Below, piece by piece: positions 1 through 64,000 of a DNA stretch of 64,000 nt (position 1 is the first letter of the stretch; every line of letters begins with the position of its first letter). The stretch is from an uncultured Desulfobacter sp. GTDB taxonomy: Bacteria; Desulfobacterota; Desulfobacteria; Desulfobacterales; Desulfobacteraceae. The position numbers and the translations under genes are program-made. Location: the NCBI GenBank assembly GCA_963665095.1, contig OY762069.1, forward strand, positions 2,400,001 through 2,464,000, written 5' to 3'. The notes below the pieces were generated by a model, which saw only the letters and a program-made list of their open reading frames with translations, made no database searches and was not told where the DNA came from.

Positions 1-143
1 CACTCATTCAAACAGGGGTGCTGGGGTTCTCAGCGGAGAACGTCAAAGAAGCCATGAAACGCAGGATCAAACCCGCATTGCTGGAGATGAACCTTAAGGC
101 CTTTGATTTAGGATTTGACGCAGCCCAAAATGGTATGGAATAG
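1..143 (+). CDS. 3' end of a 2-oxoacid:ferredoxin oxidoreductase gamma-type / indolepyruvate oxidoreductase beta subunit (partial)
   Basis: Manual translation LIQTGVLGFSAENVKEAMKRRIKPALLEMNLKAFDLGFDAAQNGME*; the NxxAFxxG tail is typical of this family. Confidence 0.65.
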   Translation, partial: LIQTGVLGFSAENVKEAMKRRIKPALLEMNLKAFDLGFDAAQNGME

Positions 144-215
144 CCCAAGTTATCTCTTCTACCCCGGATTAATAAAAATGATTCGGGGTAGAACGCCCAA
201 TCAGGAAGGAAAAAG

Positions 216-671
216 ATGAAGACACAGACACAGATAACCTCCGGCATGGTTCATATCATTAACGGCCCGAACCTGAACATGCTGGGCAAGCGGGAGCCTG
301 ATATTTACGGGACACTTACCCTGGATCAGATCAACCGGGATCTTGGGGCACGCGGGGCGGAACTTGGGCTTTCTCTAAATTTCTTCCAGTCCAACCACGA
401 AGGGGCGATTTTAGATTACATCCATTCGGTATTTGATCAGGATCCGGCCGGAATCATCATTAACCCCGGGGGGCTGACCCACACGTCAGTGGTGCTTCGC
501 GACGCCCTTTCCATGCTCTCATGCCCCATTGTGGAGGTGCATTTATCCAACATTCACAAGCGGGAATCGTTTCGCCGCACCTCCATGGTAGCCGGCATTG
601 CCACAGGGCAGATCGCGGGTTTTGGTCACCTGGGATACCACATGGCCCTGGATTTTATTCACTCCCTTTGA
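216..671 (+). CDS. aroQ: type II 3-dehydroquinate dehydratase
   Basis: NGPNLNMLGKREPDIYG, QSNHEG, NPGGLTHTSV, EVHLSNIHKRESFR motifs. Confidence 0.97.
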   Translation: MKTQTQITSGMVHIINGPNLNMLGKREPDIYGTLTLDQINRDLGARGAELGLSLNFFQSNHEGAILDYIHSVFDQDPAGIIINPGGLTHTSVVLRDALSMLSCPIVEVHLSNIHKRESFRRTSMVAGIATGQIAGFGHLGYHMALDFIHSL

Positions 672-687
672 AACAGGCTGGCCAGAC

Positions 688-1482
688 ATGACCGGATTCA
701 TGGATGTTCATACCCATCTTCATGATTCTCGCATCATTCACGATGTGCCAGACATTGTCCAGCGGGCCCAAAATGCAGGCGTAGAAAAAATCGTTACCTG
801 CGCCACCATGGAGGAAAATTTCAAAGCCACCGCAGAGCTTTCACAAACCTTTTCCGGTGTGCTGCCCTGCTTTGGCATCCATCCCTGGTTCCTTGATACT
901 CTGAGCCCTGACTGGGAACTGAATCTTAGCCAATGGCTTTTAAAAATGCCGTCCGGTATCGGCGAAACAGGGCTTGATTTCATGGACAAGGACGCGGACA
1001 GGGATCTCCAGCGCCAGGTATTTAAGGCCCATCTGGCCCTGGCCTGTGATCTGGAACGGCCCGTCAACATCCATGTCCGCAAAGCCTGGGACGCTGTTAT
1101 AAAGATGCTGACGCATTTCGGGCCGCTGCCAGCTGCCGGCGTGATTCACTCCTATTCAGGGTCTGCCGACCTTGTCCCCATCCTTGAAAAATTCAACCTT
1201 TACATCTCTTTTTCCGGTTCCGTAACCAGGCCCAATGCAAAGAAGGCGGCAAAAGCACTGGGAACGGTTTCCATGGATCGTATTGTCTTTGAAACAGATA
1301 CCCCGGATATTGTGCCCTGGTTTATCCTCAAAAACGCTTCCGGCACAACGCCGTTGAACCAGCCTGCCAACGTGCCCGGCATTGTCAGGGCCGCAGCCGG
1401 AATTTTAAAAAAGGATTTCCAGGATCTTGCCAGTTGCGGGTATGCAAACAGCTTGAATTTATTTGCCCCTGTGTTGCTCTAA
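688..1482 (+). CDS. TatD family hydrolase
   Basis: DVHTHL, GIHPW, GIGETGLD, HSYSGS, ETDTP motifs; start moved to ATG 688. Confidence 0.93.
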   Translation: MTGFMDVHTHLHDSRIIHDVPDIVQRAQNAGVEKIVTCATMEENFKATAELSQTFSGVLPCFGIHPWFLDTLSPDWELNLSQWLLKMPSGIGETGLDFMDKDADRDLQRQVFKAHLALACDLERPVNIHVRKAWDAVIKMLTHFGPLPAAGVIHSYSGSADLVPILEKFNLYISFSGSVTRPNAKKAAKALGTVSMDRIVFETDTPDIVPWFILKNASGTTPLNQPANVPGIVRAAAGILKKDFQDLASCGYANSLNLFAPVLL

Positions 1483-1521
1483 CCCGGACCAGAAAAAGGT
1501 TGTTCTCCATTACAACAGATT

Positions 1522-1635
1522 TTCGGAATCAAGCTTGAACATGCTGATGATCAAAAAAATTTTCTAATTGCCTCCCCTGAAAAGGTGCTATGCGACATTA
1601 TTGCAACCCAGCCGGACAATACTTTTGATAGTAAA
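1522..1635 (+). pseudogene. fragment resembling an AbiEi-type (type IV TA antitoxin-like) protein
   Basis: Translates FGIKLEHADDQKNFLIASPEKVLCDIIATQPD; the FLIAxPEKxLCD motif is recognisable, no start or N-terminus. Confidence 0.5.
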
Positions 1636-2305
1636 CCTCCTCTTCGATGCCGGGCCCGTTATCTTCGATATCAATGCAGATCATCTCGGCGATTCTGTCG
1701 ACCCGGACGGCAAGGGAAAACTTCGAAGCATCAATTTTTGCGCCCTGCATGGCCTGGGCCCCGTTATTCAAAATATTCAGGAACACCTGCTGGATCTTGG
1801 TCGGTTCACAAGGCACCTGGGGGAGATCTTTTTCATAATGTTTAATGATGGCTATGGACTTAATATCATAGTGTTTTTTTAAACTGAAATCTGTCCCGGC
1901 CAGTTCAACGGTCTTATCCAGAAGTTCTGTGATGGCGTGCCTTGATTTTTGTGCATCGTTTTTCCGTGAAAAACTTAACATGTTGTCAACGATTTCAGCG
2001 ATTCGACCGCCGGTCTCCTTGATGGCGGAGACCATTCGGGGAACCCCCCGACTCTCCATATAGCGTTGGACAAGGGCCAGGTCCAGGCAGAGTTCCTCAG
2101 CCGCTCTGACATTTGAAGGCAGGCTTATGTCCAGAAGCCGCCGCCCCAACAACTCCGCATTCTGAATCATCCCGGCAAGAGGGTTGTTGATCTCATGGGC
2201 CATGCCCGTGGCAAGGCCTCCCACGGACATCATCTTTTCGGATTGAACAATCAGTTCCCGGGTCCGCCTGGCCTCTGTAATGTCTCTTGTAATGCCTAAA
2301 ATATG
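1636..2305 (-). pseudogene. truncated PAS sensor histidine kinase (HisKA and partial HATPase)
   Basis: GITRDITE (PAS end), QSEKMMSVG, AHEINNPL H-box, N-box, EDNGPGI G1 box; F and G2 boxes and sensor N-terminus absent. Confidence 0.85.
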
Positions 2306-2320
2306 TGCGGATTCAATGCC

Positions 2321-2839
2321 GGTTCCGTTAGTGTGAAGGCAATTAGAAATGCGTCCAATGCCCATTCACAGAGATTGGAATTCGATTTGCAGGCTCGGCC
2401 CCCTGTACGGGGAATCGATCTTTTTGCAGGTTTTGGTCTGATAGAGGCGGAAATTGACGACTGGACCTAAACGGAATACGACAGCACAACAGCAAGCACT
2501 TATCAATATGATTATTCGGGTAAAAGACTTCCCAATGTCCCGAACTATACGTACAATTTAGGCGTTCAGTATCGCCATGTATCAGGATTCTTTTGCAGAG
2601 CGGACTGGCTTGGCACAGGTTCTGTCTACAGTGATGCGAAAAATACAGCCAAAGAAGACGGTTATCAGATCTTCAACCTTCGCCTGGGATTTGAAAGTGA
2701 GAATTATGACATCTATTTATGGTGCAAGAACCTCTTTGATGAAGAATATCTACAGGTAAGATTTGCAAGTTCTGGGGATGATCAGGGTCTTGATGGTACT
2801 CCTAGAATGATAGGTGCTACATTTACATACCGCTTTTAG
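2321..2839 (+). pseudogene. C-terminal remnant of a TonB-dependent receptor
   Basis: IRNASNAHSQRLEFDLQARP, frameshift, internal TAA, then DYSGKRLPNVPNYTYNLGVQY...LWCKNLFDEEY...PRMIGATFTYRF*, parallel to the C-terminus of the receptor at 11226-13331. Confidence 0.88.
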
Positions 2840-2932
2840 CAAACAACTTTTCGGGGACGCGATACGAAATGATTAATTTGGTAAGCGTTCCCGGATATAC
2901 CAAAATATTCCTTAAATCGAAACAAAAAATTA

Positions 2933-2960
2933 TTGACATTTTCCTAAAATAAAGGAAAAT
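2933..2960 (+). promoter_or_regulatory. sigma70-like -35 (TTGACA) overlapped by palindrome ATTTTCCT-N7-AGGAAAAT
   Basis: TTGACA 2933-2938; perfect 8-bp inverted repeat 2938-2945/2953-2960; ATG at 2967. Confidence 0.55.
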
Positions 2961-2966
2961 AGTCGC

Positions 2967-4274
2967 ATGAAGCACCTATTAAAAACAATCATCAAGGATT
3001 TTCATTTCAGACCGTTGCCTTTGTTTAAGCTGCGGCATTTAAGTGTTCCCCTTGATCTGGGCAAAATTATTACAATCATCGGTCCGCGCAGGGCCGGCAA
3101 AACATGGTATTTATTTCAACTCATATCAAACCTGGAAAAGAGCGGCATAAAAAGAGAACATATCCTTTATCTTAATTTTGAAGACGAACGCCTTGATCTT
3201 GATGGTGGCTATGACCAAATCCTTGATGCCTATCTTGAGCTTTATCCTGATCAAAAATTAGATGACCTTTATATTTTCTTTGATGAAATTCAGGAAATTC
3301 CGGAATGGGAAAAATACATCCGTCGCGTTTATGATACGGTCAGCAAGAAAATTTTTCTGACAGGTTCAAATGCCAAAATGTTGTCAAAGGAAATTGCCAC
3401 CTCCCTGCGAGGACGAAGCATTTCTTTTGAAATCATGCCGCTGTCATTCCCGGAATACTTATCCTTTAAAGATATTGATTCCAAGGATATCTATTCCACA
3501 AAAAATCGGGCTAAAATCCGGAACAGCTTTAATGAATACCTTACCTGGGGAGGATACCCGGAGCTGGTTGACGTTGAAAACCGTTTCAAAGCAAACATTT
3601 TACAAGAATATTTTAATGTCATGCTCTACCGGGATTTGATGGATAGATATGAGATTCGGGATGCATCGGTTCTCAAATACCTGATTAAACGCCTCATCAG
3701 TTCATTTACCAAGGAATTTTCCGTCAACAAGCTTTATAATGACCTGAAATCCAGGGGAATTAAAATTGGTAAAGACTCAATTTACCGGATTATGGATCAA
3801 ATCTTTAGCGTCTACATGGTAACATATGTGGAAAAATATGATCCGGCAGTGATAAAAAGAGAAATGAGCAACAAAAAAATTTACCTCTATGACAACGGCA
3901 TTGCCTCGGGTATCCGATATACCTTTTCAGAAGATCGCGGCAAACTACTTGAAAACCTGGTTTTCACCAGCATTCGCAATACCACGGAATCGGTTTTCTT
4001 TTTAAAGAACAGTTATGAATGTGATTTTTTAGTTTACCCCGAAACTGAAACCCCGATTCTAATTCAAGTCACACAGGCCTTGAATCAAGATAATTTCAGT
4101 CGGGAAATCAAGGGGCTTCAGAAAGCAGGGGCGCGCATTAAAAACGGCAAAAGCCTGTTGATCACCGAAGAGACGGGAATACCTTCGGATATGTTGCCGG
4201 ATGGGGTGGAGACCATGACGGCATATGAGTGGCTTCTAAAACAAGAAACATTCTTGGGCCATGATTCAGTTTGA
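2967..4274 (+). CDS. ATP-binding protein (AAA_14 + DUF4143)
   Basis: GPRRAGKT Walker A, FFDEIQ Walker B, LTGS, GGYPE, KIYLYDNG, LENLV, ECDF. Confidence 0.92.
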   Translation: MKHLLKTIIKDFHFRPLPLFKLRHLSVPLDLGKIITIIGPRRAGKTWYLFQLISNLEKSGIKREHILYLNFEDERLDLDGGYDQILDAYLELYPDQKLDDLYIFFDEIQEIPEWEKYIRRVYDTVSKKIFLTGSNAKMLSKEIATSLRGRSISFEIMPLSFPEYLSFKDIDSKDIYSTKNRAKIRNSFNEYLTWGGYPELVDVENRFKANILQEYFNVMLYRDLMDRYEIRDASVLKYLIKRLISSFTKEFSVNKLYNDLKSRGIKIGKDSIYRIMDQIFSVYMVTYVEKYDPAVIKREMSNKKIYLYDNGIASGIRYTFSEDRGKLLENLVFTSIRNTTESVFFLKNSYECDFLVYPETETPILIQVTQALNQDNFSREIKGLQKAGARIKNGKSLLITEETGIPSDMLPDGVETMTAYEWLLKQETFLGHDSV

Positions 4275-4318
4275 TTTTCAGGGACGTCTATAAGAAAGTC
4301 TGTAACACATTGTTAAGC

Positions 4319-5125
4319 TCACTGAAAAGCCAGATAAATTATCCTGCAGGAGAGCTTAGGACGGACAAAGGGAAATCTTGCCACCACGCCGAAAAGCCCC
4401 CAGCGTTTTTTGCAGTAATCGGTGTAGTCCCAGACATCGAGAAGCCGGATGCCGGGGTGCCAGGTTTCAAGGGCCCAGGGGTCTTTCAGGCCCCATTTGA
4501 ACTCGGCGCTGGAATCTATTTTCTTCAATGTTTCATGGCGCTTGCTTTTGCCGACCATTACAGGGGCCAGGGCTTCAAACAATAACCGTCCCCTGGGAAA
4601 TGCCGCAGCCAGATCCTTGATAAAATTTCGGACCAAGGGTTCTTCAAAATACATTAACAGCCCTTCTGCCAGAAAGATGACCGGGCGGCCACCCACGCTT
4701 ACATCCTTTATCCATGACAGATCAAAAATGGATTTTTCGATAAAGTGGTAGGATGGGGATTCTTTAAAAAACTGCCGCCTCAGTGCAATGGACTGGGGCA
4801 GATCAATTTCATACCAGTCATGATCCCGGCATTTCAGGCGGCTGTGCCGGGTGTCCAGGCCTGCGCCCAGGTTCACCACCACCGCATCCGGGTGGGTGTT
4901 CAGATACGTTGACAAGGCGTTATCCAGAATTTGAGTCCGGACCGCCACACCCAGCTGGGTCAGTTTGCTTCCCTTTTTAAACCGGGAAAAATCATAGTCA
5001 ATCCGGCTGACCATTTCCACAGCTTTTTCATCCCGGATCAAAGGGCTGGAAAAGCTTGTCTCGGCCGCTCGGGCCCACAGTGCCACCAGCAATGTCTCGG
5101 GAATACCTGAAAGTGCATGTTCCAT
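4319..5125 (-). CDS. class I SAM-dependent methyltransferase, leucine carboxyl methyltransferase (LCM/TcmP) family
   Basis: ETLLVALWARA, VVNLGAGLDTR, YEIDLP, LAEGLLMY motifs. Confidence 0.92.
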   Translation of the reverse strand: MEHALSGIPETLLVALWARAAETSFSSPLIRDEKAVEMVSRIDYDFSRFKKGSKLTQLGVAVRTQILDNALSTYLNTHPDAVVVNLGAGLDTRHSRLKCRDHDWYEIDLPQSIALRRQFFKESPSYHFIEKSIFDLSWIKDVSVGGRPVIFLAEGLLMYFEEPLVRNFIKDLAAAFPRGRLLFEALAPVMVGKSKRHETLKKIDSSAEFKWGLKDPWALETWHPGIRLLDVWDYTDYCKKRWGLFGVVARFPFVRPKLSCRIIYLAFQ

Positions 5126-5244
5126 AAAACACTCCAAAAATTCTCCCTTTTGCCCCGCCAACCTTATCAGGCCGGGCAAAAGGGCAAAAAAAACAGTATC
5201 GATTCTAAAGGTTATCTTTTTCTAATAAGTATCTAATAAATATA

Positions 5245-5412
5245 TAGTGCCTGAACGAAAACCCCATGTTTGGACTCGACCTCGGTGTTTGGACGAAAAG
5301 TTGCCCAGATGCAAGGCGCAAGCAAAGCTGCAACCGGAGCGTACTTCAGTACGTGAGGATTGCAGCTTTGTGCAGCAACGCAGCAGGTGGGTGACTTTTC
5401 GTTCAAACACTA
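5245..5412. mobile_element. MITE-like palindromic element (~168 bp)
   Basis: 17-bp imperfect terminal inverted repeats TAGTGCCTGAACGAAAA / TTTTCGTTCAAACACTA; internal long hairpin 5285-5410. Confidence 0.7.
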
Positions 5413-5413
5413 T

Positions 5414-6310
5414 CTAGGGTTTGGCCGTAAATGAAACGCTGGCCCCGTAGTAGATAGACTGGCACTTGCCGGCCAGGTCTTTGAGCTCATTATCCTTTGT
5501 AACCACTTTCTTCACCATGACCATGGTCAGCCAGGCGCCCGGGGTGGGCACCCTTATCTGGGCCTTGCCGTTCATGATGTATGCGGTGAGCATGTATCCG
5601 TCCGGGCCGCCAAAGGTGTTGGAGGTCATGTGCAGGTAGTTCATGCCCTGCATATCGCAGGTCAGTGGTTTACCTTTCAGCGTCACTGTAAATTTAACAA
5701 GATCTCCGGCTTTGACATTGCTCATGTCGGTTTCGGGCATGATCTCAAGGTCGTGTCCCAAAGGTGTGGGTTCGGTCCACTTTTCAATGCCGAAATAGGA
5801 TTTGCCCGTGGCCTTGTACCGGGTGGAGAAGTCGATAGATCTTACCCCTTTTATCTCATCCATGGGCTTGGTGGTCATCTTGTGTTTGCCTTTTGCATCC
5901 ACATAGCCCGTGAAATAGGTGGCTTTGGATTCGGCAGCCACCTGGTAGGTGCCGGGTGTGGTCTTATCTGTCAGGGAAATTTTGCGCAAGCCCAAGTCTC
6001 CTTGCACAATGGCCATTCCGGTTTTGGATTGGCTTGCCTCTTCCTGCTTAATTACGGGCAAAGGGATGGGCGTGATGGAGTTGTCCGGCCCCACCAGGCT
6101 GTATGTTTCAATCTCAATGGCACCTGCCTCGGAGACCAGGAAATCGTCTAACGGCATGGCATGTCCCCAGCCAAGGCTCGTGATGACATGTCCCGGGGGA
6201 TGGGCAAAGGATTCATTGATATTGACCCACAGGGAGTGGGCATGGACCGTACCTGCGCAAAAGGCTGTCAGGCTAAGGGTTAAAACAAGGGTTTTCAGTT
6301 TGCAGAGCAT
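5414..6310 (-). CDS. DUF4198 domain periplasmic protein (NikM/CbiK-associated metal-binding type)
   Basis: Signal peptide ending VHA-HSLW, GWGH motif, LEIMP..GD..F.V..GKPL. Confidence 0.8.
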   Translation of the reverse strand: MLCKLKTLVLTLSLTAFCAGTVHAHSLWVNINESFAHPPGHVITSLGWGHAMPLDDFLVSEAGAIEIETYSLVGPDNSITPIPLPVIKQEEASQSKTGMAIVQGDLGLRKISLTDKTTPGTYQVAAESKATYFTGYVDAKGKHKMTTKPMDEIKGVRSIDFSTRYKATGKSYFGIEKWTEPTPLGHDLEIMPETDMSNVKAGDLVKFTVTLKGKPLTCDMQGMNYLHMTSNTFGGPDGYMLTAYIMNGKAQIRVPTPGAWLTMVMVKKVVTKDNELKDLAGKCQSIYYGASVSFTAKP

Positions 6311-6335
6311 GATATCTCTCCTTTGTGTTTGGTGG

Positions 6336-6665
6336 TTATTTCTTTTCCGGCGCCTTTGGGCCGTCCTGTTTGACAGTGTGACCCGGGCCGCCGTCCAGGA
6401 ATACGGTATACGGCTGGTCCGGGATGGTGAATTCAGCTTCACCGTTCTCATCCAGTTTCAGTTTTAAAATCTGCTTTTCATTTTCATCCAGCAGGTACAG
6501 GGGCAGATTCGCGGCTGTGGCACCGGTGGAAAACATGCCTTCCACGGATACGGTACCGTCCCCGTTCTCTGTCAGATTCATGAAAAGGGTGTGGCAAAAC
6601 GCTGTGCCCGTGACAAAAAACAGGGCCATGAGCGCTGCAAGAAAAAGCAATACGGTTTTCTTCAT
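6336..6665 (-). CDS. small exported protein, NikL/CbiL-like
   Basis: Signal peptide followed by His, EGMFSTG, DENGEAEF, DGGPGH. Confidence 0.6.
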   Translation of the reverse strand: MKKTVLLFLAALMALFFVTGTAFCHTLFMNLTENGDGTVSVEGMFSTGATAANLPLYLLDENEKQILKLKLDENGEAEFTIPDQPYTVFLDGGPGHTVKQDGPKAPEKK

Positions 6666-9073
6666 TGGGTTACCTCTTTGGTTAAATGGGGCCGCGTCTG
6701 TGCAGCCTGTTCAGGTATGGTTTCAGGCCCAAAGGCTTTCAGGGCTTTGAGCAGGACCGGGGTGACAAAATAATCGGACAACAATGCTGTCATGATGCCG
6801 GTGCCGGTGAAAACGCCCATGAAAATCAGGACTTTTGCCGGCGAGCTCAGATAAACACTGAAGTTGGCCGTCAGGATCACGGAGGTGAACAGCAGCGGAA
6901 TCCCGATGGCGCTGAAGGTGTGCCGGATAGCGTGGGCATAATCGCGTTTCTGCTCAAAGGCCAGCTTGGCATGGTTGATAAAATGGATGGTGTCGTCCAC
7001 GGCAAGGCCCAGCAGCATGGGCATAATGGTGATGGTCATCATGTCCAGGGGCACCCCCATCCAGCCCATGAGCCCGCCCACGGCCAGGGCCGGGGTGATA
7101 TTGGGAATCATGGCGATAAGCCCGGTTTTAAGACTGGAAAATACCAGGACCATCAGGCCTGTAATCACGCAGATGGCAATGAGAAACGATGTGAGCTGGC
7201 CCTTGGACACAATATCCTGCATCACGGTGAACTGGGCCACGGAGCCTGCCAGGGTCACATTGGCCCCGGGAAAAAGAGTATGAGCCTTTTCAGTGATAAG
7301 ATGAAGTTCCCGGTGGACCTCCACCGTGTTGTAATCACTGATATCCACGGTCATACGCAGGCGCCGGTACTCGTAATCAATCCATTTCTCTGCCTCCCGC
7401 CCCCCGGCATTTTCATACAGCAGCATGATCTGGGCCACCATCTGTCGGGTGTCGGGAATGGCGAAATAGTTGGGATCCCCGTCATGGAGCACCTGGTTCA
7501 TATCCTTGATGATCTCGGTGATGGATGAAATCTGTTTGGTCAAAGGATAGGTTCTGGCTTCCTGTTCCAGCAGGTCCAGCTTTTTTAAGTTTTCCGGTTC
7601 CCTGGCCTGATTTTCATCCGGGAACTCCACCACCAGGTTGTAAGAATAAAGCGCACCCAGCGGCGAACTGCACACCTGGTCCAGGCGGTTGACATAGGGC
7701 ACCTTCAGCCCCATGTTTTTGCGGATGTCAAAATTGACCTCAAAATAGCGCAGGCCGGCCACAGCGACCAGGATAACCAGGGAAAATACCACCATGATGG
7801 GAACTGGCCGGCTCAGAACCAGGTTGGCCAGCTTTGCCATGAAGTTTTCCAGCCAGACATTGGAGTGCAGCCGGATCTGTTTTACATCCCGGTCTTTGCC
7901 AAAGCAGAGCAGTGCCGGAATCATGATGATCACCATTAAAAAGATAATGGTGACCAGCAGTGAGGTGGAGGACCCGATCCATCGCACAGGTTTCACATCC
8001 ACAAAATGAAAGGAGAAAAGCGCCCCCACCGTGGTAAGGGCGGTGAACAGTATAGGCCAGCCCGTCTCTTTCACGGCCAGGCGCACCGACTCTTTTCGTT
8101 TTCCAGTGGCAAGAAAATACCGCTTGAAAAAGGTAAAAATATGGATGGAGTACCCAATGGATACGGCAATGCCAAGATAAAGGGGGACCATGATCATGCC
8201 CACGTCAATGGGCTTGCCGATCCAGCCAAGAATACCAAAGGTCAGGATCACGGAACCGGCCGTGACGATCACGGTCATGGCGATCCCTTTAATGGAACGT
8301 AATGCAAGGGTGAGGACCACCAGGGAGACAATCAGGGAGAGCCCCATGGTCCGGGACATCTCTTTTTTAAAAAACGCGGTTTTGTCATGGGCAATGATGG
8401 GCATACCTGACGATTTAGGGCTTAAAGACGCATATTTCTCCTGGCGGATGATGGTGGTGGCCGCTTTGCCCACCACCATTTCAGCGGATTTATGATCTTT
8501 GCTGCGCCACCCTTGCGGGTATGGGGTCAGCCTCAGGATAATCCAGGAAAACCGGCCGTCCGGGGAGATCAGTTTGCCGTTGAGCAGGCGTTTGGAGAGG
8601 ATCTGCGCCTTAACGCCCTCAAGGGCCTCGCGCTCCCGGGGGACGGGGTCGGGCACCGGCGTAATTATCTCAATGCCCCCTTCACGGCCCAAAGAAAATT
8701 CGCAGTCCGTGATGGACATGATATCATCGGCAAAGGGCACCTGGGTTTTTAACTCTTTGCCCAGGGACCGGATCATCCCTAAAGTGTCCGGGTCAAACAT
8801 ATGGTCGGACTGAACCAGCACGCCCACATAGTCGTTGTTGCCGAAGATCTCTTTAAACTCATCCTCAGCCATTTTCAGTTTGGAACTATCCAGAAGCCAC
8901 TTGTCCCAGCCGGCATCGGTCTGAATTCTTTTTAAACCTGTCACCCCGAACACCAGGGCCAGGATAAACACGGCCACCACTGCGTAGCGCAGCCGGATAA
9001 TCAGGCTGCCGAACCGTTCAAATATCTGGTTGATCTTGTTGATACTGATCCCATTTATACAGATCATAGTCAC
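6662..9073 (-). CDS. RND superfamily MMPL-type transporter
   Basis: Two periplasmic loops plus ~12 TM segments; TALTT, GLAVDDTIHF motifs. Confidence 0.92.
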   Translation of the reverse strand: MTMICINGISINKINQIFERFGSLIIRLRYAVVAVFILALVFGVTGLKRIQTDAGWDKWLLDSSKLKMAEDEFKEIFGNNDYVGVLVQSDHMFDPDTLGMIRSLGKELKTQVPFADDIMSITDCEFSLGREGGIEIITPVPDPVPREREALEGVKAQILSKRLLNGKLISPDGRFSWIILRLTPYPQGWRSKDHKSAEMVVGKAATTIIRQEKYASLSPKSSGMPIIAHDKTAFFKKEMSRTMGLSLIVSLVVLTLALRSIKGIAMTVIVTAGSVILTFGILGWIGKPIDVGMIMVPLYLGIAVSIGYSIHIFTFFKRYFLATGKRKESVRLAVKETGWPILFTALTTVGALFSFHFVDVKPVRWIGSSTSLLVTIIFLMVIIMIPALLCFGKDRDVKQIRLHSNVWLENFMAKLANLVLSRPVPIMVVFSLVILVAVAGLRYFEVNFDIRKNMGLKVPYVNRLDQVCSSPLGALYSYNLVVEFPDENQAREPENLKKLDLLEQEARTYPLTKQISSITEIIKDMNQVLHDGDPNYFAIPDTRQMVAQIMLLYENAGGREAEKWIDYEYRRLRMTVDISDYNTVEVHRELHLITEKAHTLFPGANVTLAGSVAQFTVMQDIVSKGQLTSFLIAICVITGLMVLVFSSLKTGLIAMIPNITPALAVGGLMGWMGVPLDMMTITIMPMLLGLAVDDTIHFINHAKLAFEQKRDYAHAIRHTFSAIGIPLLFTSVILTANFSVYLSSPAKVLIFMGVFTGTGIMTALLSDYFVTPVLLKALKAFGPETIPEQAAQTRPHLTKEVTQ

Positions 9074-9078
9074 ATTCC

Positions 9079-10299
9079 TTAAAAATGATACTTTATCTTT
9101 GTCCAGACCTGGGTATTGTCTTTATACCGGCCATAGCTTCCGGTCCGGTCTCCGGCAAAGATGTCGGTGCCCAGGAACACTTCCAGGTTGTCGATGAACT
9201 GATATTCTGCTGTCAGCCGGACCAGGCGGTCCTTTAGGTCAATGTCCAGATACCCGAAGGCCGACAGGGTCAATTTTTCCCTGAACAGGTCCTTTGACAG
9301 ACTTACAGTAAAATTTTTCGTGCAGTCGCTCTCCGTCAACCCTGCCCCGGCATCAAGGATATGGTCCTGGGCGTACTGAAAACAGAGGGTCCAGTCGTTT
9401 CCCGGATACCAGTCCAGACCTGTGAGCCACTTGACCCGGTCTTTTTCATCGGTGAAGTAGTCACTGTCGTATCCCTGGACCAGGCTGCCGGCCAAAAAGG
9501 CGGTTTCAACCCGGAAGACAAGCTCACCAACGGGTTTGGAAAATTCCGCCCCAAGGATGTGCACCCGGTCAAACACCGGTTCCAGTACGATGCCGGAACG
9601 CTTATAACAGGGGAAATCATTCCAGGTGTAAAAATAGGAAAGCGCCAGATCCATACCGGACAGGTACAGGGCATACCGCAACGCCAGCTCACTGTCGTTA
9701 ATGGGGTCATCGGGTTCTTCTGATTTAAGCACGGGATTATTCCCGTATCCGCCCAGGTACCATGGGCTGTTTGTGGCGGGCTGTTCCCCGGATTTATAGA
9801 CGGGAATCCATAGAAACTGGAGATCCCCCCACCCCGAGGCATATTTGATATTCAGAGCATCCACGGCCATACGCATCTCATCAAAATCCCGGGTGATGGT
9901 TTCGGTGTAGTCCAAAGGTGAGACATTATCCACGATGCGGATGCCGTCGGCCTGGCCCCAGATGATGATCTGGCGGCCGGCCCGGATGGTGGCAGCCCCC
10001 AAAGTATAATCCAGGTACCCCTCATGCAGGCTGACCCCGGATTCGTCCCTGCCCAAAAGATGGTTGGCAGACAGGTTGGCGGCACCGAAAAACATGAACT
10101 CCCCCTGACAGGCGGTCAGCTCAAGCCGTGCCAGGGTTTCCGAGGCCAGGGTGTGGTGGGGCTCTTTGACCTGGAAATTATGCCGGGTCTCCAGAAAACC
10201 TGAAAATTCCGTATCCATGGCCATCAGGGATGGCGGGGCGAGCAGGGCCGTGACAACAAAAACCGCCAGGCCTAAAATTCCTTTAACAACTGCATTCAC
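9079..10299 (-). CDS. DUF1302-like outer membrane beta-barrel protein
   Basis: Signal peptide, EGYLDY..GRQIIIWGQAD motif, C-terminal Phe. Confidence 0.75.
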   Translation of the reverse strand: MNAVVKGILGLAVFVVTALLAPPSLMAMDTEFSGFLETRHNFQVKEPHHTLASETLARLELTACQGEFMFFGAANLSANHLLGRDESGVSLHEGYLDYTLGAATIRAGRQIIIWGQADGIRIVDNVSPLDYTETITRDFDEMRMAVDALNIKYASGWGDLQFLWIPVYKSGEQPATNSPWYLGGYGNNPVLKSEEPDDPINDSELALRYALYLSGMDLALSYFYTWNDFPCYKRSGIVLEPVFDRVHILGAEFSKPVGELVFRVETAFLAGSLVQGYDSDYFTDEKDRVKWLTGLDWYPGNDWTLCFQYAQDHILDAGAGLTESDCTKNFTVSLSKDLFREKLTLSAFGYLDIDLKDRLVRLTAEYQFIDNLEVFLGTDIFAGDRTGSYGRYKDNTQVWTKIKYHF

Positions 10300-11123
10300 C
10301 GCAGATGTCCGCGACTGATGGTATTCACACTGAAAAACCCGTCATCCACACCGGTGTTGTATTCAACGTCCGACAGGGTCATCAGCGTGGTGTGTTTCTC
10401 CCGGTGATTCTCCATTTTGATCTTATAGGTTGTCCAGAATCCCTGGTGTTGGCGCAAATCTTCCACAGTATAGGTCTTGATCAGGCCCTGGGCGTCGTAA
10501 TATTCGCCTTTGATGGTTTTGTGGGCCGTTTGGGACACCCATAAAATTTTTTCATCGTAAAGACTGTCCTCTTCTCTGGGAATGGATTTGATTTTCCAGC
10601 AGACCTGGCCGTTCATGGTCTCTTCACCTATCAGGGTATGATCGTCCTCATCCACGTTGCGGTCCCCCATGTCGTCATAGGTGAAATCCGAGCCCATGAA
10701 ATAGTCGTTGGTGGAAGCCCCTGAAATTCTCCGGACCTTTCTGAGCGCCGGCATGTAAAGCCACTTGTCATCGTCCCTGGAAGGATCATCATATTCCCAG
10801 GACAAAAAAGCGGTTCCCTTGATATCCCTGGGCTCTTTAAAGGCCATCAGCTTTTTGGTGTCCTTGCCATAATCTTTTCCAAAGGATGACATCACCCGGA
10901 CCCGTTTTTTGTTCCGGCGGTTAATCAGCACCATCTCAATGGTGGATTTTCTGTCATCCCCGTCCGGGGCTTCATCCACCATGACCATGATATCCCGGCC
11001 TGTAAGGGGTTGCGCCCATACAGGGCCGGTCCAGTATATACATATGCCGGAAAAGAAAATCACAGCAGCAGAAAAAGAGACCAAAAGATAAAAACCAAAC
11101 CTTTTTTCCAGCTGGTTTAACAT
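10296..11123 (-). CDS. outer membrane lipoprotein-sorting (LolA-like) protein
   Basis: F.EP.DIKGTAFL, WLYMPALRKVRRI, FMGSDFTYDD. Confidence 0.9.
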   Translation of the reverse strand: MLNQLEKRFGFYLLVSFSAAVIFFSGICIYWTGPVWAQPLTGRDIMVMVDEAPDGDDRKSTIEMVLINRRNKKRVRVMSSFGKDYGKDTKKLMAFKEPRDIKGTAFLSWEYDDPSRDDDKWLYMPALRKVRRISGASTNDYFMGSDFTYDDMGDRNVDEDDHTLIGEETMNGQVCWKIKSIPREEDSLYDEKILWVSQTAHKTIKGEYYDAQGLIKTYTVEDLRQHQGFWTTYKIKMENHREKHTTLMTLSDVEYNTGVDDGFFSVNTISRGHLR

Positions 11124-11148
11124 GCTCGTTCCTTTAGTTACGGTTAAA

Positions 11149-11164
11149 GTTAGAGTCTCCTAAC
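11149..11164. promoter_or_regulatory. candidate DtxR/MntR-type operator GTTAG-N6-CTAAC
   Basis: Perfect 5-6-5 inverted repeat just upstream of the 11123 start. Confidence 0.55.
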
Positions 11165-11186
11165 ATGATCCGGCCATAGACTTCTA

Positions 11187-11219
11187 CCCGGATCGGGAGC
11201 ATTTATGCCCGGATCGGGA
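11187..11219 (-). promoter_or_regulatory. candidate AraC-family activator site (12-bp direct repeat, 21-bp period)
   Basis: CCCGGATCGGGA at 11187-11198 and 11208-11219. Confidence 0.6.
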
Positions 11220-11225
11220 ATCAAT

Positions 11226-13331
11226 TCAGAATCTGTAAGTAACAGTTATGCCGAACATCCTTGGATCACCGTTTTGGGCCACACCAATGGGTTCGCTGGC
11301 ACCATAATCAAAGGTGGAGGTGTAATACGCCTCATCAAAGGCGTTTTTACACCACAGGATCACATCATATTTTTCCGCTTCATATCCAATTCGCAGGTTA
11401 ACCAGGCAGTAGTCCCCGAATTTGACATGATCATCATTCTGCACATTACCGTACATCTCTCCTGTGCCCAGGAAATCCACCCGGCCGAAGAATCCGGATT
11501 TATGGCGGTACTGGGTACCCAAACTGTATGTGTAGTCCGGGGTATTGGGCATTTTATTTCCTGAGAAGTCTGTGGTTGTGCTGTCCCACTCATCAATTTC
11601 AGCATCAATATATCCAAACGTGGCAAACACGTCCCATCCCTTTGCCGGTTTTGCCTGAAGTTCAAGCTCAATCCCTTTGGAATGGGCCTTGGCCGCATTT
11701 GAAATGGATGCAATGGCCCCACCGGCCGTATACTGGGAGATCTGTTTATCTTTCATGGAAATATAATAGAGGGATGCATTGGCAATAAGGCGTTTATCAA
11801 ACCAGTCTGTCTTAACCCCAACCTCGTAATTCCAGGTGTATTCCGGGTCATACACAAAACTTGCCCTGTCAGTTGCCTGGGCATAGTTGTACCCGCCTTC
11901 AAGATATCCTTTGGCCACAGAGGCATAGGCCATGGCGTTTGAATTGACATCACAGGAGAGTACCACCTTGGGCAGCCACTGGCCAAAATCAAGATCCTTG
12001 CTGTAATCGGCAGAAATATCATTGTAGGACCAGTCATATCCGGCCAGGTTCTGGCTTCCCTCAAGGTCTACGTAGTCATATCTCATCCCGCCGGTGAGAT
12101 GAAGCCGGTTAAAGAATGTATATGTGGCGTTTACAAAGGCGGCCGCGCCGTTTTTCTCAACCTGTGTCTGCCTGACCTGCATGCCGTCAAATTTTGAAAA
12201 ATCAATATCTGTTTTTTCATTGAACCCATATACACCCAAAAGCCATTCAAACGGACCTGAACTCTCTTTTGAAGAGATCCGCACCTCCTGACTTAAAAAC
12301 CGGTCATCAAAATCCCAGGTATTTTTCCCATAATTTTCCACGCCCACCCCGCTGCCAAGGCAGGAATACTGGTCATACGCCCTGTGGCCGGTGACAGACA
12401 CAAGGTCAAAGGCATCGGCTTCATACTCAACCTTTAACGCCTGGCCAGACCCTTCCTGGTCAAGGGTGGAATCATAAAAGCCCCTCATCTCAGTGGGGTT
12501 GTCGTTTTTCAGTCCGTCATCGCTTGTAAATATTCTGTACAGGCCCTGCCCGTCGTCATATTCAAACACATCGGCGGTCAGTAAGACAGACAGTTTGTCA
12601 CTGGGAAGCCATAAAGCATCAGCCTTGATGTTCCTTCTGTCTGTTCGTGCGGCATCCTCGTCTCCGGTTCTTGTGTTTTTCATGAACCCGTCACTTTTGA
12701 TCCCCTGGGCGTCAATGCCTATAAAAAACCGGTCCTTGACAACCGGGATATCTAAACCCACACCAACCTGATACTCGGGTACCGTACCGTGGGAGGTGTC
12801 ATACATGCCGCAGGTGGCCTTGACCATCCCGCCGAACTGGTTTGACGGCTCCCGTGTGACAATGTTCAACACCCCGGATTCCGTGTTTCTGCCGTAAAGA
12901 GTTCCCTGGGGACCCCTTAGGAATTCCACCCGTTCAACATCCAAAAGCTCCAGATTGTGCATGAACTGAAGCGGGTAGTTTATGCCGTCAATATAAACGC
13001 CCACAGGCCCGATGGTGGCCCCGTCCACGGAAGAAACCCCTCTGACCACCATGATATTTTCCATGGTGGCCTGTTTGAAATAAACATTGGGGACAAGTCT
13101 TATAAGATCCGGCGTATTGTCGATGCCGGCATCCTCGAGCGCCATGGCATCAAAGGCATCCATACTGATGGGCACCTGCTGCTCATCTGCCTTTGTTTTT
13201 TCCGCTGTCACGGTAAGGGTTTCCACCTGGACGACCTCACCCTGAGAGGCCTTTCCGCTACTGGCCCATGCCGGCACTCCCGTCATAATAAAAACAAGCA
13301 CCATTAAGAATACTGTTCGTTTTTTCATCAT
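11226..13331 (-). CDS. TonB-dependent receptor (FyuA/pesticin receptor-like)
   Basis: ETLTVTAEK TonB box, ERVEFLRGPQGTLYGRN, C-terminal TYRF. Confidence 0.95.
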   Translation of the reverse strand: MMKKRTVFLMVLVFIMTGVPAWASSGKASQGEVVQVETLTVTAEKTKADEQQVPISMDAFDAMALEDAGIDNTPDLIRLVPNVYFKQATMENIMVVRGVSSVDGATIGPVGVYIDGINYPLQFMHNLELLDVERVEFLRGPQGTLYGRNTESGVLNIVTREPSNQFGGMVKATCGMYDTSHGTVPEYQVGVGLDIPVVKDRFFIGIDAQGIKSDGFMKNTRTGDEDAARTDRRNIKADALWLPSDKLSVLLTADVFEYDDGQGLYRIFTSDDGLKNDNPTEMRGFYDSTLDQEGSGQALKVEYEADAFDLVSVTGHRAYDQYSCLGSGVGVENYGKNTWDFDDRFLSQEVRISSKESSGPFEWLLGVYGFNEKTDIDFSKFDGMQVRQTQVEKNGAAAFVNATYTFFNRLHLTGGMRYDYVDLEGSQNLAGYDWSYNDISADYSKDLDFGQWLPKVVLSCDVNSNAMAYASVAKGYLEGGYNYAQATDRASFVYDPEYTWNYEVGVKTDWFDKRLIANASLYYISMKDKQISQYTAGGAIASISNAAKAHSKGIELELQAKPAKGWDVFATFGYIDAEIDEWDSTTTDFSGNKMPNTPDYTYSLGTQYRHKSGFFGRVDFLGTGEMYGNVQNDDHVKFGDYCLVNLRIGYEAEKYDVILWCKNAFDEAYYTSTFDYGASEPIGVAQNGDPRMFGITVTYRF

Positions 13332-13551
13332 TGTTTTCCTCTCCTTTTCACGGGTTAAAAATCACAAACTCAAACCGCATGAATAGCAGAAGATGATATA
13401 AACAATTTTCACATTAGTACACTTTACTTGCTGTAAAATACATTTTTTGATTTTGTAGACTTTAAGCATTGCAGAAGTCATGAGGATCTCAGTTTGCGGA
13501 ACTCAAGCTTGATTGGTGTACACCGAAGATCTTTTTTTGTATGTGTTTTTC

Positions 13552-14499
13552 TCAAGGACGATTCGATTTAGAAACTCCATGGCGAACCATTTCGGCATAT
13601 TTACTTGGTGGAACACCATAGCGGGCACGAAATGCCCGGGAAAAATGGCTGGAGCTGGCGAACCCGACCATCAGGGCGATCTGGGTCAGATTTTTATCCT
13701 GTTCAAAAAGCATCTGCTTTGCCCGCTTCAGACGCAAATTCCTGACACAGGCCCCAGGTGTTGTACCGAAAACCTGGCTGAATCCGTTAATCAGCTTGGT
13801 TCTTGACATGCCCACATGCCTGGAAAGCTCACAAAGCCCCAGAGGATTCTCCAGGTTGGCACTCAGCAGCTCCTTTGCCAGGTAAAGCCGGTCGACATCC
13901 TCTTTTTTCAAAGGGGGGCGCTTATCAGATTTTTGTTCACCGCAGGACACTGCCATCTCATTGAGCTTGCAGGCAATCAGCTCCATGATTTTGGCTTCAA
14001 CAAAATATTTTGCCGCAATGCCCTGGTAGGGGCAGTGAAGCATCTGGGTCATCAACTGCCGCATCCTTGGGGTAATCGGTCCCGGGATCCTGAAAGGGTC
14101 AGGCGTTTTTCTTATGGCAAGCTTTTGGACGCACAAAGGAAAAATTTGTGCATCGGATTCCACCATTTCGCAAAGAAGCTCATCGGGAACATTCACGCTC
14201 ATGCGCCACACCCCTTCTTTGGATGAGGTCTGGGACCTTACCTTGATTTCAGGAAAATAGTAGACAGCACTTTGCCCGCCCCGGATCTCAAATTCATCCT
14301 TAAAGCACGACACCCGGCTTCTGGTGAACCCGCTGAGGCAAAAGCCGAATCCAAACACCGGCGTTTCCGTTTCAAGACAGGAAACTATGGTTTCTCCCCG
14401 GGTATAGTGCATCAGTTCAACTTTGATCCCCGAAGAAAGGGTAATCGCCCGGTAGGGAGATACGCCTCCGCCTTTGGCATCCTTTTTTTCCGGATTCAC
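13552..14499 (-). CDS. AraC family regulator, PchR/YbtA-like
   Basis: CPYQG...EAKIMEL, double HTH, VGFASSSHFSRAF..YGVPP. Confidence 0.93.
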   Translation of the reverse strand: MNPEKKDAKGGGVSPYRAITLSSGIKVELMHYTRGETIVSCLETETPVFGFGFCLSGFTRSRVSCFKDEFEIRGGQSAVYYFPEIKVRSQTSSKEGVWRMSVNVPDELLCEMVESDAQIFPLCVQKLAIRKTPDPFRIPGPITPRMRQLMTQMLHCPYQGIAAKYFVEAKIMELIACKLNEMAVSCGEQKSDKRPPLKKEDVDRLYLAKELLSANLENPLGLCELSRHVGMSRTKLINGFSQVFGTTPGACVRNLRLKRAKQMLFEQDKNLTQIALMVGFASSSHFSRAFRARYGVPPSKYAEMVRHGVSKSNRP

Positions 14500-14725
14500 T
14501 GTCTTTCCTTAATTTATGGTCTAAATGCCCAAAACCGCGGAACAAATGCGGGCAGTTCACACTATTTTTGTGATAAATAGCCGCCTTTGTAAGGCGTGTC
14601 AAATATATTTTGATATTTATGCCCTATACATCCATTGATCAACAGTATTGCTTTTCCTCCTTAATAGGGTGAAAATTTAAAATCGAAGTTGCACATTGCA
14701 CCATTTTTATGATATATCCGGTTCC

Positions 14726-15904
14726 ATGACACTCATTCAAAGATCCATAGCGCCTGTAATTCGGTCTCTGGCAGTCCAATATCCGGTTGTAACCATCACC
14801 GGGCCGCGGCAGAGCGGGAAAACAACGATCTGCAGGCAAATTTTCAAAGACAAACCCTATGCGAACCTGGAATTTCCTGATACCCGGCAGTTTGCAATGG
14901 ATGATCCCAGAGGATTTCTCGCCCAGTTCCCAAACGGAGCGGTAATTGATGAAATACAGCGAGCCCCGGATTTGACATCGTATATTCAGCCAATGGTTGA
15001 TGAGAATCCAGGCGCAGGGCAGTACATTTTGACCGGCAGTCAGCAATTTGAAGTACGTTCCAGTGTCAATCAATCCCTTGCAGGACGTTCGGCTCTGGTG
15101 AGACTGCTTGCCTTTGATCTCAATGAAATTTCATCCGGCTATGAGGTGCCGGATTCCAATGAACTGCTGTATAAGGGGTTCTATCCCCGAATTTGGGATC
15201 AGGGCCTGAATCCGACCCAGGCGCTTGGTGATTATTACGAAACCTATATCGAACGGGATTTGCGGCAGCTTGTTACCATCAAGGATTTGAATCTGTTTCA
15301 GAAATTTATCAAATTGTGTGCCGGGCGTATCGGACAACTGCTGAATGTGAGTTCCCTTGCCAACGACACCGGCGTGTCCCATACCACGGCATCCAACTGG
15401 ATTTCCATTTTAGAAGCCAGTTTCATTCTTTTTCTTCTGAATCCGTACCATGCAAACATCTCCAAGCGACTGGTCAAATCCCCTAAATTGTATTTTTATG
15501 ATGTGGGGCTTGCCTCGTTTCTGCTGGGCATAGAAACCATGGAACAAATTTTCAGAGACCCGTTGCGCGGCAATCTTTTTGAAAACATGATCATTGCCGA
15601 GGCATTAAAATTCCGCTTTAACCAGGGCAAACGCAGCAATCTATATTTTTACCGTGACAGCAAGGGAAACGAAGTGGATCTTCTATTTTCATCCGGCTCC
15701 ATGCTGTTCCCTGTTGAAATCAAGTCAGGAATGACTGTCACCCGTGATTATTTCAAGGGTTTGAACCATTTTAAAACCCTGTTTGAACCCCAGATGCCCA
15801 ATGGCGGCGGCCTGGTTTACGACGGCATTGACGCCCAGAACCGCTCTGATGTTTCGGTCGTTCCCCTTGACAGGCTTTATCAGCTTTTCGGCCGGGTATG
15901 TTAA
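14726..15904 (+). CDS. ATP-binding protein (AAA_14 + DUF4143)
   Basis: GPRQSGKT, IDEIQR, KSPKLYFYDVG, FENM, YFYRD..GNEVDL..VEIKSG. Confidence 0.93.
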   Translation: MTLIQRSIAPVIRSLAVQYPVVTITGPRQSGKTTICRQIFKDKPYANLEFPDTRQFAMDDPRGFLAQFPNGAVIDEIQRAPDLTSYIQPMVDENPGAGQYILTGSQQFEVRSSVNQSLAGRSALVRLLAFDLNEISSGYEVPDSNELLYKGFYPRIWDQGLNPTQALGDYYETYIERDLRQLVTIKDLNLFQKFIKLCAGRIGQLLNVSSLANDTGVSHTTASNWISILEASFILFLLNPYHANISKRLVKSPKLYFYDVGLASFLLGIETMEQIFRDPLRGNLFENMIIAEALKFRFNQGKRSNLYFYRDSKGNEVDLLFSSGSMLFPVEIKSGMTVTRDYFKGLNHFKTLFEPQMPNGGGLVYDGIDAQNRSDVSVVPLDRLYQLFGRVC

Positions 15905-16283
15905 TATCCATGTCCAGTCAAATTTTGAATCTGTTCAGTTGGCGACAAGCTTGATTTTTTAACATGCCGTTGCCCTGCCCCGCCTGTACCAAAATCAAAC
16001 CCTCAGATACAAGACCCTGTCCCGCTTCCATGGTATGTCATGCCCCATGGAAGATAAAAAGATAACAAACGGGTTAGTACGGCTGGATGAATTTACCGCG
16101 CCTTTCCAGGGGCGGTATCTGGCATCGGCGGCCCAGAGTTTATCGGTATACGAGAAACCTCGGCGGGATGGGAAATTTAAAAGCGGCAAACCATAACAGG
16201 ACAGGCCGGCTTTTTTTTAAAATTTAAGTTAGTTTTTACTTATTTTGTATTAATGTACAGACAAAAGAAGAGGGGATAAAAAA

Positions 16284-18326
16284 ATGAATTGCAAAACTTT
16301 TTGTGTGATGATCGCAGCAGGTTTTTTGCTGCATATGGCCCCGGGTGCCCAGGCCGGGGATTCGCCCGCCAAAGATCCCGTGGCCCTGGAATCCATTACG
16401 GTAACCGCCAATAAAACAGAGGAAAGCGCCCAGGAAATCCCCATGAGCATCACTGTCATTGACGACATTGAGATCCAGGACCGCTCCATTGATACCACAG
16501 AACGGCTTTTCCAGCGCATGCCCAACATGCACATGACCAAGATGGGGCCTGTGGGGCTCTCCCAGAATATTGCCTCGGTCAGAGGGATCTCTTCGTTCAT
16601 GACCGGCGGGGATGTGTTCGGCTTTTTTGTGGATGATGTATTTTACCCGTCTGCCGACATCAACCTCATGGATGTTGAGCGCATTGAAGTGTTAAGGGGG
16701 CCCCAGGGCACCCTGTATGGGAAAAACACCGAGGCCGGTGTCATCAACATCATCACCAGAACCCCTGAAAATGACTGGGGCGGGGAGATATCCCTTTCCT
16801 ATGGAAACTATGACACCTTTGAAACCGTTCTGGCCGGCGGCGGAGCAATTGTCAAGGATAAGTTGTTCCTGCGCCTGGCCGGCCGATACCTGGGCTCTGA
16901 CGGTTATTTCACCAACACCGTGGACAACGATGACACCGTGGATGAAAAAAAGAATTATGACGGGCGGCTCTCCCTGCGGTACCTGCCGACCGAAAACCTC
17001 ACCGCAGACCTGAAAATCAACTGGCAGAAGTATGACGCCAACTATTCTGAGTTCACCACTTTTGACAAGGTCATGGACAACAACTTTGACATCAGCGTCA
17101 ATGATCCCGGCCATGCGGACAAGGATTTTTCCAATGCCTCGTTAAAGCTCGCCTGGGACATGGATACCATCCGACTGACCTCCATCACCACGGCCCTGGA
17201 CAGTGATGCGGTCTATGGAAATGATATGGATTTCACTTCATATGATTTCTACCGGTTTGAGGCAGGCATGGACAGATCGCTTTTCACCCAGGAACTGCGG
17301 TTAAATTCCCGGCCTGACAATGCCTTGAAATGGACGGCCGGGGCCTATTTCTTTTCAGGACAGGATGACCAGAGCATTGTGTATGACATGGTTCCTTATA
17401 ATGTGACGGCCCAGCTTTACGCCAACACCGACACCACGGGCATGGCTGTTTTCGGCCAGGTTGACTACACCTTGAATAAATGGGTTTTCACCGCCGGATT
17501 ACGGTATGAATACGAGGAAAAAACCTTTGATTATGAGTGGAAGGGCGGTGCCATGGTCGGTTATACCCCCTGTGCCGGTTCCACGGAAAAGGATTTTGAT
17601 GCCCTGTTGCCCAAGCTTGCCTTAACCTACCATGCCACGGATCACTTCAGACCCTATGCCAGCGTGACCAAAGGCTTTAAAAGCGGTGGGTTCAACTTAA
17701 GCACGGATCCCGGCGTGGCCTATGATGCGGAATACACCTGGAACTATGAGCTTGGGTTTAAAAGTGAACTTGCCAACAACCGGATTCAGTTCAATGCCGC
17801 CCTGTTTTATATTGACTGGAAGGATCTGCAGGTGGAGCAGCCCTCCTATCCCGACTACATCATAGAAAATGCGGCCCAGGCCACCAGCAAGGGCGTGGAG
17901 GTAGAGGTGATCCTTCGCCTTCTGGCAGGACTTGAGGTATACGGCAGCCTGGGATATGTGGATGCCACCTTTGATGAATATACCAATGACGGTGTTGACT
18001 ATTCAGGAAAGGATATTCCCAACGCCCCGTCCCATACTTACAGCCTGGGCGCAACCTACCGTTTCCCTGACCACTGGATGGTCAATGCCGAACTCAACGG
18101 TACCGGCACCATCTATTACGAGGCCGATAATGAAAAATCCCAGTCCAGCTACCGGATTGTAGATGTAAAGGCCGGATATGAAGCAGACCGGTTTGATATA
18201 TATGTATGGGCCAATAATCTGTTTGACCAGGCCTATGCCACCCGGGCCTTTGAGATGAGCGGGCAATGGTGGGCCAGGAACGGAAACCCTTTGACCTTTG
18301 GGTTAACCTTCAGGTACAGATTCTGA
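16284..18326 (+). CDS. TonB-dependent receptor (FyuA-like)
   Basis: ESITVTANK, ERIEVLRGPQGTLYGKN, GFKSGGFN, C-terminal RYRF; AGGGG RBS. Confidence 0.95.
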   Translation: MNCKTFCVMIAAGFLLHMAPGAQAGDSPAKDPVALESITVTANKTEESAQEIPMSITVIDDIEIQDRSIDTTERLFQRMPNMHMTKMGPVGLSQNIASVRGISSFMTGGDVFGFFVDDVFYPSADINLMDVERIEVLRGPQGTLYGKNTEAGVINIITRTPENDWGGEISLSYGNYDTFETVLAGGGAIVKDKLFLRLAGRYLGSDGYFTNTVDNDDTVDEKKNYDGRLSLRYLPTENLTADLKINWQKYDANYSEFTTFDKVMDNNFDISVNDPGHADKDFSNASLKLAWDMDTIRLTSITTALDSDAVYGNDMDFTSYDFYRFEAGMDRSLFTQELRLNSRPDNALKWTAGAYFFSGQDDQSIVYDMVPYNVTAQLYANTDTTGMAVFGQVDYTLNKWVFTAGLRYEYEEKTFDYEWKGGAMVGYTPCAGSTEKDFDALLPKLALTYHATDHFRPYASVTKGFKSGGFNLSTDPGVAYDAEYTWNYELGFKSELANNRIQFNAALFYIDWKDLQVEQPSYPDYIIENAAQATSKGVEVEVILRLLAGLEVYGSLGYVDATFDEYTNDGVDYSGKDIPNAPSHTYSLGATYRFPDHWMVNAELNGTGTIYYEADNEKSQSSYRIVDVKAGYEADRFDIYVWANNLFDQAYATRAFEMSGQWWARNGNPLTFGLTFRYRF

Positions 18327-18344
18327 TTTTATGGTGGCATAGGA

Positions 18345-18713
18345 ATGGACAAAAAAATAAACGGGCTCAGTGTAAAAGATCTGGTGACCACCGGGATTTT
18401 TTCAGCCCTTTATATTGTCTTCATGTTCATGGGGGGCCTGTTTTTTGCCCCCAATCCGGTGCTGACCGCCCAGTCCGGACAGATCATCGGGCTTTTGTTT
18501 GACGAACCCACGTCCGGACTGGATCTCGGCATTATGATACAGGTCAGGGACCTGTTTTATAACCTGGCCGGCCAAAATAAACTGATTTTTGTGATTTCCC
18601 ATGATTATGAATTCATGGGCGCGGTCTGCTCCCGCATTATCCGTCTCCACCAGGGCAGGATAGCAAAGGATTTTCTTCCGGAAGAACAGGGCCGGTTGAG
18701 CGTGCCTGTTTAA
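18345..18713 (+). pseudogene. in-frame deletion chimera: N-terminus of MptD-like ECF S component fused to C-terminus of an ECF/ABC ATPase
   Basis: LSVKDLVTTGIFSALY (S component start) joined to LFDEPTSGLD...VISHD; no Walker A. Confidence 0.8.
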
Positions 18714-19647
18714 GGTAGGTGCCCGGGGTAGTGCCATAATGCTGCCGGAACTGGCGAATAAAGTGGGCTGTATCGTGAAAGCCCAAGGTGTACGCAGTTT
18801 CATCCACATTCATCTGCCCGGCTGAAAGAAGCCTAGCAGCCCTAACCATGCGATACTGCCGCAGGTAACCGAACACAGTGGTACCGTATACCTGGCGAAA
18901 TCCCCGTTTCAGTTTTGTATCATTGAGACCGGCTTTCCGGGCAAGGGTTTTCAGGGCAGGTGGCGCGTCTGCTTCCCGGATCAGGATATCCCTGGCATGG
19001 CAGATTTTTGCCCGGTCCTGGTCTGAAAGGGTATGGCCGGTGAGGCCGGACACTCCGGATTTTGCGGTTTCCCAGAGAAGGCGCAGTATCAGTTCCATGC
19101 TTTTGGCTTCAAGGTATCGGTTGTAAAAAGCACCCTGGTAGTCGCAATTGTAAATCTGGTCCAGGATCATGCGGGCGGCAGGACTGATATCCAGGGCCAG
19201 GTTGAAGGGGGCCTGATCCCTGTTTTCAAGGACGCGGCCAAGCCTTTGGGGCACCTGGCTGACATCTTCCTGCAACAGCCCGCGCAAGGTTTGGGGGGCA
19301 ATGTACAGGTTCAGCACCTTAAAGGTCTGCCGGGCGTTCATCCGGGTCAGGCACTGGCTTTCAGGGTTGAATGAGAGAACCGCTTTGCCGGGGCATACAT
19401 CAACCTGCTCTTTTTTTGAGGGGGAGCGTGTCATGGTGCCGGTGCCGCACCCTGCCAAATGAAAGGCAAAGGCCAGGGGAGCCTGATCAATATTAAATAC
19501 ATTTTGAGCCGCAGTTTCAGACCGGATATCCACAAACAACATCTCTATACCCGAAGGCAGGGAAACGTGTTTAAGGCCCCGGGGGTCCAGGCGGCCAAAG
19601 GCCTTTAAAAAACTCCATGACGTATTCAATGCAACTGCTGACATCAT
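18637..19647 (-). CDS. AraC family regulator, PchR-like
   Basis: YLEAKSMEL, LARKAGLNDTKLKRGFRQVYGTTVFGYL, HFIRQF; GAGGAG RBS at 19651-19657. Confidence 0.92.
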   Translation of the reverse strand: MMSAVALNTSWSFLKAFGRLDPRGLKHVSLPSGIEMLFVDIRSETAAQNVFNIDQAPLAFAFHLAGCGTGTMTRSPSKKEQVDVCPGKAVLSFNPESQCLTRMNARQTFKVLNLYIAPQTLRGLLQEDVSQVPQRLGRVLENRDQAPFNLALDISPAARMILDQIYNCDYQGAFYNRYLEAKSMELILRLLWETAKSGVSGLTGHTLSDQDRAKICHARDILIREADAPPALKTLARKAGLNDTKLKRGFRQVYGTTVFGYLRQYRMVRAARLLSAGQMNVDETAYTLGFHDTAHFIRQFRQHYGTTPGTYLKQARSTGPVLPEENPLLSCPGGDG

Positions 19648-19844
19648 CACTCTCCTCAATGTGGGACAGAGATAGCTCATCATATTAGCTTTGTCAAACA
19701 TTAGTTTTGAATTATTACAAAGATCAGGTATTCAAAATGTGCTCTCCAGATACCAATAAGATTCCTTTATTTACAATGACCAAAGGTCAATCCGGTTTAA
19801 TATGGCTTTGTAAACAGAAATTGTATTTTAAATAAGGAGGAAAC

Positions 19845-20471
19845 ATGATTTCCCAACTCAGACAAATTCGGCAACAATTTATCCAAAAAACCGCCAAACA
19901 GCCTGAAGGTGGCTGGGCCATAAAGCAATACAACGACCCCAAAGCCCATTACCGCTCATTCAGGATGGTCATGGACACATTGCGTCTTTCACAAGAGGAT
20001 GTGTATTGCGAAATCGGTTGCGGTGGCGGCGTTCTTTTAAAAATGGCCATGGAAAAGGCAGGCAGTGGTGCCGCACTGGACCACAGCCGGGATATGGTCA
20101 GCCTTTCCATTGAAAACAACCGGGACGCTGTGGATAGCAACCGGCTTGAGATTCTCCAGGGAAATGCCGAAGCGCTGCCCTGGCCGTCCCGGCGATTCAC
20201 TGCCTGTGCCTGTGCCAACATGTTTTTCTTTGTTGAACACCCCAATGCCGCTTTAGCTGAAATATTCAGAGTCCTTGCACCCGGCGGCCGGTTCTCCATG
20301 GTCACCGCCGGACAAAGCTTTTTAACCCGGATCACCATGGGATGGCTATATGGCCTGAACACCTATCCGGATGCCGCCATGTCCACCATGATGAAAAAAG
20401 CGGGCTTTTCAAACATCCGGGTAAAAACGGAAAGGACCGGCTTAACCCAGGTCTGCTATGGAAGGAAGTGA
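19845..20471 (+). CDS. class I SAM-dependent methyltransferase (Methyltransf_11 type)
   Basis: EIGCGGG, GNAEALPW, EIFRVLAPGG; AGGAGG RBS. Confidence 0.92.
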   Translation: MISQLRQIRQQFIQKTAKQPEGGWAIKQYNDPKAHYRSFRMVMDTLRLSQEDVYCEIGCGGGVLLKMAMEKAGSGAALDHSRDMVSLSIENNRDAVDSNRLEILQGNAEALPWPSRRFTACACANMFFFVEHPNAALAEIFRVLAPGGRFSMVTAGQSFLTRITMGWLYGLNTYPDAAMSTMMKKAGFSNIRVKTERTGLTQVCYGRK

Positions 20472-20830
20472 ACCAGACGGCGGCTTTTGCCCCGGACAGG
20501 CAGAAGGCAAAGGAGATCAGGGAAGAGGAGGTTGGCGGCGGTGCGGGGTCCTGGAAAATCACCAATGCAGTCAGTGCCCACACCAAAGGCGTGGAGCTCG
20601 AGGTCCTATCCCTTCCCACCCGGCATCTGGAACTGTTCGCAGGCCTTGGATATACCCGGGCTGAAATTGACGACGGACAGGCACGTTGAACGGTGCCGCC
20701 AAGGATTGCAGCGGCTGTATCCTGCCCTGGGCCCCGGATCTCACCGCAAACGCAGGCATCTCCTATACCAGTGACAGCGGCTGGTATGCCACGGTCCACC
20801 TGTTTCTGGCCGGAAAGCAGTATACTCAAC
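20468..20830 (+). pseudogene. internal remnant of a TonB-dependent receptor
   Basis: WKITNAVSAHTKGVELEV..LFAGLGYTRAEIDD, stop, then PDLTANAGISYTSDSGWY. Confidence 0.75.
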
Positions 20831-20961
20831 CTCCTCTGATCCAACCAAATTGAGTTTTGAATATCAAACATATTCAAAAAATATGAAATTTTATTGACTT
20901 CACTAATATAATTTTATATTTGAAATCTTTGCGGTGTTACGGCGTAAAAATGGAGGCAGGC

Positions 20962-21636
20962 TTGAAAAAAGGACCAGACCGGGATGTGTTTAACGGAGAG
21001 ATGTCCGGCCATTATCGTGAAATGCTCGAGTGTGGTGTGTCAAGACAGATTGCGCCTGAGTCCTTTCTGTTCCATGAGGGGTCGGATGCCGACACCTGTT
21101 ACCTGGTGACCCGGGGACTGCTTAAACTGTCAAAACTCGATGACCGCGGCAGAGAGGTCATTATCCGCTACGTCTCCCCCGGTGAGATGACTGCGACCCC
21201 GGTGGTGCTCAAGGGCGGCGTTTACCCGGTAACCGCCAGGGCCATGGAGCCTGCACAGGTCATTGCCTGGGACAGGGCCGGATTTTTGAACCTTACCCGG
21301 AAATATCCTGAAATGGTTCTGGATCTTGTTTTTATGGTTTTCGACCGCCAGGCCCAGATGCTGGAACGATTTCTTGCCCGAAGTTCCGAGCAGACGCCCC
21401 AGCGCATTGCAAGGCTGATGATCACGCTGATGGCCGACGCCGGACGGGAAAGCGAGGCCGGCATACACATAGGGATTCCTTTAAGCCGCCAGAACATTGC
21501 CGACTATATCGGTGCTTCCATGTACACGGTCAGCCGCATTATCAGCTCCTGGGAAAAATCCGGGTGGGTGACATCCTCGCGAAAGCGCATTACCGTCAAT
21601 GATCCCCAGGCACTGGCAGCCCTTGTCAACGGTTGA
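20962..21636 (+). CDS. Crp/Fnr family transcriptional regulator, NnrR-like
   Basis: LFHEG, YPVTA, PLSRQNIADYIGASMYTVSRIISSWE; no N-terminal FNR Cys cluster; start TTG 20962 after GGAGG (ATG 20950 alternative). Confidence 0.88.
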   Translation: MKKGPDRDVFNGEMSGHYREMLECGVSRQIAPESFLFHEGSDADTCYLVTRGLLKLSKLDDRGREVIIRYVSPGEMTATPVVLKGGVYPVTARAMEPAQVIAWDRAGFLNLTRKYPEMVLDLVFMVFDRQAQMLERFLARSSEQTPQRIARLMITLMADAGRESEAGIHIGIPLSRQNIADYIGASMYTVSRIISSWEKSGWVTSSRKRITVNDPQALAALVNG

Positions 21637-21832
21637 TATACGGTGAAAAATAATCCGCCCGTGTATTTTCCCTTCTTTTCCTGACCTACCCCTGACTGTT
21701 GGGACCATATCGCCAAAGGCACCATCTTTCTTCTTCCGGCAATTTTTTTTGCCCCTTCAGTACAAGTCTTTTTCATTTCTATTATTTTGTCATAGCTAAT
21801 TTTTTTTAAAGTTTTAAAAAAAATTTGTCAAA

Positions 21833-21875
21833 ACTTGCTCCAGCGCAAAGACAGCCTTAAAAAGCCGGATATAAT
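21833..21875 (+). promoter_or_regulatory. NnrR-type box and TATAAT -10 (class II activated promoter)
   Basis: ACTTGCT-CCAG-CGCAAAG 21833-21850 (TTGC-N6-GCAA core); TATAAT 21870-21875. Confidence 0.7.
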
Positions 21876-21920
21876 ACAACCTCAATGTCACCAATGAAAA
21901 GAAAAAAAGAGAGGCGCACC

Positions 21921-24900
21921 ATGATGTTAGGCCCGGCTTTAGGCATTGATGCGGGCACGTCCGCCATAAAACTGGTTGTCACAGATTCAGGCAACAGCCT
22001 TTCATACTCTGTTTACCGGCCACATGGCGGGACGCCGGGGGCCTGCCTGAAGGCCATGCTGTCAAAGGCGGCCGCCCGCTTCCCCACGGCCCGGATCGCC
22101 ATGACAGGTTCTTTGGCCCACAGCATTGCAGGGGCCTTGACAGGCGGAAAAAACAGCCTTCCCCTGTTCCTTGCGGATACGATTCCCGCCGCGGTAAACG
22201 GGTGCCGGGCCATGGCGCCCGAAGCAGGGTGCATCATGGAGATCGGGGCGGCCAGGGCCGTTTTTATCACCGGAATTTCAAATGATAATCCGGCCCAGGT
22301 AAAATTTTTTTTCAACTCCAGCTGTTCTGCCGGGACCGGATCTTTCCTGGAAGAGCAGGCAAGGCGGTTGAATATCCCTTTGGAATCGTTGTCTGAACAG
22401 ACCCGGAAAGCCACCCGGATACTTCCCATTGCCGGCCGATGCTCGGTGTTTTCCAAAACCGACATGATCCATTTTCAGCAGGACGGGGCCGGGACACCGG
22501 ACATTCTTCTGGGGCTGATCCATGCCATGGTGCGCAACTACAGGGCCAATGTGGTTAAGCGCAACCCCATTGCCGGGCCCGTATTCTTAGCCGGCCGGGT
22601 CATGGAGGTCCACGGCATCATTGACGCCCTGTCAAAAACATTTGGATTAGACTCCCAGGCATTTATTTTCTGCAGGGACCATTCATACGCCAATGCCTTT
22701 GGCGCAGCCCTGGCAATGCCCCCGGACACCCCGCCAATGAAAATTCCACAATTATGCCGCCTTCTTGACACAGGGTCCCGGACACCGGCCGCCGTTCTTA
22801 CGGCAGCCCCCCTGGCCCCTTTCGGAACCAATGATTCCCAAGGAAGGCACCCGTGTAAAAAAAACGGCTCCCCCGTGTCAGGCTACCTTGGGGTGGATGT
22901 GGGCTCCACATCCACCAACCTTGTGCTGATCAGCCCGGAAAAGGAAGTGTTACGCCTTTTATACCTTCGAACCCGGGGAACACCCCTGGATACTGTCAAG
23001 TCGGGCCTGGATCAAATCAGGCGGGAACTGGGACCGAATTTTTCCATCCTTGCTGCGGGCGTGACCGGGTCCGGCCGCAGCCTTGCAGGCAGATTTCTTA
23101 AAGCAGACCTGGTGGTCAACGAAATCACGGCCCAGGCCGAAGGCGCCCTGTTCCGGCACCCCGAGGCCGACACCATCCTTGAAATCGGGGGCCAGGATTC
23201 CAAGTTCATCCGCCTTGAAAACCAGGTGGTCACCCATTTTGAAATGAACCGCATCTGTGCGGCCGGGACCGGTTCTTTCCTGGAAGAGCAGGCCGCAAAA
23301 ATCGGCGTGGATATCCGGAATTTCGGTCCTCTGGCCCTCACGGCCCAAACGCCTCTGGACCTTGGGGAACGCTGCACGGTATTTATCGAGGGGGCCTTGT
23401 CAAACGCCCTGGGACGCCGGGAGGACAAGGCCGACATTGTTGCAGGCCTTGCCTACAGCATTGTACGCAACTACCTGACCCGGGTGGTGGCGGACCATCC
23501 CCTGGGGAACCATATTTTCCTGCAGGGCGGGATTGCATATAACCAGGGTGTGGTCAATGCCTTTCGCTCCCTTTTGGGGCGCCCGGTGACCGTCACCCCC
23601 TATTTTAGCGTGACCGGCGCCCTTGGGGCGGCCCTTCTGACCCGGTCCGGACATGTTTCAGGAAAAAGCCGCGCACCGGAAAAGGGTCTTTCACAACCGG
23701 CCGGTCCAAACACGAAAGACCGCCCAAAGGTTCCCGATATCTGGGCGGAATCCAGAGAATTGTTCATAAAAGACTACCAGCCCCACCGTTTTCCGGGGCG
23801 GCCAACCATCGGGATTCCAAGGGTGTTGTTTTTGCACAAGCTGTTTGTTCTGTTCAACCTGTTTTTTACCCGGCTTGGGTTCAATGTTCTCATCTCAGAG
23901 CCCACCACCCGGGAGATGGTTGACAAAAGCCGGGAGACCGCAATGGAGGAGACCTGCTACCCGGTCAAACTGGTCAACGGCCATGTTCAGGATCTGCTGG
24001 AAAAAGGGGTGGACTATATTTTCCTGCCCCGGATATTTACCATGAAGCACTCCGACTCCTGGTCGAGAAAAGATTATGGCTGCCTCTATTTTCAGACAGC
24101 GGCCCAGCTTGCCGGTTACGCCCTTGACCTGGAGGCCCGGGGCGTTTCGTTGCTCACCCCGGCCATTTCATTCAAGCTTGGGCCCCGGTATGTTGCAAAA
24201 ACCATTATTGATCTGGGCAAGGAGCTGGGGCAGTCCCGGCTGGCTACGATTTTGGCCATGCAAAAGGCTGCCCTGGGGTTTATGGGCTATAACCGTGCTC
24301 TGCACCGCTTGGGAAAACAATATCTCAAGGCCCTGCCAGCGGGTGAACCGGTGTTTGTCATCATTACCCGGCCATACGGCATCAACGATCCAGTACTCAA
24401 TATGTCAGTGCCTGAACACCTGTCATCCATGGGATACCACACCATGCCCCTTTTTGTGCTTGAGCCCGAGACCAATGGGCTTGACCAGGATTATCCCAAC
24501 ATGTACTGGCCCTTTGGCCAGCATATCCTGGCCGGCGCCAGGAAAATACGGCAGACCCCCAACCTTTTTGCCGTTTACCTGACCAATCACGGCTGCGGGC
24601 CGGATACGGCGCTGCTCCATCTTTTCCGAAAGGAGATGGCAGGCAAACCCTTTCTCCATCTTGAGGTGGACGAGCATGCATCCCGGGTGGGCGTAATCAC
24701 ACGGCTTGAGGCCTTTGTCCTAAGCTTTGACAAAAAAAAGGTGGCTGAAACCCAAGCCCTGCCGCCGGCAGGACTGCTGTGTGAGCCTGACAAAAAGGTG
24801 CCGCTGTATATTCCACACCTTTTTCCCTATGCCGACCTGGCCTGTGCCGTGTTATCGGAAAAAGGGTTTGCCGCCCGGGTCCTGCCGCCTTTGGATGCAG

Positions 24901-25874
24901 ACAGCCTTGCCCATGGCCGCAGCCTGGGCGTGGCCAAGGAGTACCTGTCCTTTATCAGCCTCATGGGCAATGCGAAAAAACAGGCGATAAAGGGCAATGG
25001 AAGGCCCCAGACCCTTGTGATCCCCCAGACCGAAGGGGCTGAAGTGGAAGGCCTTTACGCCCGGGCAATCTCATCCCTGCTCTCTGAAGAGTTTCCCGAA
25101 ACCCGGATCTTTTCACCCTTTCTGGAAGATATTGTCACTGCTTCGGATTTTTTTGACCGGTTTTTCCTGCCATTGATGGCCGCCGACATCATCCGCTCCG
25201 GACCGGTCCGAAACCTGGAAAAAAACCTGGGCCATGTTCTGACGTCTGTCAGTGTCCTGACCGAAGATGCCGTTATTGATCTGGCCGCTGAAACAGCCGG
25301 TCAAACGGCTGATCCAGGAAAGACAGAAGCGCTGACGCTGCTGGTCACAGGGGAACCGGCGGTGGTGTTCTCGGAGTTTAACCATCAGTTTCTCCTGGAA
25401 GCGGTGCACGCCAGAATCCTGTGGCAGCCTTTATCCGAAGTGCTTTACCTGTTGTGGGAAGACTGGAACCACCGCCGCCGGGATCCCGTGGTGATCAAGC
25501 ACCTGGCCTGGTGCCGGAAACTCATGGTCCGGGTGGCCGGGGTCCTGGGCCCCTGCAGCGCCTTTGAACCCGACCCCGGGCTTTTAAAACCTGCCGCAGA
25601 CAGCATCCTGGAAATGTTTACCGGGGGCAACGGCCGCTACCGCATGGCCAAACGATTCACCCGGACAGCTCCCAACGGCATTGTTGAAATGGGGTCAGCC
25701 TATGAAAACACAGGGATTATCACCCGGCAGCTGGCCGAAACCAGACCGGCCGGGATTCCGGTTCTAAGCCTGGTCTTTGACGGCAGTGCCCACAACAAAA
25801 ATGCCGAGCTTCTGCGAAATTTCATCTATTACCTGTCCGGGGCTCACAGGCAGGCCGCCAAAACAAACGACTAA
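21921..25874 (+). CDS. acyl-CoA dehydratase activase-like protein (2x BadF/BcrAD ASKHA ATPase + DUF2229)
   Basis: GIDAGT and GVDVGSTST, CSAGTGSFLEEQA and CAAGTGSFLEEQA, RCSVF and RCTVF, ETCYPVK, HGCGPD, EVDEH. Confidence 0.92.
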   Translation: MMLGPALGIDAGTSAIKLVVTDSGNSLSYSVYRPHGGTPGACLKAMLSKAAARFPTARIAMTGSLAHSIAGALTGGKNSLPLFLADTIPAAVNGCRAMAPEAGCIMEIGAARAVFITGISNDNPAQVKFFFNSSCSAGTGSFLEEQARRLNIPLESLSEQTRKATRILPIAGRCSVFSKTDMIHFQQDGAGTPDILLGLIHAMVRNYRANVVKRNPIAGPVFLAGRVMEVHGIIDALSKTFGLDSQAFIFCRDHSYANAFGAALAMPPDTPPMKIPQLCRLLDTGSRTPAAVLTAAPLAPFGTNDSQGRHPCKKNGSPVSGYLGVDVGSTSTNLVLISPEKEVLRLLYLRTRGTPLDTVKSGLDQIRRELGPNFSILAAGVTGSGRSLAGRFLKADLVVNEITAQAEGALFRHPEADTILEIGGQDSKFIRLENQVVTHFEMNRICAAGTGSFLEEQAAKIGVDIRNFGPLALTAQTPLDLGERCTVFIEGALSNALGRREDKADIVAGLAYSIVRNYLTRVVADHPLGNHIFLQGGIAYNQGVVNAFRSLLGRPVTVTPYFSVTGALGAALLTRSGHVSGKSRAPEKGLSQPAGPNTKDRPKVPDIWAESRELFIKDYQPHRFPGRPTIGIPRVLFLHKLFVLFNLFFTRLGFNVLISEPTTREMVDKSRETAMEETCYPVKLVNGHVQDLLEKGVDYIFLPRIFTMKHSDSWSRKDYGCLYFQTAAQLAGYALDLEARGVSLLTPAISFKLGPRYVAKTIIDLGKELGQSRLATILAMQKAALGFMGYNRALHRLGKQYLKALPAGEPVFVIITRPYGINDPVLNMSVPEHLSSMGYHTMPLFVLEPETNGLDQDYPNMYWPFGQHILAGARKIRQTPNLFAVYLTNHGCGPDTALLHLFRKEMAGKPFLHLEVDEHASRVGVITRLEAFVLSFDKKKVAETQALPPAGLLCEPDKKVPLYIPHLFPYADLACAVLSEKGFAARVLPPLDADSLAHGRSLGVAKEYLSFISLMGNAKKQAIKGNGRPQTLVIPQTEGAEVEGLYARAISSLLSEEFPETRIFSPFLEDIVTASDFFDRFFLPLMAADIIRSGPVRNLEKNLGHVLTSVSVLTEDAVIDLAAETAGQTADPGKTEALTLLVTGEPAVVFSEFNHQFLLEAVHARILWQPLSEVLYLLWEDWNHRRRDPVVIKHLAWCRKLMVRVAGVLGPCSAFEPDPGLLKPAADSILEMFTGGNGRYRMAKRFTRTAPNGIVEMGSAYENTGIITRQLAETRPAGIPVLSLVFDGSAHNKNAELLRNFIYYLSGAHRQAAKTND

Positions 25875-26003
25875 TTTTAATAATTCTTGACTTATTTTTT
25901 AAGGAATGATTAATAAATTGACTTTCAAGCAACAAAGTATTTTTCGATCTCTAATCCAGGGACCGTTTAACCGGTGCCCGCAAAGGAATACAGGTGGTGT
26001 TTC

Positions 26004-26705
26004 ATGAAGATAATAACCATAGCCGGCACCCCTTCTTCGGGTAAAACAGCCGTGGTTTCAGCACTTGCCCGGTTGTACCGGGCCCGGGACATTCAAGTTG
26101 CGGCAGTCAAATTTGACGCCCTGGCCACCACGGATGACGTCTGGTTCCGGGAGCGGGTGGGGATACCTGCCATCAAGGGGCTGGGGGCATACATCTGCCC
26201 GGATCACTTTTATGTGTCCAATCTTGAAGAGGCGGCACAATGGGGCTGGGACCAGGAGGCCCGAATCCTTTTTATGGAAACCGCCGGACTGTGCCTGCGG
26301 TGCGCCCCCCATATTGAAACCATACCCGCGGTAACGGTGACCGATCTTCTGGCCGGCATGGACGCCCCTGAAAAGATGGGGCCGTTGTTAAGCCTGGCCG
26401 ACGTGGTGGTGGTCACCAAGGCGGATATGGTTTCCCAGGCCGAAAAAGAGGTCTTTATCCACGGCATTGAAAAGGTCAATCCCAGTGCCCGAATTTTCCA
26501 GGTTAACGGGCTTACCGGGTCCGGTGCCCTGCCCTTGAAACGGCTCATGGATACCTGGCCTGAACATAATGACCTGACCGGTTTGAGCCTTAGATACGCC
26601 ATGCCCGCCTCTGTGTGTTCCTATTGCACCGGGGAGACGCGGATCGGGTCACAGTTCCAGTCAGGTAATGTGACTAAAATGTCAATTAACGGGGGCGGGC
26701 AATGA
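26004..26705 (+). CDS. HypB/UreG/CobW-like (G3E) GTP-binding protein
   Basis: GTPSSGKT, CPDHF, ETAGLCLRC, TKAD, CSYC. Confidence 0.88.
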   Translation: MKIITIAGTPSSGKTAVVSALARLYRARDIQVAAVKFDALATTDDVWFRERVGIPAIKGLGAYICPDHFYVSNLEEAAQWGWDQEARILFMETAGLCLRCAPHIETIPAVTVTDLLAGMDAPEKMGPLLSLADVVVVTKADMVSQAEKEVFIHGIEKVNPSARIFQVNGLTGSGALPLKRLMDTWPEHNDLTGLSLRYAMPASVCSYCTGETRIGSQFQSGNVTKMSINGGGQ

Positions 26706-27553
26706 ACCGTACTGCAAAACAAAGATCACAGCAGGGCCGGCCGGTGCAATACCTGAAAGGCAGGCCCATGGGGTTTGGCATCGAAATATCAGGGGGCACC
26801 TGCAAGGACGGCTCGCCCGAGCCCCTGGACCATGTGCATATCGCCCCGGGAGAAAGCGTTGCCATTATCGGGCCCACCGGCTCCGGAAAGAGCCAGCTGC
26901 TGTCGGACATTGAGCAGGCGGCCTGCGGGGATACGGTATCAGCAAGGCATGTGAGCATTAAAAACGGGCGGCCGGGCAATGATCCGGCAGACCCGGCGGA
27001 CCGCCCCGGCCCCATGTCTCCGGGGACAGGGCTGGTGGCCCAGCTCACCCAGAAAACCTCCTTTATCATGGACTGCACGGTGGAAAGGTTTCTGAAACTT
27101 CATGCCCTAAGCCGGCACCGCACAGAGCCGGGCCTGACGGACATGGTCCTTGAAAAGGCAAATGCCCTGAGCGGAGAGCCCATATCGGCGGACACCAATC
27201 TGCAGGTGCTCAGCGGGGGACAGTCCCGGGCCCTGATGATTGCCGATATCGCCTGTATCTCAGACTCCCCGGTGGTGCTTATTGATGAAATTGAAAACGC
27301 CGGTATTGACAAGCTGGCGGCCCTGAAAATCCTCAGTGACAGCCAAAAACCCATCCTCATCGCCACCCATGATCCCGTGCTGATGCTCATGGCCGACAAA
27401 AGGCTTGTAATGGCCAAAGGGGGCATGTCAAAGCTTTTGTCCGTGACTCCCGGCGAGCAGGCATCCCTTGGGCAGCTGAAAAAAATGGACCGGGCCATGA
27501 CCCTGGCAAGGGAGCAACTTCGTTCCGGACAACCTTTAAACGTGCAAATGTAA
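26702..27553 (+). CDS. ABC-type ATPase
   Basis: GPTGSGKS, LSGGQ, LIDE, ATHD. Confidence 0.92.
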   Translation: MNRTAKQRSQQGRPVQYLKGRPMGFGIEISGGTCKDGSPEPLDHVHIAPGESVAIIGPTGSGKSQLLSDIEQAACGDTVSARHVSIKNGRPGNDPADPADRPGPMSPGTGLVAQLTQKTSFIMDCTVERFLKLHALSRHRTEPGLTDMVLEKANALSGEPISADTNLQVLSGGQSRALMIADIACISDSPVVLIDEIENAGIDKLAALKILSDSQKPILIATHDPVLMLMADKRLVMAKGGMSKLLSVTPGEQASLGQLKKMDRAMTLAREQLRSGQPLNVQM

Positions 27554-27577
27554 TTGTGCTTAATTTCAGGAGATGTT

Positions 27578-28453
27578 ATGGCAGACATCCATTTGGCTAT
27601 CCCACCGAATATCCTGCGCAAAACCGCAGATGACCTGAAGGTGAAATTCCCGGACATCACCATCAGGCCCCACCAGACCCATTCCGAAATGGCGGCCTTT
27701 TTTGCCGATGATTTTGGTGACCTTGAAAAGACCGCGGACCTGACCCTGGCAGCCTACCCTTCAGCCCTGACCAACTGCATGACCCAAAAGGAGGGCGGTA
27801 TTTTCCAGGCCATGCCCCATGATCTGCCAGCGCTGTGTCCATACCTGGCCGGGGCCGGGTTTGGCGAATCCACCCCGTTTTACCGGGTGGTGGCCGTGGT
27901 GACCCTGGTGTTTATTGCAAACCGGCAGATTGACCCCTTTCCCAAATCCTGGCGGGACCTTTGCGGGCAAGCGTTGCGGGACAAGGTCGTGATCCCGCCC
28001 GAAGAGACCCCGGCACCGGCGCTCTATGCCTACTACATGGAAAAATTTTTCCAGGAAATCGGCCGCAGGGCCGCCCGGGCGGTTCACCAAAACCTTTTAC
28101 CCCAGCAGATCAATGTGGCCGTAGACCTGGGCCGGTATGCGGCAGGAATGGTTTTTCCCGCCTTTGCCCGGACCTTTCGCTCGGGGAACGCGGCCATGGT
28201 CTGGCCTGAAGAGGGGGCCCTGACCCTGCCCCTCCTGGCCTTTTTAAAAAAAGGTGCCCCGGCTGCGGCCAAGGCCGTACTGGCCTTTGTGATGGGGCAT
28301 GAATACCAGAGCTTTCTTTCTTCCAGCGGCCTTTTTTGCCCCATTCGGGAGGATGTGCCGAAATTTGAAGAACTTGAAGATGAAAACAACAGGTTAAACT
28401 GGATGGGATGGCCGGATTATTGTGCCATGGCCCAGTTCAATGCATATAAATAA
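27578..28453 (+). CDS. substrate-binding-protein fold (AfuA/PotD-like) without signal peptide
   Basis: PKSWRDL, VWPEEGALTLP, FCP motifs; AGGAG RBS; no hydrophobic leader. Confidence 0.75.
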   Translation: MADIHLAIPPNILRKTADDLKVKFPDITIRPHQTHSEMAAFFADDFGDLEKTADLTLAAYPSALTNCMTQKEGGIFQAMPHDLPALCPYLAGAGFGESTPFYRVVAVVTLVFIANRQIDPFPKSWRDLCGQALRDKVVIPPEETPAPALYAYYMEKFFQEIGRRAARAVHQNLLPQQINVAVDLGRYAAGMVFPAFARTFRSGNAAMVWPEEGALTLPLLAFLKKGAPAAAKAVLAFVMGHEYQSFLSSSGLFCPIREDVPKFEELEDENNRLNWMGWPDYCAMAQFNAYK

Positions 28454-28465
28454 AGGAGAAAAAAA

Positions 28466-30550
28466 ATGAACCGGTTTCAACGTATGCTCATAACAGGTTT
28501 GGTATTATTCCTGCTCCAGGCCCCCGGGACAGTCTGTGCGCAAAACAGTGAAGAGGTATCAGATCAGGACCATGAAGCTGTCAATGTGGATGAACTTCTG
28601 GTCACGGCAAGGGGGGTGGAAAGCCAGGTGTCCCAAACACCCGGAGGAACGGCCGCCATGGATGCCCAACAACTTTACCAGGCCCAGGACCCCAGCATCA
28701 CCAACACCCTGACCCGGATCCCCGGGGTGGACAAATCCTCGGATTCGGCCTGGGGCTCAGCCATCAACATCAGGGGCCTTGGACGAAACCACGTGGTGTT
28801 TCTCATTGACGGGTGCAGGGTCAACACGGCAACAGATGTCAATGCCCAGTTCGGACTTATCAATTCATACGAGGTGGAACGTATTGAAATCCTGAAAGGG
28901 CCGGTATCTGCCCTCTACGGATCCGGAGCCATGGGCGGGGTGGTCAACGTGATCACAAAAAAAGGCTATTTTTCCGATGAGACTACCAGTGAAACCAGCC
29001 TGGGAGCAAGCTTTGGCACAAACCCGGAAGGGTTCAGTCTCTTTGGTGACACCCGGGTGAACACCCCCGACTTCTGGATTTACGGTGCGGCATCCCGGCG
29101 GGATTATGACTCCTATGAAAACGGGGATGGGGACACCCAGGCAAACAGCCAGTTTGAAGATTACAGCGGCAGCTTGAAAGCCGGTTACAAGTGGAATGAA
29201 AAAAACATCACAGATATCAACATTCAATATATGAAAGGAGAGGATATCGGTATCCCCGGCAAGGGGCTTTCCCTGCCGACAGGCCCGACCATCACCTATC
29301 CGGATACAGACCGGACCCTGGTGAGCCTGACCCACAAATTTACACCCGAAGACAGCATCCTGACCGCATCCGACCTCAACCTTTTTTACCAGGAGATTGA
29401 CCGGAATGTGGAGATGGTGTTCCCGGCAGGGTCTGCGGCCACCAGCATCAATCCATCGGCCAACCACAAGTCCTTTGGCGGCAAATGGCAGAATGTCATC
29501 GGCCTGGCTTCCCAGACCATTGTCACGGGCCTGGATGTCTGGACCTGGGAGATCGAGTCCACCCGGGAAAAAAATCTGGCCTCGGGCCTTACCGGCATTG
29601 ACACCCCCCTGGCCGATGCCAAACAGCTTTCGGCAGGGCTTTTCCTGGAAGACGATATTCAGATCGGGCAACCTTTTGTCCTGAACCTGGGCGGCCGTGT
29701 GGACTATATCAGCGCCAAAAGTGACCCGCTGTACAACTGGATCACTCCGCCGTCTGCCAGGATTCCCGTCACCCTGATCCGGGATGGGGAGGATAACGAT
29801 GATGTGAGCTGGGATGCCCATGCAGGCCTTACCTGGGACATATCCTCACCCTGGTCCATGACCCTGCTGGGTGCTTTTTCATACAGGGCCCCGGACCTGA
29901 TGGACAGGTACAAATATGTCGCCTTTACCGGCGGTGCCACCTATGGAAATCCCGATCTTGATCCCGAGCGCTCCTCGTTCATTGAATACGGGATTCATTA
30001 CCGTACCCCGAAAATTTCCTTTTCCGGCTCTGTCTATGCCAATTATTTAAAGGATATGATCGCATCAAGGCTCAAGGACGCCGCAACAAATACCTACCAG
30101 ATGGAAAATATTGACAAGGCAAGGCTGTATGGCGGAGAGCTTGAGGCAAAATACCGTCCCGTTGAAAAATGGGAGATTTACGCCGGCATCGCCTATGTCA
30201 GGGGGACTGATGAGACAGATGATTCCAACCTGTCTATGATCCCGCCCCTTAACGGTATTGCGGGCGTAAGCTTTGCTCAGGGCGACAAGGGATTCTGGGC
30301 AGACTGCAACCTGACCTGGGCAGACCGCCAGGACAAGGTGGCCTCGGGCGAACAGGAGACCGCAGGTTGGGCCACGGTTAATGCCAAAGCCGGCTACAAA
30401 TTTGATTGCGGCAGATTCGGCCATGATATCATGATGGGCGTGGATAATATTTTTGATGCCCAGTATGCCAACCACCTGTCAACGACCCGGTCCGTTCTCT
30501 TGGCCGAGCCCGGTGTAAATATTTACGCGGCCTACAGGGTGACCTTCTAA
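28466..30550 (+). CDS. TonB-dependent receptor (heme/B12-like clade, ligand unknown)
   Basis: ELLVTARG, ERIEILKGPVSALYGSGAMGGVVNVIT, YRAP...NPDLDPE, C-terminal Phe. Confidence 0.93.
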   Translation: MNRFQRMLITGLVLFLLQAPGTVCAQNSEEVSDQDHEAVNVDELLVTARGVESQVSQTPGGTAAMDAQQLYQAQDPSITNTLTRIPGVDKSSDSAWGSAINIRGLGRNHVVFLIDGCRVNTATDVNAQFGLINSYEVERIEILKGPVSALYGSGAMGGVVNVITKKGYFSDETTSETSLGASFGTNPEGFSLFGDTRVNTPDFWIYGAASRRDYDSYENGDGDTQANSQFEDYSGSLKAGYKWNEKNITDINIQYMKGEDIGIPGKGLSLPTGPTITYPDTDRTLVSLTHKFTPEDSILTASDLNLFYQEIDRNVEMVFPAGSAATSINPSANHKSFGGKWQNVIGLASQTIVTGLDVWTWEIESTREKNLASGLTGIDTPLADAKQLSAGLFLEDDIQIGQPFVLNLGGRVDYISAKSDPLYNWITPPSARIPVTLIRDGEDNDDVSWDAHAGLTWDISSPWSMTLLGAFSYRAPDLMDRYKYVAFTGGATYGNPDLDPERSSFIEYGIHYRTPKISFSGSVYANYLKDMIASRLKDAATNTYQMENIDKARLYGGELEAKYRPVEKWEIYAGIAYVRGTDETDDSNLSMIPPLNGIAGVSFAQGDKGFWADCNLTWADRQDKVASGEQETAGWATVNAKAGYKFDCGRFGHDIMMGVDNIFDAQYANHLSTTRSVLLAEPGVNIYAAYRVTF

Positions 30551-30551
30551 A

Positions 30552-31547
30552 ATGAAACTTAAATTTTGGATCGCCGTGGCACTGGTCCTTACCGGACTGA
30601 TCGGTACCGGCGGGTACCTGAGCCTGGATAAAAAGGGCAGCGGGCAGTTCACCCTGGGGCAAAACCCGGACCTGCCCACCCTGACCTTTTATACCACAGG
30701 CCTTGCCACCACCCCCCAGCTTGCCTTCTGGCATGCTGTAAACCAGGGCAGCATCCTTGAAAGGTGCAATATCAGGGTCTGCCTGTGGAAAAACCTGGAT
30801 GATCTGAGGGGAATTTTACTGGCCGGCAAAGGGGACCTGTGGCTGGGGCATACCGACGGGTTTGTCCAGGCGGCCCGCCGGGGCGCACCGGTTCAACTGA
30901 TGATCACATCCGGGTGGCGGAAGTTCTACCTGGTGTCAAGGGATCCGGGCAAAATACGCTTTGCCGATTTCAGGGGCAACACCCTTGCCGTTGCCCCGCC
31001 CGGATCACCGGCAATGCCCGTCCTTGAAAAGATGATGGGAAAAGAGGACAAACAAATCTCCTTTGTCTCCCATGAACCCCGGCAACTGGCCATGAAGCTT
31101 GCCAAAGGCATGGTGGATGCAGCCGTGTTGCCCGAACCTTTGGTCTCGGTTATCCTGGGCAAAGTCAATGACCTGGTACCGGGAGAAAATCTGGAATCCG
31201 CCTATGGCAGGTTCTGCGGGGGAGAGCCCAGGATGCCCATTGCAGGCTTGGCTGTAAATGCCGGGACAGCAGAAAAATATCCCGGTCTGATCCGGTTCAT
31301 TGAAGGCGAGATCCTCGACCACTCGCGGCAGATCCAGGACCATCCCCGGGAGGCGGTTCGGACCCTGCCGGCGCAGTTCAGGTCATTTGTCAGGGAAGAG
31401 GCCGTTGTCCGCTCCCTGGACAGGGACCTGGTCTTTGCGGCAAGATCCCTGGATGTAAAGGCGGAGATCATGGACTATGTCTTCCTGATTCAGTCCGGGC
31501 TGAAAGGGCCTGAAACAGGCCTTGCCGAATCAATATTCTGGAGATAA
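30552..31547 (+). CDS. ABC transporter substrate-binding protein (NitT/TauT type)
   Basis: N-terminal anchor, ADFRG.TL, VDAAVLPEP. Confidence 0.82.
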   Translation: MKLKFWIAVALVLTGLIGTGGYLSLDKKGSGQFTLGQNPDLPTLTFYTTGLATTPQLAFWHAVNQGSILERCNIRVCLWKNLDDLRGILLAGKGDLWLGHTDGFVQAARRGAPVQLMITSGWRKFYLVSRDPGKIRFADFRGNTLAVAPPGSPAMPVLEKMMGKEDKQISFVSHEPRQLAMKLAKGMVDAAVLPEPLVSVILGKVNDLVPGENLESAYGRFCGGEPRMPIAGLAVNAGTAEKYPGLIRFIEGEILDHSRQIQDHPREAVRTLPAQFRSFVREEAVVRSLDRDLVFAARSLDVKAEIMDYVFLIQSGLKGPETGLAESIFWR

Positions 31548-31550
31548 GCC

Positions 31551-32294
31551 GTGCCTTTTATGTTCTGCCTTGGCATCATTGCCGGTATATGGATGATCGC
31601 GCATCTTGCCTTTGGTGAAAGCCTTGTGCCCTGTCCAGGTGACACGTTTTCAACCCTGGCCGGCATGGTATGCACAAAGGATTTCTGGGTACACCTGAAT
31701 ATCACCTTGTTCAGGGGTGTCCTGGCACTTGGTGCGGCAGTGGCCGCCGCCCTGGTACTGGGCATCGGGGCCGGTCGGTATGGAAAACTCATGGATCTTG
31801 TCTCGCCCCTTGCGGCCTTTGTCCAGGCGGTGCCGCCCATCCTCTGGATCACCCTGGTCATGGTCTGGGCCGGCACAGGCAATGCCGTGCCTGTCCTGGT
31901 GGTGTTTGCCTCTTTGCTGCCGCCGCTTTTCATGACCGTGGCCATGGCAACGGCCAGCCTGAACCCGCAGTTTTTCCAGTTAAGGCAGATCTACCATATC
32001 CCCGGGCCTGTCATTATTAAAGACCTTATTTTGCCCGGTATTTTCCCCCATTTTGTAGGGGGGTTTTCATTTGCCCTGGGCTCCTGCCTGAAAGTGGCGG
32101 CTGTGGCTGAATTTCTGGGCGCAGAACAGGGGATCGGGGCAAGGATTTACTGGGCCTACCGCATGATGGAAATGGAGAGGCTTTTTGCCTGGGCCCTGGT
32201 GCTGGTGGGCCTGGGCATGGGCCTTGATCATTTCCTGGTCAGGCCCCTTCGCCGGATCTCACAATCCTATGGGGCGCATAATGCTGATACTTGA
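31551..32294 (+). CDS. ABC transporter permease (NitT/TauT type)
   Basis: Multiple TM segments, TLFR, VPP, AVAEFLG..GIG. Confidence 0.9.
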   Translation: MPFMFCLGIIAGIWMIAHLAFGESLVPCPGDTFSTLAGMVCTKDFWVHLNITLFRGVLALGAAVAAALVLGIGAGRYGKLMDLVSPLAAFVQAVPPILWITLVMVWAGTGNAVPVLVVFASLLPPLFMTVAMATASLNPQFFQLRQIYHIPGPVIIKDLILPGIFPHFVGGFSFALGSCLKVAAVAEFLGAEQGIGARIYWAYRMMEMERLFAWALVLVGLGMGLDHFLVRPLRRISQSYGAHNADT

Positions 32295-32895
32295 CAATAT
32301 TTGCAAAGCCTACAACGGCACCCCGGTGCTGGACCGGGTAAATATCCGGATCAAGCCGGGGGACATGCTCTGCCTTGCCGGCAAGTCCGGCATTGGAAAA
32401 TCCACCCTGCTCTCCATTGCCGCAGGCCTTGAAAAAGCGGACAGCGGCCGGGTAATACAACAGTATTCATCGGCCGGGTTTGCCTTTCAACTGCCTGTTC
32501 TCCTGCCGTGGAAAACCACTTGCGAAAACATGGCCTTTGTCCTGTCGGGCAAAAAGAGAGCTGGGGCAGAAGATTCAATCGCCTGCTGGCTGGAAAAACT
32601 CGGGCTGTCTGATGCCGCAGACAAACGGCCCGACCAGTTGAGCGGTGGCATGAAAAAACGGCTGGGCCTTGGCACGGCCCTGGTCACAGCACCTGATTTC
32701 CTGTTTTTAGACGAGCCCTTTACCTTCCTGGACCAGCAGTGGCAGCAAACCATTGCCGAAATCCTGCTGGATTTGAAACAGACAAAAGGCACCACCGTTT
32801 TCATGGCAAGCCATGAACTTGACCCGGTGCGACGGATGGGGGCAACCATTTTCCCGGCAGACTTTTTATTGTCAGAGCACGGTCTTTGTCCGTAA
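32281..32895 (+). CDS. ABC transporter ATP-binding protein (NitT/TauT type)
   Basis: GKSGIGKS, FQ...LLPW, LSGGM, LDEPF, SH. Confidence 0.92.
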   Translation: MLILDNICKAYNGTPVLDRVNIRIKPGDMLCLAGKSGIGKSTLLSIAAGLEKADSGRVIQQYSSAGFAFQLPVLLPWKTTCENMAFVLSGKKRAGAEDSIACWLEKLGLSDAADKRPDQLSGGMKKRLGLGTALVTAPDFLFLDEPFTFLDQQWQQTIAEILLDLKQTKGTTVFMASHELDPVRRMGATIFPADFLLSEHGLCP

Positions 32896-33329
32896 ACCGG
32901 GTTAAATCCCGATACGGTTATTGGCAAACATATGCCATGACCGTGATTTACAGATATCCCGACTGTGGTGGTCTTCATATAATGAAAGTAGCTCAACAGC
33001 ATATTGAGACTTTCTTTTATATGAAAGAGTGCATTAAGTTACTGAGTTTTTTTCAACCTTTGTTGTGAGTCGAACCCTGACAGAAGATATGTCAGGTCGG
33101 CCCGTGGCCGTTATAGGAAACGGAAAATAATTTTACGGTAAAAGTCAGGTTGGAACCGTAACTGGCCGAGGTTGCCTTGCCGCAAAGTTCCTTTAAAGAG
33201 CTGTCAGGCGTTATGGGTTCATTGTGAAAATATTGACCAGCCATTGACCGGAACTTTGAGTGCGGAACCGGGCCTTACCCTCCGAAACATAGGAGAACAG
33301 TGCAAATCCATCCTGACTGGAAAATTACG

Positions 33330-33520
33330 AAGAGAGAATCTACCCTATTGATTTGGCTGTTGCAAAGAGTTGGGGAAGTATCCAGGGTAGAGCGGAGAAC
33401 AATGGCACTCCTGTTGCCTCCGTTGACAGTTTGATAGCAGCAGTGGCCCAAACACACAATTTAATTGTCGTAACAAGAAATGAAAAAGCTTTTACTGCAA
33501 CCAATGTTACAATACTGATG
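33330..33520 (+). pseudogene. C-terminal fragment of a VapC/PIN toxin
   Basis: RIYPIDLAVAKSWG...VDSLIAAVAQTHNLIVVTRNEKAF; N-terminal LDT motif missing. Confidence 0.78.
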
Positions 33521-33529
33521 TTTATATAT

Positions 33530-33772
33530 ATCACATCTATACCAGGCAGAACTTTGCCTGTGAAAGCTTTGAGTTTCCCATGGGCAGCAACGGAGAACTG
33601 TCCTTTTTGATTCCCGCATTTGGAAGCCCGGATTTTGTCATTGACAGCGCCGGCCTGAGTCTGACTGTCACAGATGTTGATTTAAGCAACCTTAACCCTG
33701 TGCCTTTCCCAGGTGCTGTATGATTTCTTGGGGCAGGCTGCGTGGTATTTGGATTACTGGCTCAAAACCGCT
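33530..33772 (+). pseudogene. remnant of a PEP-CTERM/VPLPA-CTERM protein
   Basis: ...LSNLNPVPFPGAV*FLGAGCVVFGLL with TGA at 33721 where Trp is usual. Confidence 0.6.
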
Positions 33773-33791
33773 TTACAGCCGGGATAAGTTT

Positions 33792-34070
33792 TTAGCCAAG
33801 GGCTTTATCCAGGGACAGGTTTACCTGTTCTTCGATTTTGCCTTTCAGGGCTTTAGCAAGCAGCCCTAAAGAAATCTCCACATTGATGGCACTGTCGGTC
33901 AGTTCAACCACGCCTTTTTTCAATCCGGTTCCGGAAAGGGTGGCTGTGTTACCGGCCCAAGCGCTTTTAATGCCGTATTGGGATTGAAGCTCGCCGGCCA
34001 TCTCTTCAAGACGTTTTCGTGCATCACTTATTTCTAACCTATGGGATTTATTTATTTTAATATCCGCCAT
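33792..34070 (-). CDS. polyhydroxyalkanoic acid system family protein (PHA_gran_rgn)
   Basis: MADI.I..SH.L...AR...YGI...W.G, LGLL, IEEQV pattern. Confidence 0.82.
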   Translation of the reverse strand: MADIKINKSHRLEISDARKRLEEMAGELQSQYGIKSAWAGNTATLSGTGLKKGVVELTDSAINVEISLGLLAKALKGKIEEQVNLSLDKALG

Positions 34071-34136
34071 TTTTTACCTCTTTTGCATATTTTCAAGTTA
34101 CTTCACCCGGACCGGTAAACCAAAGATAAGCTGAAC

Positions 34137-34772
34137 CTATTGTTTTTTCAATAAGCGGGGGAAAAACATGCCAACACGCTTTTGATAACAGGTATATTTA
34201 TTACCAAGTTGTTTTACAAGCACGGCTTCTTCAGCCCTGGCAGCGGGATAAATCCCTAAGGCAATCAAAACGGCAGCCCCCAACGGTATGAGGTTTAAAA
34301 AGGTCAGGCCCAGGCCTGCATTAATTAAAAAATAGGCAGTGTAAAGGGGATGTCGAATCACAGCAAAAGGTCCCTTGTCAATGAGGACATGCCTGTCAAG
34401 GGTGCCGGAGGGTGCCGGGCGAAGGTACTTGCCGGCAGCAACAATGGCCAGGTTGTAAGTCACGGCACCGGTTAAAAAGATGCCCAAACCGGCTGTTTGC
34501 AACAGCCAGGCCGGTATTGAACCGATATTTGCCTGATTTACAATATTTGTGCTGTGGGGTGAAAACAGGTGTATAATGCCGCCAGCCCAGGTACTCCACA
34601 TACCCAGCACTCCGGCTGCCAGCAGGTAAAAGGAAAAATTATAATGGGCTTTATTGCCCTGGGGACCTGCTTTTTTTTCGTTTTGATAGGACCGCCAGTA
34701 TTCTGTTGCCGGGAAAACCATGACAATCAAAGGAGTTATCAGAAAAGCGGCTGCAATATAATTTGTTATCAC
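34137..34772 (-). CDS. isoprenylcysteine carboxylmethyltransferase / PEMT family membrane protein
   Basis: GPFAVIRHPLY, EEAVL..LG.KY..Y..RV..FFP. Confidence 0.9.
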   Translation of the reverse strand: MITNYIAAAFLITPLIVMVFPATEYWRSYQNEKKAGPQGNKAHYNFSFYLLAAGVLGMWSTWAGGIIHLFSPHSTNIVNQANIGSIPAWLLQTAGLGIFLTGAVTYNLAIVAAGKYLRPAPSGTLDRHVLIDKGPFAVIRHPLYTAYFLINAGLGLTFLNLIPLGAAVLIALGIYPAARAEEAVLVKQLGNKYTCYQKRVGMFFPRLLKKQ

Positions 34773-34847
34773 CGTTTCATATCCTTTTTTCGCGTTTTAA
34801 ACCATTTTTACTCTTTTTATGAAACATATCATAACACAAAAAAACGA

Positions 34848-34873
34848 AGGAACAGCCCTGATGGGGTGTTCCT
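34848..34873 (-). terminator. rho-independent terminator
   Basis: AGGAACA.CCC/GGG.TGTTCCT stem followed on the minus strand by a T tract. Confidence 0.6.
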
Positions 34874-34978
34874 CCTAAAAACAGTGTTAAAACGGTTAAA
34901 ATTTTAATTTACAGTTGTGAAAACCGAATTGATTTTGTCATACGCGGCACAGCCGGACGGACTTATCCCTGCAGCCGC

Positions 34979-35284
34979 TTAGGCTCTTCTCTTGGATGCC
35001 TTGATGGGGTTCAAAGCTTTGCCTTTGCTCTGGCCGGTGTCGGTTTTTATCAGGTGCTTGTTGGCATTGAACAGCTGCAACGGGTCAAGGCCTAAGTTCT
35101 CCAACGTCTGGTTTATCTCATGCCTGGGGACCCCGTACCGGTTGACATCGGCCAGCATCCGGTCCACCCGGTCCCGGGTGGTCAGATACAGCCCTTCGCC
35201 GTCAATGGCGATCAACTGGGTGATCCCGTTATTTTCCACTTCCTGGATAATCATATCTGATGTTGTGCCATAGCGGTTTTCCAT
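34979..35284 (-). CDS. hypothetical protein
   Basis: 101-aa ORF MENRYGTT... with AAGGAG RBS, upstream TATAAT, downstream terminator. Confidence 0.75.
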   Translation of the reverse strand: MENRYGTTSDMIIQEVENNGITQLIAIDGEGLYLTTRDRVDRMLADVNRYGVPRHEINQTLENLGLDPLQLFNANKHLIKTDTGQSKGKALNPIKASKRRA

Positions 35285-35464
35285 TTCTGCTCCTTTATAA
35301 ATGGGTTTGTTATGACAAAGCACCCCTCTTCATTTTATTAAGAAGGGTGCTTTGTGGTCTTTCCCCTTTTTTTTGCCAAAAATTATATTGCCTGTGCGTT
35401 GCGTTATGAGAAACTGCAGTAAATATTGCTGCACAGACGCTTCTTACATCACACCAACAGGTGC

Positions 35465-35950
35465 TCAGCTCCTGCGCCTGATCCCGGCAAGGGCGATGAG
35501 TCCCGGGCCTAAAAGCAGGATTGTACCTGGGACAGGTGTCTGGTTCTGGGCGTTGAGAATTGCCGGGATCATGGCCGCAAACTCGTCGGCGCTGGCTGCA
35601 TAATTTTCTGCAGCCTCTTCCACGGTCAGGCTGCTGGCCACAAATGTCGGCCACCAATAGCTGTAATCTGTATTAGTAACAAGGTCCTCAAATTCCGTTG
35701 AGCCGTATCTTAAATGATAATGCAGCATACTTTCTTCACTGTCCTGGTGTACGGCTGTAAGGATGATATATTTATAAGGATCATCGTCTGCTGCGCCTGC
35801 ATTGGTGAAGCAATGCCAAGCCACTTCATAGTCGCCCCAGTAACCTGTTGAAATGCCTCCATAGGTATACGAGACCGTGTCAGCATCATCAATTTTTACG
35901 GCCAGTGCAAATAACACTGAGATAATTTGAATTATTTTCTTTCCTGTCAT
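35465..35950 (-). CDS. PEP-CTERM-type exosortase substrate (possibly internally deleted)
   Basis: C-terminus TPVPGTILLLGPGLIALAGIRRRS; leader lacks a clear AxA site. Confidence 0.75.
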   Translation of the reverse strand: MTGKKIIQIISVLFALAVKIDDADTVSYTYGGISTGYWGDYEVAWHCFTNAGAADDDPYKYIILTAVHQDSEESMLHYHLRYGSTEFEDLVTNTDYSYWWPTFVASSLTVEEAAENYAASADEFAAMIPAILNAQNQTPVPGTILLLGPGLIALAGIRRRS

Positions 35951-36246
35951 GTCTGTCCCCTTAGCTTTGAAATAAAAGGGGAAAGTTTATTAAATGGAAT
36001 TCTCCCGGCAACCTGCCGGGTCTCTTTGTCTTCAGGTTTGTAATCAGGGAGGTCACTTTGAGGTCTGCGAAAAGGGTGACCATCGCTTTTTATGAACCTG
36101 ATTTCCAATAATACGGGAACAGTTCTATGTCAATTAAAAAATTAGATATAACAAATATTGTTTTCTATACACAACCAAATAGTCAATGATAATAAATATG
36201 AAGCAGAAGGGAGGTTTGGGGAAAACCTTGACAGTAAAATTCTATT

Positions 36247-36266
36247 AATTTAGACAGATCTAAATT
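36247..36266. promoter_or_regulatory. candidate DtxR/MntR-type operator AATTTAGA-N4-TCTAAATT
   Basis: Perfect 8-bp inverted repeat downstream of TTGACA (36228-36233), upstream of the AraC gene. Confidence 0.6.
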
Positions 36267-36432
36267 GTTTAGGGGCATAGAATTTTAGATAGATTTTTCA
36301 AATTTCGGAGGGCCATGGGATGTCAAAGATAGCATTGACACAATAATTTACTATGATATATCAAATGGCAGAACTAACTTATTTTGATGTGGCATATTAT
36401 TCGTTTTCTTCCTGATCGGAGTCACCATACGC

Positions 36433-37401
36433 ATGAATGCGCAGCAACAAAAAAACGGCTTTCCTGAAATGCAATCCTTTGAGATGCCAAAGGGGGCAGG
36501 GATACAACAGATAGAAATAAAACCGGGGATGAAACTGTCACTGGTGAATTTTTTGCCGGATGACCCCCAAAAATATACGTTTGAAACCCGGGACGCCCCT
36601 CTGGAATTTTCCTTTCATCTGTCAGGTCAGGCAGATTATTCCATTCACCACCAGAAAGGGAAAAACGACTTCAAAGGGAAATCCGGTTTAAACATTGCCT
36701 CATGCTTCCCCAATTCCCACAGCACCATGGAAATAAAAGGCAACGCCCCCATCCGTATGGTGGCCATCCATATGGAACCCTCATTTTTAGCGAATTATCT
36801 GACCGGGCAGGGGCAATGCCAGCTGCAGGAATTTGAAAGCTTAGTTCAAACAGGGAAATTCCCATACTATTTCAAGCCCGGCCGGATGTCGGCATCCATG
36901 TCGGTTGTTTCCGCGCAACTGTTTGACTGCCCCTATGGCGGGATTGCCGGACAGTGGTTTTATGAAAGCAAGACCCTGGAATTACTGGTGCTGCAATTCG
37001 CACGGATATCGGACCTTTTTCAGCAGGCCCAGGACCGGATGGCGGTGAGCGGCCAGGATGCCGAGCGTATTCGCATGGCGCAGGGTCTTCTGTGCAGGGA
37101 CCTGGAAAACCCGCCGTCACTGTTCCAGCTTGCCAGGGCCGTGGGCATGACCCACACCAAACTGAACAAGGGGTTTAAGCACTTCTACGGCACCACCGTA
37201 TTCGGCTACCTGCGCCGCCACCGCCTGGAGGAAAGCCGGCTGTTGCTGGATGCCGGCCAGCTGAATATTTCAGAAACAGCCTATGCAAGCGGATTCAGCA
37301 GCCCAAGCCATTTTGCCAGGGCCTTCTTTGCGCATTTCGGGGTCCAGCCAAGCGTTTATCTTAAAGAGGTTCTTCAGCGCCGTATGATTTCCGTGGGTTG
37401 A
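36433..37401 (+). CDS. AraC family regulator, PchR-like
   Basis: CPYGG...YESKTLEL, PPSLFQLARAVG..KLNKGF...GTTVFGYL, GFSSPSHFA. Confidence 0.94.
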   Translation: MNAQQQKNGFPEMQSFEMPKGAGIQQIEIKPGMKLSLVNFLPDDPQKYTFETRDAPLEFSFHLSGQADYSIHHQKGKNDFKGKSGLNIASCFPNSHSTMEIKGNAPIRMVAIHMEPSFLANYLTGQGQCQLQEFESLVQTGKFPYYFKPGRMSASMSVVSAQLFDCPYGGIAGQWFYESKTLELLVLQFARISDLFQQAQDRMAVSGQDAERIRMAQGLLCRDLENPPSLFQLARAVGMTHTKLNKGFKHFYGTTVFGYLRRHRLEESRLLLDAGQLNISETAYASGFSSPSHFARAFFAHFGVQPSVYLKEVLQRRMISVG

Positions 37402-37466
37402 TCTGCATTCCCCATGCGGTCTATCATTTTTTTCCATGACTGACTTTGCTTTTATTATATTCCATT

Positions 37467-37504
37467 CTTTTGTTCAGCAAATGACAGCTTTTGTTCAGCG
37501 GATG
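37467..37504 (+). promoter_or_regulatory. candidate AraC activator site (direct repeat, 21-bp period)
   Basis: CTTTTGTTCAGCAAATG at 37467 and CTTTTGTTCAGCGGATG at 37488, followed by TAGACA (-35-like). Confidence 0.65.
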
Positions 37505-37595
37505 TTAGACAATTCTTCGTGTTTTTTGAAAAAATGCATTCCCGTTACTGGTTGCACCTTTTGAAAACACATTAATCCCAGGAGAATTGATTTCC

Positions 37596-38630
37596 ATGAA
37601 AACACTGCCAACTGTCGACCTCAGCTACCGCCCGCTCCATGAAATATCCATGGGCCCGTTAAAAGCGGCGCTGCTGAATTATGCCATTGACCTGAAAATA
37701 TTTGATGAACTGACCCGGCCGGCCACCGGCGAACAGATTGCCGCAAGACTGGGTACAGATGAGGGAAATACCCGGCGGTTTCTCAATGCCCTGTCCACCC
37801 TGGACCTGCTGGAGAAAAAAAACGGGCAGTACCGGAACCGTCCCATTTCCGACACCTTTCTGGTTTCTGACTCACCGTCCTGCATCGCCCCGTTACTGAA
37901 ACAGACCCAGGACAGCCGGTTAAATCCCCTGGACCAGATCGGTCAACTGGTTAAAAACGGGCCTCTGGATATGCAGCAGCAGGTTGACTTTTCTGATGAG
38001 GCCATCTGGATGGAGGAGGCAAAAACCTCCGCAGGCTGGGTTCTGGGCGGGGCCGGTCCAATTGTGGCCGACATTGTTTCAGCCCTTCCGGAATTCAACC
38101 GTTTTGAAAAAATGCTGGATTTAGGGTGCGGCCACGGGGTGTTCTCCCTGTACATTTTAAGCAGGCATCCTTCCCTTAGCAGCGTTCTGCTTGACCGCCC
38201 CACGGTTCTGGAGGCGGCAAGTTATTTCTGTGAAACATACGGGTTACCGGACAGGGTCTCATTCCTGCCGGCTGACTACATGAAAGACAGCATCTGCGAT
38301 GATCCGGAAAACGGATATGACCTTGTATTTGCCAGTGCCACACTCAATTTTGCCATCCACCGGTTTGACGATATGATGCAAAAAATTTATGACGCCCTGA
38401 AACCCGGGGGCTATTTCATCAGTTTCCAGGACGGCATGACCCATGAACAGACCCGTCCTGACACCATGCTGGGCGCGGTTGTCCCTGCAATGATGAGCGG
38501 GGCAGATTACTTTTTTCCCCAGGGCATGATCGCAGAAAGCGCTGCCAGGTGCGGATTTCAATCCATCCGGTCCAGAACGGTGGCCACACCTGTGGGAGAG
38601 ATGGACGTTGATATTGCCCGGAAAGCCTAA
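37596..38630 (+). CDS. O-methyltransferase (dimerisation domain + Methyltransf_2)
   Basis: AIDLKIFD.L N-terminal dimerisation helix, MLDLGCGHG, ALKPGG. Confidence 0.9.
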   Translation: MKTLPTVDLSYRPLHEISMGPLKAALLNYAIDLKIFDELTRPATGEQIAARLGTDEGNTRRFLNALSTLDLLEKKNGQYRNRPISDTFLVSDSPSCIAPLLKQTQDSRLNPLDQIGQLVKNGPLDMQQQVDFSDEAIWMEEAKTSAGWVLGGAGPIVADIVSALPEFNRFEKMLDLGCGHGVFSLYILSRHPSLSSVLLDRPTVLEAASYFCETYGLPDRVSFLPADYMKDSICDDPENGYDLVFASATLNFAIHRFDDMMQKIYDALKPGGYFISFQDGMTHEQTRPDTMLGAVVPAMMSGADYFFPQGMIAESAARCGFQSIRSRTVATPVGEMDVDIARKA

Positions 38631-38633
38631 CTG

Positions 38634-39932
38634 ATGCACCGTTCAGACACGAAAGATACCTGTGTGCCGCCCGCCGGTATCCCCTCTTGGTCAATCAATA
38701 ATCAAACGCCGGGAACAGGCGTCAAGCTGTTCATTCTGGCAACCGCATATATCTGCCAGACAATACCCATCGGGTTTTGCTGGGTCGGCCTGCCGGTTGT
38801 CCTGCGCCAGGCAGGGGCCGGCCTTCAGTGTATCGGTTGGCTGACCATGCTCTATATTCCCTGGGCCTTGAAATTTTTATGGGCACCCTGGGTGGATCGG
38901 TATTACCTGCCCGGGATCGGGCGGAGGCGCTCCTGGATTTTTCCGCTTCAATGGATTTCCGCAACTCTTCTCGGGGGATTGGCCTTATTCCCCCCCATGT
39001 CTGCGCCCGTCACTGCCTTTTCACTGATTCTGGCAGCAAATTTTGTTTTTGCCACCAACGATATTGCTGTTGACGGGTATGCGGCAGACATTCTTGAAGA
39101 TAAGGAAAGGGCCTGGGGCAACAGCGTGCAGATGGGCGGCGGTTTTATCGGCCACATGCTGGGCGGCGGCGTGTTTGTCATGCTGTACGGCCATGCGGGA
39201 TGGGGGGCGACACTGGGCATCATGGCCGGGTCAACCCTGTTGTTCAGCCTGGTGTTCGTATGCCACAAAGAGATCCCGCCTTTGGACCGGAACCTTTTGA
39301 ATAGGGCAGCTGTCAGCCCCCATATCCCCAGGTTATGGCCCTTTTTAAAAGCGCCCCGGACCCGCCGTATTTTTTTATGGATATTTCTGATGTCACTGCT
39401 GAGTCACGGCGGAATGTACACACGGATTCCCATGTTATGCGACCTTGGGTTCAGCAGCAGTGAGGTGGGATCGCTTCTGCTGCGGTATGCGTTTCCTTTC
39501 GGCTTTGCAGGAACCCTGATCGCCGGATTTTCCATCACCAGATTCGGCGCAAGGCCGCTCAGCTATGCCGGTGGGGCAGCCGCAGCAGGAATTGCCCTGA
39601 TGACCGTGCATATCATCACGGCGGAAAACCTGTCCCCCGGGTGGATAGCCGCCATGCTGGCCGGGGAGCAGATGATCATTGGCTGCATCCAGGTCCTTGT
39701 CTACACCATCATCACCGCTGCCAGTGCCGGTCCCCAGTCCGGAACCAACTATGCGGCATTGTGCAGCGGCTCCCATATTATTTTTTTCAGCCTGGCCCCT
39801 TTCATGAGTACGTTGGCAGATGCCGGCGGGTATGTTCTTTTTTACAGGGCTCTGGCCATCGGTGTTATCCCGGTCATGTTCCTGGCGGATATGGCGTTCC
39901 TAAAATTTAACAGATCCCTGGCAAAAAAATAA
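38634..39932 (+). CDS. MFS transporter, AmpG/RhtX/FptX siderophore permease family
   Basis: PWALKFLWAPWVDR, RRRSW, ATNDIAVDG. Confidence 0.9.
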   Translation: MHRSDTKDTCVPPAGIPSWSINNQTPGTGVKLFILATAYICQTIPIGFCWVGLPVVLRQAGAGLQCIGWLTMLYIPWALKFLWAPWVDRYYLPGIGRRRSWIFPLQWISATLLGGLALFPPMSAPVTAFSLILAANFVFATNDIAVDGYAADILEDKERAWGNSVQMGGGFIGHMLGGGVFVMLYGHAGWGATLGIMAGSTLLFSLVFVCHKEIPPLDRNLLNRAAVSPHIPRLWPFLKAPRTRRIFLWIFLMSLLSHGGMYTRIPMLCDLGFSSSEVGSLLLRYAFPFGFAGTLIAGFSITRFGARPLSYAGGAAAAGIALMTVHIITAENLSPGWIAAMLAGEQMIIGCIQVLVYTIITAASAGPQSGTNYAALCSGSHIIFFSLAPFMSTLADAGGYVLFYRALAIGVIPVMFLADMAFLKFNRSLAKK

Positions 39933-39976
39933 ACGCAATTTCAAAATATTGGAAAGACATTAAACAGGAGAGGAAG

Positions 39977-42085
39977 ATGCAAAGAAGATATGCAGTTAAA
40001 CAGATACTTGTAACCCTGGCGGCAGTGGTGCTTTGCTTCACGGCTGCGGGGTTTGCCCAGGAACCGGCGCAGGATGAGACCCTGTCTTTAGCCCCCTTGA
40101 CGGTAACAGCCGAGAAAAAAACGCAGAATGCCCAGGATGTTGCTTCAAGCCTTACGGCCTTTTCGGATACAGATATTCAGGATGCCGGCATCACCACAAT
40201 TCAGGACCTTTCCAATGTGGTGCCCAATCTATATATTGCCAACTGGGGCATCCGGGGGACATCCTACGTGTTTATCCGCGGCATCGGGGCGATCAACAAC
40301 GAACCGGCCGTGGGATTCTACATTGACGATGTCGGCTATATGGATTCCAGGGCATTTGATACAAACCTTTTTGATATTGAACGTATCGAGGTTCTGCGCG
40401 GTCCCCAGGGGACACTCTACGGCCGCAATTCCCTGGCGGGGGTGGTCAATATTGTCACCCAAAAACCGGACAATGAGACGGTTGCCGGCATGACATACAC
40501 GGCCGGAAACTACAGCCTGCACCAGGGAAGCGTCTACCTGCGCACCCCTGTTGCCGACGACCGGCTTTTCCTGGGCCTGTCCGCCGGTATGGAATCCCGG
40601 GACGGCTACACGGACAACACATACCTTGGTGAAGATGTGGATGACCATGACGCCTTGAACGGGCGCCTGAACCTGAGATGGACACCATCTGAAAAACTCG
40701 ATGTTTCCCTGGCGATTGACGGTGAACATATGGATGATGGGGCGTTTCCTTTGGGAAATCTTTATTCGCTGCGGGAAAATCCCCATGACATTGCCTATGA
40801 TTACAAGGGCGATTATGAACGGGATGTGTTCGGGACTTCTTTGCGCGCCGCCTGTGATACCTCCTGGGGCCGTATCACATCCATTACCGCCTTCCGCACT
40901 TTTGAGGATTCCGCATCCAATGATCAGGATTTTACCATTTATCCCCTTTACACGGCCCGGGAAACCATTGACGATGACCAGTTCACCCAGGAAATCCGCC
41001 TGGCATCCCCGGATGACGGAAGGGATCTGGAGTGGCTGGTGGGTCTGTACGGATTCAGCAAGGAAAAGGACCATTTCCTGAATCTGAATTATGCGGCCGG
41101 CGTTGTTCTGCCCGATGCGGCTGTTGACCAGGATGCGGATTCGGATCTATCTGTCCACGGTGGTGCCCTTTTTGGCCAGGCAACCTATACCCTGTTTGAA
41201 AAGCTGGGGCTTTCGGCCGGTCTCCGGTATGATTACGAAAAAAGCGAGATAGACCACCTGACAACCCTGTCATCAGGCGGTTCGGTATTCAGCAGCACGG
41301 CGGTTGACGATTCAGAGGAAAACGATGCCTTGCTGCCAAAGGTCCAAATGACCTACCACTATACGCCCGACCTGATGACCTATGCCGGGGTTTCCCGGGG
41401 ATACCGCAGCGGCGGCTTCAACACCGCATATGAAGACGCTTCCGATATAAAATTCGAAAGTGAATTCAGCTGGAACTATGAGATGGGATGCAAGTCATCA
41501 TGGTTTGACAACCGCCTTCATGTAAATACATCTGTATTCTTCATCGAAATTAAGGACCAGCAGATCGTTCAACTGCTTCCTTCGGCAGATACAATGATCA
41601 AAAATGCCGGTAAGTCGCAGAGTACCGGATTTGAAATAGAAACCAAAGCCCGATTATATAAAGGTCTGACCCTGGAGGCAGGCTTTGGTTACGCTGATTC
41701 GGAATTTAAGGATCATCAGGATACTCTGGCCGGCACTGACTACAAAGGCAACAAGACACCGCTGGCGCCTGAATACACCTACAACCTTGCACTGCAGTAC
41801 AATAAGGCTGTGTCAGACAGATGGGATATATTCTTCCGGACGGAACTCAACGGGATTGGCCCCTTTTACTGGGATGATGCCAATACGTTGAAGCAGGACG
41901 CGTATCAGCTGGTGAACATGAGCCTGGGCCTGGAAAGTGAAAAGGTGGATATTGTCCTGTGGGCCAGAAACCTGTTTGATGAAGCCTATGAATCCGTTGC
42001 ATTTGAGTTTCCGGGCTCCGATCCCATTGGACAGTCCGGTGATCCGCTTACCATGGGAATTACTGTCCGGTTCAGATTTTTATGA
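39977..42085 (+). CDS. TonB-dependent receptor (FyuA-like)
   Basis: LTVTAEK, IRGIG..PAVGFYIDDV, ERIEVLRGPQGTLYGRN, GYRSGGFN. Confidence 0.95.
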   Translation: MQRRYAVKQILVTLAAVVLCFTAAGFAQEPAQDETLSLAPLTVTAEKKTQNAQDVASSLTAFSDTDIQDAGITTIQDLSNVVPNLYIANWGIRGTSYVFIRGIGAINNEPAVGFYIDDVGYMDSRAFDTNLFDIERIEVLRGPQGTLYGRNSLAGVVNIVTQKPDNETVAGMTYTAGNYSLHQGSVYLRTPVADDRLFLGLSAGMESRDGYTDNTYLGEDVDDHDALNGRLNLRWTPSEKLDVSLAIDGEHMDDGAFPLGNLYSLRENPHDIAYDYKGDYERDVFGTSLRAACDTSWGRITSITAFRTFEDSASNDQDFTIYPLYTARETIDDDQFTQEIRLASPDDGRDLEWLVGLYGFSKEKDHFLNLNYAAGVVLPDAAVDQDADSDLSVHGGALFGQATYTLFEKLGLSAGLRYDYEKSEIDHLTTLSSGGSVFSSTAVDDSEENDALLPKVQMTYHYTPDLMTYAGVSRGYRSGGFNTAYEDASDIKFESEFSWNYEMGCKSSWFDNRLHVNTSVFFIEIKDQQIVQLLPSADTMIKNAGKSQSTGFEIETKARLYKGLTLEAGFGYADSEFKDHQDTLAGTDYKGNKTPLAPEYTYNLALQYNKAVSDRWDIFFRTELNGIGPFYWDDANTLKQDAYQLVNMSLGLESEKVDIVLWARNLFDEAYESVAFEFPGSDPIGQSGDPLTMGITVRFRFL

Positions 42086-42105
42086 CCGGTCACTGTCGGC
42101 CAAGA

Positions 42106-42140
42106 TTTCACCCGGGGTCCGGCATCAGCCCCGGGTGAAA
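42106..42140. terminator. hairpin between convergent genes
   Basis: TTTCACCCGGGG / CCCCGGGTGAAA perfect 12-bp stem. Confidence 0.75.
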
Positions 42141-42156
42141 GAACAAAGGCGTTTTG

Positions 42157-42378
42157 TCAGCTTTCCTCAATAACGGCCAGTACCTGTTTGGTAGCCACTT
42201 TGTCCCCTGTTTTAACAAGGATATCCAACACCTTCCCACTGCCTGTGGCAATGATGGGGTTTTCCATTTTCATGGCTTCAAGGATTAAAAGCTCCTGGTC
42301 TTCAGCCACCGTGTCTCCCACGGATACATTGACCTCGCAAATGGTGCCCGGCATGGGGCTTAGAATTTGAATATTCAT
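42157..42378 (-). CDS. biotin carboxyl carrier protein
   Basis: SPMPG, LEAMKMEN. Confidence 0.95.
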   Translation of the reverse strand: MNIQILSPMPGTICEVNVSVGDTVAEDQELLILEAMKMENPIIATGSGKVLDILVKTGDKVATKQVLAVIEES

Positions 42379-42419
42379 TTCTGTCTCCTTAATTCAAAAT
42401 GTTATCTGTTCAGTATCAC

Positions 42420-43967
42420 TTAGTCGAGATACTTCTCAATCATCTGGCGCAGCTCTTTTTTGGCAATTTTTCCGATGAGTGACCTTGGAACATCCTGGGT
42501 AATGACGATTTTTCTTGGCACTTTATAATCTGCCAGCCCCTTTTTGCAGTATTGCATCAGGGCGTCCGATTCAATTTCAAAGCCGGGTTCAGGAATGACA
42601 AAGGCCACGCCGGTTTCCCCCCAGACCGGATCAGGGATCTCCAGTACGGCCGAGGTATTCACCCCCTTGAAAGTATTGAGATAGGTCTCCACCTCCACAG
42701 GATATACATTATATCCCCCTGATATATACATCTCCTTGATGCGGCCCTTGAAATGCAGATACCCGTCCTTGTCCAGGGCACCCAAATCACCGGTGCTCAT
42801 CCAGCCGTCAACAAATACTCCCTTGTCATCTTCAGGGTCCATGTATCCACTGATGACGCTGTCCCCTTTTACCCACATCTCCCCAACCTCTCCCTGGGGC
42901 ACCTCATTGCCGTTGAGGTCCAGGATCTTCATGGCAAATTCCGGGGCAGGTTTGCCTTCCGTCTTTTCTACAATCTCAAAACTGTCTTCAATTCCGGTAA
43001 AAGTAAAGAAACCACCGGTTTCGCTCATGCCCCAGGAGGCCACGATTTTGGCATGGGGATAAGCTTGCGCCAAATTATGGATCAGCTCGGCAGAGGAGGG
43101 TTCCCCCGAGGTGACAACGCACTTCACCGATGTCAGATCGGCTTTGGAGAAATCAGCGTTCTTGAATATGAGCCGGTGCATGGTGGGCACGCCGCCCATA
43201 AAGGTAATCTTCTGTGCTGACATGAGATCCAGGGTCTCCTGGGGATCAAACTTGGGCACCAGAATGCCGGTGGCACCGGAATAATACTGGGCTGCCAGCA
43301 TATCATGGGTACCGGCCACATGGCTTGTGGGCATGTTGCACAGAAACCGGTCTTCGGCTGTCAGCTGCCAGGCTTCGGTGGTGGCTTTGGCCATGGCCCA
43401 GGTGTTCTTGTGGCTGAGCACTGCCCCCTTGGGACGGCCGGTGGTGCCGCTGGTAAAAATAATAATATAAGGGGCATCGCCATCCGGCTGCAAATCTTTG
43501 GGGATAGGCGCATCATCCCCTTCCAGAAGTGATTCAAAGGGCTTTCCATCTTTGGCATCCAGAACGCCCATATATGAAAACACCGATTCAAATGAAAACA
43601 TGTGGATCAGCGCCTCCACCTCAGCCTTGATCTGTTCGGGAAAGGCAAGACTGACCAGAATCCTTGGGGCGGTCCGGTTGCAAAGGGCAGCCATTTCACC
43701 GGCCTTGAACCGGGGATCAAGAGGCACCACCACAAGACCGATCCTGCCGGCCGCCATATATATGATGGAAAATGCAGGGGACTGGGGCAAAAGCGTTGCA
43801 ATGCGGTCCCCCTGTTTTAAACCAAGGTCCAGCAGTTGCCTTGCCACCTGGTTGATCTGGCAATCAAACTGCGCCCAGGTCACAGCCTGGCCAAAGAAAA
43901 GATACGCTGTCTGGTCGGGCCTGTTAGCTGCATGGGTCTCAATGATACTTGGGAATGCACCTGTCAT
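42420..43967 (-). CDS. acyl-CoA synthetase (class I adenylate-forming enzyme)
   Basis: FTSGTTGRPKG, WGMSE, TGD, GRIKEM..SGGYNVYP.E, GKI. Confidence 0.93.
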   Translation of the reverse strand: MTGAFPSIIETHAANRPDQTAYLFFGQAVTWAQFDCQINQVARQLLDLGLKQGDRIATLLPQSPAFSIIYMAAGRIGLVVVPLDPRFKAGEMAALCNRTAPRILVSLAFPEQIKAEVEALIHMFSFESVFSYMGVLDAKDGKPFESLLEGDDAPIPKDLQPDGDAPYIIIFTSGTTGRPKGAVLSHKNTWAMAKATTEAWQLTAEDRFLCNMPTSHVAGTHDMLAAQYYSGATGILVPKFDPQETLDLMSAQKITFMGGVPTMHRLIFKNADFSKADLTSVKCVVTSGEPSSAELIHNLAQAYPHAKIVASWGMSETGGFFTFTGIEDSFEIVEKTEGKPAPEFAMKILDLNGNEVPQGEVGEMWVKGDSVISGYMDPEDDKGVFVDGWMSTGDLGALDKDGYLHFKGRIKEMYISGGYNVYPVEVETYLNTFKGVNTSAVLEIPDPVWGETGVAFVIPEPGFEIESDALMQYCKKGLADYKVPRKIVITQDVPRSLIGKIAKKELRQMIEKYLD

Positions 43968-44053
43968 TTTCGGTCCTCCTTTTATAGTAGTTGGTTGAAA
44001 CCTGTCTTTTGATGATTGCGGACTATCCTCTTAAAAATCTTTTCCCAGTATGT

Positions 44054-45616
44054 CTAGCACCTCATGCCCCGCTTTTTAACCCCCAGATTGGTGGCTTCAT
44101 GGTTGAAAATTGTCTCCACCCAGTCGCACAGCAAAGGCCGGGTTTCCCTGGGATCAATGATATCCTCAATCCCGAAATGCTCAGCCGCCCGGAAGGGCTG
44201 GGCAAAGCCACGGTAATAGGCCTGTAGCTGGTCATGAAGGGCCATGGGATCTTCGGCTGACTCAATCTCCGCCCTGTGGGCCGCATAGACCCCGCCCTCA
44301 ATGGGGATGTTACCCCAGTAAGCAGAAGGCCATGCATAGCGCCAGTTCAGCTTGGATGGATCGGCCTGGGCACCGCCGGCCACGCCAAAACACTTCCGGA
44401 TATAAATGGAGGCCCAGGGCACTGTGGCCTGGATCACGGAAAAGCTGGCCCTGACCCCTTTGCGGATGGTGCCGTAGTTTTCCGACTCCACGCCGATAAA
44501 AAAACCGGGCTGGTCAATGAGGTTTACAATGGGCAGGTGAAAGGTGTCGCACATGTCAATGAACCGCTGGAACTTTTCCGCCACATCCCAGGCAAAGGAA
44601 CCAGCCCTGAATCTCGGGTCATTTGCCAGGACTCCCACCGGGTACCCGTTGAGCCGGGCAAGGGCCGTGATCTGAGAGCGGCCCTGGTATTTGCCGATTT
44701 CAAAAAGCGAATCCGTATCAAAGACACATTGAAGAATCTTTCTCATGTCGTAGGTTTTTCTGCCGTCCCTGGGCACAATGGAGAGCAGGTCCTCTTCCCT
44801 GCGACCGGGATCATCTTTGTCCTGGTATTTTCTTTCAGGCAATTCCCATACATTGGCAGGCAGATAGTCCAGGAAACGCCTTGCCTGCTCCATGGCATCT
44901 TCTTCACTCTCCGCCTCATTATCAATCACCCCGCTGATCCGGGTATGGATCCGGTAACCGCCCAGCTCCTCTTTGGTGACCTTCTGACCCTGGGCAAACT
45001 GGACCAGGGGCGGCCCGCCCACAAACACCTGGCTCTTTTCCCTGACCATGACGGAAAAATGGGACTCCACAGCCAGCATGGCTCCGATACCGGAAACAGG
45101 CCCTAACGCCACAGCCACCATGGGTACTTCAGACATGAGATCTGCGAGCATCCCCATGGCCACGTCATTGACCACGGGCAATTCCAGGTACCCGATATCC
45201 GCCACCTCCCGGATGGTCCCGCCAGCCCCGTCCAAAAGCCGCACCATAGGCAGCCGCAGCTCATGGGCCATCTTACCGTTATACGCCAGTTTGGCCTTGA
45301 ACAGGCGCCCCACCGATGCCCCGCGGATGGTAAAATCATCTCCCTGGACAATGACCTTTCGCCCGTTGATCTTTCCCTGGCCAATAACAACGGGACACGG
45401 CGTCAAAGTGTCCAGGTCCTGGTTGTTATTCACATAGGTGGCCACACCGGTCATCATTCCTGTCTCCTTGAATGTATCGGGATCAAGGAGGTAGTCAATC
45501 CTTTCCCGAACCGTCATCTTGCCTAACTCATGCTGTTTGGCCACCCCTTTTTCGCCCCCCAGTTCATGGGCGATTTTTTTCCGCTTCTGGATCTCTTCAA
45601 CCTCTTTTTTCCACAT
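44054..45616 (-). CDS. acyl-CoA carboxylase/decarboxylase carboxyltransferase subunit
   Basis: GKMTVRERI..LLD, DFTIRGAS, EELGG, DQPGF, IIDPRETR. Confidence 0.93.
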   Translation of the reverse strand: MWKKEVEEIQKRKKIAHELGGEKGVAKQHELGKMTVRERIDYLLDPDTFKETGMMTGVATYVNNNQDLDTLTPCPVVIGQGKINGRKVIVQGDDFTIRGASVGRLFKAKLAYNGKMAHELRLPMVRLLDGAGGTIREVADIGYLELPVVNDVAMGMLADLMSEVPMVAVALGPVSGIGAMLAVESHFSVMVREKSQVFVGGPPLVQFAQGQKVTKEELGGYRIHTRISGVIDNEAESEEDAMEQARRFLDYLPANVWELPERKYQDKDDPGRREEDLLSIVPRDGRKTYDMRKILQCVFDTDSLFEIGKYQGRSQITALARLNGYPVGVLANDPRFRAGSFAWDVAEKFQRFIDMCDTFHLPIVNLIDQPGFFIGVESENYGTIRKGVRASFSVIQATVPWASIYIRKCFGVAGGAQADPSKLNWRYAWPSAYWGNIPIEGGVYAAHRAEIESAEDPMALHDQLQAYYRGFAQPFRAAEHFGIEDIIDPRETRPLLCDWVETIFNHEATNLGVKKRGMRC

Positions 45617-45777
45617 ATGCGCGTCTCCTTTGCTGCCGGGACAAAATAATGGGCAGCTGCAATGGTTGATGGGTATGTTGACGGTTTATGCTGCGGGTCA
45701 ATGTCTTATTCACAGCCCTGTTTACGGCCGAATTCATGGTTGGTGACCCTACAACTGAATTCAATACGTTCTAACTA

Positions 45778-45800
45778 CTGAACACCGTTCGGGCTGTCAA
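45778..45800 (-). promoter_or_regulatory. TTGACA -35 with adjacent palindrome (TetR-like operator candidate)
   Basis: TGTCAA 45795-45800; CTGAAC-ACC-GTTCGG 45778-45792. Confidence 0.4.
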
Positions 45801-46002
45801 GACAAAACCAGAATTTAATTCATTTATTTATATACCTTATTTCTTCTATCTAATTGATGAATCTGTATGCTGATTTTATATACGGATAGCCAATTCGCAT
45901 TTTAAAAATCAATTGGATTTAAACGGGCATGGATGCAAAAAAACTTTGGATGCAAAAAATGTTATGAACAATTAATACTTTCTTAAGGAGGGAGCCTTAG
46001 TT

Positions 46003-47094
46003 ATGGCTAAAAATTTCTTTTCAACCCGCGTTGGCATAATTGCGGTGGGTGCGGTGATCGGTATTCTGGCGGCTGTGTTGCAGAAACTTGGAAATCCGGG
46101 GAACATGGGCATCTGTGTGGCCTGCTTTGAACGGGATATCGCAGGGGCACTCGGACTTCACCGGGCAGGCGTGGTTCAGTACATCCGGCCTGAGATCATT
46201 GGATTTGTTTTAGGGTCTCTTGTAGCTGCTTACAGTTTCAAAGAGTTCAAACCAAGATGCGGGTCCGCCCCCATCGTTCGTTTTGTATTAGGCGTCTTTG
46301 CCATGATCGGTGCGCTTGTTTTCCTTGGCTGCCCCTGGCGGGCCGTGCTCCGCCTGGCCGGCGGGGATCTGAATGCCATTTTAGGGATTGCAGGCCTTGG
46401 ATTCGGCATCTGGATCGGAGTCATGTTCCTGAAAAACGGATATAACCTTGGCCGCACCCAGAGTACCCATGCCGGAGCCGCATGGATGCTGCCTCTGGTG
46501 ATGCTGGGATTTCTGGCATTGATGTTCATTTATCCCCAGGTGGCTGGTGAAGGTAAAAGCGGGGTTTTGTTCTACAGTCTTAAAGGGCCGGGCGCCATGC
46601 ATGCCCCGCTGATCATCTCCCTGGTGGTGGGTTTGGGTATTGGATTCTTAGCCCAGCGCAGCCGGTTCTGCACCATGGGCGCTTTGCGTGACCTGATCCT
46701 GTTCGGCCAGACCCATCTGCTCTCCGGATTTATCTCCCTTCTGGTATGCGCCTGCATCGCCAATGTGGTTTTAGGGCAGTTTCATCCCGGATTTACGGGT
46801 CAGCCTGTGGCCCACACCCTGCATCTGTGGAACTTTTTAGGAATGGCCCTGGCAGGCCTGGCCTTTGCCCTGGCCGGTGGATGTCCCGGTCGCCAGCTTT
46901 TCCTGGCCGGTGAAGGGGATACCGACGCATCTGTATTTGTTTTAGGTATGATCGTAGGCGCAGGCTTTGCCCACAACTTTGGTCTTGCAAGCTCCCCCAA
47001 GGGTGTTGGCCCCCATGGTATTGCTGCGGTCATTGTGGGATTCGCAGTCTGTTTATTCATCGGATTTGCTATGAGAAAACGGCTTACCAATTAA
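46003..47094 (+). CDS. yedE: YedE family putative selenium transporter
   Basis: GNPGNMGICVACFERD, FLGCP, QRSRFCT, GGCPGRQ. Confidence 0.93.
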   Translation: MAKNFFSTRVGIIAVGAVIGILAAVLQKLGNPGNMGICVACFERDIAGALGLHRAGVVQYIRPEIIGFVLGSLVAAYSFKEFKPRCGSAPIVRFVLGVFAMIGALVFLGCPWRAVLRLAGGDLNAILGIAGLGFGIWIGVMFLKNGYNLGRTQSTHAGAAWMLPLVMLGFLALMFIYPQVAGEGKSGVLFYSLKGPGAMHAPLIISLVVGLGIGFLAQRSRFCTMGALRDLILFGQTHLLSGFISLLVCACIANVVLGQFHPGFTGQPVAHTLHLWNFLGMALAGLAFALAGGCPGRQLFLAGEGDTDASVFVLGMIVGAGFAHNFGLASSPKGVGPHGIAAVIVGFAVCLFIGFAMRKRLTN

Positions 47095-47117
47095 ATTTGA
47101 AAATAAGGAAATAACTC

Positions 47118-47339
47118 ATGAGTACAATAGTTGATGCAAGGGGCCTTTCATGCCCCCAGCCGGTTCTGATGACCCTGGATGCCATTAAGTCCGGGAGTGA
47201 CAGTGAACTTGAAATCCTGGTGGACAATGTCGCCTCCAGGGAAAACGTGGTCCGGGCCGCAGAAAGCAAGGGCTGGAAAGTTGCCGGTATCAATGATAAA
47301 GATAACGGTGACACCGAAATTTCCATCCAGAAGGGATAA
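47118..47339 (+). CDS. TusA/SirA (YedF-like) sulfur/selenium carrier
   Basis: VDARGLSCPQPV. Confidence 0.93.
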   Translation: MSTIVDARGLSCPQPVLMTLDAIKSGSDSELEILVDNVASRENVVRAAESKGWKVAGINDKDNGDTEISIQKG

Positions 47340-47350
47340 GGACCAGGAAT

Positions 47351-47905
47351 TTGTTTAAACGTGTAAGCCGACTGTTTAACAGGACCCGGGTAGATGCTTC
47401 GCCCAGGGCAAAGGAAGATCTGGGCATCCTGGTGTTTGAAAATACCTCTGAGGTGATTCAGGCGGAGAACTTTTTGAAAGATAAGGGGTGGCCCGTCAAG
47501 GTGATGGGGCCGCCCCCCGGTATTCAGAGCGGCTGCGATCTGGTGATCCAGTTTCCCCTGATCGAGCGGCTGGTCCTGACCCGGCAGCTTGAAGAGGCGG
47601 GGCTTCCGCCCCTGGAAGTGGTGCCGGTGACTCATCCCCTGCTCAAGCCTGTGGACCTTTTTCACACAAAGGATTTTGGTGATTACCTTATGGTCCGGGC
47701 CGCCAACATGAAGCTGACCATTGAAAAAAAGACGAAAATCATTGTGAACGTATCCGGGGGCGGCTGTCCTGATGTGCCGTATCTTGCCTGGGAGATGGTG
47801 GGCAAACACCTGGACCAGGCCCCAAGGCCCGGAAAGATCGGGCACACCCTTTGCGGGTATGCTCTGGAACTTGCCCACGAGGAGATGTTACGCCAGTGCT
47901 CCTGA
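47351..47905 (+). CDS. DUF3343 domain protein
   Basis: FENTSEVIQAE..L, GPP..I.SGCDL, GGGCPDVP, LCGY. Confidence 0.8.
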   Translation: MFKRVSRLFNRTRVDASPRAKEDLGILVFENTSEVIQAENFLKDKGWPVKVMGPPPGIQSGCDLVIQFPLIERLVLTRQLEEAGLPPLEVVPVTHPLLKPVDLFHTKDFGDYLMVRAANMKLTIEKKTKIIVNVSGGGCPDVPYLAWEMVGKHLDQAPRPGKIGHTLCGYALELAHEEMLRQCS

Positions 47906-48780
47906 TAGTAGGTACCGTACCCGATGAAAACTTTCCCTTAACGGTGGGACCGGCCCTGCTGGACGGCACTGATCTTGTGGTCAATGGTATCCGTGTGCCC
48001 GTGAACCGGGGGACGCCTGCGCTCATCGGGGCAGTGCTCAAGGCGGCCCTGCTCCTTGGAGATATGGAAATCCAGGTAGCCCTGGTGGGAGATATCGGCA
48101 CAGGCAAAGGCAGCCGGGATCTCTACGGTCATCTTGTCCGGCATATTGGGGAAATGAAACCCGCCACCCTGGCCTTCCACTACCTGCAGCCGGATGTGGA
48201 CTGGCACAATAAGATCCTGTTTGCCATCGAGGAGATGAAAAACAGGCCGATACTCATTGCGGATGCAGGATTCATGTATGCAGCCAAGATGAGCGGCCAG
48301 GCCCAAAGCTATGATCTTTTTACGCCGGATGTGGGGGAACTTTCGTTCCTGGCCGATGAAACCGCGCCCCATCCGTTTTACACCAGGGGCTTCATCCTCC
48401 ACCAGGACAACCAGGTCCCGGACCTTATTGACCGTGCATACCAGCACAAAAATGCCGGTCGCCACCTGCTGGTCAAAGGCAGTGTGGATTATATAGTGGC
48501 AGACGGTAAAATCCTTAACCAGGTGAACCAGCCCTCAGCTGAAGCCATGGAGGCCATGGGCGGCACCGGCGACACCCTGACAGGCCTGGCCTGCGCCCTG
48601 ATCAGCCAGGGAAGGCCCATACCGGAGGCAGCCCACATCGCTGCGCTGACAAACCGGCTGGCAGGGATATATGCAGAACCCACCCCTGCCACCCAGGTCA
48701 TGGAGATTATTTCGCAGATTCCAAAAGCGCTGGCCCAGGCTCTGGAAGAGCCGGGTCCAGCTGATCTGAAACACTTTTAA
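47896..48780 (+). CDS. carbohydrate kinase / NAD(P)H-hydrate dehydratase-like protein
   Basis: IADAG, TPDVGE, LVKG..D, MGGTGDTLTG. Confidence 0.85.
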   Translation: MLLIVGTVPDENFPLTVGPALLDGTDLVVNGIRVPVNRGTPALIGAVLKAALLLGDMEIQVALVGDIGTGKGSRDLYGHLVRHIGEMKPATLAFHYLQPDVDWHNKILFAIEEMKNRPILIADAGFMYAAKMSGQAQSYDLFTPDVGELSFLADETAPHPFYTRGFILHQDNQVPDLIDRAYQHKNAGRHLLVKGSVDYIVADGKILNQVNQPSAEAMEAMGGTGDTLTGLACALISQGRPIPEAAHIAALTNRLAGIYAEPTPATQVMEIISQIPKALAQALEEPGPADLKHF

Positions 48781-48796
48781 TACAGAGCAGGCAGAT

Positions 48797-49042
48797 ATGA
48801 CAGACCCAAACCCGTCCAGGCCAAACGGCGCTTCCCCCGCTATCCGGCCTGACATGACCGTGCTGGATATTGTTTCCCAGTACCGCGCCACCCAGGATGT
48901 GTTCAAACAATGGGATGACAAGGCCGGCGAGTGCATCTGCTGCAATGCCCTGTTTGAGCCGCTCAAAGCAGTGGCAGAAAAATACAGTCTGGATCTCGAC
49001 ACCCTGACCAGGGAACTTGAGACAGCGACCAAACAAAAGTAA
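48797..49042 (+). CDS. small DUF1858/ScdA_N-like Cys-containing protein
   Basis: I.PDMTVLDIV..Y....VF, CICC, L..VA..Y.LD. Confidence 0.7.
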   Translation: MTDPNPSRPNGASPAIRPDMTVLDIVSQYRATQDVFKQWDDKAGECICCNALFEPLKAVAEKYSLDLDTLTRELETATKQK

Positions 49043-49074
49043 CACGTCAATTCCGCGAGGCCCAAAAGTAAGCT

Positions 49075-49126
49075 ATACTTCGTGATCTTCGGGCTAACTG
49101 TCATTAATTCAGTTACCACGAAGTAT
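49075..49126. repeat. nested inverted repeat between convergent genes
   Basis: ATACTTCGTG/CACGAAGTAT enclosing TAACTG/CAGTTA. Confidence 0.5.
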
Positions 49127-49151
49127 TAAGGGCGTAACTACCTGTAAAATA

Positions 49152-50876
49152 TCAGGTCCGGAACCGGCTCATCATGGCACTGAGCTTCTCAGCCAGGCCG
49201 GAAAGCCCTGTGGCACTCTCTTTCACCTGGACACTGTTGCCTTTCATCTCATCGGTGGAGTGGTGGACTTCAGAAATTGAAAGGGTGATCTCCTTTGCCA
49301 CATCCGAGCTGTGGGCCACGCTTTCATTAACCTGTGAAATACCCTCTGACACATTGGCGACATTCCGGGCGATTTCATGGGTGGCTGCGGACTGCTCCTC
49401 AACAGCTGTGGCATTGGTTGTGACAATATCATTGATCTGGACAATAACATCTGAAATTTTATTGATCTCATCTGCTGAGGTTTTTGCAGAAGCCTGAATT
49501 TCGTCAATCTGGGCCTTGATTTCCAGAGTTGATTTGGCCGTCTGAAGTGCCAGTTCCTTTATTTCGTGGGCAACAACAGCAAACCCCTTTCCTGCTTCCC
49601 CTGCCCTGGCAGCCTCAATGGTAGCATTCAGGGACAAAAGATTGGTCTGGTCGGAAATCTCGTTGATGGTCTCAGTGACATCCCCAATGGCATCTGCCAC
49701 CTTCCCAAGATGGACCATCTGGCGGCTGGCAGACTTTGACTGTTCAACCGCCTTATCCGTTATCGTCTTTGCATGTTCAGTATTTTTCGTGATTTCGCTG
49801 ATTGTATTGGTCATCTCCTCTACAGCACCCATCACGGAATTGACATTGTCTGACGCCGTCATCATGCTGTCGGCAACACGGGTCATGTTGTTACTCATTT
49901 CTGCGGCCGCGCCGGACACGGTGTCTGCCTTAACCGCATTATCCTGGGCAGTAGCCGCCACATTTTCAGAAAGCTGTGTCAGGCCACCGGCCGATACATT
50001 CAACTGGTTGATCCCCTCTTTAATCTGTTCCACCATCTTTCTTAAGCTTCCTGTCATCTCGTTGATACCGGCCACCATAATGCCAAGTTCGTCGTTGCTT
50101 TTCATGTCCAGTGTGTGTTGAAAATCACCGTTTGAAACAGACTGCACAAAAGCAACCGTCTTTTTAAGGGGCGTTGTAATGGAACGGGTAATCAGAAAAG
50201 CAATGACACCGATCACCATTGCGGCAGCAATACTTATGATCGTAAACAGGCGTTTAATCAAATCGGAAAAATACTGGGCCACTTCTCCCATGGTGGCATG
50301 AAATTTTTTAAGCAGGTCAGGCAGCTGCGCCTCAACTCCATGGAATTTGCCGATAATCTCTTTTTTCTTCCCGGGATCCGTTTCCTTTTCATAGGCTTCA
50401 AATATGTTGTGCCATTCGGCTGTGATCTCATGGGCCTGATCAGTGATCCCGATCAGTTTATCGAGCAACGGTTTTCCCTCAAGCGCATTGACCAGGCTGA
50501 CAACCTTGGGAATGGACTTTCTGTATGTATCCCCGGTTTTCTGAACGTAGATGTCCGTAATTTTCTCTACAGACGTCTCTGAGGCCATGATCTTTCTGAC
50601 AACACCCATTCTGGCATCGGTAAGCATAATTGTGGTAAGCAGGTTTAAAATTCTGTCTCCCTGGGCTCTGTCTCCGGAGTTAATATATTTTTCAAAGGTC
50701 CTGCTCACATCACTGGTTAACAGCTCGTATTGATAAGCTGTTTCCTTAATACTTGCTGATTCGCTGATTTTGCCAAAAAATCCCAAGCTGATAAAAACGA
50801 GACTCATTATCGAAACAAGCGCCAGAACAATAATGACAAAAATCTTTTTACCTACTGAATTAAATAACATCCCCAT
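49152..50876 (-). CDS. methyl-accepting chemotaxis protein
   Basis: Two TMs, [31 protein letters not shown]. Confidence 0.97.
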
Positions 50877-51115
50877 GATCGCACCTCTCCATGAATCGAA
50901 AATTCTTGATCAATTTTTGATAAATTTCTAACGAGAATTAAGACCGTTTGAATAGTAACGAAAAGCAAAAAATTTTGCAATCAGCATTTTTATCAAAGGA
51001 ATAGGGGCGAAACACCATTAAATGTCAAGTCACTCTTCTGCTTTACAAATATTTTTGAAACTTCTAAAAAATAAACCCAGTTGTCTGGTCCGCACCATCC
51101 CGCTCCAGGGCAATA

Positions 51116-52156
51116 CTACTTGCCGAAGCTGCAGGCTGGGAAGCGGCACTCCCGGCAATTGGCGCAGAACCCGCCATGGCCCATGCGGACAATATCTTCC
51201 CGGGTCAGCGGCAGGCCTGCCAGGATTCTTGGGACCACCAGGTCAAAGATGGAGGCACGGCAGTACATGACGCAGCCGGGAAGACCCACCACAGGCACAT
51301 CGCCGATCCTGGCCAGCATGAACATGGCGCCGGGGAGCACTGGCGCGCCATAGGTAACCACTTCTCCGCCGGCCGCCCGGATGGCCGCAGGGGTCAGGTC
51401 GTCCGGGTCCACGGACATCCCACCGGTGACGGCAATAAAATCAGCACCGTCATTTAAAAACTCCCGGATGGCGGCCACGGTCATCTCCATATCATCGGAG
51501 ACCACCTTTTTGCCCAGAATCTGTGACCCCAGGCTTTCAAATTTGGCGGAAACCACCGGGCCGAACCCGTCCCGGATACGTTTATGAAACACTTCAGATC
51601 CTGTGACCACCAGCCCGACCTGACAGGTTTTAAAGGGCCGGACCTCTATAATGGGATAATGTTTACGGCAGACAGCTTCAGCCATTTCAACGGCATCTGC
51701 AGGTATAGTCAACGGCACCACCCGGGTACCGGCGAGCTCCTCACCTTTCTTCACGTCCCGGTGGGTGTGCAGGGTGGCAAAAATCACATCCTGGATGCTG
51801 TTGAGTTCAAACAGGGCATCCACATTGACGTTGAGCAAACCGTGAATCTCAGAATTAAAGGAGACCTTGCCCTCCCGGGGTTCTGACAGCCGAAGATTTC
51901 CCCCCACAGCTGCCCGGGCAATGCGAAGCGCTGCCTCATCCTCATGCAGTTCGTTTTCAAGGCTTTTGACGTAGATATTTTCCTTGCCCATACTGAGCAG
52001 GACCTCCACATCCTCAGCCGCAATCACATGGCCTTTTTTAAACTGCGGCCCTTTGAACAGATCCGGAATAATGCGCGTGATATCATGGAGCAGCACTTTG
52101 CCCACAGCATCCTTAACCGGAACAGCTTCCATCTTGTCCTTTTCATAATATTTCAT
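51116..52156 (-). CDS. molybdopterin-binding (MoeA-like) protein
   Basis: AVG.VL.HDIT, VTGSEV, TGGMSVDPDD.TP, YGAPVLPG, GLPG, C-terminal CxxCxxCxxPxC. Confidence 0.88.
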   Translation of the reverse strand: MKYYEKDKMEAVPVKDAVGKVLLHDITRIIPDLFKGPQFKKGHVIAAEDVEVLLSMGKENIYVKSLENELHEDEAALRIARAAVGGNLRLSEPREGKVSFNSEIHGLLNVNVDALFELNSIQDVIFATLHTHRDVKKGEELAGTRVVPLTIPADAVEMAEAVCRKHYPIIEVRPFKTCQVGLVVTGSEVFHKRIRDGFGPVVSAKFESLGSQILGKKVVSDDMEMTVAAIREFLNDGADFIAVTGGMSVDPDDLTPAAIRAAGGEVVTYGAPVLPGAMFMLARIGDVPVVGLPGCVMYCRASIFDLVVPRILAGLPLTREDIVRMGHGGFCANCRECRFPACSFGK

Positions 52157-53519
52157 GCATCTTTCCTCTCTTTTTTGGGGTTCTTAGGCTTTTTGACTCC
52201 TGCGTCTGTGTTAACTGAATCATCCGCTTGCCCGGGTTGACATTTTCCGGTGGAAAGGGGCGGATCTGAAATTTTCCCAGCTCCAGCCGGCCTGAATCCA
52301 TGGCCTTTTTTACCCCGTTAATCTTTTCAACAGCCGGTGTCACTGCCTGCCCGGTCAGGGAGGGCCCGGCAACAAATATATCCATCTCCAGAAGTACTCT
52401 GTCTGAATCACTGTGTACCCGGGCGATAAAATCAACCACACCGGGAAGAGTGAACAACGCATCATCCAGATCTGCCATGGACAGCCTGCAGCCTGAATCA
52501 AGGGGCAGGCCTGAAAGTTCCCGGCTTTTCACCCGGTCAAGCCGGGGGAAGGGGCTGCCGCAGGCGCAATCCCCGGCCAGCCACCGGGAAATATCACCTG
52601 TCCGGTATCGGATCAGGGGCATGGCCTGTCGTGAAAGGGTGGTCACCACCACCTCCCCCCATGACCCCGGCGGAAGGGCACGACCGGTTTCCGGGTCCAC
52701 AATCTCAATCACCAGGTGGGGATACCGGAGATGCAGGCCACTGCCGGAAGGGCATTGCATGGCCGCCCCAAAACCGGTCTCCGTCAGCCCGTACTGTGAC
52801 AGGACCCGGGCATTGAACCGTTCTTCAACCCTTCTGGCCAGCACCGGGCTGACATGATCTCCGGTTAAAATAAAAAAGGGAACTTTTGGGATCTCAAGGC
52901 CCTGAGCCGCCATGTACTCCCCTAAAGCCAGCATCTGCACCGGCAGGCCGATGATCACGCCCGGCGATTCTTTTTGCAGGACCAGTGCTGCTTTTTTAAA
53001 ATCCATGACCGGGCCATGCACCAAAGGATTCCCCCCGGCATCAGCCGCCGCCCGGGCGATCAGCTCCCCGGCGGACAGGGGACGTGTGCCGGGGAAAAAA
53101 ATCAGGCAGGTACGCCCCGGTTCCAGGACGTCACTAAGAATGGCGCTGAAATAGTGCCGGGTCATCATCAGCTCTTCACTGGTGAAACAGATCCGTTTGG
53201 CAGGGCCGGTGGTGCCCGAAGTCTCCAGGGTAAAAATTCTGTCCACCTGCGCCTGGGACATACAGGCAAATTTGGGTCCGGACACACTGATATCTTCCGG
53301 TGTGGTAAAGGGCCCAAGGCTCAGGTGGTCCATACTGGAAAACTTATTTATATCCACGCAGCCCAGGTGCCGGCTGTAAAACCGGCTTCTCGCCTTTGCC
53401 CAGGCAAGCGTCTTTTTCAGCGCGGCCATCTGGAATTTTTCAAGCCGGCCCGGATCAGGCGTCGAAAGCCCCGTCTGCCGGCACACCCAGGTATCAAGAA
53501 ATCCATCAAATTCAGCCAT
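52143..53519 (-). CDS. AMP-dependent CoA ligase (PaaK-like, DVU_1553 family)
   Basis: TSGTTGPAKR, YGLTE, EIVDP.TG, MPLIRYRTGD, CACG. Confidence 0.88.
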   Translation of the reverse strand: MAEFDGFLDTWVCRQTGLSTPDPGRLEKFQMAALKKTLAWAKARSRFYSRHLGCVDINKFSSMDHLSLGPFTTPEDISVSGPKFACMSQAQVDRIFTLETSGTTGPAKRICFTSEELMMTRHYFSAILSDVLEPGRTCLIFFPGTRPLSAGELIARAAADAGGNPLVHGPVMDFKKAALVLQKESPGVIIGLPVQMLALGEYMAAQGLEIPKVPFFILTGDHVSPVLARRVEERFNARVLSQYGLTETGFGAAMQCPSGSGLHLRYPHLVIEIVDPETGRALPPGSWGEVVVTTLSRQAMPLIRYRTGDISRWLAGDCACGSPFPRLDRVKSRELSGLPLDSGCRLSMADLDDALFTLPGVVDFIARVHSDSDRVLLEMDIFVAGPSLTGQAVTPAVEKINGVKKAMDSGRLELGKFQIRPFPPENVNPGKRMIQLTQTQESKSLRTPKKRGKMHEIL

Positions 53520-54870
53520 GATGCCGGTACAATCCTTTGCCAGAGGCCGATGTCAGGTTATAGGCGCAAAAGGGGATCAGGCGGCCGTCCGGTGCAACCC
53601 CATGGATGCAGCACCCTTTAAGCCGTTCCAGGTCCAGGTTCCACACATCCTGGAACGCCATGCCGGATACTGTGAACATGCCCTGTTCTGCCTGGCGCAA
53701 AAACCGGTCCAGGCCGTCTTCCTGGCATTTGCAGGTGGTACCTGACGGATTTGTTCCCGGCTTGTTTGGCGTCTGCCAGTGGCGCACCACCGCTTCTTTT
53801 GCCCTGCGCGAGCCCTGTTCCGCCCGCACCGGTGTACAGCAGGCCGTATCCAGGAGGGTGAGCCGGCTTAAAGTGCCGTCAGGCTTTCGCAAAAATTTGC
53901 CCGTGAATGAACAAAGGGCATGTTCACAGGCTGACGGCTTAAAATCATTGACGCAGATTTTGCCGTGGGTCTGTTTTTCAAGGGCATCAAGGACCTCAGG
54001 GATGGTGATCCGGTTTGAATCCTCTGGTGCGGCGCCATGGCGGCCAAAATAGCTCACCGGCTGGAAATGCACGCCCCGTACAGCCGGGGCATGGGCCAGG
54101 CCGAATTCAATGATCCGGCCAATCTCATGAACATTGATCCCCGGGACCAGGGTGGGCACCAGCACCACGCCAATGCCACTGTCAGCACAGGCCCGGATGG
54201 CAGCCTGTTTGATTTCAAACAACGGCCGGCCGCGAAGAGTGTCATAGACCGCGTCCGTCACCCCGTCAAACTGCAGAAAAAGCGATGCCAGACCAGCGTC
54301 AGCCAGCCGGGTGGTAAAGCTTAGGTCTTCTCCCAGCTTCACCCCGTTGGTATTGAGCTGCACAAACCTGAACCCGACCTCTTTGGCCCGGGCTACAATC
54401 TGCGGCAGATCTTTCCGCAGGGAGGGCTCACCCCCGGACAGCTGAAGATTGCAGTCAGGACTGACGGCAATCACCTTTTCCATCAATGATGTTAAAGTCG
54501 CAAGGTCCGGATCTGCACCGGGGAGGGCACCGGCATCGGCAAAGCAGAACCGGCAGTTCAGGTTGCACCGGCCTGTGATATCCAGGACTGCCGTGCAGGT
54601 GTGCTGGCGGTGGTCCGGGCACAGCCCGCAGTCAAAGGGACAGCCATCCTGAATCTGCGTCATGGTAAACCGCTGCTCTATGGGAATTTTCGGCCGGACC
54701 CACCGGTCATAAAGTTGCCGCCCCTGCCAGATTCTGGCTTTGAAATCACCATGGTCCGGGCAGGTTTTTTCCAGGTAAATGGCCTCCCCTTCAGCCGTAT
54801 GCCGGGCATCAATGCGTTTCAGGCACTGGGGACAAAGGCTCTGGGTCTGGTAGGGCAAATTTTCGATCAT
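53512..54870 (-). CDS. trsS: radical SAM protein TrsS (Cys form)
   Basis: SLCPQC, KTCPDHG, CPFDCGLC..H...TC, CNLNCRFC, LSGGEP, CCIH, IPFCAYN. Confidence 0.88.
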   Translation of the reverse strand: MIENLPYQTQSLCPQCLKRIDARHTAEGEAIYLEKTCPDHGDFKARIWQGRQLYDRWVRPKIPIEQRFTMTQIQDGCPFDCGLCPDHRQHTCTAVLDITGRCNLNCRFCFADAGALPGADPDLATLTSLMEKVIAVSPDCNLQLSGGEPSLRKDLPQIVARAKEVGFRFVQLNTNGVKLGEDLSFTTRLADAGLASLFLQFDGVTDAVYDTLRGRPLFEIKQAAIRACADSGIGVVLVPTLVPGINVHEIGRIIEFGLAHAPAVRGVHFQPVSYFGRHGAAPEDSNRITIPEVLDALEKQTHGKICVNDFKPSACEHALCSFTGKFLRKPDGTLSRLTLLDTACCTPVRAEQGSRRAKEAVVRHWQTPNKPGTNPSGTTCKCQEDGLDRFLRQAEQGMFTVSGMAFQDVWNLDLERLKGCCIHGVAPDGRLIPFCAYNLTSASGKGLYRHHG

Positions 54871-55289
54871 TCTTCAGTTTCCGGGTCTGCCGGGTCAATG
54901 CCCTTTTCCACCAGGATCTCCATGAGCCGGTCATGGGCCTGCCCTAAAAGCTGTCCGCAGGTATCCGGGTTCATTTTGGGATAAAAAGGTCCTGAGATCT
55001 CTTTGCAGGCCTGGCACCCGCCGGCCATGGCGGTAAAATCAGCGTTAAAGGTCGTTCGGGCCTGAAGAAAGCTGTCATTATCATGGCACAGGTAAAGGGC
55101 CAGGATGCCGATGCCGGCGGTCAGAATCCCGCACGCCCCGGTGTCCGAGCCATGGCCCAGGCAAAGGCCCCGGGCAAAGCCAATGAGATCCGGATTTTCC
55201 CGATCCATGATATCCAGCACCAGCCGGACCATGATCTGGCTGCAGCAAAGGCCGTCCGATTTCAGCTTGAGAATTTCAATATTATCCAT
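54867..55289 (-). CDS. C-GCAxxG-C-C family redox protein (DVU_1555 family)
   Basis: GLCCSQ, GACGILTAG, CQAC, TC. Confidence 0.85.
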   Translation of the reverse strand: MDNIEILKLKSDGLCCSQIMVRLVLDIMDRENPDLIGFARGLCLGHGSDTGACGILTAGIGILALYLCHDNDSFLQARTTFNADFTAMAGGCQACKEISGPFYPKMNPDTCGQLLGQAHDRLMEILVEKGIDPADPETEE

Positions 55290-55319
55290 GATGCCTTATC
55301 TCTCCAATTTGAGTGTCTG

Positions 55320-56000
55320 TCAGACACGCCGGGCAATGATCATCGCGTATCCCGGTTTCAGTTTTCCCTGCCGGCAGGCTCCTGCAAGGCCCGTATTAAT
55401 GACATCGCAGGTCAAATGCTGCCAGAACGCATCCATACTGCCGTGTTCAAACACCATTTCACAGGCCATCTGTTTCAAAAGCGGCGTATGGTCCTCCCGG
55501 CAAAATATTTCAAATCCGGCTTTCTCCACTGCCATGGCCAGAGCGTCTAAAGTCATGGCCCCGTCCAGGCAGGTGACAGGCGGGTTACATGCAGGTGGCG
55601 CCATATGGGCCGGATGGGCAGGGTCCGGCAGCACCAGATCCGCAAGCACCAGTCTGCCGCCGGGTTTCAGCAGCCGATAAAATGCTTCAAGACAGGCATT
55701 TTTGTCCGGGACCAGGGAGAGCACGCATTCACAAAAAATCCCGTCAAACACACCCGGCCTGAATGGCAGGGCCTCAAGCGCCGCGGCAACAGCTGAAAAG
55801 CCCCCCTCTTCCTGTCCCTGGACCAGCCGCAGGCTTCCTGCATCCACACCAACCGCCTGTACGCCTTTTTCCCGGGTCAGAAATCTGACTGTGGCCCCGA
55901 ACCCGCACCCGGCATCCAGCACTTTTTCGCCCGGTTCAAATCCGCAAGACTCAGCCGCCTTGCGGGTCAAATCCAGCCCGCCGGGCCTATTTGTCCTCAA
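55320..56000 (-). CDS. trsM: SAM-dependent methyltransferase (DVU_1556/TrsM family)
   Basis: RPGGLDLT, VLDAGCGFG, ECVLS, LKPGG.L.LAD, KPGY. Confidence 0.8.
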   Translation of the reverse strand: MRTNRPGGLDLTRKAAESCGFEPGEKVLDAGCGFGATVRFLTREKGVQAVGVDAGSLRLVQGQEEGGFSAVAAALEALPFRPGVFDGIFCECVLSLVPDKNACLEAFYRLLKPGGRLVLADLVLPDPAHPAHMAPPACNPPVTCLDGAMTLDALAMAVEKAGFEIFCREDHTPLLKQMACEMVFEHGSMDAFWQHLTCDVINTGLAGACRQGKLKPGYAMIIARRV

Positions 56001-58557
56001 GGATGTGCTCCACTTCGGCCATTCTGGTACGACTCAGATGGGCACTGATAAATACCGTGCCACACGCCCTGCACTGGGGCAGATCCACATCAAACCGGGA
56101 GCCTAAGTACTCCACATGGTTTTTATAAAATGCCAGAGGCGCATCACACGCCCCGCAGCGCAGGTCCGGGTCATGGTTTTCATCTGGTTTGCCGTCAATA
56201 AAGGTGGCGGACGGGACAATGGTCATACGGTGGGCCCAGGTATCAAGCACCTCGTAGCTCGTGTCGCTGGTGTTAAATTCCACCCAGAAACAGACATTGC
56301 CGAATCGATAATTTGTGATCCGGCTGGCTTTCCCGGTATGGGTGAAAAATTCAAGGGTGTCGGTTTCAAAATGGTCCAGCACCTGTTTGATATCAGACAA
56401 CAGGATAAACTGCTCTTCCATGGCAAGGGCCACTTCAGGCGGCACAAAAAGCGTGCGCCCTGACGGGGTGACAAGGTCTTTCTGCGGGTCAGCCGTATCT
56501 GCGGGCATCACCCCTGCGACAAGCGCGGCTTTAAACAGTACCCGGTTCATCCGGCGCAGGGAAAACCCGGGATCAGGCCGGGCCGCAGCGTCCACGACCC
56601 GTAGGTCCGCTGTCTGGCAGGGGTCCCCGGGGGCCGGCCAGAAAAAATCCAGAATATGGAAAGTCCTGTGGCCGGTGCCGGCCAGGCGGTCCCGGCACAT
56701 GGCGCAATAGGCGATGTAATCCAGGTCGGACTGCCCTGCCCTGTTTTGGATAATCTGTTTTCCCATTTTCGGGTTGGCGTTAAAGGTTAGCCCGCCAAAT
56801 CCGCAGCACTCGGTCAGCGCCCCGGATGCAGCAAGTTCGCTGACCGCGACACCAGCACGATCCGCCAGGATGCGCACGGCATCCTGGATATCTTTGTCCT
56901 CGCGACCGGTGCAGGGGTCTGCCACGGCAGCTGAAATCCCTGTACAGCCCTTGTCCGGCTGACACCCGACATCTGCCATGATCCGGTAAAGGGATATAAT
57001 TTTCTCTTTGGGGATGATTTTCTCCAGCATCCGGCTGCAGGAGGTACAGGCCGTGACCACCTCGGGTGTCCCCCATTGTTCCCACAAAGCTTTAAAATCA
57101 GCCAGCCCCTTTTCAAACAGGTCGCTCCTGCCGGCCCAGAAAGCCGGGGCACTGCAGCAGCCCGCCACAATTCCTGTGGCCGGGGTCTGGTCCTTGAGCC
57201 AGGCATAGGCTTTCGCCACCTGGGACGGTGCAGATCCCACCAGCTGGCATCCCGGGAAAAACATCCGGTCAGAGTGGTCCAGGCCTTTGGCGTGGCCTGC
57301 AAAAAAGCAGGCATCCCCCATGGCATGGTCCATCTCCTGCAGGGCAAATGCGTGGGCTGACGGGGGCATGCGGCCGTCTTTGATCATCTGTTGTCTTGCC
57401 TGCAGGCACAGCTGGGCCATGGAAAAATCATTGGGACAAACCGTGGTGCACAGATCGCACAGGGTGCAGGAGTTAGTCAAAAGATTGGCCTTGCGCTCCC
57501 CCATGACAATGGACAGATTATTGTAGATCTCTCTGGCATACCGGCCGGGGAACCCGCCAAAGGACTGAATAAAGGAGTTACAGGCCCGGATGCAGCGGGA
57601 ACAGTCGCACTGGTGGCAGCGGGCTGCCTCGGATGCTGCCAGTTCCGGGTCCGGGGACTGCCCGGCCGGAACCTTTCGGATACCTGTGGTAGGCGTTGGC
57701 GTAATCCTGGAAAGATCCGTGTCCAGGCGGGTGGTATAGGGGCCTTCCTTTTCCCTGCCCGCATCCAGGGAGACGCCGGACAGAATCCGGTCAATGGAGG
57801 TGGCAGCCTTGCGGCCCTGGAAGGCGAACTGCACGGGACTGCTGGTCGTGGTCACAGCCAGGCCGTCCAAAGAGAACCCTGCGTAAAAAACACCGGTATC
57901 ACCCTTTTTCAAAGAAAAGGCGTCCACCCCGTCAAGGCAGGTCTCAGGGGCCGGGCCATTGTCCGTGTCCAGCCCGATTAGCAGGGCATCAAACTGGTCT
58001 GACTGTTTTTCAAATTCCTGGTACGAAGTCCTGGTTTTAAAGAGGGCACCAAATTTTTTGAGCCGGTCAATCTCCTTATCCAGCACATCCGGCGGCAGGA
58101 TGGCTGCATCCAGGCGGACCAGGTGGCCGCAGGGCTGATCCGCCCCGTCAAAGAGCGTGACCTTGTACCCTTTAAGGCTTAAATCCCAGGCCGCCACAAG
58201 GCTTGAAGCACCAGTCCCCCAGATACCAACGGTTTTATCCTTGGCCGGCGGGGAAAAATATTTTTTCTGCCGGGATCTTGCCCGGACACAAATCCTCTCA
58301 AGGCAGCCAATGGCCAAAGGATCATCAACAGGCTCTCTGACACAGGCCGCTTCACACACATGATCGCAGATCCGCGACAGCACCTCGGGCAGGGGCAGTG
58401 TCTTTTCCAGGACTTTAAATGCCTTGTCAAAATCCCTTTGCGCCATGTGCTGCAAAAAGGTTTTCACATCCACATGAAAGGGGCAGGCAGCCGTGCAGAA
58501 GGCAGGCTCCTCCTGGATGCACCGCTGTTCAAACTGGGTCAGGGTGGATTTTTCCAT
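55987..58557 (-). CDS. pyridine nucleotide-disulfide oxidoreductase / 4Fe-4S dicluster / CCG-domain protein with fused C-terminal DVU_1557-like CxxC domain
   Basis: CIQEEPAFCTAACP, ICDHVCEAAC, CTLCDLCTTVCP, FPGC, CCS/CCG, C-terminal CGAC...YLG.RF.VDLP.CRACG...EDK. Confidence 0.85.
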   Translation of the reverse strand: MEKSTLTQFEQRCIQEEPAFCTAACPFHVDVKTFLQHMAQRDFDKAFKVLEKTLPLPEVLSRICDHVCEAACVREPVDDPLAIGCLERICVRARSRQKKYFSPPAKDKTVGIWGTGASSLVAAWDLSLKGYKVTLFDGADQPCGHLVRLDAAILPPDVLDKEIDRLKKFGALFKTRTSYQEFEKQSDQFDALLIGLDTDNGPAPETCLDGVDAFSLKKGDTGVFYAGFSLDGLAVTTTSSPVQFAFQGRKAATSIDRILSGVSLDAGREKEGPYTTRLDTDLSRITPTPTTGIRKVPAGQSPDPELAASEAARCHQCDCSRCIRACNSFIQSFGGFPGRYAREIYNNLSIVMGERKANLLTNSCTLCDLCTTVCPNDFSMAQLCLQARQQMIKDGRMPPSAHAFALQEMDHAMGDACFFAGHAKGLDHSDRMFFPGCQLVGSAPSQVAKAYAWLKDQTPATGIVAGCCSAPAFWAGRSDLFEKGLADFKALWEQWGTPEVVTACTSCSRMLEKIIPKEKIISLYRIMADVGCQPDKGCTGISAAVADPCTGREDKDIQDAVRILADRAGVAVSELAASGALTECCGFGGLTFNANPKMGKQIIQNRAGQSDLDYIAYCAMCRDRLAGTGHRTFHILDFFWPAPGDPCQTADLRVVDAAARPDPGFSLRRMNRVLFKAALVAGVMPADTADPQKDLVTPSGRTLFVPPEVALAMEEQFILLSDIKQVLDHFETDTLEFFTHTGKASRITNYRFGNVCFWVEFNTSDTSYEVLDTWAHRMTIVPSATFIDGKPDENHDPDLRCGACDAPLAFYKNHVEYLGSRFDVDLPQCRACGTVFISAHLSRTRMAEVEHILEDK

Positions 58558-58586
58558 GGGGCATCCCCAAAGATATTAAACGGAAA

Positions 58587-58616
58587 CGCCCGCCGGAAAA
58601 TACTTCCCGGCGGGCG
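58587..58616 (-). terminator. intra-operon hairpin after mop
   Basis: CGCCCGCCGG/CCGGCGGGCG 10-bp stem, then TTTCCGTTT on the minus strand. Confidence 0.65.
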
Positions 58617-58635
58617 ACCCGTCTATTTGTTAAAT

Positions 58636-61356
58636 TTAAAGTGCTTTCAGACCTGCAAGCACCTTGTCAGGCGTTGCCGGCAGGTTCTTGACCCGGACGC
58701 CGCAGGCATTGTAGATGCCATTGATCACGGCGGCATGAGGCGCTGTCAGGGGCAGTTCGCCCACGCCTGCCGCACCAAAGGGACCGTGTTCCCTGGGGGA
58801 CTCAACATAGTGCAGTTCAATATCGTCAGGAATATCCTGAATATAGGGCAGTCCTGCACCGCGCATATTGGAATGCTTTTTAATGTCTTCATAGTCCTCG
58901 GTCAGGGCCAGACCAATACCCTGGGCAATACCGCCGTACATCTGGCCGTCAACCACCAGGCGGTTGTTGATCTTACCCACATCAGCCACAGCCGTCATCT
59001 TGGTGACTTTTGCCTTGCCTGTGGCTGTATCCACACAAATTTCCGCCATGAACACCCCGTACATATAAACGGAGAAGGGGCTGCCCTGGCCGTTTTCATC
59101 ACACTCCTTGGCAGGCGCCGTCCATTTCCCGTCATATTCCACAGGAATGTTCTCCGCCTTCATCTCCTCGTAAGTGCGATAGGTGCCGTCGCTCTTTCTC
59201 ATGCCGCCCATAAGCAGTTCGCAGGCAGCCTTAACAGCCTGTCCCGTCACCACCTGGGAGCGGGAGCCACCGGCCGGGCCGGAGTTCGGGGTGATGGAGG
59301 TGTCGTTCATCACCAGCTTGATCTTATCAGGTGTAATTCCCATGGGGCGAAGGGCTTCATGGGCTGTTCCCAGGGACCCCATGTCTGCGCCCTGGCCGTG
59401 GTCTTCCCAGGAATTATAAAGAGTTATACTGTTGTCCTCGTTGAGCCGTACCCGGGCCTCGGAGCCATCCGGGCCGTCCAGGCCGCAGCCGTATACGCCG
59501 ATGGACAGGCCCACACCGCATTTTTCAGCATCCGTGGATTTGGCAGCAGCACTCTTTTTGGCTGCCTCATATTTGGGTTTAATAAGGTCCAGCATCTCGG
59601 GCAGGCTCCAGGAATCAGGGGTCTGGCCCGTGGGGGTGGTGGCCCCTTCTCTGTAGACATTTTTATACCGCAGGTCAAAGGGGTCCATGCCCAGTTTTTC
59701 CGCCAGGATATCAACGAGGCATTCTGACGGGAACTCGATCTCAGGGGCGCCGTATCCCCGGAAGGCAGATCCCCATGCGTGGTTGGTGCATACGGTGCGG
59801 CCTTCGCCCCGGATATTGGGGATATCATAACCGGCACCGATGAACTGGGCCCCGCGCAGGGTCAGAAGATCACCAAACTCGGAGTAAGGTCCGTGGTCCA
59901 CGCTCCAGTCCGCTTCCAGGGCCTTGATGTCGCCGTCTTTGGATGCGGCCATCCGGACATTGGTGAAGAACGGGGAGCGTTTGCCCGTATAGGTCTGCTG
60001 CTGGAACCAGGTGTAATTCAGGAACACAGGCTTGCCCGTAACAAGGGCGGCCACGCCCACCAGGGCTTCCATGGTGGGGGAAAATTTGTAGCCAAAGGTA
60101 CCTCCGGCCGGGTTCTGGACCAGGGTCAGTTTTTCAGGTTCAATGCCGATGCCCGGGGCAATCATGGCCAGGTGAAGGTGGATGCCGATGGATTTGGAAT
60201 GGATCGTAAGGGTTCCGTCCTCACCGGGATAGGCAAATCCCACATCCGGTTCAATGGGCATGTGGGGCTGGCGGGACACGTAGAAATCGTCCTCGGCGAC
60301 AACATCAGCCCCGTCAAAAATGGGGGCGGTCTCCTCGCCTTTTTTCAGGTTCTGGATATAGTACACATTGGGGGTGCCCGGATGAATCTCAATGGCGTCT
60401 TCAGCCATGGCTGCCGGCGCACTCATGTATTCGGGCAGGGGCTCCAGGTCCACCTTTACCTTGGCGGCTGCCGCCTTTGCGTTCTTTTCGGTGTCTGCAC
60501 AGACAATGGCAATGGCATCACCAAACTGGAACACTTTCTCATCACAGAGGATGGGCCGGTCCCAGCCGTCGCCTTTATTGGTTGGGAAAGTAATAAGCCC
60601 TGAAATCCGGTTCTTGCCGGGAACATCCTTGTGGGTGACAACTTTGTAAACACCGGGCATGGCTTCGGCTTCGGAAACGTCAATGCCCTTGATGTTGGCA
60701 TGGGAAATTTCGGCCTGTACCAGGGCCAGACGCAGGGTCTCTTCGGGCATTTTGATGCCTAAGTCCGCACCAAAGTCACAGGTGCCTGTCACCTTGGCCA
60801 CAGCGGAAGGCCGCGGATATTTGGTTCCCCAGATCCGGCCGTCTTCGGGGATCTGGAACATCAGGTCATCCATGGACATGTCGCCGTTGATGACCTTGGC
60901 AGCGGCCATTACCGAATCCACCAGCTGCTTGTAACCAGTACAGCGGCAGGCGTTTTTATATTTCTGGAACCACTCCCGGACATCTTCTCTGGTGGGATTT
61001 GGGTTAGTATCCAGCAACGCCTTGGTGGATACAATGAACCCGGGCGTACAGAAACCGCACTGGGCACCGCCGTGGGCAATCCAGGCCACCTGGATGGGAT
61101 GCAGTTTCTCCGGCGTGCCAATACCTTCCACCGTGGTGATGACAGACTCGTCCGGCACCCGTTTCATTTTGGTGATACAGGATCTGACCAGTTTGTCGTT
61201 TAAGATAACAGAACAGGCACCGCATTGTCCTTCTGAACACCCGACCTTGACGCCGGTGAGATGAAGGCTGTTCCTTAATACAGCGGACAGCATGTCATCC
61301 TCATTCACAATAACGGTTCGCTTAATACCATTGACTATAATTGTTTTATTGATCAT
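58636..61356 (-). CDS. mop: molybdopterin-dependent aldehyde oxidoreductase (xanthine oxidase family)
   Basis: GCSEGQCGAC, AQCGFC, NACRCTGY, GGTFGYK, AFRGYG, GGSR, GVGELP; 906 aa from ATG 61356 with AAGGAG RBS. Confidence 0.96.
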   Translation of the reverse strand: MINKTIIVNGIKRTVIVNEDDMLSAVLRNSLHLTGVKVGCSEGQCGACSVILNDKLVRSCITKMKRVPDESVITTVEGIGTPEKLHPIQVAWIAHGGAQCGFCTPGFIVSTKALLDTNPNPTREDVREWFQKYKNACRCTGYKQLVDSVMAAAKVINGDMSMDDLMFQIPEDGRIWGTKYPRPSAVAKVTGTCDFGADLGIKMPEETLRLALVQAEISHANIKGIDVSEAEAMPGVYKVVTHKDVPGKNRISGLITFPTNKGDGWDRPILCDEKVFQFGDAIAIVCADTEKNAKAAAAKVKVDLEPLPEYMSAPAAMAEDAIEIHPGTPNVYYIQNLKKGEETAPIFDGADVVAEDDFYVSRQPHMPIEPDVGFAYPGEDGTLTIHSKSIGIHLHLAMIAPGIGIEPEKLTLVQNPAGGTFGYKFSPTMEALVGVAALVTGKPVFLNYTWFQQQTYTGKRSPFFTNVRMAASKDGDIKALEADWSVDHGPYSEFGDLLTLRGAQFIGAGYDIPNIRGEGRTVCTNHAWGSAFRGYGAPEIEFPSECLVDILAEKLGMDPFDLRYKNVYREGATTPTGQTPDSWSLPEMLDLIKPKYEAAKKSAAAKSTDAEKCGVGLSIGVYGCGLDGPDGSEARVRLNEDNSITLYNSWEDHGQGADMGSLGTAHEALRPMGITPDKIKLVMNDTSITPNSGPAGGSRSQVVTGQAVKAACELLMGGMRKSDGTYRTYEEMKAENIPVEYDGKWTAPAKECDENGQGSPFSVYMYGVFMAEICVDTATGKAKVTKMTAVADVGKINNRLVVDGQMYGGIAQGIGLALTEDYEDIKKHSNMRGAGLPYIQDIPDDIELHYVESPREHGPFGAAGVGELPLTAPHAAVINGIYNACGVRVKNLPATPDKVLAGLKAL

Positions 61357-61707
61357 TACGGAATCTCCTTTCTTGAAATTTGAAAGCACGCCGGCTAAAG
61401 ACTTATGAAGCATTCTGGCGGTCCCGCCGAAGATAGTTTTGTCCTCCCTTGTGGATCTACTATCCATAAAGCCGGGCTTAGTCAAGTTATTTTATAAATT
61501 CAATTCATTGTATGTAAAACGCCAAAAATAATGACAGTTAAAAACATTGTTTGACGACTTTAGACGACTTTTTTACGATACATTGACAAACTGTCCGGAT
61601 CAGATACCACGCGCCATGAGGCCACTGAATCTTGAAGAAAAATCCAGACCACCCTTCCGGATAATTTATTGACAAACCAAACCAATTCCTTTAAAAGACA
61701 AACTTAC

Positions 61708-61794
61708 GCCGGAGTGGTGGAATTGGTAGACGCAGAGGATTCAAAATCCTCCGGGCGCAAGCTCTTGCGAGTTCAAGTCTCGCCTCCGGTACCA
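61708..61794 (+). tRNA. tRNA-Leu (anticodon CAA)
   Basis: GCCGGAG/CTCCGGT acceptor, GAGGA-TTCAAAA-TCCTC anticodon arm, long variable arm, GTTCAAGT T loop, ACCA end; TTGACA at 61669. Confidence 0.97.
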
Positions 61795-61803
61795 AGAATA
61801 TAA

Positions 61804-61835
61804 GGGCTTTCAGCGATTCAGCCGAGAGCCTTTTT
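61804..61835 (+). terminator. rho-independent terminator after tRNA
   Basis: GGGCTTTC.GC...GC.GAGAGCC stem followed by T tract. Confidence 0.6.
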
Positions 61836-62300
61836 ATTTTGTTGCTAAAAAAGTAAGCGTATTGTAAGCAGTAGATTTTTTTTATTCTTGGCTGAATGCT
61901 TTGATTTTTATCCTTTCAGCATCCGCCACCGCCAGAAAACAGAAAATCCTGGCTGCACCATGGGTATGGTCAGTCTTATTATTCAGATGCCAACTCAGCC
62001 CATTACAGGTTCGCAGTGCGGACTTCCGTGCGAACCAACCCCGTTGGAATCTGTTGCATCTTGTAATTGGCTCAGGCTGGGGGCCGGCAATCATCCTAAA
62101 GTATGAGAGGAAGCACGATAATCAATGGAGCGACAATCAGGATAAATCAGGGAAAGGCATAACTGTATTTTCAATGATTAGCAGATGTCGCTGCGCTCCG
62201 ACTGATTTTATTGGGTTTTTTAAGGCATGAGCAGGAAAGCTTGAATAATACAGAAAGGGGAAGCAGGTCAACCCCGCTTCCCCCGGCGCATTATTCAATG

Positions 62301-62543
62301 CTACCTGCTTTTGGCTATCCCTTGCCGGGTTTCCTCCCCAGGATGTCCCGGCTCCGTTTCACCAAAACCATAAAATTCATTTTCTCTTTGTTCCTCTTGT
62401 TTGATCTCCAGCAATTCTGTCAAAAGATGATTTTCCGAGTTTATTTTTTTTAAACTGACAAGGATCAACTCCATGACCAGATTGCCCAGCTCGTCGACAA
62501 TTTCAGCCATTGTTTTTTCAAGTTGTGTTTCATTGATTGTCAT
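62301..62543 (-). CDS. hypothetical protein within the element
   Basis: 80-aa ORF with GAGG RBS, 11 bp after the ATPase stop. Confidence 0.65.
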   Translation of the reverse strand: MTINETQLEKTMAEIVDELGNLVMELILVSLKKINSENHLLTELLEIKQEEQRENEFYGFGETEPGHPGEETRQGIAKSR

Positions 62544-62554
62544 TTTTATACCTC

Positions 62555-63379
62555 TTATCTGGTTGGCGACGGTTTCAGTGAAAAAAGCTCTATGAAAAGT
62601 TTCTCATCCAGTTGCGGCAGCTCTCTTTGAACGCCCACTTCAAGCAGTTCTGCCGACATATTATTGAGGACCCGTAAGTTTCCTGTACAGTGCTCTACCA
62701 AAGCGGTGATTAAAGGTTTTGTCATGAGTTGAGGAGCTCCGGCCTGATTTAGGCAATGCGCTATATAATCCAACAATTCTTCCCGGGTATAAGGATCCAA
62801 TTTTAACCGGAACCGGAGTCGACTCCCCAGGGCTACCAATGCACTGGTTCTGAACCGTTCCGGCAGCCGGGTATCACCACAGATAATGGTGGTCAATAAA
62901 TTCTGGGAGTCAAAATCCATACTGTTGAGCAACCGAAGCTCATTCAGGCATCCGGTAAGCATTTCCTGAGCCTCATCAATGAGCAGGACGGGTCTGAACA
63001 GGGTTGTTTTAATATGATTTTTCCATCGTTGCCGCAGATCTTTGAACCCTCCGTAACGGTTGGCCGGACTCAAATTGACACCAAACAGTGTCCCCATTTC
63101 CCGATAGAAATCGGCCACGCTGCTTTGGGGGCGCTCCATAACGCCGACAACGACTTCATCAAGCTTGCCAAGCTGATGGGCAATCGCCTGTAGTGTCTTG
63201 GATTTGCCAAGACCGGGTTCACCGGCGATTAATGCAAATCCACCGTTCATGGTCATATTTTCAAGGCGTGTAATAAATGCCTCCATCCGGGGTGGATGCC
63301 ATAATGAGTCCACAGGAATATTTGGTAAAAAAGGATTGTACTTCAATCCATAATAAGCCAATAATCGTTTGCTGTTCAT
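62555..63379 (-). CDS. ExeA/TniB-like AAA ATPase (transposition helper)
   Basis: YGLKYNPF, GEPGLGKS, LLIDEAQ, GNLRVLN. Confidence 0.92.
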   Translation of the reverse strand: MNSKRLLAYYGLKYNPFLPNIPVDSLWHPPRMEAFITRLENMTMNGGFALIAGEPGLGKSKTLQAIAHQLGKLDEVVVGVMERPQSSVADFYREMGTLFGVNLSPANRYGGFKDLRQRWKNHIKTTLFRPVLLIDEAQEMLTGCLNELRLLNSMDFDSQNLLTTIICGDTRLPERFRTSALVALGSRLRFRLKLDPYTREELLDYIAHCLNQAGAPQLMTKPLITALVEHCTGNLRVLNNMSAELLEVGVQRELPQLDEKLFIELFSLKPSPTR

Positions 63380-64000
63380 CACTTTTCCTCCATTGGCAAG
63401 TAGGCACAAGGCATTCCGGTTGCTGCATAATCGGACAAGAGCTTTTTAAGCAGGGCCGGTTCTGATCCGGACAGGGTTTCATGGCCAGGGTTAATTTCAT
63501 CCGGAGTGGATTTGATACGACGGATTGCTGAAGCATTCTTTGTCTTGTCCTGGGGATAAATTGCGGCAAGCTTATTTCCGGTTCGTTTATCTATCAGCCA
63601 GGCAACCGATTTATCCCAGGAGCAAAAACAGACATGAAGACGCTGGATATGATTAAACCGTGAAGGGATTTCAAACCGGATGCCCATCAAAGAGATGGTA
63701 CCATCGGACAGACGCTGTTTTCTGGATTCACAGGCTGTAAACGAAAATTGAAGCTGTTCAGGTTCCGGTGCAGGACGTGACACATCCTTGCCGTCAAGGG
63801 CGCATTGCAATGGCGACATATGAATTTCATCATGGGTTGACTTGTTGTATTCCATCTCGATCCAGGCCTGGGAGACCTGATTTAAATATACCAGGGTCAA
63901 AGAATCCATCCGGCTCAGCATGGCGATCAAACGGCCTTCAAGTGTACCCCAAAAGGCTTCCTGCTTCCCATTTTGATAGGGCGAGTATGGCAACGTGGTC
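63379..64000 (-). CDS. DDE-type (rve/Mu-like) transposase, 3' part
   Basis: PYSPYQNGKQE.FW, YN...H..I.MSP, R....DGTISL.G.RFEIP; open past the window edge. Confidence 0.88.
   Translation of the reverse strand, partial: TTLPYSPYQNGKQEAFWGTLEGRLIAMLSRMDSLTLVYLNQVSQAWIEMEYNKSTHDEIHMSPLQCALDGKDVSRPAPEPEQLQFSFTACESRKQRLSDGTISLMGIRFEIPSRFNHIQRLHVCFCSWDKSVAWLIDKRTGNKLAAIYPQDKTKNASAIRRIKSTPDEINPGHETLSGSEPALLKKLLSDYAATGMPCAYLPMEEK

Follow-up and report, generated by a model that had tools for sequence, protein, structure and literature searches.

Within the window analyzed here, a 64,000-nucleotide stretch from an uncultured Desulfobacter sp., nine genes lie in a row between 20962 and 32895, and the question that they raise is whether they make up one system. 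An earlier note had proposed that they do, with a nitric oxide (NO)-sensing regulator inducing a pathway that imports a metal complex, releases the metal reductively and delivers it to metalloclusters. Much of the underlying description holds: all nine open reading frames are present on the plus strand where they had been placed, their domain assignments are borne out by matches to family profiles, and the junctions across 26004-32895 (in order, a 4-nt overlap, 0 to 24 nt, 12 nt, 1 nt, 3 nt, and a 14- to 26-nt overlap) bear out the overlapping or <25-bp spacing. The locus as a whole, however, is two adjacent units of separate history and not one system. The first is a Crp/Fnr regulator paired with a reductase (here called the activase), a pair that relatives keep elsewhere; the second is a widely conserved block of seven genes (26004-32895) whose likely role is to bring a scarce metal through the outer membrane. 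Our best explanation of the whole, which we hold to have a slightly better than even chance of being right, is that the two units were joined and that the block carries out TonB-dependent uptake of a scarce metal, with the cargo passing inside the cell to a GTPase that is predicted to dock on a membrane-less ABC ATPase.

The Crp/Fnr regulator and the activase are a separate unit

The first unit consists of a Crp/Fnr-family regulator (20920-21636, plus strand; HTH_Crp_2 plus cNMP_binding) and a double-ASKHA+DUF2229 protein, the activase (21885-25874, plus strand), which has two BcrAD_BadFG stretches plus DUF2229 and lies outside the conserved block. The activase scores 239.9 bits against TIGR00241 (cut-off, 125.4), and both of its ASKHA domains keep C-x-AGTGSFLEEQ and R-C-[ST]-VF. 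Its open reading frame encodes 1329 amino acids; translation likely starts at M13 (21921), which yields the 1317-amino-acid form and is where the alignment of orthologues begins.

We compared 88 loci encoding the GTPase of the block, 23 from the window's clade and 65 from other (sister) clades; neighbor counts are raw, and the loci are related to one another. Neither the regulator nor the activase adjoins the GTPase at any of them (0/88). No locus among the 88 holds an activase homologue covering at least 40% of the query, a single-domain homologue occurs on the opposite strand in 1 of 80 GTPase loci (L054), and a Crp homologue is found in only 3 of the 88. The pair has its own operon in relatives. 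All four same-genus genomes examined have activase orthologues (65 to 68% identity) within a string of Crp, a 245-amino-acid protein, a multiheme cytochrome, a TonB receptor and the activase, with the Crp orthologues (53 to 57% identity) 4.1 to 4.5 kb upstream of the activase; the GTPase block is absent from all four strings. The genomes with the blocks most similar to that of the window (L005 and L003) carry activase paralogues only 41 to 43% identical, located elsewhere, and no orthologue. Together, these comparisons show that the Crp/activase pair has been conserved on its own, apart from the block, and the link that the earlier note had drawn between the activase and the downstream genes fails.

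Nothing that we found ties the regulator to NO sensing. Its best NCBIfam matches (FixK, NtcA, CRP and FnrL) are all far under their cut-offs, neither the window nor the surroundings of the four activase orthologues contain an hcp- or nor-type gene, and the sequences upstream of the activase and of the GTPase have no FNR-type box. The nitrosative-stress induction proposed for the locus would have the Crp-type regulator drive all eight downstream genes, the activase reductively free the imported metal, and the GTPase deliver it for cluster repair. The co-orientation of the nine genes, the lack of a terminator-like site between activase and GTPase, and the persistence of that junction fit such an arrangement: across 24800-27800, which spans the junction, 0.80 to 1.00 of sampled words were present in sequencing runs of three studies, so the juxtaposition is not an assembly artifact of one data set. 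Set against the neighbor counts, the different operon of the orthologous pair, the missing NO-related genes and the receptor remnant and AT-rich gap on either side of the pair (described below), we consider a single NO-induced system very improbable.

The juxtaposition could also be recent and yet functional, with this clade of activases acting on cargo of TonB receptors (for example, by ATP-driven low-potential reduction) and one member recruited beside the receptor of the block in this strain. A TonB receptor gene directly precedes the activase in 4/4 orthologous loci examined, and one lies near three of four paralogues of 39 to 41% identity (L099, L100 and L121), two of these three loci also having an AraC gene and one a Methyltransf_11 gene; in contrast, none of six members of an activase group of about 30% identity has a receptor nearby. 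The window's own activase is 2.6 kb from a receptor. Such proximity comes cheap, however, because genome G000 has >20 receptor genes, and the four orthologues share ancestry and amount to roughly one event. The receptors are moreover not orthologous (that of L095 matches the receptor of the block over the plug domain only, at 33% identity), and no GTPase locus elsewhere holds an activase at the 40% coverage threshold. We regard functional recruitment as rather unlikely.

The flanks carry a rearrangement scar and a likely AraC regulator

Just upstream of crp is the decayed remnant of a TonB-dependent receptor (20500..20830, plus strand), comprising about 100 frameshifted codons of the C-terminal third. 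By tblastn, it matches the window's receptor at 11226-13331 (residues 527-581; E = 5.6e-12) and continues in a second frame; this remnant is a rearrangement scar. On the other side of the pair, an AT-rich 130-nt gap (25875..26003, plus strand) separates the activase from the GTPase. It contains TTGACT-17 nt-TTAATA as a candidate promoter of the block itself; the promoter scan missed this pair of hexamers because the second base of the −10 hexamer is T. Since no terminator-like hairpin was listed by the scan of this gap, read-through into the block from the activase promoter is possible.

Farther upstream is an AraC-family regulator (18637..19701, minus strand; HTH_18), which likely controls the uptake block. 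At 9 of the 23 clade loci (L005, L008, L009, L011, L014, L015, L023, L024 and L025), the GTPase gene is directly preceded by an AraC homologue; in the window, the AraC gene is 6.3 kb from the block, with other genes between. Among these is a SAM-dependent methyltransferase (19845..20471, plus strand; Methyltransf_11) whose membership in the block is uncertain: homologues of 41 to 43% identity occur near the block only in L006 and L008, and 22 additional loci have other Methyltransf_11 genes alongside the module. A 680-amino-acid TonB-dependent receptor (16284..18326, plus strand; Plug plus TonB_dep_Rec_b-barrel), which is not in the conserved block, may be an accessory of this AraC/methyltransferase module, and its 32%-identity homologues are found beside the homologous methyltransferase upstream of the block only in those same two loci.

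A conserved seven-gene block joins probable uptake genes to a cytoplasmic trio

The block runs in the order G3E GTPase, ABC ATPase, signal-less binding protein, TonB receptor and NitT/TauT-type importer. All seven genes occur in this order at 15 of the 23 loci of the window's clade; of the others, 7 run into the end of a contig or locus, and in L005 the final two genes are missing. The GTPase and ATPase genes reach much farther as a pair. Of 599 pattern matches, 591 were confirmed, which gives an estimate of about 990 such stretches in 185,579 species genomes; we found no curated name for the pair.

The transport genes begin with a TonB-dependent outer-membrane receptor (28466-30550, plus strand; Plug plus TonB_dep_Rec_b-barrel) that has a signal peptide and a TonB-box-like DELLVTA and is conserved in place at 19 loci. 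It is followed by the exported binding protein of the importer (30552-31547, plus strand), also conserved in place at 19 loci, which has a hydrophobic N terminus and a weak likeness to SsuA/NMT1 and matches no Pfam family above the cut-off. The permease (31551-32294, plus strand; BPD_transp_1) has SaoP, SsuC, TauC and NtrB as its best NCBIfam matches, all below cut-off, and the importer ATPase (about 32281-32895, plus strand; ABC_tran at 86 bits) is nearest to taurine, sulfonate and nitrate ATPases. ExbB/TonB genes lie upstream of the block in four related loci (L003, L007, L025 and L017). Of the import and metal-delivery pathway first suggested, metal import and handover by this block are plausible, whereas the regulator and activase are not members.

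The core of the module is the G3E-family GTPase (26004-26705, plus strand), which matches the cobW/HypB/UreG family at 34.4 bits (cut-off, 20.7) and carries the P-loop GTPSSGKT, ETAG and TKAD. It had been described as Cys rich, and the motifs CPDH (75-78), CxRCAPH (107-113) and CSYC (215-218) are indeed invariant across 14 sequences. Next to it, the membrane-less ABC ATPase (abcX; 26702-27553, plus strand; ABC_tran) has no membrane partner of its own; Walker A, Q117 of the Q-loop, LSGGQ, D195-E196 of Walker B and H223 are invariant across 24 sequences. The two genes are inseparable neighbors, with abcX adjoining the GTPase in 86 of 88 loci, and the third member of the trio is either a signal-less binding protein (39 loci) or DUF364 (39 loci).

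Structure prediction suggests that the GTPase binds abcX. Three runs gave ipSAE values, which are model confidence and not a measurement, of 0.82, 0.84 and 0.82, whereas the best of three controls gave 0.00; 116 of 157 solved complexes reach the pass mark, as do 2 of 215 mismatched pairs. Predicted contacts agreed by at least 92% between runs, with a partner pLDDT of at least 79. For both chains, even the closest relatives of solved structure are distant, and recall of a solved complex is therefore unlikely. In the predicted complex, the invariant GTPase helix VSQAEKEV packs against the Q-loop region of the ATPase, at the place where the coupling helix of a permease would sit in a transporter.

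The cytoplasmic binding protein (27554/27578-28453, plus strand; SBP_bac_6) is signal-less as claimed: none of 20 aligned homologues has a signal peptide, and all start with M..I.L..PPNI.R. Its model (pLDDT, 93.9) has ferric-ion binding proteins as the nearest solved folds (Z = 22.2; RMSD, 3.2 to 3.4 over 278 residues). R14, W125, F196, R198, R201, W209, Q244, W275 and W278 are invariant; no Cys, His or Tyr is invariant in the alignment, and the Tyr/His ligands of the ferric binders are absent.

Neighboring genes point to different cargoes in different clades

We put the cargo of the window's block as a divalent cation of the Zn/Co/Ni class at somewhat short of an even chance and as molybdenum or tungsten at a lower but still appreciable one; the remainder falls to other cargoes. 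Cation-metal transporters adjoin the block at 6 of the 23 loci of the window's clade versus 0 of 65 in other clades, with P1B heavy-metal ATPases beside it in L003, L006, L010 and L011 and NicO plus DUF1007 in L012 and L013. Mo/W markers show the reverse distribution, 0 of 23 versus 10 of 65. At sister-clade loci, they comprise Moco riboswitches (L032, L033, L062 and L074), modA/B (L057, L071 and L082), MoeA/MoaA (L061) and nif operons (L072, L074 and L119). In the window, none of the genes beside the block is of the P1B, NicO or Mo/W kind.

We also observed that the cargo signals of the two clades conflict though the GTPase motifs and the invariant residues of the binding protein are identical.

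The sister-clade markers, often within the same gene string, raise the alternative of a route like that of those clades, in which Mo/W is scavenged through the TonB receptor in sulfidic water, possibly as a thio- or chelate complex, and feeds a Mo/W chaperone. G3E Cys/His sites are known for Ni and Zn; we know of none for oxyanions, which weighs against this route. It is also at odds with the marker counts in the window's clade, with the lack of a Mo/W marker at any NitT/TauT-linked locus, and with G000, where modAB and a WtpB-like permease are encoded elsewhere and Moco riboswitches are lacking altogether. In its favor, linked FecCD importers have PBP-type binding proteins whose closest solved group includes HI_1472 (158 bits), siderophore, heme and B12 binders scoring at most 115 bits; the GTPase motifs and the invariant Arg, Trp and Gln of the cytoplasmic binding protein are identical in the riboswitch-linked clade; and G000 has five AOR-family genes. 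In addition, M. maripaludis has DUF364 in a mod operon that is cofit with nifH, according to a preprint (bioRxiv 10.1101/2024.03.05.583561). On balance, a Mo/W route is a tentative alternative that we hold to be less likely than not.

It is improbable that the substrate is non-metal or organometallic, as in the SAO system, or is heme or an iron chelate, with the GTPase/ATPase pair serving another purpose. SaoP is the best NCBIfam match of the permease, SaoA is also matched by the ATPase, and TonB-hemin is the best subfamily match of the receptor, but the scores fall far under their cut-offs (70 versus 295, 102 versus 360, and 226 versus 317 bits, respectively). Conserved Cys residues are absent from the permease and both binding proteins, and no SaoL/MerB-like or heme-handling gene occurs in any locus scanned. 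The ferric-binder fold of the cytoplasmic binding protein likewise favors iron, but the ferric ligands are missing from it.

A proposed pathway and its relation to known systems

For scarce-metal uptake, we infer the following pathway. The receptor would carry a metal complex across the outer membrane, and the NitT/TauT-type importer would move it into the cytoplasm, where the signal-less binding protein would capture an anionic form. The GTPase/ATPase pair, by hydrolysis of ATP and GTP, would then drive the metal via the Cys/His site of the GTPase to client enzymes. The block would be controlled by the AraC regulator and not by Crp.

Parts of the locus resemble characterized systems. Double-cubane cluster protein reductase and the activators of 2-hydroxyacyl-CoA dehydratase and benzoyl-CoA reductase are ASKHA ATP-driven electron donors (PMC9351452). 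The 1329-amino-acid protein likewise has two activator-type ASKHA domains with two Cys motifs each; unlike those activators, it is fused to DUF2229, lacks a neighboring dehydratase, BcrBC or DCCP gene in the window, and in relatives comes after a TonB receptor and a multiheme cytochrome.

The sister-clade modules are fused to importers such as MolBC-A (HI1470/71/72) and ModABC, which import molybdate/tungstate, and to Moco riboswitches. The window's importer is instead a NitT/TauT-type system that comes with a TonB receptor and has an SsuA-like binding protein, and it matches no Mo/W transporter model.

The G3E GTPases HypB and UreG serve in nickel insertion, HypB for hydrogenase and UreG for urease. 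The window's GTPase belongs to the same Pfam family (PF02492), has UreG (4hi0; E = 1.7e-8) and HypB (2hf8; E = 2.4e-5) as its nearest solved relatives, and shares the P-loop, ETAG and TKAD signatures; its Cys-Pro-x-His presumably lies near the position of the UreG Cys-Pro-His, and we take a Cys after the Walker B strand to correspond to that of HypB. It nevertheless scores far under the equivalog cut-offs (hypB, 42.9 versus 121.2; ureG, 25 versus 204), has extra invariant CxxC motifs, and has an ABC ATPase as its constant partner rather than HypA/SlyD or UreE/F/D, with no hydrogenase or urease genes beside it.

In SufBCD, the soluble ABC ATPase SufC powers the cytoplasmic scaffold for iron-sulfur assembly. 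Like SufC, abcX has the full set of catalytic motifs and lacks a permease of its own, and it is predicted to grip a soluble partner at its Q-loop face; that partner is a GTPase and not SufB/SufD, and abcX has no detectable specific sequence kinship to SufC, its best PDB matches being assorted transporter ATPases (E of about 1e-5).

TonB-dependent metallophore uptake systems with AraC-type regulators include those for pyochelin (PchR/FptA) and yersiniabactin (YbtA/Psn). The block similarly has a receptor, an ABC importer with its periplasmic binding protein, and an AraC regulator nearby, with ExbB/TonB genes beside it in the four related loci, but its importer is from another family, the window's block has no metallophore synthesis genes, and it adds the cytoplasmic trio. 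Block 26004-32895 is a conserved, uncharacterized set in which a TonB receptor and an ABC importer are joined with a trio of G3E GTPase, membrane-less ABC ATPase and cytoplasmic binding protein.

The regulator and activase genes are separate from the seven-gene block

The locus is a composite: a conserved block, likely for metal uptake, which includes a putative G3E chaperone and has an undescribed GTPase-ABC ATPase core, lies downstream of two genes that are not part of it. An earlier note had read all nine genes as one nitric oxide-induced system for metal import and delivery. The nine open reading frames are indeed present and co-oriented, all on the + strand. The first two encode a Crp/Fnr regulator (crp, 20920-21636; cNMP_binding and HTH_Crp_2 domains by Pfam and NCBIfam) and a 1329-aa protein with two BcrAD_BadFG (ASKHA) stretches and a DUF2229 domain (the activase, 21885-25874; Pfam and NCBIfam). 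The block itself encodes a cobW/HypB/UreG-family GTPase (26004-26705; Pfam), an ABC ATPase (abcX, 26702-27553; Pfam), an SBP_bac_6 binding protein (sbpX, 27578-28453; Pfam), a TonB-dependent receptor (28466-30550), an SsuA/NMT1-like binding protein with a hydrophobic N-terminus (sbp2, 30552-31547), a BPD_transp_1 permease (31551-32294) and the second ABC ATPase, that of the importer (~32281-32895), the last four assigned by Pfam and NCBIfam. The tight spacing from 26004 onward was also borne out, as neighboring block genes either overlap or are separated by no more than 24 nt.

An alignment of 14 GTPase homologues was used to fetch related loci, with one genome per species. We confirmed 591 of 599 pattern matches, estimated ~990 stretches in 185,579 species genomes, and kept 80 loci. 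The window's nine proteins were compared with these by tblastn, and 8 same-genus loci were then added, for a total of 88. An activase match of any length occurred in one of the 80 loci (L054, a single-domain homologue on the opposite strand), and Crp matches occurred in three, downstream and on the opposite strand; at a query coverage of at least 40%, the activase was found in 0 of 88 loci and Crp in 3. The neighborhood search that the earlier note had called for, with GTPase, ATPase, binding protein and activase as a set, therefore recovered the first three as a recurrent trio, whereas the activase did not recur.

The activase has its own history. Full-length orthologues (65-68% identity) are present in five same-genus genomes, and in the four loci fetched (L095 to L098, from genomes G013, G005, G021 and G016) the same strand carries a Crp orthologue (53-57%) 4.1-4.5 kb upstream every time. 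The string in these relatives runs Crp/Fnr regulator, 245-aa protein without a family, multiheme cytochrome c, TonB receptor, activase, with the end of the receptor gene abutting the start of the activase gene, and genes of the GTPase block are absent from all four loci. The genomes with the nearest blocks, L005 (GTPase 91%, next genes 84-89% identity) and L003 (54-70%), hold activase paralogues of only 41-43%, placed elsewhere, and same-genus genomes hold GTPases of only 45-51% identity in other arrangements. The block and the activase thus dissociate both ways, and with the activase in an operon of its own in relatives, the proposal of a single nine-gene system does not stand; what survives of it is the conserved block resembling metal uptake, to which neither the regulator nor the activase belongs.

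The surroundings of the segment were inspected in the window. The stretch 20500-20830, between a methyltransferase gene and crp, matches the receptor at 11226-13331 (E = 5.6e-12) and is what remains of a frameshifted TonB receptor gene. With crp and the activase taken out, the window's order would be receptor, AraC (- strand), methyltransferase, block, which resembles L008 and L006. The activase stop and the GTPase start are separated by an AT-rich gap of 130 nt that carries TTGACT-17-TTAATA. A sequence scan found no terminator-like hairpin in this gap, so read-through from the activase into the block may occur in this strain. Repeats flanking the crp-activase segment did not exceed chance-sized matches. 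The window has exactly two copies of the 15-nt word AGTNNNGAATTATTA, one at 19703-19717 (+) in the AraC/methyltransferase gap and one at 25878-25892 (-) in the activase/GTPase gap, on either side of the inserted segment. We considered this word as an operator and rejected it: allowing two mismatches to a pattern derived from both sites gave 3 matches against 3.5 expected, and it is absent from the other loci.

Nothing that we found ties the regulator to nitric oxide, as had been claimed. Its best NCBIfam matches, FixK, NtcA, CRP and FnrL, scored 45-59 bits where the cut-offs are 245-300, and no NnrR, Dnr or HcpR subfamily model was among its NCBIfam matches. Genes of the hcp, nor and nir types were absent from the larger open reading frames of the window and from beside the orthologue in L095 and L098. 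The pattern TTGA-N6-TCAA with at most one mismatch gave 37 matches against 34.5 expected, none of them in 21637-21920 or 25875-26003, though the regulator's own motif may differ. A perfect 9-bp inverted repeat, TTTGAATAT-N5-ATATTCAAA (20857-20879), immediately precedes the promoter-like site of crp and may be an operator.

The activase matched TIGR00241 in two stretches (239.9 bits against a cut-off of 125.4), and both ASKHA domains keep C-x-AGTGSFLEEQ and R-C-[ST]-VF, motifs that we take to bind the bridging cluster in activators. No dehydratase or reductase that could serve as its partner was found in the window, where models of benzoyl-CoA reductase subunits scored far below their cut-offs. 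The string of L095 to L098 is an unusual pairing in its own right, as it sets an outer-membrane receptor and a cytochrome of the periplasm beside an ATP-driven reductase of the cytoplasm. We weighed whether this reductase is functionally tied to TonB-dependent uptake. Within the genus, its clade sits beside TonB receptors in all 4 orthologues and in 3 of the 4 paralogues (39-41% identity), against 0 of 6 members of a group at ~30%. However, the receptors are not orthologous, and the window's genome (G000) holds more than 20 receptor genes, and we consider such a tie unlikely.

A GTPase and an ABC ATPase form the core of the block

A quick maximum likelihood tree (IQ-TREE) of 88 GTPases, from which L005 was left out because its match is truncated, resolved three clades. 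Clade A, that of the window, has 23 rows including the window (SH-aLRT 98) and takes in all the TonB-receptor plus NitT/TauT loci of Gram-negative anaerobes; of the sister clades, C (13 rows, SH-aLRT 95) has forms with a signal-less binding protein, and B (52 rows, SH-aLRT 99) has mostly DUF364 forms. Counts of clade A loci refer to 22 tree loci plus L005. The L005 match (9980-10528) begins at residue 68 and lacks the P-loop part; the gene may be truncated, or the assembly may be broken there.

The seven genes keep the window's order in 15 of 23 clade A loci; a contig or locus end interrupts the block in seven more, and L005 is without the last two genes. ExbB, ExbD-associated and TonB genes lie upstream of the block in L003, L007, L025 and L017. 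An AraC homologue stands directly upstream of the GTPase gene in 9 of the 23 loci, and the regulator that recurs with the block belongs to the AraC family, not to Crp.

Across all clades, the GTPase gene is followed by the ABC ATPase gene in 86 of 88 loci, the exceptions being L071 (contig edge) and L049 (where DUF364 comes next to the GTPase). As its third member, the core has a signal-less binding protein in 39 loci and a DUF364/DUF4213 protein in 39, so that the trio of GTPase, membrane-less ABC ATPase and either third protein is present in 78 of 88 loci (26004-28453 in the window). The importer varies: NitT/TauT type in 19-20 of the 88 loci, FecCD with a Peripla_BP_2 protein in 28-30, and ModABC in L057 and L071. 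It is absent from the minimal loci L115, L116, L117 and L120, in which the GTPase and the ATPase are joined only by a binding protein. Genes for class I methyltransferases are found with 24 of the loci.

The GTPase-ATPase pair carries no curated name. The GTPase, abcX, sbpX and sbp2 all stayed below the cut-offs of the NCBIfam families, and no molybdenum or tungsten transporter model of that collection reached its curated cut-off in the block. The models of SAO organometallic transport also fell short (SaoP, 70.3 against 295; SaoA, 102.1 against 360). The module is undescribed in the literature that we searched on DUF364/DUF4213, G3E molybdate/tungstate metallochaperones and TonB-dependent molybdenum or tungsten uptake in sulfate reducers, and the portion available to us of a fitness study of D. 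vulgaris (PMC10102598) does not mention it.

Other parts of the window contain further uptake and metal genes. Three more modules of AraC and a TonB receptor lie at 11226-14499, 16284-20471 and 36433-42085, two of them with a methyltransferase and the third with an MFS transporter; these modules and the block form a ~30-kb island of TonB-dependent uptake genes. Genes for AAA_14 plus DUF4143 ATPases lie at 2967-4274 and 14696-15904, one of them between two receptor modules. At 51116-61485 (- strand), 18 kb from the block, a run of genes encodes a MoCF_biosynth-domain protein, an AMP-binding enzyme, a radical SAM protein with an HMPTM zinc ribbon, a Fer4/CCG-domain protein and a molybdoenzyme of the xanthine dehydrogenase family.

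The GTPase is predicted to dock on the ABC ATPase

G3E GTPases are defined by a P-loop, a Walker B glutamate (ExxG) and an N/TKxD motif. The GTPase of the block matched PF02492 over residues 13-175 (34.4 bits against 20.7), and G18-P-S-x-G23-K24-T25, E102-T-A-G105 and T148-K149-x-D151 are invariant in 14 sequences. Its description as cysteine rich was confirmed in the same alignment, in which CPDH, CxRCAPH and CSYC are invariant; the first of these (C75-P-D-H78), between the P-loop and Walker B, is a putative metal site. We rejected it as a HypB, UreG or ZigA equivalog (NCBIfam: hypB, 42.9 against 121.2; ureG, 25 against 204.2; ZigA, 18.5 against 600). The ATPase abcX matched PF00005 (40 bits against 25), and it keeps every catalytic motif, with Walker A, Q-loop, LSGGQ, Walker B D-E and H-loop unchanged across 24 sequences. 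It is without a cognate membrane domain, the window's importer having the second ATPase of its own. Long forms of abcX have an N-terminal extension of ~90 residues; DUF1858 was considered for this extension and rejected, as there was no resemblance (E = 0.03). Homologues of sbpX in L034 and L037 are SBP_bac_6 proteins with an N-terminal DUF1858 domain.

Prediction of a GTPase-abcX complex, with each chain given as an alignment, returned ipSAE values of 0.82, 0.84 and 0.82 in three runs, while the best of three controls was 0.00. Contact agreement between runs was at least 92%, and partner pLDDT was at least 79. The pair thus passed a mark that 116 of 157 solved complexes and 2 of 215 mismatched pairs attain, counts that apply only roughly here, where our own alignments were used. 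The scores express the confidence of a model rather than a measured interaction. Recall of a solved complex is unlikely because solved relatives of both chains are only remote. On the GTPase side, the predicted interface is the invariant stretch 152-164 (VSQAEKEV), just after TKAD; on the abcX side, it comprises residues 68-78, 106-123 (including the Q-loop Q117), 130-138 and 179-189. In ABC transporters, this face grips the coupling helix of the permease. From the model, we infer that ATP-driven closure of abcX would act on the GTPase. The predicted docking of the GTPase at the usual site of a permease offers a concrete structure for testing.

The binding protein, and conflicting signals on the metal from neighboring genes

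The call of sbpX as signal-less was upheld, as a signal peptide is absent in 20 of 20 aligned SBP_bac_6 homologues. Its model has a pLDDT of 93.9. In a wide VIA-align search, the nearest solved folds were ferric-ion binding proteins (Z 22.2 and RMSD 3.2-3.4 over 278 aligned residues), and next came binders of phosphonate, sugar-phosphate, GABA, metal-citrate, thiamin, polyamine, sulfate and molybdate. Unlike the ferric-ion binders, sbpX lacks the Tyr/His ligands. The residues that stay invariant in it are Arg, Trp, Gln and Phe, and these hint that its ligand may be anionic.

Molybdenum or tungsten markers were found in 10 of 65 loci of clades B and C and in 0 of 23 of clade A, whereas P1B or NicO transporters of cation metals were found in 6 of 23 clade A loci and in 0 of 65 of the others; since the loci are mutually related, both sets of counts serve as leads and not as tests. 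Among clades B and C, copies of the Moco/tungsten riboswitch are present in L032 (five copies), L033 (four), L062 and L074, upstream of FecCD importers or of the whole string. Several of the aptamers are in tandem, four in L032 (10920-11724), where they precede a formate-dehydrogenase/NuoG-like gene, and three in L033 (17045-17625). The modA and modB genes of L057 exceed their curated cut-offs, and modA also occurs in L071 and L082; MoaA and MoeA are present in L061, and MoeA in L074. Nitrogenase genes recur as well: L072 has a string of nifH, nifB-like, nifD, nifK and a homocitrate-synthase-like gene followed by the trio, L074 has riboswitch, importer, methyltransferase, nifD/K-like genes and nifH followed by the trio, and L119 has nifHDK nearby. 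The nearest solved set for the Peripla_BP_2 proteins includes HI_1472 (158 bits), which we take to be the molybdate/tungstate binder MolA, with siderophore, heme and B12 binders at no more than 115 bits. For DUF364, the portion available of an earlier paper proposes that it takes part in chelating heavy metals and lists transport neighbors for molybdenum, tungsten, vanadium and iron (PMC2954201), and the accessible part of a preprint reports for M. maripaludis that DUF364 lies in a modABC operon showing cofitness with nifH, and cautions about polar effects (bioRxiv 10.1101/2024.03.05.583561).

In clade A, P1B heavy-metal ATPases adjoin the block in L003 (copper type), L006, L010 (two copies) and L011 (cadmium/zinc family); NicO with DUF1007 is found in L012 and L013, and a MerR-type regulator lies near the block in L015. 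The window itself has no P1B, NicO or molybdenum/tungsten gene beside the block, and an Rfam search of the window returned tRNA only, with no Moco riboswitch. This missing riboswitch is uninformative, because RF01055 has no match anywhere in G000. That genome does hold modAB, a WtpB-like permease (below cut-off) and five AOR-family genes.

The molybdenum/tungsten signal of clades B and C and the cation-metal signal of clade A conflict. The module's metal may differ by clade, given the different metal company that the clades keep. Conversely, the GTPase motifs and the invariant sbpX residues are identical in clades A and C, which argues for one chemistry across these two clades and against a simple metal switch.

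Implications and relation to known systems

We know of no nucleotide-driven chaperone for molybdenum or tungsten, and to our knowledge little is known about how sulfate reducers obtain trace metals made insoluble by sulfide. One speculative reading, which we put forward as a rather unlikely possibility, would be that the GTPase in the coupling-helix groove of the permease-less abcX is a new engine, run by two nucleotides, that extracts scarce thiophilic metals and hands them over, and that has been plugged by evolution onto at least three importer types. The window would then hold its TonB-dependent form and the first dedicated outer-membrane route for a trace metal (zinc/cobalt/nickel class, or molybdenum/tungsten) in sulfate reducers, and the adjacent ATP-driven reductase may have been recruited to act on that cargo.

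What the window adds is the TonB-receptor-fed clade of the module, the different metal company of that clade, and the dissection of a misleading juxtaposition. The last is also a caution, as two unrelated units mimicked one system through co-orientation and tight spacing. Compared with known systems, the block would work like TonB-dependent uptake of metal chelates joined to a G3E metallochaperone.
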